From Candidatus Woesearchaeota archaeon (GTDB taxonomy: Archaea; Nanobdellota; Nanobdellia; SCGC-AAA011-G17; ARS1403), in NCBI GenBank assembly GCA_016181275.1, contig JACOZQ010000024.1, positions 661-53,405 of the forward strand: a DNA stretch of 52,745 bases. The letters run 5' to 3'. Below, piece after piece: positions 1 to 52,745 of the stretch. How positions within the stretch are numbered: position 1 is the first letter of the stretch; each line of letters opens with the position of its first letter. A program made the translations under genes and the position numbers. The notes under the pieces are model-generated. The model was given only the letters and a program-made list of their open reading frames with translations, searched no databases and was not told where the DNA came from.

Positions 1-6042: not shown

Positions 6043-8752
6043 GTACAATAAATTATTTTTAATATTGCCTTTGTTAGCTATTTTGTTTGCAGGCAGTGCT
6101 AATGCCATTATTGATGCAAACATAAATTTCATCGGCACTGTTAATGAACACATAGAAGTTGAACCAAACCAGGATATTAATTTTGTTGCTACAGCAAACA
6201 GCACAAGACCAACATTCACAGTAGAACACGTGAGCTTGACTGATGCAAAGGATATCTTGATTAAAACATTTACAGATGTCAATGCAGCATTTAATTCTGC
6301 ATATGAATACACTGGAAAAGTAAGCGTCGGAACACCTGGGGTGTATAAGTTGGTTGTAGTTGCACATGATGATGACAATAAAGTTTCTGATACTATAACA
6401 TTTAGAGTAAAAGAATTTCCGCCGCAGCCGCCGCAGCCTCCAGCAAATACTTTGCCTGTATTGGTTATAAGAGTAAATGGTGTTGCAATCGGAAATGAAA
6501 TCAGCGCAAATGATGGAGAAAAGATTGCATTTGATTTATCTGGAAGCTATGATGCAGACAATGACAAATTAACTTATACTGCTGAAATCAGACCAGAAAA
6601 TTTCAACATGAGCCTTTCACTCGCACTCAACAAGAATATCAATGAATTATTCGAGCTTGCTGCAAGAGCTGATGCAATAAGCTATGATGTTTCATTTGCT
6701 TTAAGCGACGGAAAGACAAGCATCCAAAAAACAATAAAAGTAAGTGTTGCTGGAGCTCAACCTCCGCAGCCGCCACAGCCTCCAGTTGACAGCGATGTTG
6801 TCAGAGGAGACTTGGACTACGACGGGGATGTTGACTTTGCTGATTTTGTGATTTTCCAAACACACTTTAATTCAAGGCCTGGTTATTCAAACTGGAATCA
6901 TGAAGCTGACTTCAACGAAGACAATGAAGTTGAATTTTCTGATTTTGTAACATTAGACAAGAATATAGGAAAAAGCACTGGATTGAGCATTAGATTCCAA
7001 GTCAATGGAGCTGAAAAAAATTCAACAGAGATAAATGAAAATGATAACTTTGGATTCAATGTAATCAGCTCAGATAAAAATGGAAGGGCACTGTTCCTGG
7101 ATATAAACAGCGATATAGAAGTAAACAAGGCTGGAAGCGTCATAACAGGAAACACTAATTTTGAAACTGTAAAGCATCCTGCTACTGAAAAGCTTGCAAG
7201 AATCAGAGTAATTGGCAGCGACGGAGTAAACAAATTATTGAGAGTATTTTTAGTTGATGTTAATGACGTCGATAGATTGCCTGTTTTGCCAAATGAAGCA
7301 AGAATAAGAGAAGGAGAATTGGCTGGCGAGCAGAGCTTGTACATAGGAAATGTTTTAACATTAGTTCCAACAGATGCTGATTCAGAAGACAACAAGATTG
7401 AGCTAAAAGCAAAAAGCGCTCTTCCAAGAAAATCAAGAATTGAAGATAATAAATTCATCTGGGACATAAGAAGAAACCAAGGAAAAGATCAGCCTTATGC
7501 ACTAACTTTTGTCTTGAATGATGGCGTCAAAGAAGTTGAGCAGACTGTAAATATATTTATTGAAAACAATGTCTGGCCTCTTGATAATCTTCCTGAGACA
7601 AGCAATCCTGAAGCTGTATTGAGCTATCATAGCTTTGGACTTGAAAGCGACAATGCTGCCAGGGTTAGAGTATCTGCATTCAATTCTGATGACAGGCAGG
7701 ATTTCAAGAATGAGCTTGAGTACAGGTATGACTTCAATGGCGATGGAAAATGGGATACAGAATATTCCAAGGATATAACCAAAAGCACAATAACAAAGGA
7801 ATACGGCCCAGAATTCTTCGGATTAAATGGATTTGCTTATGTAACTATAAAGCTGCAGGTTCGTGATCTGGATGGAGATGAAAGTGGAATTGTTTCCCAG
7901 CAAGTTGAAATCATGGGAGGAAGAATACCAAGGCAACCATTTGTACCTCAAGATCAACCACCACAGCCTCCTGTACAGCCGCCGCAGCCTCCGCAACCAC
8001 CTCAGCCGCCGCAGCCAGAGATTTGTGATGGGATTGACAATAATCTAAATGGACAAGTTGATGAAGGGAATGTATGCCCTCCACCAGTTCCAGGGGTTAA
8101 TAGCAATCCAATATTAATAGTATTAAGAAATAATGCTGCAGTGAGCTCAGTAACTATAAATGAAGGAGAATCTCTTTCATTGGCTTTGAATGCTGTTGAT
8201 CCAGATGGAGACAATATAAGATTTGAAGTACAGAACAATCCTACTGGATCTTCTTTGGCTGGAAATTCATTCAGCTGGACTCCAAGCAATGTTCAAGCTG
8301 GAACTTATGCATTAACATTCAGAGCATTAGATGTTGATGCAAACGGCATGTTGAAAGGCGGAAGCGACAGCGAGCAAGTAACAATTATAGTGAAAGATGT
8401 TCTAGCTCCCTTGGGAAAACCAACTAAGAGAGTAGTTCATAGCTTAGACGTTGGAAGCATAATTGTAAACAGCTGGGACACAGTTGAAGCTGGCGACATT
8501 ATTGACGTTGATGTAGTTGCTAAGAACAGGGGAAATGAAAAAGCAAAAGATGTGAGAGTTACTTTGGAAATACCTCAATTTAATTATCTCTCAAGAAGTG
8601 ACGAATTCAGCATAAAGAAAAGGCATGACGAGATAAGAAGCTTTAGCGTTGAAATTCCTGAAGATGCTGAAGCTGGAATGGTGTTTGCAATTGTAACTGT
8701 AAGTAATGACAAAGATGAAGAAAGGGAGGTGATGGGCTTTTTGGTTGAGTAG
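6035..8752 (+). CDS. Large modular cell-surface protein (signal peptide, PPQ linkers, dockerin-like Ca-binding repeats, PKD/cadherin-like modules, CARDB-like C-terminus)
   Basis: - Signal peptide MNKYNKLFLILPLLAILFAGSANA after GGAGG 6022-6026.
- PPQPPQPP linkers at three sites.
- DLDYDGDVDFADFVIF plus DFNEDNEVEFSDFV, a dockerin-type pair.
- YRYDFNGDGKWD, PKD-like.
- ICDGIDNNLNGQVDEG, resembling the CxDGxDxDCDGxxDE motif.
- VAKNRGNEKAKDVRVTLEIP, CARDB-like. Confidence 0.8.
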   Translation: MNKYNKLFLILPLLAILFAGSANAIIDANINFIGTVNEHIEVEPNQDINFVATANSTRPTFTVEHVSLTDAKDILIKTFTDVNAAFNSAYEYTGKVSVGTPGVYKLVVVAHDDDNKVSDTITFRVKEFPPQPPQPPANTLPVLVIRVNGVAIGNEISANDGEKIAFDLSGSYDADNDKLTYTAEIRPENFNMSLSLALNKNINELFELAARADAISYDVSFALSDGKTSIQKTIKVSVAGAQPPQPPQPPVDSDVVRGDLDYDGDVDFADFVIFQTHFNSRPGYSNWNHEADFNEDNEVEFSDFVTLDKNIGKSTGLSIRFQVNGAEKNSTEINENDNFGFNVISSDKNGRALFLDINSDIEVNKAGSVITGNTNFETVKHPATEKLARIRVIGSDGVNKLLRVFLVDVNDVDRLPVLPNEARIREGELAGEQSLYIGNVLTLVPTDADSEDNKIELKAKSALPRKSRIEDNKFIWDIRRNQGKDQPYALTFVLNDGVKEVEQTVNIFIENNVWPLDNLPETSNPEAVLSYHSFGLESDNAARVRVSAFNSDDRQDFKNELEYRYDFNGDGKWDTEYSKDITKSTITKEYGPEFFGLNGFAYVTIKLQVRDLDGDESGIVSQQVEIMGGRIPRQPFVPQDQPPQPPVQPPQPPQPPQPPQPEICDGIDNNLNGQVDEGNVCPPPVPGVNSNPILIVLRNNAAVSSVTINEGESLSLALNAVDPDGDNIRFEVQNNPTGSSLAGNSFSWTPSNVQAGTYALTFRALDVDANGMLKGGSDSEQVTIIVKDVLAPLGKPTKRVVHSLDVGSIIVNSWDTVEAGDIIDVDVVAKNRGNEKAKDVRVTLEIPQFNYLSRSDEFSIKKRHDEIRSFSVEIPEDAEAGMVFAIVTVSNDKDEEREVMGFLVE

Positions 8753-8848
8753 ATTATTGCTGGTGTTATTACTGCCAGTGACAATTTACCACCAAAAGGT
8801 TTATAAACAATGTTTAACTATAAAATAACAACATTTAGGGGGTTTAAA

Positions 8849-10138
8849 ATGAGATTTAATGCATTAAGTATCATGGTGATATTCTTGCTAGCTATGGTTA
8901 GCACAGTTTCAGCTGGAGTAAGTCCAGACTACGACATTGACAAAGTTGAGATTGATGGAAGAATTGTAAGTGAATCAGATGTAAGCTTTATAACATTGGA
9001 AAGAGGAGACAGCCTTGATTTAGATATCTGGGTTACTGGAAAATCAACTGGTGCTGTGAAAGATGATATAAAAGTCAAAGCATGGATCGGCGGATATGAG
9101 TATGGCGATGTTGCTGAAAATACAAAAATTTTCAAAGTTGAGCCTAATGGCATCTACAAAAAAACTTTAAGTGTTTCTCTGCCTGATGACTTAGATGCTG
9201 ATGACAATGGTAATTCTGAGAAATATACTTTGCATGTTGAAGCATTTGATAGTGACAATGAAGTAAGAAAGAGTTTCAGCTTGAGAGTAGAAGAGAGCAT
9301 GCATGATTTAAGATTAATTGATGTCATCTTCAGACCAGGAACTATTGTTAACGCTGGCGACATGCTGTTCACAACTGTTAGAGTTGAAAACATGGGCGAC
9401 AAGAAAGAAGAAGACGTTCAAGTAAGAGTTTCCATACCAGAATTAGGATTTGTCGCAAGAGACTATATTGACGAATTAGTTCCTCATGACTCTAATAATG
9501 ATGACGAGGAAAAATCCGATGATATAGACCTATTCGGCAGAATTCCAAGAAATGCAAGATCTGGCGAGTATGATGTTAAAGTTGAATTGATCTTTAACAG
9601 AGGACATGATTCAATCAGCGAAAACCACAGATTAATAATTGAAGGAGAGGGTGTTGCTGCTGATACTGACTCTGTTGTCAGCGTAGATTCAACAAGAAAA
9701 GACGCTAAAGTTGGCGAAACTGTTTCATATAAAGTTATGATTGCTAACTTTGGAGACGAAAGAACAACTTACTCTGCTGAAGTATCTGGCGCAGGAGCAT
9801 GGGGAAGCGTTTCTGTTGACCCTGCATTTGTAACACTAAACGCTGGAGAAACTGGCGAGCTATTTGTAAGAACAACTCCTAATACAGCTGGCGAACAGGC
9901 TTTCACTGTAAAAGTAAAAGCTAACGGCCAAACTATAAAGGAGATGAACTTGCAGACTGGTGTTGCTTCTGGAAGCGATGTTAGAAGAGGATTAGAAATC
10001 GGATTCGCTGTACTGGCAATCTTATTGGTAATCCTTGGCTTGATAATTGCCTTCACAAAATTAAGAGGCAATGGTTCTGAAGAAGAGCCTGAGATGGGCG
10101 CTGGAGAAGAGAGAGAAGCAGGACAGACTTATTACTAA
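8849..10138 (+). CDS. S-layer/CARDB-type surface protein with a C-terminal transmembrane anchor
   Basis: GGGGG precedes ATG 8849. The signal peptide is MRFNALSIMVIFLLAMVSTVSA. CARDB-like strands are present (VRVENMGDKKEEDVQVRVSIPE; VMIANFGDERTTYSAEV). The C-terminal TM span GFAVLAILLVILGLIIAF is followed by an acidic tail. Confidence 0.8.
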   Translation: MRFNALSIMVIFLLAMVSTVSAGVSPDYDIDKVEIDGRIVSESDVSFITLERGDSLDLDIWVTGKSTGAVKDDIKVKAWIGGYEYGDVAENTKIFKVEPNGIYKKTLSVSLPDDLDADDNGNSEKYTLHVEAFDSDNEVRKSFSLRVEESMHDLRLIDVIFRPGTIVNAGDMLFTTVRVENMGDKKEEDVQVRVSIPELGFVARDYIDELVPHDSNNDDEEKSDDIDLFGRIPRNARSGEYDVKVELIFNRGHDSISENHRLIIEGEGVAADTDSVVSVDSTRKDAKVGETVSYKVMIANFGDERTTYSAEVSGAGAWGSVSVDPAFVTLNAGETGELFVRTTPNTAGEQAFTVKVKANGQTIKEMNLQTGVASGSDVRRGLEIGFAVLAILLVILGLIIAFTKLRGNGSEEEPEMGAGEEREAGQTYY

Positions 10139-10224
10139 GTCTCTTGTTTTTTTCTTTTTTTAATTTAATTTAATTTTTAAAAATTAACATAAATAAAATA
10201 AGGTTGATTAGGAAATTAAACAAG

Positions 10225-10566
10225 ATGAAATCACAAAAAAAAAGCTTATACGTAGCAGTTTTTAGTGGACTAGTTTCTTTAGGTACGGGTTATGGTGCAT
10301 ATTATAGTTTCAAATCTGGCAATAATCTTCTTTTAATTTCTAATCTTGGTTTCAGCATTGCTAATCTTGGTTTTGCATATCAAAATTTTCAACATTATAG
10401 GGTTGGAAGAATTTTAGATAATCTGGAAAAAACAATTGAAGAAGGAAAAAAGACAATGAGTAATGCTATTACTACTGTCGATAATGCAATTCATACTCTT
10501 GAATCAGAGCTTGTAAAAAATCAGATAAAAGCATTGGGGAATACTGGATTGGAAGATATAGAATAA
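10225..10566 (+). CDS. Small membrane protein (two hydrophobic spans plus a helical tail)
   Basis: The ATG at 10225 is preferred over the TTG at 10204. Hydrophobic spans are LYVAVFSGLVSLGTGYGAYY and LLLISNLGFSIANLGFA. No family was recognised. Confidence 0.5.
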   Translation: MKSQKKSLYVAVFSGLVSLGTGYGAYYSFKSGNNLLLISNLGFSIANLGFAYQNFQHYRVGRILDNLEKTIEEGKKTMSNAITTVDNAIHTLESELVKNQIKALGNTGLEDIE

Positions 10567-10610
10567 AATTTTTAGACAAAAAATTTGTAAAATAATTTTT
10601 CATTTTTCTT

Positions 10611-10650
10611 TTTTTCTTTGGACACGATTTCTTTTTTTTAAAAAAGAAAG
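10611..10650 (+). repeat. Copy B of the conserved post-stop element
   Basis: 10611-10637 is identical to 561-587. The same A/T hairpin arms follow, with one extra T in the loop. It lies 45 nt after the stop at 10566. Confidence 0.6.
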
Positions 10651-10795
10651 TGTGAGAGGAAAGCAATGAAAACGCAGTTTTCATCAGCGAATGAAATGAG
10701 CGGTTAAGATTTTTACTTCTTTTCCTAAACTGTAACTTTTATAAACCTTGAGATTATTGAATATTTAACTAATTTAACAGATGGAGGGATTATAA

Positions 10796-10939
10796 ATGGT
10801 AGAAGGACACTGCATGAAATGTAAATCAAAAAGAGAGATGAAAAATGCCAAACAAGTCAAGATGAAGAATGGAAGAGAAGCTGTTCAAGGCGTTTGCGAA
10901 AAGTGCGGAACAAAGATGTTCAAGATCGGCAAGATGTAA
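10796..10939 (+). CDS. Small zinc-ribbon protein (DUF5679-like), 47 aa
   Basis: This ORF is below the ORF-track size cutoff. GGAGGG at 10784-10789 precedes the ATG. The product is MVEGHCMKCKSKREMKNAKQVKMKNGREAVQGVCEKCGTKMFKIGKM, with two CxxC pairs. It matches my recollection of a small zinc-ribbon family common in archaea. Confidence 0.75.
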   Translation: MVEGHCMKCKSKREMKNAKQVKMKNGREAVQGVCEKCGTKMFKIGKM

Positions 10940-10956
10940 GTTAAGGGGTAATTCCT

Positions 10957-11379
10957 TTAACTTATTTCTATTTTATCTCCAATTTTAATATTATATTTCT
11001 CAGTTAAATTTGAATTTATTTCCAAGACGTATCTTGCTTTCTTATCTGGAATAATTGAGCTACATTCCTCTTCATTGCAAAGTTGAGCATCTCTCTTTAT
11101 GAAGACTATCTCCTTGTTTTCATTTATCCAAATTATATCCAATGGAATTAAAGTATTCTTCATCCAGAATCCATAAAAATTCTCCTCTTGAAAGATAAAC
11201 AGCATTCCAGAATCTTCTTCTAAATAATTTCTAAACATTAATCCCTGAGCTCGTTCTATTTGATTATCTGCAATTTCCACATTGAAAACTTTTTCATTGA
11301 TTTTAACCTGCTTGCTTGAATCACATCCTGAAACAAAGAGTAATATCAAGATTATTAAAACAACTAATAATTTTTTCAT
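10957..11379 (-). CDS. DUF192-family protein, probable lipoprotein
   Basis: The lipobox-like signal is LLFVSGC. The motifs AQGLMFR, GMLFIF, FWMKNTLIPLDIIWI and YVLEI are characteristic of DUF192/COG1430. Confidence 0.8.
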   Translation of the reverse strand: MKKLLVVLIILILLFVSGCDSSKQVKINEKVFNVEIADNQIERAQGLMFRNYLEEDSGMLFIFQEENFYGFWMKNTLIPLDIIWINENKEIVFIKRDAQLCNEEECSSIIPDKKARYVLEINSNLTEKYNIKIGDKIEIS

Positions 11380-11492
11380 TGTATAAAATAAATATAACAG
11401 GTTTATAATATTTTAGTAACATCTTAATAATAAAAAGTGAATAAGTCATGGTATTCAAAAGATATAAATATTCAGATTAACTATTATTTTAG

Positions 11493-12377
11493 ATGGTTAA
11501 CAATGCTAAGACTCCTATAGGTATAATTTATTATGAGGCCTACCATGATTATGAAGACAAGATGCTGCCGAGAGCTTTGAAGAAAAAGAATATGGATTTG
11601 GTTTTGATACCGGCTGAAAAACAGCTTGATTTTTATGAGATCAGGGAAAGAACAAAGAAATGCAAAATAATCTACAATGATACAATATGCCAACCGATGC
11701 TTTTTGAATCCCTTGAATTGTCTAAAACCCTTGAAGAATTTGGAAAGAAAGTCATCAATTCTTCGTATTCATTTTTTTATCAGGAAGATAGATGGATGTT
11801 TTACTTAAAATGCCTAGAGCATGGAATACCAACTCCAAAGACATACTTATTGCATAAAGAAACAAAGTATTCAAAAGATGCAATAAAAGAAGTATTAAAA
11901 AAGAATCCTCTTGTCTTGAAAGGAATATTTTCTGACAATGCAAAATTGGTTGAGAAGGTTGCAGACTATAATAATTTTTTAAAGAAGATAAAAAAAATTT
12001 CCAACAAGGATAAAGAATCTCCTATTATAGCCCAGGAATATATCCAGCATGAGAATAAAAGCTACAGGGCTACAATGATCAACTATAAATTGAAGCAATT
12101 CACAGCCAAGATAAGCAAAAACTGGAAGCAGACTGGGAGCGAGAAAGAGCATTTCAGGCTTGCCAAGGTAAACAAATATGTTAAAGACCTTTGCGAGAGA
12201 ACTGCAAGAATACTTGGGATGCCTATATGCGGCATGGACCTGATTTTTAATAGTGGAAAGTGGTATATCATAGAGGCCAATAGCTGCCCTGCACTGAATT
12301 TTATATACGAAGATGAAAAAAGATTAATAAAAATCCTTGCTAATTACCTTTATTCTGAATGCAAAAAACTGAAATAA
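11493..12377 (+). CDS. ATP-grasp fold ligase (RimK-like)
   Basis: PLVLKGIFSDNAKLVEKV, IIAQEYIQH, and CGMDLIFNSGKWYIIEANSCPALN follow the ATP-grasp motif order. Confidence 0.65.
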   Translation: MVNNAKTPIGIIYYEAYHDYEDKMLPRALKKKNMDLVLIPAEKQLDFYEIRERTKKCKIIYNDTICQPMLFESLELSKTLEEFGKKVINSSYSFFYQEDRWMFYLKCLEHGIPTPKTYLLHKETKYSKDAIKEVLKKNPLVLKGIFSDNAKLVEKVADYNNFLKKIKKISNKDKESPIIAQEYIQHENKSYRATMINYKLKQFTAKISKNWKQTGSEKEHFRLAKVNKYVKDLCERTARILGMPICGMDLIFNSGKWYIIEANSCPALNFIYEDEKRLIKILANYLYSECKKLK

Positions 12378-12423
12378 TATTTTTAGGATTATATTTATAA
12401 AAGCATTGCAAACATAATTTTAC

Positions 12424-12891
12424 ATGCCGCATATTCACGACAAGATTGATTTCACTGTGGAAGTTTTCATTGTTTACAAAAATGAAGTTCTGCTCAGAAA
12501 GCATGACAAATATAAGATTTGGCTGAGTGTCGGAGGCCATATTGAATTGGATGAAGACCCTAACCTTGCTGCTGTCCGCGAAGTCAAAGAAGAAGTTGGG
12601 CTAGATATTCAGTTATATCATGATGGCAGTGAATTGACTAAACTAGATGGCTATACAGAATTAATTCCTCCCCAATTCATGAACAGGCATAGAATTAATG
12701 ATACTCATGAACATGTAAGCCTGATTTATTTTGCAAGAGCTAAAACTAATAAGCTTGTTCTTTGTGAAAAAGAAAAAAGCGATGAATGCAGATGGTTTAC
12801 AATGGAAGACCTTGAGGATAAGAAATATGATCTTAGCGATAAAATTAAAATGTATGCACGAAGCGCTTTGGGAAAACTTTCAGAATGTTAA
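12424..12891 (+). CDS. NUDIX hydrolase
   Basis: The complete Nudix box GGHIELDEDPNLAAVREVKEEVGL (Gx5Ex7REUxEExGU) is present. Confidence 0.85.
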   Translation: MPHIHDKIDFTVEVFIVYKNEVLLRKHDKYKIWLSVGGHIELDEDPNLAAVREVKEEVGLDIQLYHDGSELTKLDGYTELIPPQFMNRHRINDTHEHVSLIYFARAKTNKLVLCEKEKSDECRWFTMEDLEDKKYDLSDKIKMYARSALGKLSEC

Positions 12892-13631
12892 AATGAGGAT
12901 TTTTTTCTTATGTGCTGCAAACGCTTCAAGTCTATTTTAGCAGTGATCATTCCTTCTTTTCCAAATTTTTCTTTTAGAATTTTATGAGGCTCTGCTATTG
13001 CGGTATAAGATGTCAACCGGTTTTCATTCTTATCGATCGGGTTGCAGAAAACAACATAGGATAGGTTTTCATAAGCTCTTGCTAAAATCAAAGACTGCAA
13101 AATTTTCTTTTCAAATTTTTTATGATTTCTTTTGTGCAACCATTCATCATAACACCAGTACATCGGGCAGAAAATTATTTTTGCTCCTTTTTTAGCCATC
13201 CTATTTATTGCATTTGGATTTGAAATATCCCAGCAGATTGCAATTCCTATCTTGCAAAAAGGTGTGTTGTAAATATCAAATTTTGATCCGGGCATTACTG
13301 GACCGTCGCCGAGAACATGAACTTTCTTGTGCTTGCCGGATGTTTTCCCTTTATCGTCGATGATTACAGCTGATTTGTATGAGTATTTTTTTTCTTTTAA
13401 ATTGGCGGCGATTATGCACCATATTTTATAGAATTTGCAATATTCTTTTATTTTTGAGATGATTTCCTTGTTTTTCTTAGGACCCTCTGAAATAGATCCT
13501 TCAGGAAAGCAAATTATTTCCACTTTTCTTTTTTTTGCCTGTTGAATATATTTTTTAATATCATTAATTATAGAAGATACTGGTTTATTAATATTTAACT
13601 GAGCTGCTGCAATCTTAAAATTATTTTTCAT
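12888..13631 (-). CDS. Carbon-nitrogen hydrolase (nitrilase superfamily)
   Basis: The E-K-C triad contexts are present: ICFPEGS, GKHKKVHV, and IGIAICWD. Confidence 0.8.
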   Translation of the reverse strand: MKNNFKIAAAQLNINKPVSSIINDIKKYIQQAKKRKVEIICFPEGSISEGPKKNKEIISKIKEYCKFYKIWCIIAANLKEKKYSYKSAVIIDDKGKTSGKHKKVHVLGDGPVMPGSKFDIYNTPFCKIGIAICWDISNPNAINRMAKKGAKIIFCPMYWCYDEWLHKRNHKKFEKKILQSLILARAYENLSYVVFCNPIDKNENRLTSYTAIAEPHKILKEKFGKEGMITAKIDLKRLQHIRKKSSF

Positions 13632-13677
13632 AATTATAAGAAGGGATTTTTATTTATATAGATTTAGTTTTTAACGG

Positions 13678-16600
13678 TTAAACTTTCAAGCTGACAACGT
13701 GGCTCATTCCATCCTTGTGCATTGAAACGCCATACAGCTTGTCTGCCTTTGAAATAACTGAATCATTATGTGTAATAACTATATACTGTGCTTTTTCAGA
13801 ATATTTCTTTATTAACTCTGACAGCTTTTCCGAGTTTTTCTTATCCAATGCTGCATCAACTTCGTCGAGCAAATAGAATGGTGCTGGCTCGTGCTCCTGT
13901 ATTGAAAATATAAAAGATAATGCTGTCAATGTCTTTTCACCTCCAGACAAGCTTTTGATATCAAGATATTTATTATTTGCAATCTTGACCATGACTTGGA
14001 TGCCACCTTCCAATGGCTTCTCTGGATTTTCCAATACCAAATGAGCTGTTCCCTTTGTTGTCAGCTGGGAAAAAATACCTTCGAAGTTTTTGTTTATTTC
14101 ATTAAATGTTTTCATGAAAACACCTGTCTTTTTTGATTCTACTTCTTCAATCATTTTCATGACATCTTGCTTTTCGCTTCCCAGTTTTTCTGATTTCTGC
14201 TCCAAAAGATAATACTCTTTTCCAACTTCTTCATAAATTTCCAAGGCACGAAGATTGACGTTGCCCATATTCTTCATCATGGATTCAAATTTTGTTATTT
14301 CATCTTTCAATTGGGCTTCTGTAAGACCTTTCCTTAAAGGCACCTCTTTAAATTCCTGGAATTCCATTCTCAATCCTTGTATCTCTGAGATTACTTTTGC
14401 CTTATCTATTGAGAAATTATTAATCCTCTCATAAAATATCTGGGTTTTATTCTGCTCATTGTTAATTTTTATTTCCTGCTTCTGAATAAATTCATTTAAT
14501 TTTTCTCTTTTGCCGAGCATGCCTTTAAAATTGCTGTATAATTCTAACTCTTGCTTTTCTTTTTCTTTTATTTCCTTTGACCTGTCTTTTACTATTGCAT
14601 CCAGCTGCCTTATCTCTGCATTAAACTGCTCCAATTGAGATAAATTCTGCTTTATGATGCGCGACATTGACTCCTTTTCAGGCATTATCAGCTCGCTTAT
14701 CTGCGACGATAAATTATTCATTTCAGATTTTAACATGATCTTTTTCTCTGAAAGCCCTTGAATTTCTTTTTCTAATGACTCAATTTCTTCCATGATTTTA
14801 GGATTTCTTTTTTTCCCAATTTTTTCCCTTAAATCAGATCTTTTGTTTTTTAGCTCATTTAAAATCTTCAAGCTCTTGCTTATATTTGAAGCCAGCTCAT
14901 TGAGCTCTGAATTCAGCTGCTTAAATTTTTGAGAAAGCTCTTGTTTTTCCTTGTAAACATTTTCTATATCACCGACAGATGCTTGTATCTTCAGTATCTC
15001 TCCTTCAAATGTTGATTTTTCTTCTCTTGCCTTGCTTATCTTTCCTTCATTTTCAGCAAGCCTCTTATCAAGAGTTTGTATTAAAGATTTCAATCTTGTT
15101 ATTTCCGACGACAAAGAAGAAATATTCTTGTCAATGTCCGGAGTTAAAAACGTTGATGATCTTTTTGTCCTAAATCCTCCGATCATTGCTCCCGACTGCT
15201 CAACCAAATCTCCGTCTAGAGTAACCATCCTATGCTTTCCAATCCCAATTTTTCTTGCTGCTTCAATATTATCTACTATAACCGTGCTTCCAAGTACATA
15301 ACTAAAAGCCGAGCTGAATTTATTATCAAACTTTATCAGATCGATTGCCAGATCATACCCTTCTTTTACTTTTAATGGAGGCGAGGTTTTCAACTTGTTC
15401 AATGGAAGAAAAATTGCAGTCCCAAATTTATTCTTCTTCAAATATTGAATGCATTTTGCTGCTATCTCATCATCCTTAACAATTATACTGTTTAACCTAG
15501 AGCCGGCTGCCACTTCAATTGCCAGAGAATATTGAGAAGGAACTTGAGCAAGCTCTGCAAACGTTCCATAAACTCCCTGCACATTTAATGATTTTATTTT
15601 GTTTACAGATTGGTTAAATGAAGACTCTTTTGCCATTGATTGCCGGGTCTTTAATCTTGCATGCTCCTCCATGATTTGTTGCAATTTTATTCTTGCTGAA
15701 GATAACTGATTTAGAATTGTCGAATCCTCGTCGGAAGACTTGCTCAGATTTTCAGCTGCCTGTTTGAACTTTTTCTTTAAACCATCTAAATTTGACAACT
15801 GCTGCTTGCTAGCCAATTTTTCAATAACGCTTAATCTTAATTCTATTTTGTCTTTTTCCCTCAGCAATTCAAGCCGCTTCTCATCAAAGCTTCCTTTGCT
15901 TATTTCATCTATCTTTGAATCTATTTCTGCAAGGCTGCTTTCAAAATCATCAAAATTATATTTTTCCTTGATCTTGCTCAAATCTTGTTCTTTCTTTGCT
16001 TTTTGTTTTTCCAGCTTCTCGATTTCTTCTTTTAACTGTGAATTCTTTTTATGGAAATCTTGAACTTTCTTGTCAGAATCCTGCAATGAGAACTGCAGTT
16101 GCGATTTTCTTTCATTCAATGATTTCACTTCATTTTGCAATGTCGACAACCGGGTTATATCTTCTCTCAAAGAATCTTTCAATGACTCAATATCTTTGTG
16201 CAATGCCTGCTGGCTTGCCTCTCCGCTTTTTTCCAAACTGCTGTTCAGCTCGCCCAATTCCTGCTGCTTTTCTTTTAATTCATTTTGAAATTGCGAAACT
16301 TTTTCATTTATTGAATTAATCTGATCCTGATTTTTGTTTATTGAATTTGTAACTTGGTTGAGCTTGTCTTCCTTTTGCTTTACCTGGACATTCAAGAAAG
16401 TTGCTTTATTCCTGTTAATATTTTTCTCCAATTCTTTATAGCGGGAAGCCTGCTCATAATCTTTCTTCAGTTCTTTCAAGTAAGTTCCTCGTTCTGCCAG
16501 CACAATGCTTACTTCTTTTAGCTGAGACTCGACTTTATCGAGCTCACGGACAGCTTTCTCTTTCTTGTCTTCATAAACCGAAATTCCAGAGATCTCTTCT

Positions 16601-17085
16601 ATTATTTCTCTTCTTTCTTCAGACGGCATTTCTGCTGCATGAACAATATCTCCTTGAAGGATAATATTATGGCCATCTGGATTGATCTTTGCTGCTGCCA
16701 ATAAATCTATGATTTGCTGCCTTGTCCTTAACTCTCCATTTATGAAATATTTTGACTGACCATTATGTCTTACTAGTCTTTTTATTTCAATCTCTTTTGC
16801 CTTTGCAGGAAATGAGCCTGATTCATTGTCAAATAAAATAGAAACATATGCCTCTTTTGCAGGATTGCCTTTTTTTCCTCCATTGTAAATTAATTTTGCT
16901 GAGTTCTCTGCACGCATTGATTTTGAAGACAATCTTCCCAGAACAAAACACAAACTATCAACGACATTCGATTTACCAGATCCATTAGGCCCGATAACAG
17001 CAGAAAAATCCTTGGAAAAAGGCAGATCTATCGGTTTCGCAAAGGACTTGAAGCCGTGCATCTTCATCTTTTTAATGTATGTCAT
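13678..17085 (-). CDS. smc: SMC chromosome segregation ATPase
   Basis: Walker A GPNGSGKSN, long coiled coils around a hinge, signature LSGGEKTLTALSF, and Walker B FYLLDEVDAALD. ATG at 17083-17085 (MTYIKKMKMHGFKSF) is preferred over the TTG at 17097. Confidence 0.9.
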   Translation of the reverse strand: MTYIKKMKMHGFKSFAKPIDLPFSKDFSAVIGPNGSGKSNVVDSLCFVLGRLSSKSMRAENSAKLIYNGGKKGNPAKEAYVSILFDNESGSFPAKAKEIEIKRLVRHNGQSKYFINGELRTRQQIIDLLAAAKINPDGHNIILQGDIVHAAEMPSEERREIIEEISGISVYEDKKEKAVRELDKVESQLKEVSIVLAERGTYLKELKKDYEQASRYKELEKNINRNKATFLNVQVKQKEDKLNQVTNSINKNQDQINSINEKVSQFQNELKEKQQELGELNSSLEKSGEASQQALHKDIESLKDSLREDITRLSTLQNEVKSLNERKSQLQFSLQDSDKKVQDFHKKNSQLKEEIEKLEKQKAKKEQDLSKIKEKYNFDDFESSLAEIDSKIDEISKGSFDEKRLELLREKDKIELRLSVIEKLASKQQLSNLDGLKKKFKQAAENLSKSSDEDSTILNQLSSARIKLQQIMEEHARLKTRQSMAKESSFNQSVNKIKSLNVQGVYGTFAELAQVPSQYSLAIEVAAGSRLNSIIVKDDEIAAKCIQYLKKNKFGTAIFLPLNKLKTSPPLKVKEGYDLAIDLIKFDNKFSSAFSYVLGSTVIVDNIEAARKIGIGKHRMVTLDGDLVEQSGAMIGGFRTKRSSTFLTPDIDKNISSLSSEITRLKSLIQTLDKRLAENEGKISKAREEKSTFEGEILKIQASVGDIENVYKEKQELSQKFKQLNSELNELASNISKSLKILNELKNKRSDLREKIGKKRNPKIMEEIESLEKEIQGLSEKKIMLKSEMNNLSSQISELIMPEKESMSRIIKQNLSQLEQFNAEIRQLDAIVKDRSKEIKEKEKQELELYSNFKGMLGKREKLNEFIQKQEIKINNEQNKTQIFYERINNFSIDKAKVISEIQGLRMEFQEFKEVPLRKGLTEAQLKDEITKFESMMKNMGNVNLRALEIYEEVGKEYYLLEQKSEKLGSEKQDVMKMIEEVESKKTGVFMKTFNEINKNFEGIFSQLTTKGTAHLVLENPEKPLEGGIQVMVKIANNKYLDIKSLSGGEKTLTALSFIFSIQEHEPAPFYLLDEVDAALDKKNSEKLSELIKKYSEKAQYIVITHNDSVISKADKLYGVSMHKDGMSHVVSLKV

Positions 17086-17191
17086 TGCTAAAAACAAATC
17101 TACAAATGAGATTTATATATTTTTCCTATATTTATTTTATCCAACTTTTACTTTGGAAAGAAATAAATAATTAACCTATTATCAAATTCAC

Positions 17192-19840
17192 ATGAGTCTG
17201 GAAGCAATAGTGACGAGATTAGAGATAACTCCAAATGGGGAGTTGTATGCGGGCTTTAGAAATCTTGGGGGTATTTTTTTTCCATGGAAAAATTTATTCT
17301 TTACCAAAAGCTTGGGAACTAATTCAGGTGATTTTAATAGCGCTATGGAAACTAATTTAAATTATGAAAGGGTAAGAAGACAAATAAAAGATAATGCTGC
17401 TCTCAGAAATTTCAAGGATAGATTAAAAACAACTTATTATTGGATATACCAGCTGTTTGCTCCCATAAATATAAAAGATTTGTTGCCTGATGAATTTATA
17501 ATTGGCGGATATACACCAAAAGCAAGATATCAACTTGCAAATCCTGGAACATTTGTGTCATTGGAAGACAAGGTTGTTGATGCATTACAATCTAAAAAAA
17601 TAATTGATGGAAAAATTTTTGAGCTAAAATCTCGCATTAATACTGCAAGAAAAAAATCTTATGCTACAAGAACTTTCAACATTTTAAATAATCTATTTGA
17701 AAATTATTCTGGAAATTTTCAGCAGATTCTTGAAAAGGCAGAATTAAATATTATATTAAAAAAATTAGATGTTGGCTTTATTCAAAGCATGATGGAAATT
17801 TCTGAGCTGGTAGCTGAAACCAATAAAAGACTTGATGGTGTTTCTTTGACATATACGCATGATTCTAAAAATAGAAGATCTCATTTCCCAAGAGTTGAAA
17901 TGCAAAATTATGATTTTCTAAAACATTGGAGAAAGATGACTGCTGATGAATTCTTTGGAATGAAATGGCTTTTTATCGACATTGAAATTCCTAATTTCAG
18001 AAATGAAAATGCTGGCATAACCTGGGTTGGAATAAAAATTTATGACAATGGGGATGTTGTCAATGAAATTTATACTACCCATAGTTTACAAGAAAAGGAA
18101 ATTGGAAGTTACAAAATTTTTAAAAGTGATAATCCTGCAGCATTGATTGAAAAATTAAGCACTAAAATTAATTATATTAATCCAGATGTTGTCGTCAGTT
18201 ATACAAATTTTGACCTTGTGGAATTAAAAGAAAGTGAAGTTGGATTTCCAATCGGGGAAAAAGAGACTAATCCTTTGTTTAAAGTAACTACTCCATTTTT
18301 TGAAAGAATTAGTGTAAAGGACAGGCTTGTTATTGATTTCATGAGATGGCAAAGAATTGCAAGAATTTTTGACATAAATGCTAAACTTGAGATGGCTGTT
18401 GGATTTGAGAAAGAGCTTGGATATGATGAACTGGAAGCATTGGAAAATGGGAGTATAGAAGGTAAAACTAAAATTGCAGAATATCTTGCCAGCGATGTTG
18501 ACAGATTATCTTCAATATTTTTACTTGATGAATTCAAAAAATGCACTGAAGATATTTTATGGATTTCAGCTGAAATGTGCAATGACATGAGTATAAACAT
18601 TGAAAGATTATTCCACAATCCGAATACAATAAATGATATTCAGGAGAGAAACTATCTGATTAAGAATGGAATATTTAGATCAGAAGTTCCTCCCTACTTC
18701 AAAACAAAAGATAATCAGAAAAAAGAAAAAAATTCCGGAGATACATTTGAACAATTTATAAATGATAAAATTATTGATAGTAACGTTGAAGGCCTTGTCA
18801 AAGATGTGCATAAGGTGTATATTCCAATAGGAGATTTTTTCAGAAGACAACTTGCACTGCAATCAGATGACATAAAAAGATTTTTTGAATACAAAGATCA
18901 ATTCAGAGACGATAAAAAAAGATTATTTTTCCTAGAACAATATGCCAAATCCTTAGCAAGATGGATGATAACCGATATTGGAAGCTTTATAAGAGAAAAA
19001 GTCGAGCTAAATGGAATGATTAGTCCTTTCGAGCCACTTCCAAATGGATTTTTTAGAGAAAGAAAATTTCTCAATCCTGATGATTTCAAAGAGTTTTTTG
19101 AACAAGAAGGAAAACTAAGACGTCATAACAACAGATTTTCAGCAAATTATAAAGTTGGCATTCAGAATGTTTTTAGCGAGATTAATAGAAGGGCTGAAGA
19201 GATAAATAAATTCCTAGCTAAAAATAATTTTCAGATAGTCGCAAGAGAAGGGTATTATTTATACTTAATTGGAGATGAATCTGCTCTTCTCGAAAAAGAT
19301 TCACCTGTTGTTGCCGTAGATAAAATACCTAAATTGTATAATGCTGACAAACCTTATTACAAAAAACATGGGTTCATTTCACATATGAGAATAGAAGATG
19401 ACCCGACTTATCATCTTTGCGTTTTTGAGATGGATGCACTTGGAGACATTATAAATCATTTATTAGATGGAAGACATGAACTGACCAGATTAAGATTTGA
19501 TATTGCTTTGAATGATCTTAGAAAATGTGACATTCCTGTTGAAGACTTAATTTTTAGAAATGAATCTAAAGAAAGATATTTTGCATTTACAAAAGATGGA
19601 TATAAAACTTCAAAGACACATTTCGTGCTTGAAGGAAGGTTTTTGAGAGATCCTGTTTTGACTGATTATGAAAATGAGCTGAGCTATTATGAAAATTCTC
19701 TTTCAGGAAAAAATATAAGAATATATCATCTTGATTTTGGATCTCTTGAAATAAATCATTCTGCATATTTTTCAAGAATTTTTGAAAGAGGAAAAAGAAT
19801 ATTAGCGCCCGTGATGGAAAAACAGCTTGAAATTTTTTAA
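17192..19840 (+). CDS. Family-B DNA polymerase-like protein with recognisable 3'-5' exonuclease motifs and highly divergent polymerase motifs
   Basis: Exo I WLFIDIE (nt 17972-17986), Exo II VVSYTNFDLVEL, and Exo III YLASDVDRLSSIF occur in the PolB order and spacing. Downstream segments are colinear with motifs A, B and C and KxY, but are poorly conserved (IGDFFRRQL, KSLARWM, YLYLIGDES, YYKKHGF). Confidence 0.55.
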   Translation: MSLEAIVTRLEITPNGELYAGFRNLGGIFFPWKNLFFTKSLGTNSGDFNSAMETNLNYERVRRQIKDNAALRNFKDRLKTTYYWIYQLFAPINIKDLLPDEFIIGGYTPKARYQLANPGTFVSLEDKVVDALQSKKIIDGKIFELKSRINTARKKSYATRTFNILNNLFENYSGNFQQILEKAELNIILKKLDVGFIQSMMEISELVAETNKRLDGVSLTYTHDSKNRRSHFPRVEMQNYDFLKHWRKMTADEFFGMKWLFIDIEIPNFRNENAGITWVGIKIYDNGDVVNEIYTTHSLQEKEIGSYKIFKSDNPAALIEKLSTKINYINPDVVVSYTNFDLVELKESEVGFPIGEKETNPLFKVTTPFFERISVKDRLVIDFMRWQRIARIFDINAKLEMAVGFEKELGYDELEALENGSIEGKTKIAEYLASDVDRLSSIFLLDEFKKCTEDILWISAEMCNDMSINIERLFHNPNTINDIQERNYLIKNGIFRSEVPPYFKTKDNQKKEKNSGDTFEQFINDKIIDSNVEGLVKDVHKVYIPIGDFFRRQLALQSDDIKRFFEYKDQFRDDKKRLFFLEQYAKSLARWMITDIGSFIREKVELNGMISPFEPLPNGFFRERKFLNPDDFKEFFEQEGKLRRHNNRFSANYKVGIQNVFSEINRRAEEINKFLAKNNFQIVAREGYYLYLIGDESALLEKDSPVVAVDKIPKLYNADKPYYKKHGFISHMRIEDDPTYHLCVFEMDALGDIINHLLDGRHELTRLRFDIALNDLRKCDIPVEDLIFRNESKERYFAFTKDGYKTSKTHFVLEGRFLRDPVLTDYENELSYYENSLSGKNIRIYHLDFGSLEINHSAYFSRIFERGKRILAPVMEKQLEIF

Positions 19841-20502
19841 TATTCATTCAATTTTTTTTGTTCTTTTTCTTCCACCTGCTTTTTATATGTCATCCATGAT
19901 TTTCTAAAAAGTTCTGGATGCTTGTCAAAATTTTCCTTTACAAACTTCTGGCATTGCGGATTTGACATGTAGCCAGTTCCAATTTTCTGGCCTATTTTCT
20001 TTTCGATGAGCTCGACTTCGTAATCTCTTTTATTTTTTGCAATTATAGAAGCTGCTGAAACCTCAACATGGTTTTTATCTGCTTTGTGCTCTACAATGAG
20101 CTCAATTTCAGGATTATTCAAATATTTTTTTAAATAATTTTTATACGCATTTATATTCGGAGAAGGACAATCTATAATCGCCCTATCTGACTTGAGATAA
20201 TTAATTAATTCAGCTGTTTTTCTTGCTTCAAGCCAGTTTAAATTTAATGCATCATAACCATGAACTGCTTTATCTATCTCTTCTGGTTGTACAATAATAA
20301 TTTTATGATTTTTTATAATCTTTAAAATTTGTTTTCCTAGCAGAATTCTTTTTTTCCCAGTTAATAATTTAGAGTCTCTTGCTCCAATGGATTTCAATCT
20401 GGTTGAATCTTCTTCATTTATCAAAACTCCGGCTATTACTAATGGACCAATAATAGGACCTCTACCGGCTTCATCAATCCCGACAACAAATACCATCTTC
20501 AA
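19837..20502 (-). CDS. rnhB: Ribonuclease HII
   Basis: VVGIDEAGRGPIIGPLVIAGV and SAASIIAK motifs are present. The size is typical of archaeal RNase HII. Confidence 0.9.
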   Translation of the reverse strand: MKMVFVVGIDEAGRGPIIGPLVIAGVLINEEDSTRLKSIGARDSKLLTGKKRILLGKQILKIIKNHKIIIVQPEEIDKAVHGYDALNLNWLEARKTAELINYLKSDRAIIDCPSPNINAYKNYLKKYLNNPEIELIVEHKADKNHVEVSAASIIAKNKRDYEVELIEKKIGQKIGTGYMSNPQCQKFVKENFDKHPELFRKSWMTYKKQVEEKEQKKLNEY

Positions 20503-20532
20503 AACATAATTAAAGCAGTATAATTATTTTAC

Positions 20533-21939
20533 TTATTGCCTGGCCTTCAAAGCTTCCACTGTCGGCAATTTTTCCTCGATCAAATACTTGAATAATGGAG
20601 CTGTATTCTTTGAAAGATAATTTATATTCTTCATCGGAATGTTGAACTGCTTGAAGCAATTCACCGTCGATTCTCCCAATACAAATGTAAATGCATTTGA
20701 TTTTCCTAGCTCTTCCAAAACAGCTTTTGTAGCTTCTCTAAAATTCTCATCCTCTATTTTTCCTAAAGGTCCTTTTATTATTATTGTTTTTGCTTTTCTA
20801 ATCAAAGACAAATAATTTTCCAGTGTTTGAGATCCTATTTCATTTAAATTTTGATAGATTGGCAGTCTCAACAAAGAAACCTGCTCAGCCATACCGAAAG
20901 TTGAGATCTTGTAATCTTCAGGAAGAATTATATTCTCATATCCAACTAATTTCTTTAAGTCTGAGTTTATTTTTATTTTTTCTTTTTTCAGCTCCTGCTC
21001 TTGAGCTCCAAGTTTATCTCCTTTCGCAAGATGAAGTAAATGAGATAGATAACCTGAAGTAAGAATTGTATTTGCTCTCTTTTTTTCTAATGAAACTTTT
21101 ATAAGATTTATAAGCTGCTCTGGTTTGTTCCCTCCCAAAATATACAAGCAAGGTTTTGCTGGATTCAACAAATGATTTGCAGCATCTATTTCTTTTTCAA
21201 AATATCTTCCAATACATGTCTGCATAATTTTAGGAAATCCTGTTAATGAAGTATAGGAGAAATGAGCTAATGAAAACGCATCATTAACATAATAATCTGC
21301 TAATGAAGAGAGTATTTTAACAAGGTTTGTTTTAGCCTGCTTTTTCTCTTTTATCTTTTCCTCCTTGTCAGCAAAAAGATTTTTTAAGATTATAACATCT
21401 CCAGATTTCATTGACTTTATTGCTTGCTGCGCTTGTTCCCCGATCAAGTCGTCAACATAAGTTATATTCTGGTTTAGTTTCTTTGACAAATACTCTGCAT
21501 GCATATTCATGAATGGAAATGATTTTTCTTTTGGCTGCTGAGATTGATGAGCTAAAACTACAACTCTTGCTTGCTTTTCTATCAGCTCTAATATTGTCGG
21601 CAGGTGATGTGAGAAATGCTCTGTTGGAATAAATTCTGGAGATAATTGGGAATCCAAATCCAATCTTAATAAAACAATTTTATCTTTGAGTTTGAAATCA
21701 TCTAAAGTCTTGAAATCTTTTATCTTGTATGCATATCCTGCAAAACTTTTCTCTTTAAGCCTAGTGGAATCCTGGATTACTTTTGATGCCGGCTCCTTTT
21801 TTACTTCTCCCCACTTAACCAATCTTCTTAATGAGGATTGAATTGACTTTAATGAGTTGCCTGTGGCTTTGGCTATCTCGTTGCTCAACAACCAAGAATT
21901 ACTTTTCTTTAATGCTTTTTTTACCTCTTCCTGCCCCAT
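20533..21939 (-). CDS. pgk: Phosphoglycerate kinase-like protein with an N-terminal winged-helix extension
   Basis: Residues ~75-468 are colinear with archaeal PGK (FKTLDDFKLKDKIVLLRLDLD, VVLAHQSQQP, ILGGNKPEQ, KGPLGKIEDENF). The first ~60 aa (LSNEIAKATGNSLKSIQSSLRRLVKWGEV) look like a wHTH. Confidence 0.7.
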   Translation of the reverse strand: MGQEEVKKALKKSNSWLLSNEIAKATGNSLKSIQSSLRRLVKWGEVKKEPASKVIQDSTRLKEKSFAGYAYKIKDFKTLDDFKLKDKIVLLRLDLDSQLSPEFIPTEHFSHHLPTILELIEKQARVVVLAHQSQQPKEKSFPFMNMHAEYLSKKLNQNITYVDDLIGEQAQQAIKSMKSGDVIILKNLFADKEEKIKEKKQAKTNLVKILSSLADYYVNDAFSLAHFSYTSLTGFPKIMQTCIGRYFEKEIDAANHLLNPAKPCLYILGGNKPEQLINLIKVSLEKKRANTILTSGYLSHLLHLAKGDKLGAQEQELKKEKIKINSDLKKLVGYENIILPEDYKISTFGMAEQVSLLRLPIYQNLNEIGSQTLENYLSLIRKAKTIIIKGPLGKIEDENFREATKAVLEELGKSNAFTFVLGESTVNCFKQFNIPMKNINYLSKNTAPLFKYLIEEKLPTVEALKARQ

Positions 21940-21975
21940 TTTTAGTTTTAACTATAATGAAAGGGATTTTAAACA

Positions 21976-22614
21976 TTATTGTTCTGTTGAAATACTTTTT
22001 ATCTTATAATATTCAATTGCCTTGTACAAGCATTTCAAAGGATCCTTGTCGAATTTTTCCAGTTTGAAATTATCCCTTCCTGATAAGAGAATCTTTATCG
22101 CTTTCTCATCTTCCTTGACTATGCTGCGGGATTTTATTTTATCCAGATAAACAATTCTTTTAACTCCTGATTGGATTATGGACCTGACGCAAGCCAAGCA
22201 TGGAAATCCTGTAACATACAATGTAGAATTTTCTATATAAAACTGTTTGTTCAGAATTGCATTTTTTTCTGCATGCTCGATAAACAGATATTTTTCAGGA
22301 CGAGTTAATGGAATCAAATGGTCTTTAGAACCTCTAGGAAAACCATTATAGCCAATGCTTAAAACTTTATTATTTTCATCAACGATAACACAGCCATTTT
22401 TTTGAGATGGATCAATTGAGCGCATTGAAATCAATATTGCCATTGACATAAAATATTCATCCCATTTCGGCTTTTTCCAGTGCTCAAATAAGTCCTTGTT
22501 TAAATTATTAGAATGCGAAATATGCTCTTTAAATAAATAATTTAAATCATCAATATGAGATTCCAAATAAGTTTCATCCTTTTCAACATTCACCTTCTTT
22601 TTATCAGAATCCAT
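21976..22614 (-). CDS. dCMP deaminase (CMP/dCMP zinc deaminase family)
   Basis: HAEKNAI and PCLACVRSI zinc-ligand motifs are present, as is GYNGFPRG. There is a ~60-aa N-terminal extension. Confidence 0.8.
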   Translation of the reverse strand: MDSDKKKVNVEKDETYLESHIDDLNYLFKEHISHSNNLNKDLFEHWKKPKWDEYFMSMAILISMRSIDPSQKNGCVIVDENNKVLSIGYNGFPRGSKDHLIPLTRPEKYLFIEHAEKNAILNKQFYIENSTLYVTGFPCLACVRSIIQSGVKRIVYLDKIKSRSIVKEDEKAIKILLSGRDNFKLEKFDKDPLKCLYKAIEYYKIKSISTEQ

Positions 22615-22745
22615 ACAGATTCATAAAAGACAAGAATATAAAAACATAATTATCCTAAATAGATTATTTTACCCGACATATTTGACATGCCATCATAAGG
22701 CTTTTAAATCTATATTTTAAAGAATATAAAAAAGAGTTTTCTGAC

Positions 22746-30845: not shown

Positions 30846-31538
30846 ATGCAAATTTATGAAAACATTGAGATTATAGATATTTGTCTTTACCTTAAGAAAG
30901 AGAAGATTCTTGTAATTGGAGATATGCACATTGGTCTTGAAGAAGCATTGAATAAACAAGGGATTTTAATTCCAAGACAAGGCGTTGATGAAGTAATTAA
31001 AAGACTGAAAAAAATCCTTGATAAAATTGAGATAAAGGAAATAATCCTGATTGGAGATGTTAAGCATGAATTCGGAACTATTTCAGATCAAGAGTGGAGA
31101 GATACTTTAAACGTTCTTGACTTCTTGCTTGAAAAAAGAAAAGTTATTTTGATTAAAGGAAACCACGATACTATTCTCGGCCCGATTTCTAAAAAAAGAA
31201 ATCTGGAAATAAAAGAATTCTATAAAGTAAATAAAATATTATTTGTTCATGGTGATAAAATTATTAATGAAAAATCTGAGGTTATTATAATAGGGCATGA
31301 GCATCCTGCAATTAGTTTTGAAGAAAGAAGAGATGAAAAGTATAAATGCTTCTTGCTTGGAAAACATAAAAAATCAAAATTAATTGTAATTCCAAGCTTC
31401 AATCTTCTTGTCGAAGGCAGCGATGTTACAAAAGAAAAAACTTTGAGCCCTTATATAGAAAACATTAAGAAGTTTAGAGTTTTTATTTCTGAAAATAATA
31501 AAGTAAGAGATTTTGGGTTGCTAAGGGATTTAAAATGA
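30846..31538 (+). CDS. Metallophosphoesterase (archaeal MJ0037-like)
   Basis: GDMHIG, GDVKHE, GNHD, VHGD and GHEHP motifs occur in the calcineurin-like order. Confidence 0.8.
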   Translation: MQIYENIEIIDICLYLKKEKILVIGDMHIGLEEALNKQGILIPRQGVDEVIKRLKKILDKIEIKEIILIGDVKHEFGTISDQEWRDTLNVLDFLLEKRKVILIKGNHDTILGPISKKRNLEIKEFYKVNKILFVHGDKIINEKSEVIIIGHEHPAISFEERRDEKYKCFLLGKHKKSKLIVIPSFNLLVEGSDVTKEKTLSPYIENIKKFRVFISENNKVRDFGLLRDLK

Positions 31539-31564
31539 TAGATAATATCTGGCTTAAGGAGAAA

Positions 31565-31885
31565 TCATGAAACAATGGGCAATGGCATTGGAACTTTTTT
31601 AATAACAGTTGGAAATTCTAGCTTAATGAAGATTATTTGACATCGCGGATTTCTTTTATCTACAACAAAATTTGCATTCTTTAAAACTTTTAGAGATTCT
31701 TTGTTTATATCCACATTAGAAAAAAATTCTGAGGCATGTTCTATCTCTATGCCAACAATTTCATCTTTATTTCCAAAATCCAAAGTAAAATCCCCGATTT
31801 CTACACTTCCTTTCGTCAGCTGATTATTTTTATGAATATGCAAGATATCTGAATACTGGCTATAATCAAAATTAAATTTTTCCAT
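31565..31885 (-). CDS. DUF2283-like protein (putative antitoxin)
   Basis: The pattern YSDILHIH...GSVEIGDFTLDFGNKDEIVGIEIEHASEF fits the family. It is paired with the upstream small ORF. Confidence 0.6.
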   Translation of the reverse strand: MEKFNFDYSQYSDILHIHKNNQLTKGSVEIGDFTLDFGNKDEIVGIEIEHASEFFSNVDINKESLKVLKNANFVVDKRNPRCQIIFIKLEFPTVIKKVPMPLPIVS

Positions 31886-31887
31886 TT

Positions 31888-32199
31888 TTATCTCTTCCTT
31901 TTTATCAGCCTTATCCTTTTATATAATTTTCTATCCAATATTTTTATTGTCCTAATTTTAATTTTTTTGTATTCAAATAAATCTATTATAACCTTCAATT
32001 GTCTTCTATTGCTTAGATTAAAATAAAGTTTGTAGACTTTTGACCTGTCTGCTATAACATTTGAAAGCTTATTTGTTTCATATAATAATATTCTAATCAA
32101 ATCTTGCTTTGTAAAATTATTTTCTTTGCATCTTAATTCCACATGAGGATCATCAAAATCAATATTGCTTTCAGTAAAGTTCTCAAGAAATTTCTTCAT
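31888..32199 (-). CDS. DUF4258-like protein (putative toxin)
   Basis: HVELRCKENNFTKQDLIRIL resembles the DUF4258 N-terminal motif. It lies 2 nt upstream of the DUF2283-like ORF. The tail is very basic. Confidence 0.45.
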   Translation of the reverse strand: MKKFLENFTESNIDFDDPHVELRCKENNFTKQDLIRILLYETNKLSNVIADRSKVYKLYFNLSNRRQLKVIIDLFEYKKIKIRTIKILDRKLYKRIRLIKRKR

Positions 32200-32290
32200 A
32201 TCAATTATTTTTATCAGAATTACAAAAGCCCTAAATTATTTAAATCTTTATCAATAAATCTTAAAAAGACATGCGCTTTTTTATTTCTCA

Positions 32291-32692
32291 ATGAGAGATG
32301 ATATCTGGCTTAAAGAGAAACTAGAAAAAATCTGGGAGTTGTTATTTCCTGAAATTCCTAAAGGAAATAATGTTCATGTAAAATTTAAAGGAAAAAGCTT
32401 GAGAAGATTCGGCTGCATTAAATCAAAAGGAAAAGATTCCCTGATTGAGATAAATTCTCTGTTCAAAGATGAAAGAGTTCCTGAATACGTTATAGATACA
32501 ACTTTAGCTCATGAATTAGTTCATTATATGCATGGCTTTCATTCTCCTTTGCCTAGAAAATATCAGCATCCTCATAAAGGAGGCATTGTTGACAAGGAAT
32601 TGATTAAAAGGGGATTTGGTTATAATTTGAAATTGGAAAAAGTCTGGGCCAAAAATCAATGGGAAAAATTGTTTAAGATAATCAAAATATAG
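32291..32692 (+). CDS. Putative zinc metallopeptidase (HExxH; SprT/DUF45-like)
   Basis: The LAHELVHYMHGFHSP motif is present. The protein is small and soluble. Confidence 0.55.
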   Translation: MRDDIWLKEKLEKIWELLFPEIPKGNNVHVKFKGKSLRRFGCIKSKGKDSLIEINSLFKDERVPEYVIDTTLAHELVHYMHGFHSPLPRKYQHPHKGGIVDKELIKRGFGYNLKLEKVWAKNQWEKLFKIIKI

Positions 32693-32703
32693 TAAGGTTT
32701 ACA

Positions 32704-32719
32704 TATGTGTTAACACATA
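32704..32719. promoter_or_regulatory. Perfect 16-bp palindrome TATGTGTTAACACATA upstream of a TA-like pair
   Basis: It lies 17 nt upstream of ATG 32736, where an autoregulated TA operator would sit. Roughly a couple of such palindromes are expected by chance in this window. Confidence 0.4.
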
Positions 32720-32735
32720 ATTTAAAGTGATTAAA

Positions 32736-32954
32736 ATGCCAAATATGACTTTATCCGTTTCTTTGGAATTACATAAGGAAATGTTGCAACATTCTGAAAT
32801 ACGCTGGAGTGATATAGCTCGGCAAGCATTTGAAAAGAGAATAAAAGAATTAAATTGGATTGATGCTTTATTAGAAAAAAGTCAATTAACAGATGATGAT
32901 GCTGAAAGGATTGGGCATAAGATAAAGCATGAAATAAGAAAAAGGTTTTCTTAA
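32736..32954 (+). CDS. Putative antitoxin (VapB-like position)
   Basis: This small ORF ends where the PIN-like ORF starts (TAATG at 32952-32956). Alternative starts are at 32727 and 32745. Confidence 0.5.
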   Translation: MPNMTLSVSLELHKEMLQHSEIRWSDIARQAFEKRIKELNWIDALLEKSQLTDDDAERIGHKIKHEIRKRFS

Positions 32955-33355
32955 TGAGGCTAATCATCAACTCCAACAGGATTATAGCTGCATTGGTTAA
33001 GGATTCTACTTCTAAGAAAATCATCCTTGAAGGAAATTTAGAGCTTCTATCTATCAATGTTTCTGAAGATGATGTCAAAAGATACAAAAAAGAAATCTTA
33101 AAAAAATCCGAGCTTACTGAAGCCCAATTTGATTTTATTTATGAAAAACTTAAGGAAAAATTGATAATTCTTGATGACAAGATAATTATGAATAAAATGG
33201 AAGAAGCAAAAAGGATTATGGATAAGATAGATAAAGATGATACTCCTTTTATAGCAGCTGCGATTGCAACAAAATCTTCTATATGGTCAGATGACAAACA
33301 TTTCGAAAAACAAAACCGGATTAAAATTTTAAAGACAAATGATTTGATTAAATAG
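32954..33355 (+). CDS. PIN-domain-like protein
   Basis: The N-terminus LIINSNRIIAAL aligns by eye with the VLDTNVLISAL-type motif, but has Asn where the first catalytic Asp is expected. The C-terminus DDTPFIAAAIATKSSIWSDDKHF is typical of PIN domains. Confidence 0.55.
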   Translation: MRLIINSNRIIAALVKDSTSKKIILEGNLELLSINVSEDDVKRYKKEILKKSELTEAQFDFIYEKLKEKLIILDDKIIMNKMEEAKRIMDKIDKDDTPFIAAAIATKSSIWSDDKHFEKQNRIKILKTNDLIK

Positions 33356-34052
33356 GTCTAGCTCTGTTTGCTTCAGGCATATACTTCCTAACCTTAAATT
33401 CATCAACTGGTAATTCAGTGTTACCGTCTGGATTAAAATATGACTCAACAATAACCCCGTCTGAAACCATTAAATGTTCATAAACATTATCACGAGTTGA
33501 ACCTGCTCCTTCAATTAATGGAAAATCTCCAAGAAGAGTTTTATAGTGTTCTAATTTTTTTATTGGTGTTTCTTGGCCTATCCCTAACCCGGTTGCAACA
33601 ACGGCATCAACTCTTGATTTTGCTAACTCCAGCCATTCTTGTAAATTATCTCCAGGATTGGAAGTGTATTTAAATCCAACTCCCCCTAAGACAACAGTAT
33701 TGAGGTATAATCCCCTAAATCTATCATAAACATTTAAATCTATATCTTGAAGCTGGACAGAATCTATCTGGATAAAATCCGCATTATAATCTCCAGCTAA
33801 TTCAAATGAGCGTTTAAAATTTCCTAGAAAATTTATACCTAGTTTTAGTTTTGCATCTCTTGATTGGATTTGACTTAGAACTGAAATTAATGTCTGCTCT
33901 GTTCCATCATAATTTTCTATAATAACTCCATCCAAGCCTTCCTGCTCATAAATTTTTAAATCTTGCAAAGCTTGATCGATCGGGTATCTTCCCCTTAAAT
34001 GAAGCATGCCAATTACTGGCTTTCTTGGAAATAATTTATGAAATAATGACAT
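33348..34052 (-). CDS. BtpA/SgcQ-family TIM-barrel protein
   Basis: The N-terminus KPVIGMLHLRGRYP and the overall pattern resemble the BtpA family. Confidence 0.6.
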   Translation of the reverse strand: MSLFHKLFPRKPVIGMLHLRGRYPIDQALQDLKIYEQEGLDGVIIENYDGTEQTLISVLSQIQSRDAKLKLGINFLGNFKRSFELAGDYNADFIQIDSVQLQDIDLNVYDRFRGLYLNTVVLGGVGFKYTSNPGDNLQEWLELAKSRVDAVVATGLGIGQETPIKKLEHYKTLLGDFPLIEGAGSTRDNVYEHLMVSDGVIVESYFNPDGNTELPVDEFKVRKYMPEANRARPI

Positions 34053-34101
34053 ACTTTAAATAAATAAAATGGATTAATAAAGATTTAGGAATTTGAGAAT
34101 A

Positions 34102-34392
34102 TTATTTTTTAGGCTTTAATGGAATTCTTGTATATTTTCTACAATTCTGACAATAGATTATAACTCTTGATTTATGTATCCTAATTCTTGAATTTACTCC
34201 AGGCTTCAAATAGGAATTGCAGTGCTTGCAGAATTTTCTTTTCAAGCTTTTTGGAATTGATAGATTAATTTTCATCGCAATCTTTCTTGCCAATTCAACA
34301 TAGCGATCAGCTAATTTTTTATTATTTGGAAAAATCTTATCTGCTTCTGAAAATAATTTTTTTATCCTATGTTTTGCTATCTCTATTGACAT
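34102..34392 (-). CDS. rnp4: RNase P protein component 4 (Rpp21/Rpr2 family)
   Basis: RYVELARKIAMK is followed by the zinc ribbon FCKHCNSYLKPGVNSRIRI...IIYCQNCRKYTRIP. Confidence 0.85.
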   Translation of the reverse strand: MSIEIAKHRIKKLFSEADKIFPNNKKLADRYVELARKIAMKINLSIPKSLKRKFCKHCNSYLKPGVNSRIRIHKSRVIIYCQNCRKYTRIPLKPKK

Positions 34393-34577
34393 AAATCTAA
34401 CTAATAAAAGAGAGTATTTAAAACTTGTTTTGAGTTAACTAAATATTTATAAAGAATTGATTTTTGTTTTAATTTATGATGGAGTGATAATTATGAATGA
34501 AGCGACTAATAAAAAATTCCTGGGATAAAGAGGAAAGAGGTGATAGCTTTAAATAATTTTTCTTGTTTTAGGTGATA

Positions 34578-36059
34578 ATGAAATTCGAACCTGTTTATTA
34601 TGCGGATAAAACAAGACCTGTTGATTTTAGCAATCCTACTTTTAGTAAAGATTTTCCATTAACAATTATTAATCCAGAAGGATATTCCGGAATTGTTACC
34701 TTGTGGACAAAACCATGGGATGTATGGGATGAGCTCCTTGAGAGATTTCCCAGACTGTTCCAAAAAGATTCACCCTTAGTAACATTAACGAGCTTGTATG
34801 GAAACGGCCTTCCTCAAATGCTGGCTAATCTTGCTTATAATCCTCAATTAGAATATCTCGCAATTACTGGGAATGATGGGAATGCTGTTCCGAGCTCAAA
34901 ATATCTGCTGAACTTTTTAGAACAGGGAGTTGAAATCGGAGATCCATTGGGAACAATCAGAGGAACTACTTTTCCAATCGACCTAAAATTAAAACCCGAA
35001 CTGTTCAAGCATTTAAAAGTTGAAAAATTTAAACCTGGTGACTTAGAATCTGTTGTAAACTTTGTCACAAGAGAAAAAACTTATAATCTAAGAGAATCTG
35101 ACAGAGTAAAAATTGAATTAATTCAGCCAGAATTTTCTGATTATCCTTCTGATATTACTCTGCATCAGATAAATGAAGAAACTCCAATAGATGCGTGGAT
35201 GGAAATTATTTTTAGATTAAACAGATTTGGAAAAAATATTCAGCTTCAGAAAGGTATTAGAAGAACATTATTTAATCTTGATGTTCATGTCAAAAATTCT
35301 GAAGTCGAAGACAGAGAAAAACTTAGAAAATTTAATTTCGACCTTGATGAGTTAAATGCCTATAGAAAAGATATGCTAAAAGGAGAACTGTCTGAAGGAA
35401 CAACTTATACTTATGGAAACAGGATGAGAAAATACTTCGGTATTGATGCATTGGAAAAAGTTATTGAGAGATTTAAAAAAGATCCTGCTGATAGGAGAGG
35501 ATTCCTTACATTATGGGATGTAAAAGAGGATATAACTTCTTCTTCGTCTTCTGATTCTTCTGTTCCCTGCCTGACTGATTTGTATTTTGTAAACCTTGAA
35601 GGAAAATTGATGCTGACTGCTAACTTCAGGACACATAATGCCACTTCTGCCTGGATGCTAAACTTTTATGGGTTAAGAGCAATACAAGAATATGTTGCAA
35701 AAGAAACAGGGATTGGAATTGGAAAAATAAATGTTAAAAGCAGATGGATTGGAATTGATCCCGATGATGCAAAAACGAATTCTGCAATTGACTTAGTTGA
35801 GAAAAACAGGAGAAAAAGAATAAACGTTAATGATCCTAACGGTTATTTAGTAATTGATGTAAGAGGAAATAAAATAGAAGCAGACCATTATTCTTCTGAA
35901 GGAGCTAAATTAACAACTTATTCTGGAGAAACAGCAAGAGAAATCAAAGATCAATTAAGACAGGATTCTGCATTCTTTAGTTTTGACCATGGAGAATGGA
36001 TTGGGTATGAATTAGCAAGAGCACATCATAAACTGCATGGCGAGCTGCCTGAACTTTGA
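34578..36059 (+). CDS. Fusion of an MtrA/DUF4346-like N-terminal domain with a divergent thymidylate-synthase (ThyA)-like C-terminal domain
   Basis: The N-terminal half is colinear with the MtrA-like pattern (IVTLWT...TSLYGNGLPQMLANLAYNPQLEYLAITGND...LLNFLEQGVE...TIRGTTFPI). The C-terminal half has DRRGFLTLWD, the catalytic-Cys context VPCLTDLYF, EGKLMLTANFRTHNA and WMLNFYGL. Confidence 0.6.
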   Translation: MKFEPVYYADKTRPVDFSNPTFSKDFPLTIINPEGYSGIVTLWTKPWDVWDELLERFPRLFQKDSPLVTLTSLYGNGLPQMLANLAYNPQLEYLAITGNDGNAVPSSKYLLNFLEQGVEIGDPLGTIRGTTFPIDLKLKPELFKHLKVEKFKPGDLESVVNFVTREKTYNLRESDRVKIELIQPEFSDYPSDITLHQINEETPIDAWMEIIFRLNRFGKNIQLQKGIRRTLFNLDVHVKNSEVEDREKLRKFNFDLDELNAYRKDMLKGELSEGTTYTYGNRMRKYFGIDALEKVIERFKKDPADRRGFLTLWDVKEDITSSSSSDSSVPCLTDLYFVNLEGKLMLTANFRTHNATSAWMLNFYGLRAIQEYVAKETGIGIGKINVKSRWIGIDPDDAKTNSAIDLVEKNRRKRINVNDPNGYLVIDVRGNKIEADHYSSEGAKLTTYSGETAREIKDQLRQDSAFFSFDHGEWIGYELARAHHKLHGELPEL

Positions 36060-36120
36060 ACTTTAAATTATATTTTCAAGAAGATTAATATTTATATAAA
36101 AGTAAAAGTTTTCTTTCTTA

Positions 36121-36768
36121 ATGTTAGAGGGTGTGATTGCTGTTGGTTTTGACTTGGATGGTACTTTATACAAATCTACTCCTGAGATGAATGACAGGAT
36201 TAGAAATAAAATTGCTGAAAGAATTCTTGAAAAAAAACCAGAACTTAAATCCGCTGAGAGAGCAAGAGAATTCTTTGAAGAAAGATATAAAGAATTTCGA
36301 TCAGGAAACAGAGTTCTTGCTGATGTTGGGTATGAAAATTCCCGCAAAATTATGGATGACTGCATTATTAATACTGACGTTATTGATTTGATTTCCGCAG
36401 ATCCTGAATTGGCAAGAATAATGCATGCAATCAGAGATAAGTATGATTTTATTTATTTAATTACCAGCTCGCCTGAAAAATCAGCAAATGAAAAATTATG
36501 TAAAATTGGGATCTCTCCCAAAATTTTTAATGATTTTATGTTTGGAGATGAGGGGTTAAACAAAGATGATGGAAGCGCGTTTAAAGAGATGATTCGTTGC
36601 ATGCCTTACGTAAAGCCTTACAGGCATATTTATGTTGGGGATAAATTGAGCTCAGATATTCTTCCAGCTAAAAAAATAGGAATGAGAACTGCTGCTGTAT
36701 GGTTTCCTATCCCTGAAGCAGATTATTCTTTAAATCATATTCATGATATTGGGGGTTTGCTGCTATGA
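36121..36768 (+). CDS. HAD-superfamily hydrolase
   Basis: Motif I is FDLDGTLY, motif II is LITSSP, and motifs III/IV are K...YVGDKLSSDI. Confidence 0.8.
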   Translation: MLEGVIAVGFDLDGTLYKSTPEMNDRIRNKIAERILEKKPELKSAERAREFFEERYKEFRSGNRVLADVGYENSRKIMDDCIINTDVIDLISADPELARIMHAIRDKYDFIYLITSSPEKSANEKLCKIGISPKIFNDFMFGDEGLNKDDGSAFKEMIRCMPYVKPYRHIYVGDKLSSDILPAKKIGMRTAAVWFPIPEADYSLNHIHDIGGLLL

Positions 36769-37544
36769 CAGATGAAAGTGTTAGAAGAATTGAGATATTA
36801 AAAGAAATTCCTTTTGATGGTGAAGGTGATACATTAGTAAATAGATTAAGAAAAATAACATTAAGGGGTTTCCCCGACATAAAAATATATGAAAATGCAA
36901 AGTTTGAAATGGTAAAATATGGTCCTAAAGATATATTAAGTAAACTACATACGCCACAATTAAGGGTTTACAGAGATCATCTAAACAGAATTGGTGTTTT
37001 AGCTGCACTATTTTTAAGAGAAGGGATTGATATCACCAATCTTGATAGGGGTTATGACTTCATTGCAACTTCTGAATCTGGAAAAGAAACTGAATGGACA
37101 ATGATGCCTCCTGTAATTGAAAGATTTTCTATCCCAAAAACAGAAGATGGAAGATTTGATTATGAAAATAATGAAATATCTGCAGATATACTGAAAGAAG
37201 CATTAAGAAAAGAAGGATTGTGGTTTAATCCTGATGCTCTTGCTCACAGGCATACAACAAGCGGCATTTATGATCTGATTAATGACGGATCACATAGAGT
37301 TCATTATGGATATGAAAAAGGTGGAATTACCGTTTTAAGAATTAGCAATATAACTCCTGGATTTCCTTATTATGCAATACCACAAAAATATAATATTAGG
37401 GTATTTTCAACAAGAGAGGAAGCATTAAACATTCCAGAAACAAAGATTCATGTTGTCCAGGAACCAGCTCATAAAAATTTATATCGCTTATTTCCATCGG
37501 GCGGAATCAAATCAGGTGATGTTAGACTCACAAAAAGTAAATAG
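36765..37544 (+). CDS. Hypothetical protein with a ParB/Srx-like DGxHR motif
   Basis: It overlaps the HAD gene through ATGA. LINDGSHRVHYGY and an upstream HTPQLRVYRDHLNRIG resemble the ParB/sulfiredoxin fold signature. The assignment is weak. Confidence 0.4.
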   Translation: MTDESVRRIEILKEIPFDGEGDTLVNRLRKITLRGFPDIKIYENAKFEMVKYGPKDILSKLHTPQLRVYRDHLNRIGVLAALFLREGIDITNLDRGYDFIATSESGKETEWTMMPPVIERFSIPKTEDGRFDYENNEISADILKEALRKEGLWFNPDALAHRHTTSGIYDLINDGSHRVHYGYEKGGITVLRISNITPGFPYYAIPQKYNIRVFSTREEALNIPETKIHVVQEPAHKNLYRLFPSGGIKSGDVRLTKSK

Positions 37545-37633
37545 ATTATATAATATATACTTTACAGTTTCATATTATTTATATATTATCCTGATTTTCA
37601 AATATCAAGATATTGTTGTTATCAATTAAAAGA

Positions 37634-37651
37634 TATACAACATATTGTATA
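37634..37651. promoter_or_regulatory. Candidate NrdR-box-like inverted repeat TATACAA-CATA-TTGTATA
   Basis: 7-bp perfect arms lie 4 nt upstream of the nrdR ATG. The sequence is similar in character to the A/T-rich 16-bp palindromic NrdR box. A second palindrome, AATATCAAGATATT, is at 37601-37614. Confidence 0.4.
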
Positions 37652-37654
37652 GGA

Positions 37655-38104
37655 ATGAAATGCCCTTATTGTGGTGATATGGAAAGCAAGGTCGTTGACA
37701 AGAGAAACAGCAGGCTTGACACTACAAGAAGAAGGCGTGAGTGCTTGAAATGCGGGAAGAGATTCACAACTTACGAAAAAATACATCAGGTTGAGCTTAA
37801 TGTTATTAAAAGAAACGGCAATCTTGAGCTGTTTAATAAAGAAAAAATAAGAACTGGCATGGTAAGGGCATGTGAAAAAAGACCTGTTACAATTGAGCAG
37901 ATAAATAGCATTGTTAACAAGATTGAAAGTGACCTGAGAAAATTCAAGACAACTGAAATTAAAAGCGAGCAGATAGGAAAAAAAGTTATAAATGCCTTAA
38001 AAAAGCTTGATAATGTAGCATATCTAAGATTTGCTTCTGTTTACAGGAGCTTTGATGATATTAAAGACTTTGAAAAGGAGATAAGAGAAATAAAAGTAAG
38101 GTGA
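37655..38104 (+). CDS. nrdR: Transcriptional repressor NrdR
   Basis: The zinc ribbon MKCPYCG...RRRRECLKCGKRFTTYE is followed by an ATP-cone. ATG 37655 is preferred over the upstream alternative start at 37613. Confidence 0.9.
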   Translation: MKCPYCGDMESKVVDKRNSRLDTTRRRRECLKCGKRFTTYEKIHQVELNVIKRNGNLELFNKEKIRTGMVRACEKRPVTIEQINSIVNKIESDLRKFKTTEIKSEQIGKKVINALKKLDNVAYLRFASVYRSFDDIKDFEKEIREIKVR

Positions 38105-38130
38105 AATTTAATGAATAAAGAGGTGGTATC

Positions 38131-40998
38131 TTGCCAGAATTAATGGTTGTGAAAAGAACAGGCGATCTTGTTAATTTTGATAAGAACAGGATTGAGAGTG
38201 CCATACAAAAAGCAGTGACTGCAGTTGGCAATGGTGTTTCTGAAGGACAGGTAGGAAACGTTGTTAATGATATTTGCGACGAGATTCGCGACAGGTTTAT
38301 TGATTTCTATCCCAATGTTGAAAACATACAGGACATTGTTGAAAAGCACCTTGTAAAATCCGGCATGTATGAAGTTGCCAAAGCTTACATACTGTACAGA
38401 GCTGAGAGGCAGAAAGATAGAGAAAAAAGAAAAGAGCTCGACATTGAAAAAGCAAAAATTGGGAGATTGACAATTAAAAAGAGAGATGGAAGAACTGCAA
38501 TCTTTGACATTAAAAAAATAAGAAATAGTATATTAAGAGCTGCTAAAGGCTATGAAAACGACATTGATGTGGACTTGCTTTTGAAAGAAACTGTCAAGGG
38601 GATTTATGACAGCATTGATACAATTGGAATTGAGAAATCATTAATTCTCGGAGCGGTTTCATTTATTGAAAGAGATCCTGCTTATGGCTTTGTTGCAAGC
38701 AGATTATTCATGCAGAAATTAAGGAAAGAAGTTATTGGAGTTTCTATCTATAATGATAATTTAGAAACTGCTTATCGAGAAGCTTTTATTCGCGGCATTA
38801 AGAAAGGAGTTGAGAATGAGCTGCTGGATAGAAGAATGCTGGAATATGATCTTGGAAAATTAGCAGGTGCTTTAAAAATCGAGAGGGATGAATTAATACA
38901 ATATACAGGAATTCAAACTTTGTATGAAAGATACTTCATAAAATTAAATAATGGGCGGAGAATTGAGTTGCTGCAAAGTTTTTGGATGAGAGTTGCAATG
39001 GGGCTTGCTCTTATTGAAAATAAAAAAGAGGAGAAAGCATTGGAATTTTATGAGCTAATTTCAAGCTTTAGATATATCCCATCAACTCCAACTTTATTTA
39101 ATGCCGGGACAAATCATGCTCAGCTCAGCTCATGCTATCTGACGACGGTTTTAGATGATTTAGATCATATATTCAAGTGCATCCGCGACAATGCTCATCT
39201 TTCTAAATGGGCCGGTGGCATTGGAAATGACTGGAGCAATATTCGAGCTACAAATGCATTGATTAAAAGCACTCAAGCTGAAAGCCAGGGAGTTATTCCA
39301 TTTTTGAAAATAGCTAATGATGTAACTGCAGCAATATCACGAACAGGAAAAAGAAGAGGCGGAACCTGCGCTTATCTTGAAACATGGCACCTCGATATTG
39401 AAGAATTTCTTGATTTGAGAAAAAATACAGGAGATGAAAGAAGAAGGACACATGACATGAATACTGCTAATTGGATTCCTGATCTTTTTATGAAAAGAGT
39501 TTTAGAAAATAAAAATTGGACTTTATTCTCTCCTGAAGAAGTTCCTGATCTGCATCATCTTTATGGAAAAAGGTTTGAAGAAAGATATGAGCATTATGAA
39601 AATCTTGCAAAACAGGGAAGATTTAGAATGTATAAAACTATTGAAGCTAAAAAATTATGGAAAAAAATGCTGAGCATGATATTTGAAACAGGGCATCCAT
39701 GGATTACATTTAAGGACCCGTGCAATATTCGCAGCCCACAAGATCATACTGGCGTGATTCATAGCTCAAATTTATGCACTGAGATAACTTTAAACACTTC
39801 TGAAGAAGAGAATGCTGTATGTAATTTGGGAAGCATAAATCTTCCAATGCACATCATCAACGGAAAATTAGATGAGGAATTAATTTCCAGAACTGTTCGA
39901 GCTGCTGTAAGAATGCTTGATAACGTTATTGACCTAAATTTTTATCCCACAAAGGAAGCTGAGAATTCAAATAAAAGACACAGGCCTGTCGGGCTTGGAA
40001 TAATGGGATTACAAGATGCTTTGTTTATGCTAAACTTCAGCTTTGATTCTAAAGAATCTCTTGAATTTTCAGATTTTTCCATGGAGATGATTTCCTATTA
40101 TTCTATTTTAACTTCTTCTGAGCTGGCAAAAGAAAAAGGAAAATATCAAAGCTATGAAGGAAGCAAGTGGAGCAAAGGAATTTTCCCAATTAATACAATC
40201 AAACTTCTTGAAGAGCAAAGAGGAATGGAAATTGATATTGACAGAGATGAAAAACTAAATTGGAATATTGTAAGAGAGCATGTGAAAGAAAATGGAATGA
40301 GAAATTCAAATGTAATGGCAATTGCTCCAACTGCAAGCATATCAACAATAGTCAATTGCTATCCATGCATTGAACCAATTTATAAAAATATTTATGTAAA
40401 AGCAAATATAAGCGGAGAATTTACTGTAGTTAATTCTTATCTCATTGATGATCTGAAAAAAATCGGGATGTGGAACAGGGAAATGCTTGATCAGCTCAAA
40501 TACTATGATGGAAATGTTTCTTTGATCACTGGAATTCCTGAAAACATTAAAAATAAATATAAAGAAGCATTCGATGTCGATCCATTTGCAATGATTGACA
40601 TGACTGCAGCCCGAGCAAAATGGATAGACCAAAGCCAGAGCTATAATATATTTGTCAAAGGAACATCTGGAAAGTTGCTTAATGATATTTATTTCTATGC
40701 CTGGAAGAAAGGACTGAAAACAACATATTATCTCAGAACTTTAGCTGCCAGCCAAATAGAAAAATCAACACTTGACACAAAATATGGATTCACGCAAAAA
40801 AGAGAATATAACCTTGTAAACGAGGAGAGAAATAGCAATGAAAAACAAAAAACAATTGTTCCAGACACTCCTAAAGACAACCTGTTGAAAAAATATTCTA
40901 TTAATTCTGAAAAAGAATTTGCAGAAGATAATAAAAACGATGAGAAAGAAATAAAGCTTTGCTTGATAGAAAATCCTGATTGCGAAGCATGCCAGTGA
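38131..40998 (+). CDS. nrdA: Ribonucleotide reductase large subunit (class I NrdA) with two N-terminal ATP-cones
   Basis: ATP-cone starts are VVKRTGDLVNFDKNRI and IKKRDGRTAIFDIKKI. Also present are SSCYL, NLCTEI, VCNLGSINL, PTASIS and TTYYLRT. The C-terminal redox pair is CEAC. The start is either TTG 38131 (after AGGTGG) or ATG 38143. Confidence 0.9.
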   Translation: MPELMVVKRTGDLVNFDKNRIESAIQKAVTAVGNGVSEGQVGNVVNDICDEIRDRFIDFYPNVENIQDIVEKHLVKSGMYEVAKAYILYRAERQKDREKRKELDIEKAKIGRLTIKKRDGRTAIFDIKKIRNSILRAAKGYENDIDVDLLLKETVKGIYDSIDTIGIEKSLILGAVSFIERDPAYGFVASRLFMQKLRKEVIGVSIYNDNLETAYREAFIRGIKKGVENELLDRRMLEYDLGKLAGALKIERDELIQYTGIQTLYERYFIKLNNGRRIELLQSFWMRVAMGLALIENKKEEKALEFYELISSFRYIPSTPTLFNAGTNHAQLSSCYLTTVLDDLDHIFKCIRDNAHLSKWAGGIGNDWSNIRATNALIKSTQAESQGVIPFLKIANDVTAAISRTGKRRGGTCAYLETWHLDIEEFLDLRKNTGDERRRTHDMNTANWIPDLFMKRVLENKNWTLFSPEEVPDLHHLYGKRFEERYEHYENLAKQGRFRMYKTIEAKKLWKKMLSMIFETGHPWITFKDPCNIRSPQDHTGVIHSSNLCTEITLNTSEEENAVCNLGSINLPMHIINGKLDEELISRTVRAAVRMLDNVIDLNFYPTKEAENSNKRHRPVGLGIMGLQDALFMLNFSFDSKESLEFSDFSMEMISYYSILTSSELAKEKGKYQSYEGSKWSKGIFPINTIKLLEEQRGMEIDIDRDEKLNWNIVREHVKENGMRNSNVMAIAPTASISTIVNCYPCIEPIYKNIYVKANISGEFTVVNSYLIDDLKKIGMWNREMLDQLKYYDGNVSLITGIPENIKNKYKEAFDVDPFAMIDMTAARAKWIDQSQSYNIFVKGTSGKLLNDIYFYAWKKGLKTTYYLRTLAASQIEKSTLDTKYGFTQKREYNLVNEERNSNEKQKTIVPDTPKDNLLKKYSINSEKEFAEDNKNDEKEIKLCLIENPDCEACQ

Positions 40999-41036
40999 TA
41001 ATAAAACAATTGAGATGATAAAACAAGGGAGATAAA

Positions 41037-42029
41037 ATGCCGATAATAAATAATTCAAAGACAGACCCAAATAAAATTTTGCCTATGACATATTTATGGG
41101 CCAGGAAACATTACAAAGACGGAGTAAATAATAACTGGACACCTGAAGAGATAAGCATGCAGAAAGATGTTGAGCAATGGAAATCTGCTAAATTAAGCAA
41201 TGATGAACGAAGGCTGATACTTTGGAATTTAGGATTTTTTTCCACAGCTGAATCCTTAACAGCTAATAATATTGTGCTTGCTATTTATAGGCATGTCACA
41301 AATCCTGAATGCAGGCAATATTTATTGAGACAGGGTTATGAAGAAGCAATACATACAGATACATTTATTTACTGCTGCGATACTCTAGGCCTAGATCCTG
41401 ATGATATCTATAACATGTACAAGACAATTCCCAGCATTCGCGAGAAGGATAATTTTGTAGTTGAGCTGACTGAAAGCATCTTTGATCCAAATTTTTCAAC
41501 AAACGGAATCGAAAACATCCGCAAATTTTTGCACGATTTAATTGGGTATTATGTCATCATGGAAGGAATATTTTTCTATGCAGGATTTGCAATGATGCTT
41601 GCCATGAAAAGACAAAACAAAATGATTGGTGTCGGTGAGCAATTCGAATACATAATGAGGGATGAAAGCCTGCATCTGGCTTTTGGCTGCGACCTGATAA
41701 ATACAATTAAAGATGAGAATCCTGAAATATGGGACGAAGAATTCAGAAAAGAAATTCTTGAGCTGATTAAGAAGGCAGTTGACTTTGAAAAAAAATATGC
41801 TTATGATGCCTGTCCCCGTGGCTTGCTGGGAATAAAGGCTGAAACATTCTGCGAATATGTGGAGTATATAACTGACAGAAGGCTTGAAAGAATCGGCCTG
41901 CCAAAATTATTCCATATTGAAAATCCTTTTCCCTGGATGTCCCAGTCTGTTGACTTGTCAAAAGAGAAAAACTTTTTTGAGACAAGAGTTACTGAATATC
42001 AAAGCGCTGGAGCTTTGCAATGGGATTAG
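41037..42029 (+). CDS. nrdB: Ribonucleotide reductase small subunit with a class Ic-type signature
   Basis: Metal-ligand contexts are STAES (E72), EEAIH (E103, H106), MEGIFF and RDESLH. Residue 110 (TTT at 41364-41366), four residues after H106, is Phe where class Ia proteins have the radical Tyr. Confidence 0.85.
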   Translation: MPIINNSKTDPNKILPMTYLWARKHYKDGVNNNWTPEEISMQKDVEQWKSAKLSNDERRLILWNLGFFSTAESLTANNIVLAIYRHVTNPECRQYLLRQGYEEAIHTDTFIYCCDTLGLDPDDIYNMYKTIPSIREKDNFVVELTESIFDPNFSTNGIENIRKFLHDLIGYYVIMEGIFFYAGFAMMLAMKRQNKMIGVGEQFEYIMRDESLHLAFGCDLINTIKDENPEIWDEEFRKEILELIKKAVDFEKKYAYDACPRGLLGIKAETFCEYVEYITDRRLERIGLPKLFHIENPFPWMSQSVDLSKEKNFFETRVTEYQSAGALQWD

Positions 42030-42060
42030 ATTTATAAATCAAATATTGGTTAAATTGAAC

Positions 42061-42264
42061 ATGACAAAATATAAAGTTCATGTTACGGATGATTGTATTG
42101 CATGCAATGCCTGCGTTTCTGCATGTGAAGAAAATTTTGAGATGAATGATGATAATACAAAAGCAAAAGTTAAAAAATCTGTAATTTCCGACAAAGAGCT
42201 TGCTAAAAACCAGGAAGCAAAAGAGATCTGCCCTGTTGAAGCAATAAAAATTGAGGAAAGCTAA
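42061..42264 (+). CDS. Small [4Fe-4S]/[3Fe-4S]-type ferredoxin
   Basis: The 67-aa product from ATG 42061 has CIACNACVSAC...CP. The 126-aa ORF-track version starts inside nrdB and is rejected. Confidence 0.8.
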   Translation: MTKYKVHVTDDCIACNACVSACEENFEMNDDNTKAKVKKSVISDKELAKNQEAKEICPVEAIKIEES

Positions 42265-42273
42265 TTAAATTCT

Positions 42274-42498
42274 TTATAACCTAGATTCGATAGTTTCATT
42301 ATCTTCGCTTAAAGGATGAATTTCGGCATGCCTTCTTGAAACATAAATCTCCCTTCCTGGATGATAAACTGAGCTGAACACATAATTATTTGATTCTATT
42401 CTTGCAAGAACACCAATTTCCTTCTTGCTTTTATCATGCTCATAAACTATTAGAACAGGACTTCCAACCATAGATTCCTCATTTTTTTCTTTATTCAT
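42274..42498 (-). CDS. Stand-alone TRAM-like domain ORF
   Basis: The segment from ATG 42498 (MNKEKNEESMVGSPVLIVYEHDKSKKEIGVLARIESNNYVFSSVYHPGREIYV) resembles the C-terminal TRAM domain that the upstream methylthiotransferase lacks. It is in a different frame, 58 nt after that gene's stop. Confidence 0.5.
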   Translation of the reverse strand: MNKEKNEESMVGSPVLIVYEHDKSKKEIGVLARIESNNYVFSSVYHPGREIYVSRRHAEIHPLSEDNETIESRL

Positions 42499-42556
42499 GC
42501 CGTTTTTTCTGAATAAGATATATATAATTCTGCTTGTTAAAATATTAAACAATTGT

Positions 42557-43630
42557 TTAGATTAAATCTTTTCTATAACTCTTATATAGATTATTCAACT
42601 TAATTGTTCTTTCTTTTATTATCTCGCTCGGGATTTGTTTTAATTTTGAAGCATGAGTTCCTGGACGAGAAGAGAATTTTGAGATGTTTAAAACTTCTGG
42701 CTTTGCTTCTTTTATTAGATCATAAGTAAGCTCAAAATCTTTTTCTGTCTCCGTCGGATAACCAGTTATAATATCTGTCGCTATTGAAATCTCTGGAAAT
42801 TTTTTCCTAAATGCTTTAACTGCTTCCTTATAATTCTCAACGGTGTGAATTCTTTTCATATCCTTTAAAATTTTCTCAGAGCCAGACTGAACGGGGATGT
42901 GCAGGAATTTCATTATTTTTTCTGATTTATAAGACTGCAAGAGCTGAGGAAGTATTTTTGCCAGATGCCATGGGTTCATCATTCCTACTCGAATAATATA
43001 ATCACCTTCAATTGTTACTATCTCATTCAATAACTCTGGAAGAGATGTTTTTATATCAAATCCATAACATCCATTGTCTTGGCTTGTAAGATAAATTTTT
43101 TTGCATCCTTCTTTGACTGCTTTTTCAGTGCTTCTCTTTATGTCTCCAATTCTATAAGAGCGAAGACTTCCTCGAGCTAATTTCGTCGCGCAGAATGTAC
43201 AAGAATTCAAGCATCCCTCCCCTATGGAAATAATTCCAATGCTTTTATCCTTTCTTATTATTGGAGCTGAAATCCTATTTTCTTTTTTATCTGAAAAATG
43301 ATCCTGCTCTGTCTGCAAAACTTGATCAATTTTTAAAATAGAATTTGTGTCAAAAACTGCTATAACTCCTGGAGCATATTTTTTTATGTCCAGTGTTTTT
43401 GTCAAGCATCCGCCAACGATAATTTTCTTATTTTTTGATTTCTCTTTTATGTAATGCAGCTCCTTTGATTGAGTCGCATTCTTTACAGAGCATGTATTAA
43501 CAATTATTGCATCTGCTTCTTCTTCGTTTTCAACTAGTTTGTAATTTTTGTTTTTTAAAATTCCTGCAATCTGTTCTGAATCTGATATATTTGCCTGGCA
43601 GCCAAATGTTTTAATAAATATTTTATTCAT
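42557..43630 (-). CDS. MiaB/MtaB-family radical-SAM methylthiotransferase lacking its TRAM domain
   Basis: The UPF0004 N-terminus is IFIKTFGCQANISDSE. The radical-SAM cluster motif is CLNSCTFC. The protein ends right after the radical-SAM core. Confidence 0.85.
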   Translation of the reverse strand: MNKIFIKTFGCQANISDSEQIAGILKNKNYKLVENEEEADAIIVNTCSVKNATQSKELHYIKEKSKNKKIIVGGCLTKTLDIKKYAPGVIAVFDTNSILKIDQVLQTEQDHFSDKKENRISAPIIRKDKSIGIISIGEGCLNSCTFCATKLARGSLRSYRIGDIKRSTEKAVKEGCKKIYLTSQDNGCYGFDIKTSLPELLNEIVTIEGDYIIRVGMMNPWHLAKILPQLLQSYKSEKIMKFLHIPVQSGSEKILKDMKRIHTVENYKEAVKAFRKKFPEISIATDIITGYPTETEKDFELTYDLIKEAKPEVLNISKFSSRPGTHASKLKQIPSEIIKERTIKLNNLYKSYRKDLI

Positions 43631-43661
43631 AGAAATAAAGATAGAAAAATGGTTTAAAAAT

Positions 43662-43964
43662 TTAATGCCCCTGACAGGCAGAATCTGTAGGCACCTCTGT
43701 TTTCATATTCTTTTTAATAATAAATTTATTTTCAACTAAATACTGCTCCACTTCATCTCCAGAAACATCAATCAGCATTTTTCCATTAACTTCAACACAA
43801 GGCGAGAGAGTTTTACCTGATTTTTCTACCATTTCCTGAAATTGCACTTGCTCATTTATTATATCTCTATCTTCATACTTCAAATTATACTTCTTCATTA
43901 TCTCGCGAACACCCATGCTCCATCCGCATTGCGGTTTTAGATAAGCAATAATTTTTAGTTCCAT
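43662..43964 (-). CDS. Glutaredoxin-fold protein with a monothiol CGWS motif
   Basis: The thioredoxin-fold pattern is IIAYLKPQCGWSMGVREIMKKYNLKYEDRDI...SPCVEVNGKMLIDVSGDEV. Confidence 0.6.
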   Translation of the reverse strand: MELKIIAYLKPQCGWSMGVREIMKKYNLKYEDRDIINEQVQFQEMVEKSGKTLSPCVEVNGKMLIDVSGDEVEQYLVENKFIIKKNMKTEVPTDSACQGH

Positions 43965-44004
43965 AGTAATTTAAGGATATATTAGGTTTTATAACTTTTT
44001 TGCT

Positions 44005-45747
44005 TTAACTTTTAAAATAATTTGCTATCCTTCTGTAAACTTGCGCTTCCCTCTCCTTCCCTTGAGCTTCTGCTACAATTGCACAATTTCCAAAGTCTAA
44101 ATACCTTTCATAATCTTCTATTACTCCTTTAGGAAGTCTAGGCACACTTAATCCGTACTCTTTAGCAAAGGAGATTGCTCTCACATAATGCCTATTTTTT
44201 ACAAGAAGTTTTACAGCAGAATTTGCTATTTGTACAGGCCTTCTTAAATCTGTTCCTATCTTGGATTTTTCAATTGCTTTTTTTAGCTGATCAACTCCAT
44301 ATTCTAATTCTTCACTAACATAAACTCTTCTCTCTCCTGACAAGGACAAATCCGCTTCTTGCAATAAAAGATCTATTTTTTCTTCTGTATCTTCTGTATA
44401 ATCTAAAGCACGATCATACATTTTTGCTTTGATTAACAAATCTTTTATAGTTTTTTTATCCCTTCTCAAATTTCTGGAAATTTCAACCTGTGCAGCTTCT
44501 TCAAATCTGCCTTGACTTTGATATTCATTAGACAACCAATCAACTAAACCTAACTTATTTGTTAGTTCTATCTTTTTTCTTTGATCTCTAACTATCCAAA
44601 CATATTCTCTTGCTCTATCTCCAACTTTATCAAGTAAATTAGTTTCTACAAATTCTCCTATCTTTCTTAAAGTGGGCGATTGTTCTTGTTCACGCCATTC
44701 CATGTTTTTTTGTGCATTTTCTAATAATTTTACTGCTTGATTAAATGCTAATTCATAATCCTCAAGTTTATGATATAAATGTATAGTTTGAACTTGTGCT
44801 GGAGATTTTTCTAATATTTTTAAGAATCTTCTTTTTGTTGAAGTTCTTTCCTCTTCTGAAAATTCTCTTGTGAATCTATCCACCCAAGATATCGCTTTTT
44901 CCGCAACTTCTTCTGGATCTTTCTCTTTCCCAATGTTAGCTTCAATATCTGAAAATTCATCTTCTAAAGCTCGTCTTCTAACTTTTGTAACCTCTAAAGA
45001 TTTATAACCCCATTCAACTAATCTGTCAATTGCATTTCCCCAATATTTTCTTTCAATATCCAAGTCTATTAATGACTGCCTTAAAATCTGGATAGATTGA
45101 CTATCTTTTTCCACAAATTCTAAAGCCCTTTCAAGAAGCCCATTATATTTCTGATCCCAGAAAAAATCTTTTTCTCTTAATCTTGGCTCTGCATCTTGAC
45201 AAACCTTAACAACTCTTTTAGGATTTAATTCACTAGCAACTTTCAATGCCGCTTCAAACTCCATACATTGCTCCAATTGAGTAATTGCTTCTTCCTGTCT
45301 TCCTGAAGGTAAAAGAACATAATCGACCAAGGATTTTTTAAGCTTGTATGCTTCATCAATTCTTTCTCCTTCCATGGCAATTCCTGGAATAGGACTATCT
45401 GTAATATCATGCTTTGGTTTGCCCGGAATTATACTTTGGATTCTCTCTGTTAAAAGATTTAATCTATCATATTTTAATGTTATCAAAAAAAATGTCCTAA
45501 AATCGCCGTTTTTATATGCTCTCTCTAATGCTTGATTAACAACCAGGTCTTCCACTACTGGAAATGTTGTTTCAACATCAAAGATTGTTTTCCAACTATT
45601 ACTAAATTGACCAACTCTTTGAGAAACAACTCTCGCACCTTCATATAACAAGAAAGATTTTGCTTCAGGAGTTTTTAAGACTCCTTCTGTTCCTCCATCA
45701 AATGGATTCCATTCAACCAAATCACTTCTTCGAGCAGTATTAGGCAT
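44005..45747 (-). CDS. Hypothetical all-helical protein, 580 aa
   Basis: This is a long uninterrupted ORF with no signal peptide or TM segment. The composition is helical and repeat-like. No family was recognised. Confidence 0.6.
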   Translation of the reverse strand: MPNTARRSDLVEWNPFDGGTEGVLKTPEAKSFLLYEGARVVSQRVGQFSNSWKTIFDVETTFPVVEDLVVNQALERAYKNGDFRTFFLITLKYDRLNLLTERIQSIIPGKPKHDITDSPIPGIAMEGERIDEAYKLKKSLVDYVLLPSGRQEEAITQLEQCMEFEAALKVASELNPKRVVKVCQDAEPRLREKDFFWDQKYNGLLERALEFVEKDSQSIQILRQSLIDLDIERKYWGNAIDRLVEWGYKSLEVTKVRRRALEDEFSDIEANIGKEKDPEEVAEKAISWVDRFTREFSEEERTSTKRRFLKILEKSPAQVQTIHLYHKLEDYELAFNQAVKLLENAQKNMEWREQEQSPTLRKIGEFVETNLLDKVGDRAREYVWIVRDQRKKIELTNKLGLVDWLSNEYQSQGRFEEAAQVEISRNLRRDKKTIKDLLIKAKMYDRALDYTEDTEEKIDLLLQEADLSLSGERRVYVSEELEYGVDQLKKAIEKSKIGTDLRRPVQIANSAVKLLVKNRHYVRAISFAKEYGLSVPRLPKGVIEDYERYLDFGNCAIVAEAQGKEREAQVYRRIANYFKS

Positions 45748-45812
45748 AAAAATGATTTACAATCAGAATATATAAACAAGATTATTCTCTATTCAATATT
45801 TTAAAATTATAG

Positions 45813-45883
45813 TGATGAACAGCATCCTGGCTTCTCATGCTAAAGCACAGTACAACCCAAGATGTGAGCCTGCTTAATTCTAG
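45813..45883 (-). pseudogene. Partial 5S rRNA-like sequence (3' ~70 nt of the gene)
   Basis: TGATGAACAGCA is identical to 47306-47317. Further blocks (AGTACA, CCTGCTTAA) match at the same offsets from that anchor as in the 5S gene. Identity is roughly 39 of 70 ungapped positions. It is in the same orientation as the intact 5S. Confidence 0.5.
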
Positions 45884-45902
45884 TTTCGGAATATATAAAA
45901 TT

Positions 45903-45940
45903 ATTTCGGTTGTAAATTACTGCCATTCAAGAACCGAAAT
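45903..45940. promoter_or_regulatory. Inverted repeat ATTTCGGTT / AACCGAAAT upstream of the wHTH-nucleotidyltransferase gene
   Basis: The 9-bp perfect arms are separated by 20 nt. A third TTTCGG half-site is at 45884-45889. The TATA-like GTTTATAAAT follows at 45941-45950. Confidence 0.35.
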
Positions 45941-45972
45941 GTTTATAAATATGTTATTATAGTAGATAATAT

Positions 45973-46830
45973 ATGTTATCCAAAATAATAACAATTGTAA
46001 ATTTTAGGATATTGAAATTTTTAATCAAAAGAACAGAACCTAGTCTTAGTGATATAGCAAGATGTACAAAAACGACAAAGGCCAATACTTTCTATGCCTT
46101 AAAAAGCTTATTAAAAGAAAATATTGTAAGAAAAACAATCAAGGGTAAAACCCACCTTTACAAATTTAATATATTCCATCCATATTCCAAGATCATTATT
46201 GATATGGTAGAAGAAGAAAGGCAATCCAGTTATAATGAAAAACTGGGTAATATTCCAATGATTATTCATTCCTTTCTTGCAACTTCCCTTAAAAAGGAGT
46301 ATCAAGGCTGTATTTTTTTTGGGTCTAGCCTGGTGGATAAATATAAGGATATAGATGTTTTCATCCTCATAAAAAATAAAAAAAAGACGGTGGCTTTAGA
46401 AAAAAAATTAAAGTTTATCAATCGTAAAATTTCTCCTATTTTTGGTTCAGAAGGAGAGATTAAAATCGGGATTAAAAATGAAGATATGCTCTATAAAAAT
46501 ATTATCGAGGGAGTTTCATTTGGGTTTGACGCGGCAAAGATTAAATATCAAGATTTATTTCTAAAAAAACAAGATATAATAGAGAGATTTATTATAGGAT
46601 ATAGAGAGATTTTAAGTTGTTTGGAATTTAAAGAAAGAGAATATGTCAAACTTCATTTGGATAGGGGAATAATGGATGTTATTTATGCAATATTGAATTA
46701 TTTTGATTTTTTCCCGAGAAATGATAAAGAAGCCATTAGTCTATTCAAAAATAGTCTTAAGGAATCAAAACCAAAAACAATAAAAGAAGCATTTTGTACT
46801 ATAGAAAAATATGGTTGGATACTGAGATGA
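45973..46830 (+). CDS. wHTH + nucleotidyltransferase-domain protein (MNT-like)
   Basis: The N-terminal wHTH is SLSDIARCTKTTKANTFYALKSLLKENIV. The NTase motif is IFFGSSLVDKYKDIDVFILI. Confidence 0.6.
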   Translation: MLSKIITIVNFRILKFLIKRTEPSLSDIARCTKTTKANTFYALKSLLKENIVRKTIKGKTHLYKFNIFHPYSKIIIDMVEEERQSSYNEKLGNIPMIIHSFLATSLKKEYQGCIFFGSSLVDKYKDIDVFILIKNKKKTVALEKKLKFINRKISPIFGSEGEIKIGIKNEDMLYKNIIEGVSFGFDAAKIKYQDLFLKKQDIIERFIIGYREILSCLEFKEREYVKLHLDRGIMDVIYAILNYFDFFPRNDKEAISLFKNSLKESKPKTIKEAFCTIEKYGWILR

Positions 46831-47308
46831 AAGAAAAAGAAATAAAAGAGGAATTGGAGCTTTGCTTAAGAAGTTTTTTGGACGCTGAAGAAAGATCAAA
46901 ACAAAAAGGTATTGATACTTTTGACGAATTTTAGAAAGTGCTTTTAATAGGTTATTTATGTGTATGGAGCATTTATGCAATGCCATAATCTTATTAGAGA
47001 TGGGAAACTTCAGTAAGAAGCATTTTGGAGACTTTACAAAATTAAAAGGTTTAAAAGAAAAATACATGTCAGATTTAGCAGAAACATACCAAACTACTTA
47101 TAACTTTAGGTCTTATGGTGATTACAGAAAATTTCCAGAAGTCAAAGATAAGTTTAACAGAGGAGAATTAAAAAATAAAATTACAGTAGTAAATGTAGTA
47201 ATCAGGAACAGTTTTGGGATAATAGGGAGAGATGTAGATATTAAGGAGATAACTCAAAAATTATTCAAAACTAAAAAACAAAAGCCTATGAATAATAAAA
47301 ATAAATGA
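46827..47308 (+). pseudogene. HEPN-like partner gene, apparently frameshifted
   Basis: ATG 46827 overlaps the upstream TGA (ATGA) and reads 35 codons to TAG 46932-46934. An overlapping frame open from 46925 continues as RILESAFNRLFMCMEHLCNAIILLEMGNFSKKHFGDF... to 47308. One single-base shift would make a ~160-aa HEPN-sized product. Confidence 0.4.
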
Positions 47309-47422
47309 TGAACAGCACCAGGAATTTCCCCCAATTATTGGAGTACAGTTCTAGGCGTTGTCCTGCTTAACTTCCGTGTTCAGATGGGAACGGGTGGAAC
47401 CAGGACACTATGACCGTCCATC
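47307..47422 (-). rRNA. 5S ribosomal RNA
   Basis: The reverse complement reads GAUGGACGGUCAUAGUGUCCUGGUUCCACCCGUUCCCAUCUGAACACGGAAGUUAAGCAGGACAACGCC...CUGGUGCUGUUCAUC. Helix I end-pairing, GUCCUG/CAGGAC helix II, and the conserved GAAC...GGAAGUUAAGC region are all present. Confidence 0.85.
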
Positions 47423-47480
47423 AATAAAGAAGCAGCAAAAATGGATTTTTAAAGTTTACCCAAAAAAGAAAGTTTTAAAT

Positions 47481-47500
47481 AGTATTACGATAGTAATACT
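47481..47500. promoter_or_regulatory. Inverted repeat AGTATTAC-GATA-GTAATACT between a TATA-like box and the antitoxin start
   Basis: The 8-bp perfect arms lie directly after TTTTAAAT (47473-47480) and 3 nt before ATG 47504. Confidence 0.4.
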
Positions 47501-47503
47501 TTT

Positions 47504-47695
47504 ATGAAAACCGTTCCGGCAAAGCTTACTGAAAAATTAGTAGTTGAAGCAGACAATCTAATCAAAGAAGGATGGTATGCAAACAAATCAGAGTTAATTA
47601 GAGATGCTATTAGAGAATTAATTAATAAAACAAAGATGCAAAAACTTGAGAAGGCAATAAAAGAAGATGTAAAATGGGGGTTATATGGAAAATGA
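47504..47695 (+). CDS. Small antitoxin-like protein (RHH/UPF0175-like)
   Basis: The pattern KTVPAKLTEKLVVEADNLIKEGWYANKSELIRDAIRELI fits the family. It overlaps the downstream PIN-like gene by 11 nt. Confidence 0.55.
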   Translation: MKTVPAKLTEKLVVEADNLIKEGWYANKSELIRDAIRELINKTKMQKLEKAIKEDVKWGLYGK

Positions 47696-48170
47696 AAGCT
47701 GTTCTGACAGCGGGCCTCTAATTCATTTAAACGAAATACATTCCTTACAATTATTCAAAATTTTTTCTAAGATTCATATTACAACCATTATTAAAGAGGA
47801 GATAAAAAAATATGAAATTAAATTGCCATCAAGGTTTGTTGTTGATAATATAAATAAGGACCAGATTTTGCTAATATCTGAAAGATATGGAATAGATCTC
47901 GGAGAATCCTCTACCATATGGCTGTGCAAATCATTAAATATATCTATTTTTCTTACTGATGATTTGGAAGCAAGGGAAACTGCTGAAAGTTTAGATCTGA
48001 GCCCCATTGGTACGATCGGAATAATATTAAGAAGCTTTAGGGAGGATATTATTAAAAAAGAAGATGCAATAATTTTATTGAAAGAGATATATCAGTCTTC
48101 TTCACTTTTCGTTACTTCTTCACTCATACAATATGCTATAAGAGAAATAAATAACTACAAGAAAAAATAA
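47685..48170 (+). CDS. DUF3368-type PIN-like protein (putative toxin)
   Basis: SDSGPLIHLNEI, DLGESSTIWLCK, FLTDDLEARETAESL and GTIGIILRSF follow the DUF3368 pattern. Confidence 0.65.
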   Translation: MENESCSDSGPLIHLNEIHSLQLFKIFSKIHITTIIKEEIKKYEIKLPSRFVVDNINKDQILLISERYGIDLGESSTIWLCKSLNISIFLTDDLEARETAESLDLSPIGTIGIILRSFREDIIKKEDAIILLKEIYQSSSLFVTSSLIQYAIREINNYKKK

Positions 48171-48174
48171 ATTA

Positions 48175-48852
48175 TTAACTGAAAGTTTTTCTCTCTGTAA
48201 AACTATAATAACTATCCTTTCCGATTATCACATGGTCTAAAACCGGAATTGACAATAGCCTTCCCGAATCCTTTAAAATTTTTGTTACTTCGATGTCCGG
48301 CTGAGATGGATTTGAGTTTCCATTCGGATGATTATGTACTAGAATTATTGAATCAGCGCTATCCTTTATTGCTTCTTTGAAAACTTCTCTTGGATGGACT
48401 AAAGTTGTATTCAAAGTTCCAACGCTTATTTCTTTTATGCAGATAACTTCTCTCTTTGTGTCCAATAAAACTGTAAATAAAACTTCTTTCTTGTAATTTT
48501 TAACTTTATCAGACAGCATATCATTAATCTGCCTTGCTGATATGATTGCTTTTTTGTTGTATCCTCCTTTCACTAATTTATTACATCTTTTATTCAACTC
48601 TATAAAGCTGAGAATTTTCAATGCTACTATCCTGTCATTATTGCATTCTTTTTTCAATCCCTCAAAACCTAATTCTTCCAATCTATTAAAATTATATTTT
48701 TTCAATAATTTGTTAGCAAGATTAACAATGCTTCCATTTTTTGTTTTTCCAAGCAAGATTTCAAGCAATTCGGAATCAGATAATTTTTCAGCTCCTTCCC
48801 TGATTAATCTGTTTCCTGGACGATCGTACCATGGCATATCTAAAATTCCCAT
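48175..48852 (-). CDS. radC: RadC-family JAB/MPN-domain protein
   Basis: The JAMM motif is LVHNHPNGNSNPSQPD. The N-terminal helix-hairpin-helix-like region is SDSELLEILLGKT. Confidence 0.85.
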   Translation of the reverse strand: MGILDMPWYDRPGNRLIREGAEKLSDSELLEILLGKTKNGSIVNLANKLLKKYNFNRLEELGFEGLKKECNNDRIVALKILSFIELNKRCNKLVKGGYNKKAIISARQINDMLSDKVKNYKKEVLFTVLLDTKREVICIKEISVGTLNTTLVHPREVFKEAIKDSADSIILVHNHPNGNSNPSQPDIEVTKILKDSGRLLSIPVLDHVIIGKDSYYSFTERKTFS

Positions 48853-48883
48853 ACTTCTCCATTGTAAAAATAAAACAAAAAAT

Positions 48884-51800
48884 TTATGCCGGCTGCTTCA
48901 TTCTCATAACTATATTATCGACTGCAAATTGCCTTCCATTAGGATCAAGTGAAAAAGTAAGCCTCTCTGCGGCATCTAATTTCCAGCCAGCTGTTTTTAA
49001 ATTATTCAATGGGATGCTCACAAGCCTCCATTCATCGTCGACAACGCCACCATCAATATAATCTTTAATGTTTACAACATTGCTTCCATAATTCCAAGTA
49101 GTTATCTTAAAAGTCCAGTCATCTTTTCCGTGGTCTCCATTGTTCCTGAAATAAAACTCGATTTTTTCAAAGGGAGAAAGATTTCTTCTTCCCTCATTTC
49201 CACAGTATAAATTATAGCTTGGAGCATTCCATCTTCCAGGTTTTCCCAATAATGCTTTGCCTCCGCCATATCCAATCGTCTCTTCTCCCCAGCATTTGCT
49301 TCCCAAAATAGGAACAGAATTTTCCTCTCCGTCGTATAATATTAAATCTCCTGCATTAAGTCTCGGCAATTCAGGCAAATCTCCAGAGGTTTTGATTCCA
49401 AAATTAATAACTGTATCAGATCCTAATGAAGCTCCAAATAAGTCGACTGGATAAACTCTCAAGGTATGATAGCCATGAGGGATATTTTCAAAAGTATATG
49501 ACCCATCATCAGATCTTACTTGAAGATAATTATCCAGCTGCATTATCACTCCGGAATAATCCTCATTGTCTTCATTTACTTGATAATTAACTGCAAATGA
49601 ATTTGTATTTAATACATCTCCATTTTTAAGAGATAAAATACTAATGCCGGAATTATCTACTTCAAAATTTAACGGCTCTGCCAGTCCATTAAATACTCCA
49701 TACAAAGGAATTGCTGTTACAGGTGTATTATTGTCGAAATTAGAATACAATCTATAATCTCTTCCTGATAAATCATAATTTGTTGCTGTTACTTCTGCTC
49801 CTTCTGCAATCGGTATTTTAAATAGAATATTGATTTGATTGCTCGCGAAGTCTACATTGTTTAATTTCAAATCATCATTTAATCCTTCTCTGTATTCTAC
49901 CACTAAGTTTTGATAATTGCTCAAATATGTATTTTCAATTGTTCCGCCTTTTGGGGGGTTGCTGTATCCTGTTTCAAAATTAACTATTCTCCCACCTAAA
50001 ATGTTTACTGCAAGATTTGCTCCATTATTAATTCTATAACCCAATCCCTTTCCGCCTCCGACAAAATTAGGATTTTCAATTGTTAAATTTCCTGAAACAT
50101 GCTCTGTATTTACCCCATGCGAATTATATCCATAATGCATTAGCTTAAAGTTTTTAATTAAATCACTATTTGAATAAGACAATCTTAATCCGTTTGGTGA
50201 AATTATTTCTGCTATATTATTTTCAAATGCTCCATATTTTTGTACAGGTATTCCGATTTGAATATATTTTCCTTTTATTTCTCCAGGAATTCCATCAATA
50301 TAAGGCACAATCCCTTTTACAAAACTTGGATGCCTATAGTATGCATAACCTGCTATGTTAAAGTAACCAGCAGCAAGATTATTTTTTACCTGCAATAAAG
50401 GACCTCTAAACCAATAGCCAAATCCTCCTGCACCCATATCCTCTCCATTCAGCCTGTTAAATCTCCCAGTGTCATCAACTCCAGAGCCGCCGCCGAGACC
50501 TAAAACAAAATTTTTCTCTACAATGCCCGTTTCTACTCCATCCTCTGCAAAAATTCCAGAGCCACCAGCTCCAATAATTGTATTTCCAATTATATCGCCA
50601 TAGCTGTCGTGATTTACAATTCCAAATCTTGGAGATGTTACAATAGAATTTCCTTCAAACAAGAATTTCTCATGAGCATGATGCACGTGCAATGCATACC
50701 TTGCTCTCTGATTTTTTCCAATGCTTAAAATATTTCCAGCCTCGTCGTATTTTGTGTCTTCTCTTTCAGCTACAAGCGTCCTTCCCATACCCTCAATCCT
50801 GGCGTTTTTCACAATTGCTTTTACATGTCCAGCGAGTAATATTTGACCTCTTCTCTTAATGTCATCAAAAGCTAAATTTTTATTCTGGTCAAAATCATCT
50901 TTAATCATGACATTGTCTCCATCTGATTTAAGAATAATATTTCTTGCTGGATTTACCACATAACCATCATGTTCATATTGTAAAGATTTATCTAAAATGA
51001 TCTGATTTCCCGATATATTTAATATTGTTGCAATCTCATGCTTAGGATCATGATCCATATTGTATGCAAAAGCAGTTCCTCTTGTCGTATCTTCAACATA
51101 TAATTTATTTCCAGCTCTCCAGCCGGTTGAATTTTCAACAAAGATTACATTTGAACCATTGACTGTTTTTTGCAATAATTTTGTCCATGGAATTTGTGCT
51201 TGAGCTCCCTCAATATTTACTTTACCGCCATCAGTCATTAATCCTAGATTAAATTGCCCGGGATCTTCATCCAGGTCAACTTCCCCTAAAAAAATTATTT
51301 CAGTATCAATAAATGGATTGTCATTTTTAATCTCAAATTCCCCGGTTTTATACACATGAATTGTCCCTACTGTTAACTTTGTATCTATTGTATTATCAAA
51401 ACTTAATTTTCCTTTTAGTACAACTGCTCTAAATTTATCATCTGAAATATCATCATAAACAACTTCTGCCCCTTCTGATATTAACACAACATCATTCTCA
51501 TCCAAAACATTATCCTCAAATATTTCCGACCATGTATATTTTAAGGATTCATTATCTATCCCTTCAAAAAATGTTTCCAATGGATAATCTGAATTTTCCC
51601 TTACTGTACTGCTAATAACAACATCATCAATATCACCATCAAAATTTCCTAGTGCTAAACCCCAATCACTATTTCTTCCATAGTTTGGAGGGGCTTTTTG
51701 AGATCCCAATAAAACATCATCAACATAAAAGCTTACATTTTCATTTTCATCAAAGGTAATTCTTAATTGATGCCATTGGTTGCTTGCTACACTATCATTC

Positions 51801-52438
51801 CATATTTGCGGGCTAATTATTGAGTATTTGTTAGCGCTAAAACTTGGAACTCTAGGATTATTCCATTTTCCATCAATTAAAGAAAAATAACTGTCCCAGC
51901 TCTGTGATAATGAGACTACTGGAAAATTATTAATGCTCCATGATTTATAATTTCTAGGAAATATTTTTGCTTCTATAGTTAATTTAGAAGGTGTAGTGCC
52001 ACCCATTACAAGCATATCAGGAATGTTAATTGTTGCATTATCATCTAAATTTGAAGTTCTCAAAACTTTATTTCCATTATCATCTACAATCTGGGCATTT
52101 CCTTGAACATTCAAGTCAAAGCCATTTGGTCCAGCATCATTAAAGCTATCTTCAAAATTATACAAAGCTATGATATTAGGATCTTTTACTGTTTTGCTTA
52201 AATTTGCTCCTTCAATTTTAATGGTTGCTGTCAGCTCATTATTTGGTATCCAGTCTCCCATCATTTCTCCTAATGCTCCATGATGATGCTGCGCAAAATA
52301 AATAGGAATTTTCTCTCCTGATTCCCATTCAGGATTTAAGATAGTACATTTATTATTATCACACAATTCTGCTAAAGACGTCGGCACCGATAGAGATAGA
52401 AATAAAAGTGAAATAATAATTAAAAATTTTAGTTTCAT
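48884..52438 (-). CDS. Large secreted protein: signal peptide, LamG/ConA-like domain, G8-like domain, right-handed beta-helix region, C-terminal beta-sandwich modules
   Basis: - Signal peptide MKLKFLIIISLLFLSLSVPTSLA.
- LamG-like WHQLRITFDENENVSFYVDDVLLG.
- G8-like YTWSEIFEDNVLDENDVVLISEGAEVVYD...LKGKLSFD.
- ARYALHVHHA resembles the G8/PbH1 RYPIHFH motif.
- Gly-rich repeats typical of a parallel beta-helix. Confidence 0.7.
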   Translation of the reverse strand: MKLKFLIIISLLFLSLSVPTSLAELCDNNKCTILNPEWESGEKIPIYFAQHHHGALGEMMGDWIPNNELTATIKIEGANLSKTVKDPNIIALYNFEDSFNDAGPNGFDLNVQGNAQIVDDNGNKVLRTSNLDDNATINIPDMLVMGGTTPSKLTIEAKIFPRNYKSWSINNFPVVSLSQSWDSYFSLIDGKWNNPRVPSFSANKYSIISPQIWNDSVASNQWHQLRITFDENENVSFYVDDVLLGSQKAPPNYGRNSDWGLALGNFDGDIDDVVISSTVRENSDYPLETFFEGIDNESLKYTWSEIFEDNVLDENDVVLISEGAEVVYDDISDDKFRAVVLKGKLSFDNTIDTKLTVGTIHVYKTGEFEIKNDNPFIDTEIIFLGEVDLDEDPGQFNLGLMTDGGKVNIEGAQAQIPWTKLLQKTVNGSNVIFVENSTGWRAGNKLYVEDTTRGTAFAYNMDHDPKHEIATILNISGNQIILDKSLQYEHDGYVVNPARNIILKSDGDNVMIKDDFDQNKNLAFDDIKRRGQILLAGHVKAIVKNARIEGMGRTLVAEREDTKYDEAGNILSIGKNQRARYALHVHHAHEKFLFEGNSIVTSPRFGIVNHDSYGDIIGNTIIGAGGSGIFAEDGVETGIVEKNFVLGLGGGSGVDDTGRFNRLNGEDMGAGGFGYWFRGPLLQVKNNLAAGYFNIAGYAYYRHPSFVKGIVPYIDGIPGEIKGKYIQIGIPVQKYGAFENNIAEIISPNGLRLSYSNSDLIKNFKLMHYGYNSHGVNTEHVSGNLTIENPNFVGGGKGLGYRINNGANLAVNILGGRIVNFETGYSNPPKGGTIENTYLSNYQNLVVEYREGLNDDLKLNNVDFASNQINILFKIPIAEGAEVTATNYDLSGRDYRLYSNFDNNTPVTAIPLYGVFNGLAEPLNFEVDNSGISILSLKNGDVLNTNSFAVNYQVNEDNEDYSGVIMQLDNYLQVRSDDGSYTFENIPHGYHTLRVYPVDLFGASLGSDTVINFGIKTSGDLPELPRLNAGDLILYDGEENSVPILGSKCWGEETIGYGGGKALLGKPGRWNAPSYNLYCGNEGRRNLSPFEKIEFYFRNNGDHGKDDWTFKITTWNYGSNVVNIKDYIDGGVVDDEWRLVSIPLNNLKTAGWKLDAAERLTFSLDPNGRQFAVDNIVMRMKQPA

Positions 52439-52551
52439 TAATTAACCCTCCCAATTTCTGATTTCCAAAAGAAGGGTTTAAAAAGATTTATAAATATTTG
52501 GAGTATATAATATATATAAAAAATTAAATGATTTGTTGGGTGACAAGATTC

Positions 52552-52745
52552 ATGAAAATTGGCTATAAGATTCTATTTGGATATTTTATGTCAATTTTCC
52601 TATTTAGCTCGGTAATTTATGCAGCAGGCAGTGGAAGCGGCGGAACAATAAGAAGAGCTCAAACAAGTCAAGCTGAAGTTAAAGAACCAGAGACAACCAA
52701 GACTGAACAAATTCAAAAACCGGTTGCTGATTTATCTATTGGATT
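52552..52745 (+). CDS. 5' part of a secreted or membrane protein, truncated by the window end
   Basis: The frame is open from ATG 52552 (or 52528) to the window end. It begins MKIGYKILFGYFMSIFLFSSVIYAAGSGSGG, a signal-peptide-like N-terminus. Confidence 0.4.
   Translation, partial: MKIGYKILFGYFMSIFLFSSVIYAAGSGSGGTIRRAQTSQAEVKEPETTKTEQIQKPVADLSIG

What the first reader, a model, noticed from the sequence alone, without database searches (positions are those of the whole stretch)
34578..37544. MtrA/DUF4346-like::ThyA-like fusion followed by HAD phosphatase and a ParB/Srx-like protein: a possible non-canonical pyrimidine C1-modification module
**Seen.** The first gene fuses an N-terminal domain colinear with the corrinoid/pterin-associated MtrA-like fold to a ThyA-like domain.
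- The ThyA-like domain keeps the RR pair, the catalytic PC context, GKL, and the Asn of the LNF segment.
- It diverges at the QRSxD-type motif (FRTHNA) and at the C-terminal His/Tyr region.
- The fusion gene is followed after 61 nt by a HAD hydrolase.
- Overlapping that gene (ATGA) is a 259-aa protein with a DGSHR motif.

**Established knowledge.** ThyA homologues include dUMP and dCMP hydroxymethylases that feed DNA base hypermodification. The ParB/Srx fold includes phosphotransferases such as sulfiredoxin, and to my recollection an archaeal ADP-dependent serine kinase. DUF4346 is reported together with pterin-binding domains.

**Inference.** The trio may simply be a thymidylate synthase adapted to an unusual C1 carrier. 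Alternatively it may be a methylase or hydroxymethylase plus kinase-like plus phosphatase pathway that makes a modified pyrimidine nucleotide. A dCMP deaminase (21976-22614) and the RNR operon are nearby.
Basis: partly seen in the sequence, partly recalled or inferred. Interest (0 to 1): 0.65.

Follow-up and report, generated by a model that had tools for sequence, protein, structure and literature searches.

The report
Non-canonical thymidylate-synthase-like gene cassette
A small archaeon carries a conserved three-gene set, built around an unusual thymidylate-synthase-like enzyme that has lost the residue normally holding folate, which probably makes the DNA base thymine (or a relative of it) by chemistry nobody has yet tested.

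Summary
One correction: the first protein has three domains, MtrA-like (N), mini-ThyA (middle) and DUF4346 (C-terminal, not N-terminal).

The trio is not a chance neighbourhood. The order ThyA-like / HAD / ParB-like recurs in about 20 DPANN loci and, rearranged, in Armatimonadota, Thermodesulfobacteriota, Magnetococcales, Thiomargarita and Actinobacteria. A cytosine deaminase usually accompanies it. Gene fusions exist (ThyA-like::HAD and ParB-like::dCMP deaminase).

In other DPANN the same HAD and ParB-like pair flanks stand-alone ThyA-like proteins, inside ribonucleotide-reductase clusters.

Both forms of the partner keep the catalytic Cys, the phosphate-binding Arg residues and the uracil-selecting Asn177. 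Both replace the folate-anchoring Asp169 by Asn. A 2026 paper reports that substitution as diagnostic of flavin-dependent 5-hydroxy-dCMP synthases in phages.

Best reading: a deoxycytidine-nucleotide to dUMP to C5-modified dUMP route, most likely dTMP, with non-canonical cofactor chemistry. A different C5 product (5-hydroxy or 5-hydroxymethyl) is not excluded. I could not test whether this is the genome's only thymidylate synthase. I found no description of the cassette in the searchable literature.

The parts
34578..36059 (+). Gene for the three-domain ThyA-superfamily enzyme (493 aa, called FUS here). The ORF opens at GTG 34572, but ATG 34578 is the likely start.
   Evidence: The AlphaFold2 model has pLDDT 92.5 and pTM 0.88.
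34578..35162 (+). MtrA-like Rossmann-type N-domain. Invariant motifs are TLW, YGxG and NLxxNPQ. It lacks the MtrA cobalt ligand His84 and its partner Glu54.
   Evidence: A profile hits PDB MtrA 8q3v (E 2e-5) and 5laa, and Pfam-MtrA proteins P0470/P0471. The roles of His84 and Glu54 are from PMC4915002.
35181..35741 (+). Mini-ThyA domain related to the methanogen type. Catalytic Cys is at 35568-35570. Asn replaces Asp169 at 35637-35639. The Asn177 equivalent is at 35661-35663.
   Evidence: TIGR03283 gives E 4e-36 but 124 bits against a cut-off of 174.55. PF00303 passes its cut-off. The best fold match is 9iqu, the AfhB dCMP hydroxylase. The residue census is and the coordinates.
35832..36035 (+). 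C-terminal PterinBD-DUF4346 domain, with conserved D, G, H and H residues.
   Evidence: PF14251 gives E 7.5e-11 and 43.1 bits against a cut-off of 29.6. The same region matches the DUF4346 part of TIGR00284 and NF002128.
36121..36768 (+). HAD-superfamily phosphatase (215 aa). Motif I, FDLDGTLY, is at 36148-36171, and motif IV is YVGDKLSSD.
   Evidence: PF00702 gives E 2e-11. There are weak, below-cut-off matches to pyrimidine 5'-nucleotidase families. Synteny is, and fusion to FUS in L065.
36765..37544 (+). ParB/Srx-like 'ParB-CE' protein (259 aa). The NDGSHR motif is at 37281-37298.
   Evidence: PF24392 gives E 5e-11. The model has pLDDT 92.8 with no significant PDB or BFVD match.
21976..22614 (-). 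dCMP deaminase, the probable supplier of dUMP. In relatives this gene lies inside the cassette.
   Evidence: PF00383 gives E 1e-20. Deaminases are part of the operon in L003, L015, L019, L022, L024, L027, L034, L056, L064, L070, L090 and L101-L103.
37613..42029 (+). Context immediately downstream: NrdR (probable start near 37655), class I RNR large subunit (38131-40998) and small subunit (41037-42029).
   Evidence: The cassette lies beside RNR genes in L100, L102 and L103, with an NrdD/NrdG pair about 4 kb away in L101. A FUS-like gene alone lies beside RNR genes in viral contigs L095 and L096.

Best explanation
The window carries one version of a conserved cassette with three parts:
- a ThyA-superfamily enzyme whose folate-anchoring Asp169 is replaced by Asn;
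- a HAD phosphatase;
- a ParB/Srx-like protein ('ParB-CE').

A cytosine deaminase normally works with the cassette, and it sits among deoxynucleotide-synthesis genes.

**Proposed route (inferred)**
1. Deoxycytidine compounds are brought to the monophosphate level by ParB-CE and HAD. ParB-CE would be an NTP-binding phosphotransferase or (d)CTP/dUTP phosphohydrolase.
2. They are deaminated to dUMP.
3. The ThyA-like enzyme attacks C6 of dUMP with Cys331 and installs a one-carbon unit at C5, most probably giving dTMP.

**How firm each step is**
- Shown by sequence: the nucleotide-binding and catalytic residues are kept, as is the uracil-selecting Asn.
- Shown by sequence: the cofactor side of the active site is rebuilt. 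Asp169 becomes Asn, His147 becomes Leu or Phe, Gln165 becomes Phe or Tyr, and His207 and Tyr209 are lost.
- Inferred: the second substrate or cofactor is not bound as in canonical folate-dependent ThyA. Candidates are a flavin, as in the phage Asn169 enzymes, or a cofactor presented by the equally conserved MtrA-like and DUF4346 domains.
- Inferred: the direction and substrates of the ParB-CE and HAD steps.
For: **1. Synteny well beyond chance**
- FUS-HAD-ParB-CE occurs in 14 or more DPANN loci.
- Deaminase-HAD-ParB-CE-FUS occurs in 10 or more Armatimonadota-type loci.
- Variants carry a dCTP deaminase (PF22769, E 9e-47) or a cytidine deaminase.
- Of 52 loci with at least 2.5 kb on both sides, 29 have ParB-CE within 3 kb of FUS.

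**2. Gene fusions**
- FUS::HAD in L065.
- ParB-CE::dCMP deaminase in P0210/L090.

**3. The same pair with a different partner**
- HAD and ParB-CE flank stand-alone ThyA-like proteins of 319-384 aa in five further DPANN loci.
- Four of these lie by RNR genes. L103 reads NrdD-Grx-NrdG-ThyA-like-HAD-ParB-CE-dCMP deaminase-Trx on one strand.
- L104 shares its S10 and SerRS flanks with FUS loci, so the two forms are positional equivalents.
- All five carry Asn169 and Asn177.

**4. Residue census of 102 FUS proteins**
- Cys146, Arg166, Asn177 and Tyr94 are each 100% conserved.
- Arg21 is 99% and Arg126 is 97%.
- Position 169 is Asn in 91%, Ser in 5% and Asp in 3%.

**5. Comparison with folate users.** Folate-using relatives keep Asp169 and the HxY motif. 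RB69 gp48, shown experimentally to be a flavin-dependent 5-hydroxy-dCMP synthase, has Asn169 (PMC13326640).

**6. Structure.** The best structural match of the model is the flavin-dependent ThyA-fold hydroxylase AfhB, 9iqu (E 3.6e-12, TM 0.80 normalised to the target).

**7. Viral contigs.** FUS-like genes follow NrdA/NrdB directly, the usual position of a thymidylate synthase.

**8. Anaerobic hosts.** The cassette occurs beside the oxygen-sensitive class III RNR (L103; about 4 kb from NrdD/NrdG in L101), and FUS itself is found in strict anaerobes such as Desulfofundulus and Desulfacinum. This argues against an O2-dependent hydroxylase as the general function (the physiology is my own knowledge).
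Against: - There is no biochemical evidence of any kind.
- Asn169 has so far been linked experimentally only to hydroxylation, not methylation (PMC13326640).
- A 5'-nucleotidase-like HAD, sometimes fused to the synthase, is odd in a route whose product should be kept as dTMP.
- The family is patchy: 221 relatives among the 185,579 species genomes scanned. In Actinobacteria the pair follows a giant AAA_16/WD40 STAND-type protein next to a relaxase, which looks accessory rather than housekeeping.
- About 20 Desulfobaccales-type loci have FUS with no ParB-CE or HAD within 10 kb.
- I could not check whether any carrier genome lacks thyA and thyX.
- The viral three-domain subgroup keeps Asp169 and HxY, so the extra domains and the Asn169 change are separable.
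Confidence: 0.5

Rival explanations
1. The cassette makes a different C5-modified pyrimidine. The Asn169 enzyme would hydroxylate (with a flavin) or hydroxymethylate dUMP. ParB-CE would phosphorylate the product or its new hydroxyl group, and HAD would remove a phosphate. The result would be a modified nucleotide or nucleoside for DNA or RNA modification, signalling or antagonism.
For: - Asn169 is reported as diagnostic of flavin-dependent 5-hydroxy-dCMP synthases, and nine of nine tested Asn169 enzymes made 5-hydroxy-dC (PMC13326640).
- The best fold match is AfhB.
- Position 143 holds a small residue in 87% of family members rather than the bulky hydrophobic one linked to methyl products (the rule is from PMC13326640).
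- A kinase-like protein plus a phosphatase fits processing of a modified nucleotide.
- The HAD is fused to the synthase in L065.
- The window organism has an O2-requiring class I RNR and MsrB, so oxygen is available to it.
Against: - Asn177 is invariant, whereas the hydroxylases have Asp177 and act on dCMP.
- No glycosyltransferase or other modification gene is conserved nearby.
- Carriers include strict anaerobes and loci with class III RNR.
- The cassette sits in housekeeping dNTP clusters of very small genomes.
- ParB-CE is absent from the phage records, viral contigs, PHROGs and PADLOC.
Confidence: 0.25
2. The first gene encodes an ordinary methylene-tetrahydrofolate (or methylene-H4MPT) thymidylate synthase with decorative extra domains. 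The HAD and ParB-like genes are unrelated neighbours.
For: - Databases name family members 'thymidylate synthase'.
- PF00303 passes its cut-off.
- DUF4346 also occurs on pterin-related enzymes (TIGR00284, NF002128).
- Many Desulfobaccales loci have FUS alone.
- The viral three-domain subgroup keeps Asp169 and HxY.
Against: - Synteny holds across two domains of life, and there are two kinds of gene fusion.
- Scores fall below every NCBIfam thymidylate-synthase equivalog cut-off, while a control methanogen-type enzyme passes.
- Asp169, His147, Gln165, His207 and Tyr209 are systematically replaced.
- To my recollection, substitutions of this Asp other than Cys abolish the folate-dependent reaction in canonical enzymes. 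I did not check this here.
Confidence: 0.1
3. The cassette is a nucleotide-pool-manipulating conflict or defence effector. It would drain dCTP through dCMP and dUMP to a nucleoside, or make a toxic analogue, when triggered.
For: - In Krasilnikovia and one metagenomic locus, FUS and ParB-CE follow a 1,700-aa AAA_16/WD40 STAND-type protein. The Krasilnikovia locus is next to a TrwC relaxase.
- The ParB-CE::dCMP deaminase fusion resembles, in layout, known dCTP-depleting defence enzymes. That comparison is my own knowledge and was not tested.
- The taxonomic distribution is patchy.
Against: - There is no PADLOC hit.
- In DPANN the cassette lies within RNR/NrdR/thioredoxin clusters and between ribosomal and tRNA-synthetase genes, with no sensor gene.
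- Nothing in the window suggests a mobile element around it.
Confidence: 0.1

Closest known systems
Methanogen-type thymidylate synthase (NCBIfam TIGR03283, MJ0757-like)
   Same: It is the best-scoring family for the ThyA-like domain (E 4e-36). Both have a short core without the E58 'ELLWFL' helix and keep Cys146, Arg166, Asn177 and Tyr94.
   Different: The window protein scores 124 bits against a cut-off of 174.55. The methanogen-type control (PhiF1 ORF59) scores 187 bits and keeps Asp169 and the HIY motif. The window protein has Asn169, no HxY motif, and two extra domains.
Flavin-dependent 5-hydroxy-dCMP synthases of phages (AfhB of HY126, PDB 9iqu/9iqc; RB69 gp48)
   Same: Both have the ThyA fold with Asn in place of Asp169. 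AfhB is the best structural match of the model (PMC13326640).
   Different: The phage enzymes have Asp177 and act on dCMP, an acidic residue at position 143, a single domain, and need O2. The window family has an invariant Asn177, small residues at 143, and occurs in anaerobes.
MtrA, corrinoid-binding subunit of methyl-H4MPT:coenzyme M methyltransferase (PF04208; PDB 5laa, 8q3v)
   Same: There is detectable sequence homology over about 100 residues. Gly57, Asn64 and the Asn-Pro motif of the helix lining the cobalamin-tail pocket are conserved.
   Different: The cobalt ligand His84 lies in a loop that is absent here, and Glu54 is Tyr. There is no GAIPF/YxEN segment and no membrane helix. The Pfam MtrA model does not hit the window protein, although it does hit the sister subfamily P0470.
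ParB/Srx superfamily enzymes (sulfiredoxin; free serine kinases SerK and SbnI; ParB CTPases)
   Same: The protein has a D-G-x-H-R motif after a beta strand, and many conserved basic residues. Its only (weak) structural neighbours include Noc, sulfiredoxin, PadC and SbnI.
   Different: No fold match is significant (best E 0.34). There is no sulfiredoxin Cys (Ser, Met or Asn instead), no DNA-binding helix-turn-helix, and the family is small (275 representatives at E 0.001 or better among 1.84 billion proteins).
Phage pyrimidine-precursor gene sets (for example HAD / ThyA-like / dCMP deaminase / DHFR in Xanthomonas phage DoCa5; T4 dCTPase, dCMP deaminase and Td)
   Same: They combine a cytosine deaminase, a ThyA-family enzyme and a HAD or other nucleotide phosphohydrolase, next to RNR genes. 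The T4 comparison is my own knowledge.
   Different: The phage ThyA-like enzymes keep Asp169. No phage or viral contig examined carries ParB-CE.

Membership tests
Canonical thymidylate synthase ThyA (EC 2.1.1.45) | Catalytic Cys146 in a Pro-Cys context | tested here: met
   VPCLT at 35562-35576. Cys is 100% conserved in 102 family members.
Canonical thymidylate synthase ThyA (EC 2.1.1.45) | dUMP phosphate-binding Arg21, Arg126' and Arg166, general base Tyr94, and uracil-selecting Asn177 | tested here: met
   Conservation is 99%, 97%, 100%, 100% and 100% respectively. Arg127' is variable.
Canonical thymidylate synthase ThyA (EC 2.1.1.45) | Asp169, which hydrogen-bonds the pterin ring of methylene-tetrahydrofolate | tested here: not met
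   Position 169 is Asn in 91%, Ser in 5% and Asp in 3%. The alignment has no gaps from Cys146 to Asn177.
Canonical thymidylate synthase ThyA (EC 2.1.1.45) | His207 and Tyr209 (deoxyribose 3'-OH contacts) and the Glu58 helix | tested here: not met
   These positions hold Gly/Ser/Thr and Asp/Asn, and no ELLWFL-type segment is present.
Canonical thymidylate synthase ThyA (EC 2.1.1.45) | Score above the curated family cut-offs | tested here: inconclusive
   Pfam PF00303 scores 30.6 against 24.3 and passes. Every NCBIfam equivalog fails: TIGR03283 at 124 against 174.55, and TIGR03284 at 18.6 against 108.35.
Canonical thymidylate synthase ThyA (EC 2.1.1.45) | Converts dUMP and methylene-tetrahydrofolate to dTMP and dihydrofolate | not testable with these tools
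   This needs an enzyme assay or thyA complementation.
Flavin-dependent 5-hydroxy-dCMP synthase (AfhB / RB69 gp48 type) | Asn at the Asp169 position | tested here: met
   FRTHNA in the window protein against MRSQNC in RB69 gp48. The rule is from PMC13326640.
Flavin-dependent 5-hydroxy-dCMP synthase (AfhB / RB69 gp48 type) | Asp at position 177 (cytosine substrate) and an acidic residue at position 143 | tested here: not met
   Asn177 is invariant. Position 143 is Ser, Gly or Ala in 87%.
Flavin-dependent 5-hydroxy-dCMP synthase (AfhB / RB69 gp48 type) | Bound flavin and O2-dependent hydroxylation | not testable with these tools
   Only fold similarity is available: 9iqu, E 3.6e-12.
MtrA (PF04208) | Sequence and fold homology to the Rossmann-type MtrA domain | tested here: met
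   8q3v at E 2e-5 and 5laa at E 6e-4. P0470 and P0471 at E 9e-10 and 8e-8.
MtrA (PF04208) | Cobalt ligand His84 with Glu54, and the GAIPF/YxEN segment | tested here: not met
   His84 falls in an MtrA-specific insertion relative to the family profile, and the Glu54 position is an invariant Tyr.
MtrA (PF04208) | Binds a corrinoid | not testable with these tools
   The tail-pocket residues Gly57 and Asn64 are conserved, so some ligand is likely, but its identity is unknown.
PterinBD-DUF4346 (PF14251) | Score above the Pfam gathering cut-off | tested here: met
   43.1 bits against 29.6, at residues 421-488 of the ORF.
HAD-superfamily phosphatase | Motif I DxDGT, motif IV GDxxxD, and the Pfam cut-off | tested here: met
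   FDLDGTLY and YVGDKLSSD are present. PF00702 scores 44.9 bits against 26.4.
HAD-superfamily phosphatase | Membership of a defined pyrimidine 5'-nucleotidase equivalog | tested here: not met
   TIGR01993 scores 42.4 against 142.9, and TIGR02254 scores 31.5 against 159.9.
ParB/Srx superfamily | Pfam ParB-CE model and the DGxxR-type motif | tested here: met
   PF24392 scores 43.2 bits against 23. NDGSHR is conserved in 53 of 54 archaeal and bacterial members.
ParB/Srx superfamily | Structural match to solved ParB/Srx domains | tested here: inconclusive
   Noc, Srx, PadC and SbnI appear only at E values above 2, although the model has pLDDT 92.8.
Sulfiredoxin | Catalytic Cys in the GCHR motif | tested here: not met
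   The position holds Ser in the window protein, and Met or Asn in relatives.

The most novel reading that the evidence does not exclude
The Asn169 ThyA-like enzymes, in both their stand-alone and MtrA/DUF4346-fused forms, may be a third mechanistic class of thymidylate synthase. They would keep the ThyA fold and its Cys nucleophile but use a flavin or another non-folate cofactor. They would work with a new family of ParB/Srx-fold pyrimidine-nucleotide phosphotransferases or (d)CTPases. This would explain how folate-poor DPANN archaea, and some anaerobic bacteria, make dTMP.
Probability: 0.25. Interest if true: 0.9.

Novelty: new variant of a known kind. Interest (0 to 1): 0.68.

Why it matters
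- **Enzymology.** Thymidylate synthesis is known in two forms, ThyA and ThyX. An enzyme with the ThyA fold that has given up its folate anchor, yet sits where the thymidylate synthase belongs in dNTP operons, points in one of two directions. It could be a new cofactor solution for an essential reaction. It could be a cellular counterpart of the recently found phage pyrimidine hydroxylases.
- **Open question made testable.** Either outcome makes the question of how reduced-genome archaea supply thymine directly testable.
- **New functional contexts.** It gives a first functional context to three unassigned families or domains: PF24392 ('ParB CE'), DUF4346, and the His-less MtrA-like domain.
- **Annotation.** It warns that the Asn169 'diagnostic' from the phage work cannot be applied without also looking at position 177.

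Tried and rejected
1. **Corrinoid binding in the MtrA manner.** Set aside as the default. His84 and Glu54 are not conserved. Base-off or His-off binding cannot be excluded.
2. **NrdR control of the cassette.** No NrdR-box-like site lies upstream of 34578. The only box-like palindrome is at 37635-37650, before nrdR, and the total count is no more than chance.
3. **Phage or plasmid origin.**
   - Only the ThyA core matches phage records.
   - ParB-CE has no match in the phage records, viral contigs, PHROGs or PADLOC.
   - The plasmid collection was not searched.
4. **Identifying ParB-CE by structure.** A confident model gave no significant PDB or BFVD match. A sequence profile found nothing in the PDB.
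5. **Literature.** 'DUF4346', 'ParB-CE', 'MtrA-like with thymidylate synthase' and 'Calcineurin-CE with ParB' turned up no relevant paper. The origin of the Pfam name is unknown to me.
6. **Other architectures with the N-domain.** The profile search returned mostly gene fragments and frameshifted copies, plus the MtrA-positive sister subfamily.
8. **Whether the fusion is the only thymidylate synthase.** This could not be tested. No canonical ThyA and no ThyX motif lies within 10 kb in 85 loci.
9. **Sulfiredoxin-like repair of the catalytic Cys.** Rejected, because the Srx Cys is absent.

Full report
**The window.** It is low in G+C (about 32%). It encodes archaeal RNase P Rpr2, SMC, RNase HII, PGK, an intein-bearing Lhr helicase, NrdR and a class I RNR. 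The closest relatives of the genes studied come from Woesearchaeota, Pacearchaeota and Nanoarchaeota MAGs. The window is essentially one DPANN contig (longest contig 53,405 bp).

**Observation**
- The three ORFs exist as described, with a 61-nt spacer and an ATGA overlap.
- ATG 34578 is the probable start of the first gene.
- Pfam and NCBIfam place a methanogen-type ThyA core at residues 204-390 and DUF4346 at 421-488. No model covers residues 1-200.
- A profile of 36 homologues hits solved MtrA structures over about 100 residues of the N-domain (8q3v, E 2e-5).
- The N-domain profile hits Pfam-MtrA proteins at E 9e-10 in 5.8 billion sequences. One of these, P0470, is itself fused to a ThyA-like domain.
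- The domain order is therefore MtrA-like / ThyA-like / DUF4346.
- The AlphaFold2 model is confident and compact (pLDDT 92.5, pTM 0.88).

**Active site**
- From Cys146 to Asn177 (E. coli numbering) the alignment has no gaps.
- In 102 family members Cys146, Arg166, Asn177 and Tyr94 are invariant, and Arg21 and Arg126 nearly so.
- Asp169 is Asn (91%) or Ser (5%). His147 is Leu or Phe. Gln165 is Phe or Tyr. Cys168 is His. Position 143 is small. His207 and Tyr209 are Gly/Ser/Thr and Asp/Asn.
- Folate-type relatives keep Asp169 and HxY. These include a methanogen-type ThyA, three phage ThyA-family enzymes (one of them annotated as a dUMP hydroxymethyltransferase) and E. coli ThyA.
- RB69 gp48 is experimentally a flavin-dependent 5-hydroxy-dCMP synthase. 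It has Asn169 but Asp177.
- PMC13326640 proposes Asn169 as diagnostic of such hydroxylases.
- The best fold match of the model is the HY126 hydroxylase AfhB (9iqu). The TM-score normalised to the query is the same (0.36-0.37) for AfhB, MilA and one varicella zoster virus thymidylate-synthase chain, so the fold alone does not discriminate.

**MtrA-like and DUF4346 domains**
- Both are as conserved as the catalytic core, so they are functional.
- The cobalt ligand His84 and Glu54 of MtrA (PMC4915002) are missing. Gly57, Asn64 and the Asn-Pro motif that line the nucleotide-tail pocket are invariant.
- DUF4346 also ends the MJ0301-type dihydropteroate-synthase-like family and a long MtrA family.

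**Synteny**
- A scan of one genome per species found 221 relatives. I examined 80 loci, plus others fetched by protein.
- I used my own ORF clustering and HMMs. The main arrangements were:
  - DPANN loci read FUS-HAD-ParB-CE.
  - Armatimonadota-type loci read dCMP deaminase-HAD-ParB-CE-FUS.
  - Some loci replace the deaminase by a dCTP deaminase or a cytidine deaminase.
  - Desulfobacca and several other bacterial loci have FUS next to ParB-CE only.
  - About 20 Desulfobaccales-type loci have FUS alone.
- Of 52 loci with enough flanking sequence, 29 have ParB-CE within 3 kb of FUS.
- Fusions occur: FUS::HAD (L065) and ParB-CE::dCMP deaminase (P0210, in the order FUS-HAD-ParB-CE::deaminase-thioredoxin).
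- P0069 is a tandem duplication whose second ThyA copy lacks the Cys.
- In Krasilnikovia and one metagenomic locus the pair follows a giant AAA_16/WD40 protein.

**The decisive extension**
- I looked up ParB-CE proteins whose contigs did not match any FUS contig. These came from six further loci.
- Five showed the same HAD and ParB-CE pair beside stand-alone ThyA-like proteins of 319-384 aa. Four of those lie by RNR genes.
  - L102 reads NrdR-RNR-ThyA-like-ParB-CE-HAD, with a dCMP deaminase and thioredoxin close by.
  - L103 reads NrdD-Grx-NrdG-ThyA-like-HAD-ParB-CE-dCMP deaminase-Trx.
  - L100 and L101 have NT5C or a Dcd/dUTPase-like gene and an RNR nearby.
- L104 shares its S10 and SerRS flanks with the FUS loci L001 and L006.
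- All five partners carry Asn169 and Asn177. All score best, but below cut-off, to TIGR03283.
- The HAD and ParB-CE pair is therefore tied to Asn169-type ThyA enzymes rather than to the fusion. The fusion and the stand-alone form are positional equivalents.
- One of the six sampled loci (L099) had ParB-CE without a ThyA-like gene within 5 kb.

**Viruses**
- Seven IMG/VR contigs carry FUS-like genes, none with ParB-CE or HAD.
- In L095 the gene follows NrdA and NrdB. One viral subgroup keeps Asp169 and HxY while retaining all three domains.

**ParB-CE**
- The family is small (275 representatives).
- Residues conserved across archaeal and bacterial members are PPxxE, NDGxHR, PYYAxP, KKxH and KxLYRxF, plus a C-terminal Arg.
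- The model has pLDDT 92.8 but no significant structural neighbour. Weak hits repeatedly include ParB/Srx members.

**Interpretation**
- The cassette is a unit of pyrimidine deoxynucleotide metabolism.
- The simplest pathway that uses every part has three steps: bring deoxycytidine compounds to the monophosphate level (ParB-CE, HAD), deaminate them to dUMP, and modify C5 (ThyA-like).
- Three observations favour dTMP as the product. The cassette sits in dNTP clusters. It occurs next to oxygen-sensitive RNRs, and FUS is present in strict anaerobes. A viral FUS-like gene occupies the position after NrdAB.
- The rebuilt cofactor pocket says the chemistry is not canonical.
- A different product cannot be excluded, and in Actinobacteria the pair may serve a conflict system.

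Noticed in passing
window 22746-26927 (+): A 1,393-aa Lhr-type helicase (DEAD, Helicase_C, WH_Lhr, DEAD_assoc). It is interrupted by an intein with a LAGLIDADG homing-endonuclease domain, at about residues 347-867.
   Followed up: no
window 37613-38104 (+), with a palindrome at 37635-37650: A bacterial-type NrdR repressor (TIGR00244, 179 bits) in an archaeal contig. An NrdR-box-like palindrome, ATACAACATATTGTAT, lies just before its probable ATG near 37655. The ORF as listed starts about 14 codons too early.
   Followed up: partly
window 38131-42029 (+): A class I (O2-dependent) RNR whose large subunit has two matched ATP-cone stretches. MsrB at 172-558 adds to the picture of an oxygen-exposed DPANN. 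Relatives with the same cassette use class III or class II RNR instead.
   Followed up: partly
L004 (Krasilnikovia) 2678-13745; P0069 locus: FUS and ParB-CE directly follow a giant WD40 protein of about 1,750 aa (AAA_16 plus WD40 in the P0069 locus). In L004 a 944-aa protein with a C-terminal ParB-CE domain comes next, then a HAD gene and a TrwC relaxase. This looks like a conflict or mobile-element context.
   Followed up: partly
P0069 (802 aa): A tandem duplication in which a second ThyA-like/DUF4346 unit follows the complete first protein. The second ThyA copy has lost the catalytic Cys (PPPRL in place of VPCL), which suggests a covalent pseudo-dimer.
   Followed up: partly
L095, L097, L098 (IMG/VR contigs): A divergent viral subgroup of the three-domain enzyme that keeps Asp169 and the AHIY motif (FRSNDM...AHIY). 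In L095 it lies directly after NrdA and NrdB, with a family-B DNA polymerase about 3.7 kb further downstream.
   Followed up: partly
L099 5001-5786: A ParB-CE gene with no ThyA-like gene within 5 kb. Its neighbours are NUDIX, PNPOx-like and histidine-phosphatase genes, Fpg and DNA polymerase I, so the context is probably bacterial.
   Followed up: no
P0470, P0471: A sister subfamily whose N-domain passes the Pfam MtrA cut-off (43 bits against 25). In P0470 it is fused to a ThyA-like domain. This links true MtrA to the window's N-domain.
   Followed up: partly
window 32727-33355 (+): A 75-aa ORF immediately precedes, and overlaps by one base, a PIN_2-domain protein. This is probably a VapBC-like toxin-antitoxin pair, just upstream of a BtpA-family gene at 33348-34052.
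   Followed up: no
window 6035-8752 (+) and 48884-52438 (-): Two very large putative surface proteins. One has dockerin, Big_9 and He_PIG domains. The other has G8, Laminin_G_3 and a CEMIP beta-helix. Both are typical of DPANN cell-surface repertoires.
   Followed up: no
window 20533-21939 (-): A phosphoglycerate kinase with an extra N-terminal stretch of about 78 residues before the PGK domain. This is either a mis-called start or an extension.
   Followed up: no
L087 (Xanthomonas phage DoCa5) and L088 (Pseudanabaena phage Pam3): Phage ThyA-like genes sit beside a HAD hydrolase, a dCMP deaminase and DHFR (DoCa5), or beside aGPT-Pplase, Nmad5 and a 5'-deoxynucleotidase (Pam3). These are known analogues of a synthase, deaminase and phosphatase grouping.
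   Followed up: no

Follow-up and report, generated by a model that had tools for sequence, protein, structure and literature searches.

A 5'-truncated 5S rRNA fragment of non-resident type near the 5S rRNA gene of a Woesearchaeota archaeon

The window, by which we mean the whole stretch of 52,745 nucleotides that was analysed, comes from a Candidatus Woesearchaeota archaeon, a small inhabitant of groundwater. In one part of it a complete 5S rRNA gene is accompanied by a partial 5S-like sequence in the same orientation, hereafter the relic, and a short cassette of protein genes lies between the two. This layout of intact gene, cassette and displaced partial 3' copy, with both 5S sequences on the minus strand, had been pointed out in a sequence-only reading of the window, which took it for a possible integration into a 5S gene; the layout itself is real, and the region comprises the following features.

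42557–43630, after the glutaredoxin gene: MiaB-like gene
43662–43964, minus strand: glutaredoxin (Grx) gene (Pfam Glutaredoxin), the conserved far border of the slot that begins at the 5S gene
43999–47298, no strand: insert specific to this lineage between 5S and Grx, made up of p580, relic and cassette; seen as a gap in blastn coverage
44005–45747, minus strand: p580, encoding a helical protein from a very rare family; a TATA box of its own lies ca. 30 nt upstream of the ATG
45813–45824, no strand: 12-nt block TGATGAACAGCA, identical to 47306–47317 and made up of the 3' strand of helix I and one further base
45814 to ca. 45897, minus strand: the relic, a 5'-truncated 5S fragment of non-resident type (nhmmer, covariance model R1, column scoring)
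45932–45972, plus strand: putative cassette promoter and operator, AACCGAAATGTTTATAAAT and then the palindrome-like GTTATTATAGTAGATAAT directly before the ATG, in a conserved arrangement
45973–46830, plus strand: predicted protein of 285 aa with a wHTH, a Pol-beta-type nucleotidyltransferase (NTase) and a helical C-terminal domain (weak Pfam matches, motif, AF2 model)
46827–47308, plus strand: cassette partner gene, disrupted into 35 aa (46827–46934) and 116 aa (46958–47308)
47307–47421, minus strand: resident 5S rRNA gene, complete (RF00001, 77.1 bits over model positions 1–120; lineage covariance model R1, 116.7 bits)
47445–47461, minus strand: BRE/TATA-like 5S promoter, GGGTAAACTTTAAAAAT, conserved in relatives
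47504–47695, plus strand: RHH antitoxin-like gene (Pfam RHH_8/RHH_1)
47685–48170, plus strand: DUF3368/PIN-like gene (DUF3368; PADLOC PDC-S70, E 1.5e-18)
48175–48852, minus strand: RadC-like JAB gene (Pfam RadC, E 3.6e-42), the conserved upstream neighbour of the 5S gene

The resident 5S gene exceeds the RF00001 gathering score of 38 bits with a full-length match. From RadC through the RHH-PIN pair and the 5S promoter to the 5S gene itself (48853–47301), the window is collinear with the closest relative, L029, at 81% nucleotide identity, and this homology ends 6 nt beyond the 5S end. The 3' domains of the two 5S genes are 90% identical, and both genes have the same loop C and the same odd helix IV, CUCCAAUAA(U/G)UGGGGG. 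Because L029 has these unusual segments, the resident 5S is evidently native over its whole length, neither interrupted nor rebuilt, and the replacement 3' segment that the sequence-only reading had supposed finds no place in it. On the upstream side, a RadC-like protein (72–87% identity) lies next to the 5S gene in relatives every time, a GTAAAGCTTAAAAA-type box also occurs ca. 25–40 nt upstream of their 5S genes, and their nucleotide homology reaches 47459–47462 in blastn. The RHH and DUF3368/PIN-like pair (47504–48170), which fills the slot between RadC and the 5S promoter, is common only to L029.

Judged from pairwise similarity alone, the relic is a marginal match. The 12-mer TGATGAACAGCA has only two sites in the window, at 45813 and 47306, and the exact sharing with the 5S 3' end and the 39 matches in 70 ungapped positions that had been described previously were reproduced, with TTAAGCAGG and TGTACT at identical offsets. 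The Smith-Waterman score of relic and 5S, 106, is the best in the window, yet it was reached by 7 of 100 Markov shuffles. Covariance-model alignment, proposed as a check, gave a divided answer. The Rfam 5S model (RF00001) had no match at the relic in a normal scan, staying at background, and reached 13.6 bits when the stretch was cut to allow for a 5' truncation (model 44–120; E=1 over 4227 families, of which 5S was the best). In contrast, models built from the 5S genes of relatives only, with the window excluded, detected the relic readily: an nhmmer profile gave 38.3 bits and an E of 1.5e-11 (45814–45891 on model 38–117), and covariance model R1 gave 34.7 bits and an E of 9e-9, the next-best match in the window being at 10 bits. 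Five of these relatives had been retrieved with a pattern that forces three of the shared blocks, and therefore the 55 unforced columns were also scored alone. In these the relic scored +15.3 bits (z 6.2; next best −10.3), and among 105,336 window positions a score of at least +15.3 bits was found only at the relic and at the true 5S gene.

A chance resemblance or an assembly artefact might have been suspected from the marginal pairwise similarity and from the background-level Rfam scan, but both are refuted and can be given practically no weight: chance by the two window-free models and by the unforced columns, and an artefact by the identical arrangement in independently assembled contigs (SRR12113420, -430, -431, -433). 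On the lineage-specific models, the relic is a genuine 5S-derived sequence.

The relic holds the 3' side of loop C, the 3' strands of helices III and II, helices V and IV, and the 3' strand of helix I. Further 5' the register with the resident gene yields only 11 matches in 50, the similarity falling abruptly and not gradually. As had been observed before, there is no counterpart of the 5' third: the 5' consensus aligns there at p~0.4–0.5, and a possible helix I 5' strand near the relic, UUGAAUGGC, forms 8 of 9 pairs at p~0.09. A full-length covariance-model alignment spans 45814–45930 (117 nt), leaning on this non-significant 5' part. The missing third, which a nested or split 5S gene would have placed elsewhere, was found nowhere else in the window by nhmmer or covariance model. 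Devoid of the 5' strands of helices I, II and III, the relic is therefore a gene fragment and not a 5S gene.

Its sequence type differs from that of its neighbour. Outside the forced blocks, the relic agrees with the resident 5S in 20 of 56 columns and with the 5S of other lineages in 23–31 of 56; in a second alignment its identity was 50–54% to the resident type and 65% to L025. It lies on a long branch, with no more than about 65% identity to any sampled 5S. In its loop C segment, CCGAAACUAGAA, the relic matches L026/L023, and in helix IV it matches L020/L022; its helix V is of the type AUCUUGG/CCAGGAU and its helix II of the type CAGGCUCAC. The minimum free energy (MFE) fold is that of a 5S gamma domain, with a 7-bp helix V and the hairpin GUGC-UUUA-GCAU, in agreement with the earlier remark that the helix IV segment can still pair. 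In this domain 12 of 14 pairs are kept despite 10–20 substitutions in 28 paired bases, an outcome with a P of 0.0004–0.006 under random decay from any sampled 5S; helix V is the fast, covarying stem in real members of the family. Folding energy against shuffles does not discriminate, with z −0.5 for the relic and −0.66 for the true gamma domain. These comparisons show that the relic did not arise as a copy of the neighbouring 5S that then decayed, and that it diverged under structural constraint. Its compensatory base changes are like those of a working 5S of another lineage, which argues for import and against decay in place. A retro-copy of 5S rRNA, which would be 3'-complete and 5'-truncated, is unlikely because the relic was not copied from the resident 5S.

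The 3' flank of the relic keeps the family-typical CAUCAC, a T-run follows, and this flank shows marginal similarity (p 0.04–0.055) to the Grx promoter region of L014/L026, which is given no weight here. Two other candidate signals, a 14-nt direct repeat (TCRGAATATATAAA) around the relic and a 21-nt mirror promoter beside it, are at chance level in this AT-rich DNA. The relic was seen in a single clonal population, whose contigs are 99.97% identical or more, and in no relative.

The relatives share the order RadC-5S-slot-Grx-MiaB. Their glutaredoxins are 77–86% identical in amino acid sequence (L014, L021–L024, L026 and L027), each time downstream of the 5S gene. Blastn against ten relatives covers 42031–43998 and 47299–47462 with nothing between, and the nucleotide homology to every relative stops ca. 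6–8 nt from the 5S 3' end. Relatives with an uninterrupted 5S flank, which the sequence-only reading had proposed to look for, do exist: the slot is empty in three lineages, L021/L027 and L022, where Grx follows ca. 15–40 nt after the 5S. It holds a 94-aa ORF in L014 and a methyltransferase plus a 2-hydroxyacid dehydrogenase in L023, L026, L024, L018 and L032, and the other occupants in relatives are ordinary genes according to Pfam. Downstream of the 5S of L015/L019 lies a trypsin-like protease, and downstream of that of L020 lies Ogg, with no Grx in view in these cases; the contig of the closest relative, L029, ends 195 nt after the 5S. Across these genomes the slot is variable, with empty sites in relatives. 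Although flanks vary, each of the 21 related 5S loci has one 5S gene, and none has a second or partial copy.

The cassette that lies between the two 5S sequences has a conserved start. The arrangement TTTATAAA ... GTTATC-N-GATAAC-ATATG is found upstream of every homologous wHTH-NTase gene, in flanks that are otherwise unrelated. Upstream of seven homologous cassettes this promoter/operator (ca. 45–60 nt) is all that is common to them, without any 5S-like sequence; the relic thus does not belong to the cassette as a conserved part. The NTase protein has weak Pfam matches to MarR/IclR HTH and to NTP_transf_2 (E 0.0096, 16.7 bits against a cut-off of 21 bits). The residues G117-S118-S119 ... D126-I-D128 are invariant in 17 homologues and fit the Pol-beta motif hG[GS]x9-13Dh[DE]. 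The AF2 model has a pLDDT of 91.8, its N-terminus matches ArsR/MarR repressors, and a fold search returned only wHTH repressors among the top matches. We found 58 homologues at 45–74% identity, in Woesearchaeota/Nanoarchaeota. In the partner gene, a 7-nt deletion at about 46927, identified by nucleotide alignment with homologues, splits the frame, and this split is also present in contigs from several sequencing runs; the TGA stop codon of the gene falls within the 5S 3' end; intact homologues have 152–164 aa and a start that overlaps the NTase stop codon. Because the partner gene is frameshifted, the cassette appears to be decaying. R44-x6-H51 of the partner is invariant in five sequences, the protein has no Pfam, PDB, PADLOC or PHROG match by sequence, and a single-sequence model of the 116-aa fragment (pLDDT 45) was unusable.

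MNT-HEPN (MntA/HepT, type VII) toxin-antitoxin pairs are abundant in archaea. The cassette is like them in being a two-gene operon with stop/start overlap (intact in relatives), in the GS...DxD Pol-beta NTase motif, in having a small partner, predicted to be helical, whose invariant R44-x6-H51 may correspond to the Rx4-6H motif of HEPN proteins, and in its scattered genomic contexts. Unlike them, its NTase is 285 aa long, with an N-terminal wHTH and a helical C-terminal domain, and its partner, which is frameshifted in the window, gave no sequence match to a HEPN profile or to a solved structure. The claim that an NTase/HEPN pair alone separates the two 5S copies stands for its extent, since only the wHTH-NTase and partner genes are there, with HEPN as a putative label for the partner. 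Elsewhere the cassette family lies in different genomic contexts, from which it would follow that the cassette moves; its closest homologue is 190 nt downstream of an intron-containing tRNA gene, and none of the homologous cassettes adjoins a 5S gene. The cassette is somewhat AT-richer and is the only part so marked. Exact-protein look-ups for cassette-free variants in the population returned one clonal arrangement only.

On the other side of the relic, p580 starts 65 nt after it, behind its own TATA box, which is a normal 5S-to-gene spacing. A word-based search gave no homologue, and 15 distant ones (at most 31% identity) were found among 1.84 billion representatives; the readable context of one of them (L034) contains no 5S. 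The gene is absent from all syntenic relatives, and neither its codon usage nor its GC content clearly points to a foreign origin. As a candidate integrase or viral protein it was rejected, there being no Pfam, PHROG, PADLOC or phage match.

To our mind there is about an even chance for the best reading, in which the relic is a scar of horizontally acquired DNA in a variable slot, a foreign-type 5S gene reduced to a non-functional piece without its 5' part. A second 5S gene, of a different Woesearchaeota type, would have been imported by horizontal transfer, and the relic would most simply have arrived together with p580. The conserved 5S and Grx-MiaB may act as recombination anchors between which related lineages refill the slot independently. 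The left end of the incoming fragment, lying by chance in loop C of the donor 5S, would have been joined illegitimately, a junction that this explanation needs; the relic would be non-functional, and the wHTH-NTase cassette would be mobile in its own right, as a unit equipped with a promoter and an operator that lies in the same slot. The resemblance of the relic flank to a 5S flank, the nearly orphan status of p580 and a slot without integrase speak for such a scar. Against it, no donor lineage has turned up, the only p580 homologue whose context is readable does not lie beside a 5S gene, and neither composition nor codon use marks p580 as foreign. As the relic lies on a long branch and no donor was found, the explanation has to allow for some decay or for a source outside the sampled lineages.

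Integrative elements at tRNA and tmRNA genes, such as archaeal elements of the SSV and pNOB8 types and bacterial genomic islands, leave a displaced partial 3' copy of the gene as attR. For integration at tRNA/tmRNA genes, PMC2217521 cites Reiter et al. 1989. The locus is like these elements in its intact RNA gene, acquired genes and co-oriented partial 3' copy, in the empty sites of relatives and in a synteny break that coincides precisely with the RNA gene's 3' end. It is unlike them in that the target would be a 5S gene, in lacking an integrase, in a 12-nt repeat that is due to family conservation, in a 3' part that was not replaced, and in a partial copy that has only about 55–60% identity to the gene, is of another lineage type and does not recur in 21 related loci. 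Nevertheless, an element with a 5S-like 3' segment in its attP could have recombined at or near the resident 5S 3' end, the relic being its far arm, and could later have lost its integrase and most of its cargo, leaving the cassette; we consider this possible but unlikely. It would predict the co-orientation and closeness of the relic to the resident 5S, besides the layout, the empty sites and the break of homology with all relatives within 6–8 nt of the 5S 3' end. A foreign-type, structurally intact relic is also what would be expected of an attP co-evolved with the 5S of another host, and a mobile cassette whose closest homologue lies near a tRNA gene, with a decaying partner gene, would fit as well. 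However, no integrase or fragment of one was found among all ORFs in 43999–47298 (Pfam, PADLOC, PHROG), as the sequence-only reading had already stated. The 12-nt core that it had proposed as an att-like repeat is a helix I strand conserved family-wide, also in L029, L030 and L032, which were found without the pattern, and is therefore not an att signature; over the rest of the relic the identity to the resident gene is about 50%. With the 3' part of the resident 5S native and no replacement segment, the crossover would have to be at the extreme 3' end, and an attP would then have no reason to carry 65 nt of folded 5S upstream. Furthermore, no second scar stands between p580, on the far side of the relic, and Grx; cassette homologues are without a 5S fragment, partial copies are missing from all 21 related loci, and literature searches turned up no 5S att site. 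Recurrence was sampled by a single scan each of the genome and metagenome collections; scans of viral contigs with DNA patterns and with protein found no relic-like fragment, and a plasmid search with the relic region gave no match. The sole viral match, L038, was rejected as a chance match in a GC-rich phage. The earlier proposal of integration into a 5S gene is thus left with the layout, the empty sites, the homology break and the mobile cassette, but without att core, replacement segment, integrase or recurrence, and the locus does not show a mobile element that targets 5S genes. That integrative elements of Woesearchaeota (DPANN) use the 5S 3' end as attB, with a structurally intact 5S 3' domain in attP, so that the relic would be an attR arm, the cassette the last cargo and the slot variability the result of repeated integration and loss, we regard as distinctly unlikely.

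An old tandem duplication, the alternative that had been offered at the outset, would mean a second 5S that long remained functional, diverged, and was deprived of its 5' third on arrival of the cassette. The shared orientation and the short distance suit it, as does a faint sign of the 5' strand of helix I (UUGAAUGGC, 8 of 9 pairs) at full-length distance, although that sign is not significant (p 0.09; 0.4–0.5 for the consensus) and the similarity drops abruptly. Moreover, the relic resembles the 5S of any other lineage more than the resident one, and its divergence of 35–50% greatly exceeds the 10% between the window and L029; the duplication would therefore predate many splits, yet there is no second copy in 21 relatives. 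We hold this origin to be very unlikely. Even less probable is that the relic works as an RNA or DNA element, for example as a small gamma-domain RNA transcribed from a mirror-image BRE/TATA at 45891–45911, which would serve as a decoy for a 5S-binding protein or in regulation. The preserved base pairing, an inverted copy of the cassette BRE/TATA aimed at the relic and the T-run after it could be read in this sense, but the relic occurs in one clonal population and in no relative, its folding energy is no better than that of shuffles (z −0.5), repeats of the quality of the mirror promoter are at chance level in AT-rich DNA, and p580 has its own promoter.

Fragments and pseudogenes of rRNA genes left by recombination are a general phenomenon. 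The relic is like them as a truncated, presumably inert piece of rRNA near rearranged DNA, and unlike them in that it still has the compensatory changes of a 5S that worked in another lineage. The slot itself has a precedent in HVR2 of SAR11, which is flanked by 23S and 5S genes that its authors proposed as recombination sites (PMC2217521). In both cases a conserved rRNA gene borders a slot that differs between close relatives, and recombination in conserved flanks can explain the exchange without a site-specific system. Unlike HVR2, the slot here is tiny (0–3.3 kb), belongs to DPANN archaea and has Grx-MiaB as its far anchor. It has also kept a truncated, apparently foreign-type copy of its rRNA anchor, and nothing of that kind is described for HVR2.

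A foreign 5S fragment beside a 5S gene is a real but modest curiosity; whether it came as a scar or by integration, its biological effect would be local, and nothing suggests a new molecular mechanism. Were integration true, 5S rRNA genes would have to be counted among the targets of integration, alongside tRNA and tmRNA genes, and would offer a handle on the almost unknown mobile elements of Woesearchaeota. If the relic is instead a scar of imported DNA, annotators would be warned that partial 5S-like matches can be import scars and not decayed duplicates, a truncated rRNA fragment could betray its foreign origin through compensatory changes, and the locus would be a small, clean case of foreign DNA entering streamlined DPANN genomes beside a conserved RNA gene.

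The window (33% GC), whose proteins have homologues labelled Woesearchaeota/Nanoarchaeota (DPANN) in their sources, contains a fragment of a 5S rRNA gene, hereafter the relic, in a slot between the intact resident 5S gene and a glutaredoxin gene (Grx).

Features of the window discussed here
1608–1723 (+): intron-bearing tRNA gene, intron of ~45 nt
43999–47298: slot, containing p580, the relic and the cassette
44005–45747 (−): p580
~45814–45897 (−): relic
45973–46830 (+): cassette, wHTH-NTase gene
46827–47308 (+): cassette, partner gene
47307–47421 (−): resident 5S rRNA gene
47504–48170 (+): RHH antitoxin-like and DUF3368/PIN-like genes

An Rfam scan of the window yielded one 5S rRNA gene, the resident one (77.1 bits), and the intron-containing tRNA (47.3 bits), which ARAGORN missed; in contig L007, which has the closest homologue of the cassette, a similar intron-bearing tRNA (4697–4809) precedes that homologue by 190 nt. 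What the sequence-only reading had described for the two 5S copies was reproduced throughout: the exact 12-mer TGATGAACAGCA is present only at 45813 and 47306 in the window, 39 of the final 70 positions match without gaps in the 12-mer register, including TTAAGCAGG and TGTACT, and only a 285-aa NTase gene and its partner lie in between. The 5' third is indeed missing, with the 50 positions before the match at background (11/50) and no significant trace of it beside the relic, nor, in nhmmer profile and covariance model (CM) searches, elsewhere in the window. By pairwise score alone the match is not compelling, being the best in the window yet reached by 7 of 100 shuffles, and a normal scan with the general Rfam 5S model did not detect the relic; with the stretch cut to permit 5' truncation, it scored 13.6 bits (model positions 44–120). 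We therefore gathered the 5S genes of relatives for lineage-specific models, using one pattern scan each of genome and metagenome collections as well as the neighbours of RadC homologues. A profile of these genes, excluding the window sequence, gave the relic 38.3 bits (E 1.5e-11, model 38–117), and a CM from eight of them, the check originally proposed, gave 34.7 bits (E 9e-9), above background, the next best match in the window reaching 10 bits. Because the retrieval pattern had imposed three shared blocks on the pattern-found relatives, the 55 unforced columns were scored separately, and here the relic obtained +15.3 bits (z 6.2), a level that only the relic and the true 5S reach among 105,336 window positions. 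The relic is a genuine 5S fragment with its 5' limit in loop C, at ~45891–45903. Chance resemblance and misassembly were excluded as its source.

We ruled out a worn copy of the neighbouring gene, since outside the forced blocks the relic agrees with the resident 5S at 20/56 columns and with other lineages at 23–31/56. The pairing-capable helix IV hairpin noted earlier is real, and its form, GUGC-UUUA-GCAU, is the usual one in the family (GUGC-UUAU/UUUU-GCAU in L020 and L022); the loop C segment, CCGAAACUAGAA, equals that of L026/L023, and the helix II strand is similar to L025/L016. Differences are mostly in helix V, the fastest-covarying stem among real family members, and are compensatory there (AUCUUGG x CCAGGAU, 7 bp). 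When folded to minimum energy, the relic adopts the 5S gamma domain, with 12 of 14 pairs kept despite 10–20 of the 28 paired bases differing from any sampled 5S; random substitution of equal extent retains at least 12 pairs with P 0.0004–0.006. These features thus indicate that the sequence diverged while its 5S gene was still functional, and that this happened in a non-resident lineage; no donor was identified among the sampled 5S genes. Beside the relic, a 21-nt inverted repeat (45891–45911/45932–45952), whose arms are separated by 20 nt and 81% complementary, holds the cassette BRE/TATA (AACCGAAAT-N-TTTATA) in mirror image; the mirror copy faces the relic and could be a divergent promoter, but in DNA this rich in AT, repeats of such quality are no more frequent than expected by chance.

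The closest relative found, L029, from a sister lineage, has RadC and RHH proteins 87% and 90% identical to those of the window, and is collinear with it from RadC through the RHH-PIN pair and the 5S promoter to the 5S gene (81% nucleotide identity). The alignment ends 6 nt past the 5S 3' end, and the contig terminates 195 nt beyond its 5S. Both 5S genes (8552–8666 in L029) share loop C and an odd helix IV (CUCCAAUAAGUGGGGG), in which CCAA-UAA-UUGG replaces GUGC-UUAU-GCAU. From this collinearity and these shared structures, the resident 5S is native and vertically inherited along its entire length, and its 3' segment is not an element-supplied replacement. The 12-nt block suggested as an att-like core corresponds to the 3' strand of helix I; it does not vary among the family members, three of which were found without the pattern, and is uninformative on a crossover. 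Helix V of the window 5S has two non-canonical pairs (U-U, A-C) that are canonical in L029 and L024.

At the syntenic locus, loop C/helix III of many Woesearchaeota 5S genes is enlarged by insertions (33 to ~62 nt), at a position coinciding with the truncation point of the relic; they are missing from the window, L020, L026, L029 and L030. These genes still meet the Rfam threshold (44–65 bits) and fold with additional hairpins (z −2.2 for L021); the insertions look like an expansion segment.

Insertion-bearing 5S genes in related contigs
175–179 nt:
L014, 3935–4109
L015, 56–233
L019, 3677–3854
L021, 2227–2404
L022, 1011–1189
L027, 1446–1623
150 nt:
L024, 1847–1996

Gene order (RadC, 5S, Grx, MiaB) is kept in relatives. 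Nucleotide homology with ten of them spans 42031–43998 and 47299–47462 and is absent over 43999–47298, the stretch that separates the Grx promoter from the 3' end of 5S, where contents vary. The uninterrupted 5S flank that had been sought exists in three contigs.

DNA downstream of the 5S gene in related contigs
L021/L027, L022: slot empty, Grx directly after 5S
L014: 94-aa ORF
L023, L026, L024, L018, L032: methyltransferase and 2-hydroxyacid dehydrogenase
L015/L019: trypsin-like protease, no Grx in view
L020: Ogg glycosylase, no Grx in view

There was no integrase among the slot occupants of relatives, and no second or partial 5S at 21 related loci (0/21). The other side of the 5S is also variable, with RHH-PIN in the window and L029 and other genes in L030–L033. 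The RHH-PIN pair (7804–8470 in L029), located between RadC and the 5S promoter and present only in these two, matches the PADLOC candidate family PDC-S70 (E 1.5e-18); toxin-antitoxin-like pairs thus occupy both flanks of the window 5S. In L021 (1506–2240, +) and L027, a free-standing LAGLIDADG homing-endonuclease-like gene (Pfam LAGLIDADG_3, E 6e-11) lies between RadC and the insertion-bearing 5S, directly upstream of the latter and overlapping its first 14 nt; an endonuclease cutting near 5S could drive local turnover here. Convergent genes, on the strand opposite to 5S, end inside or at most 2 nt from its 3' end in the window, L023 (4765–5370), L026 (748–1353) and L024 (1131–1736), and their translation therefore runs through the T-run of the 5S terminator and gives a tail rich in Lys and Asn, which points to extreme compaction of the genome.

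The 285-aa cassette protein combines a winged helix-turn-helix domain with an invariant GSS...DID nucleotidyltransferase motif and has 58 homologues (45–74% identity). Each one examined is followed by a 152–164-aa partner with overlapping stop/start codons, is preceded by an identical-type TATA box and palindromic operator, and lies in unrelated surroundings without a 5S gene. The palindrome, GTTATC-N5-6-GATAAC ending at the ATG (45952–45972 in the window; also in L007, L009, L010 and L012), probably serves as an operator for autoregulation by the wHTH domain. The HEPN label given to the partner is plausible from its invariant R44-x6-H51 but unproven, with no match to HEPN profiles or structures. 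Compared with three homologues, the partner gene of the window has a 7-nt deletion at 46927 that splits it by frameshift into 35 and 116 aa; the cassette is therefore decaying, and recurrence of the split in contigs of several sequencing runs discards an assembly error. These contigs, at least 99.97% identical and from one project, show a single arrangement, the population being clonal. p580 begins 65 nt downstream of the relic with its own TATA box in front; its family is very rare, and the single homologue with readable context has no 5S nearby.

Site-specific integration into the 5S gene, as proposed by the sequence-only reading, predicts the layout seen, but four of the six defining features tested (integrase, informative core, replaced 3' segment and recurrence) were lacking, and we consider it unlikely. 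A decayed, long-lived tandem 5S duplicate is a poor candidate, because the divergence of the relic predates many splits and yet no relative has a second copy. Least probable of all is a functional relic, which is without any comparative support.

The best-fitting reading, to which we give an even chance, is that the relic is the scar of DNA imported into a variable slot. A chromosome piece of another Woesearchaeote, starting accidentally within its 5S gene and probably carrying p580 too, would have become established in the interval delimited by the resident 5S and Grx, and the cassette would be a second, independent occupant. The conserved flanks of the slot may act as recombination anchors around variable DNA, as has been proposed for the rRNA-flanked HVR2 of SAR11 (PMC2217521).
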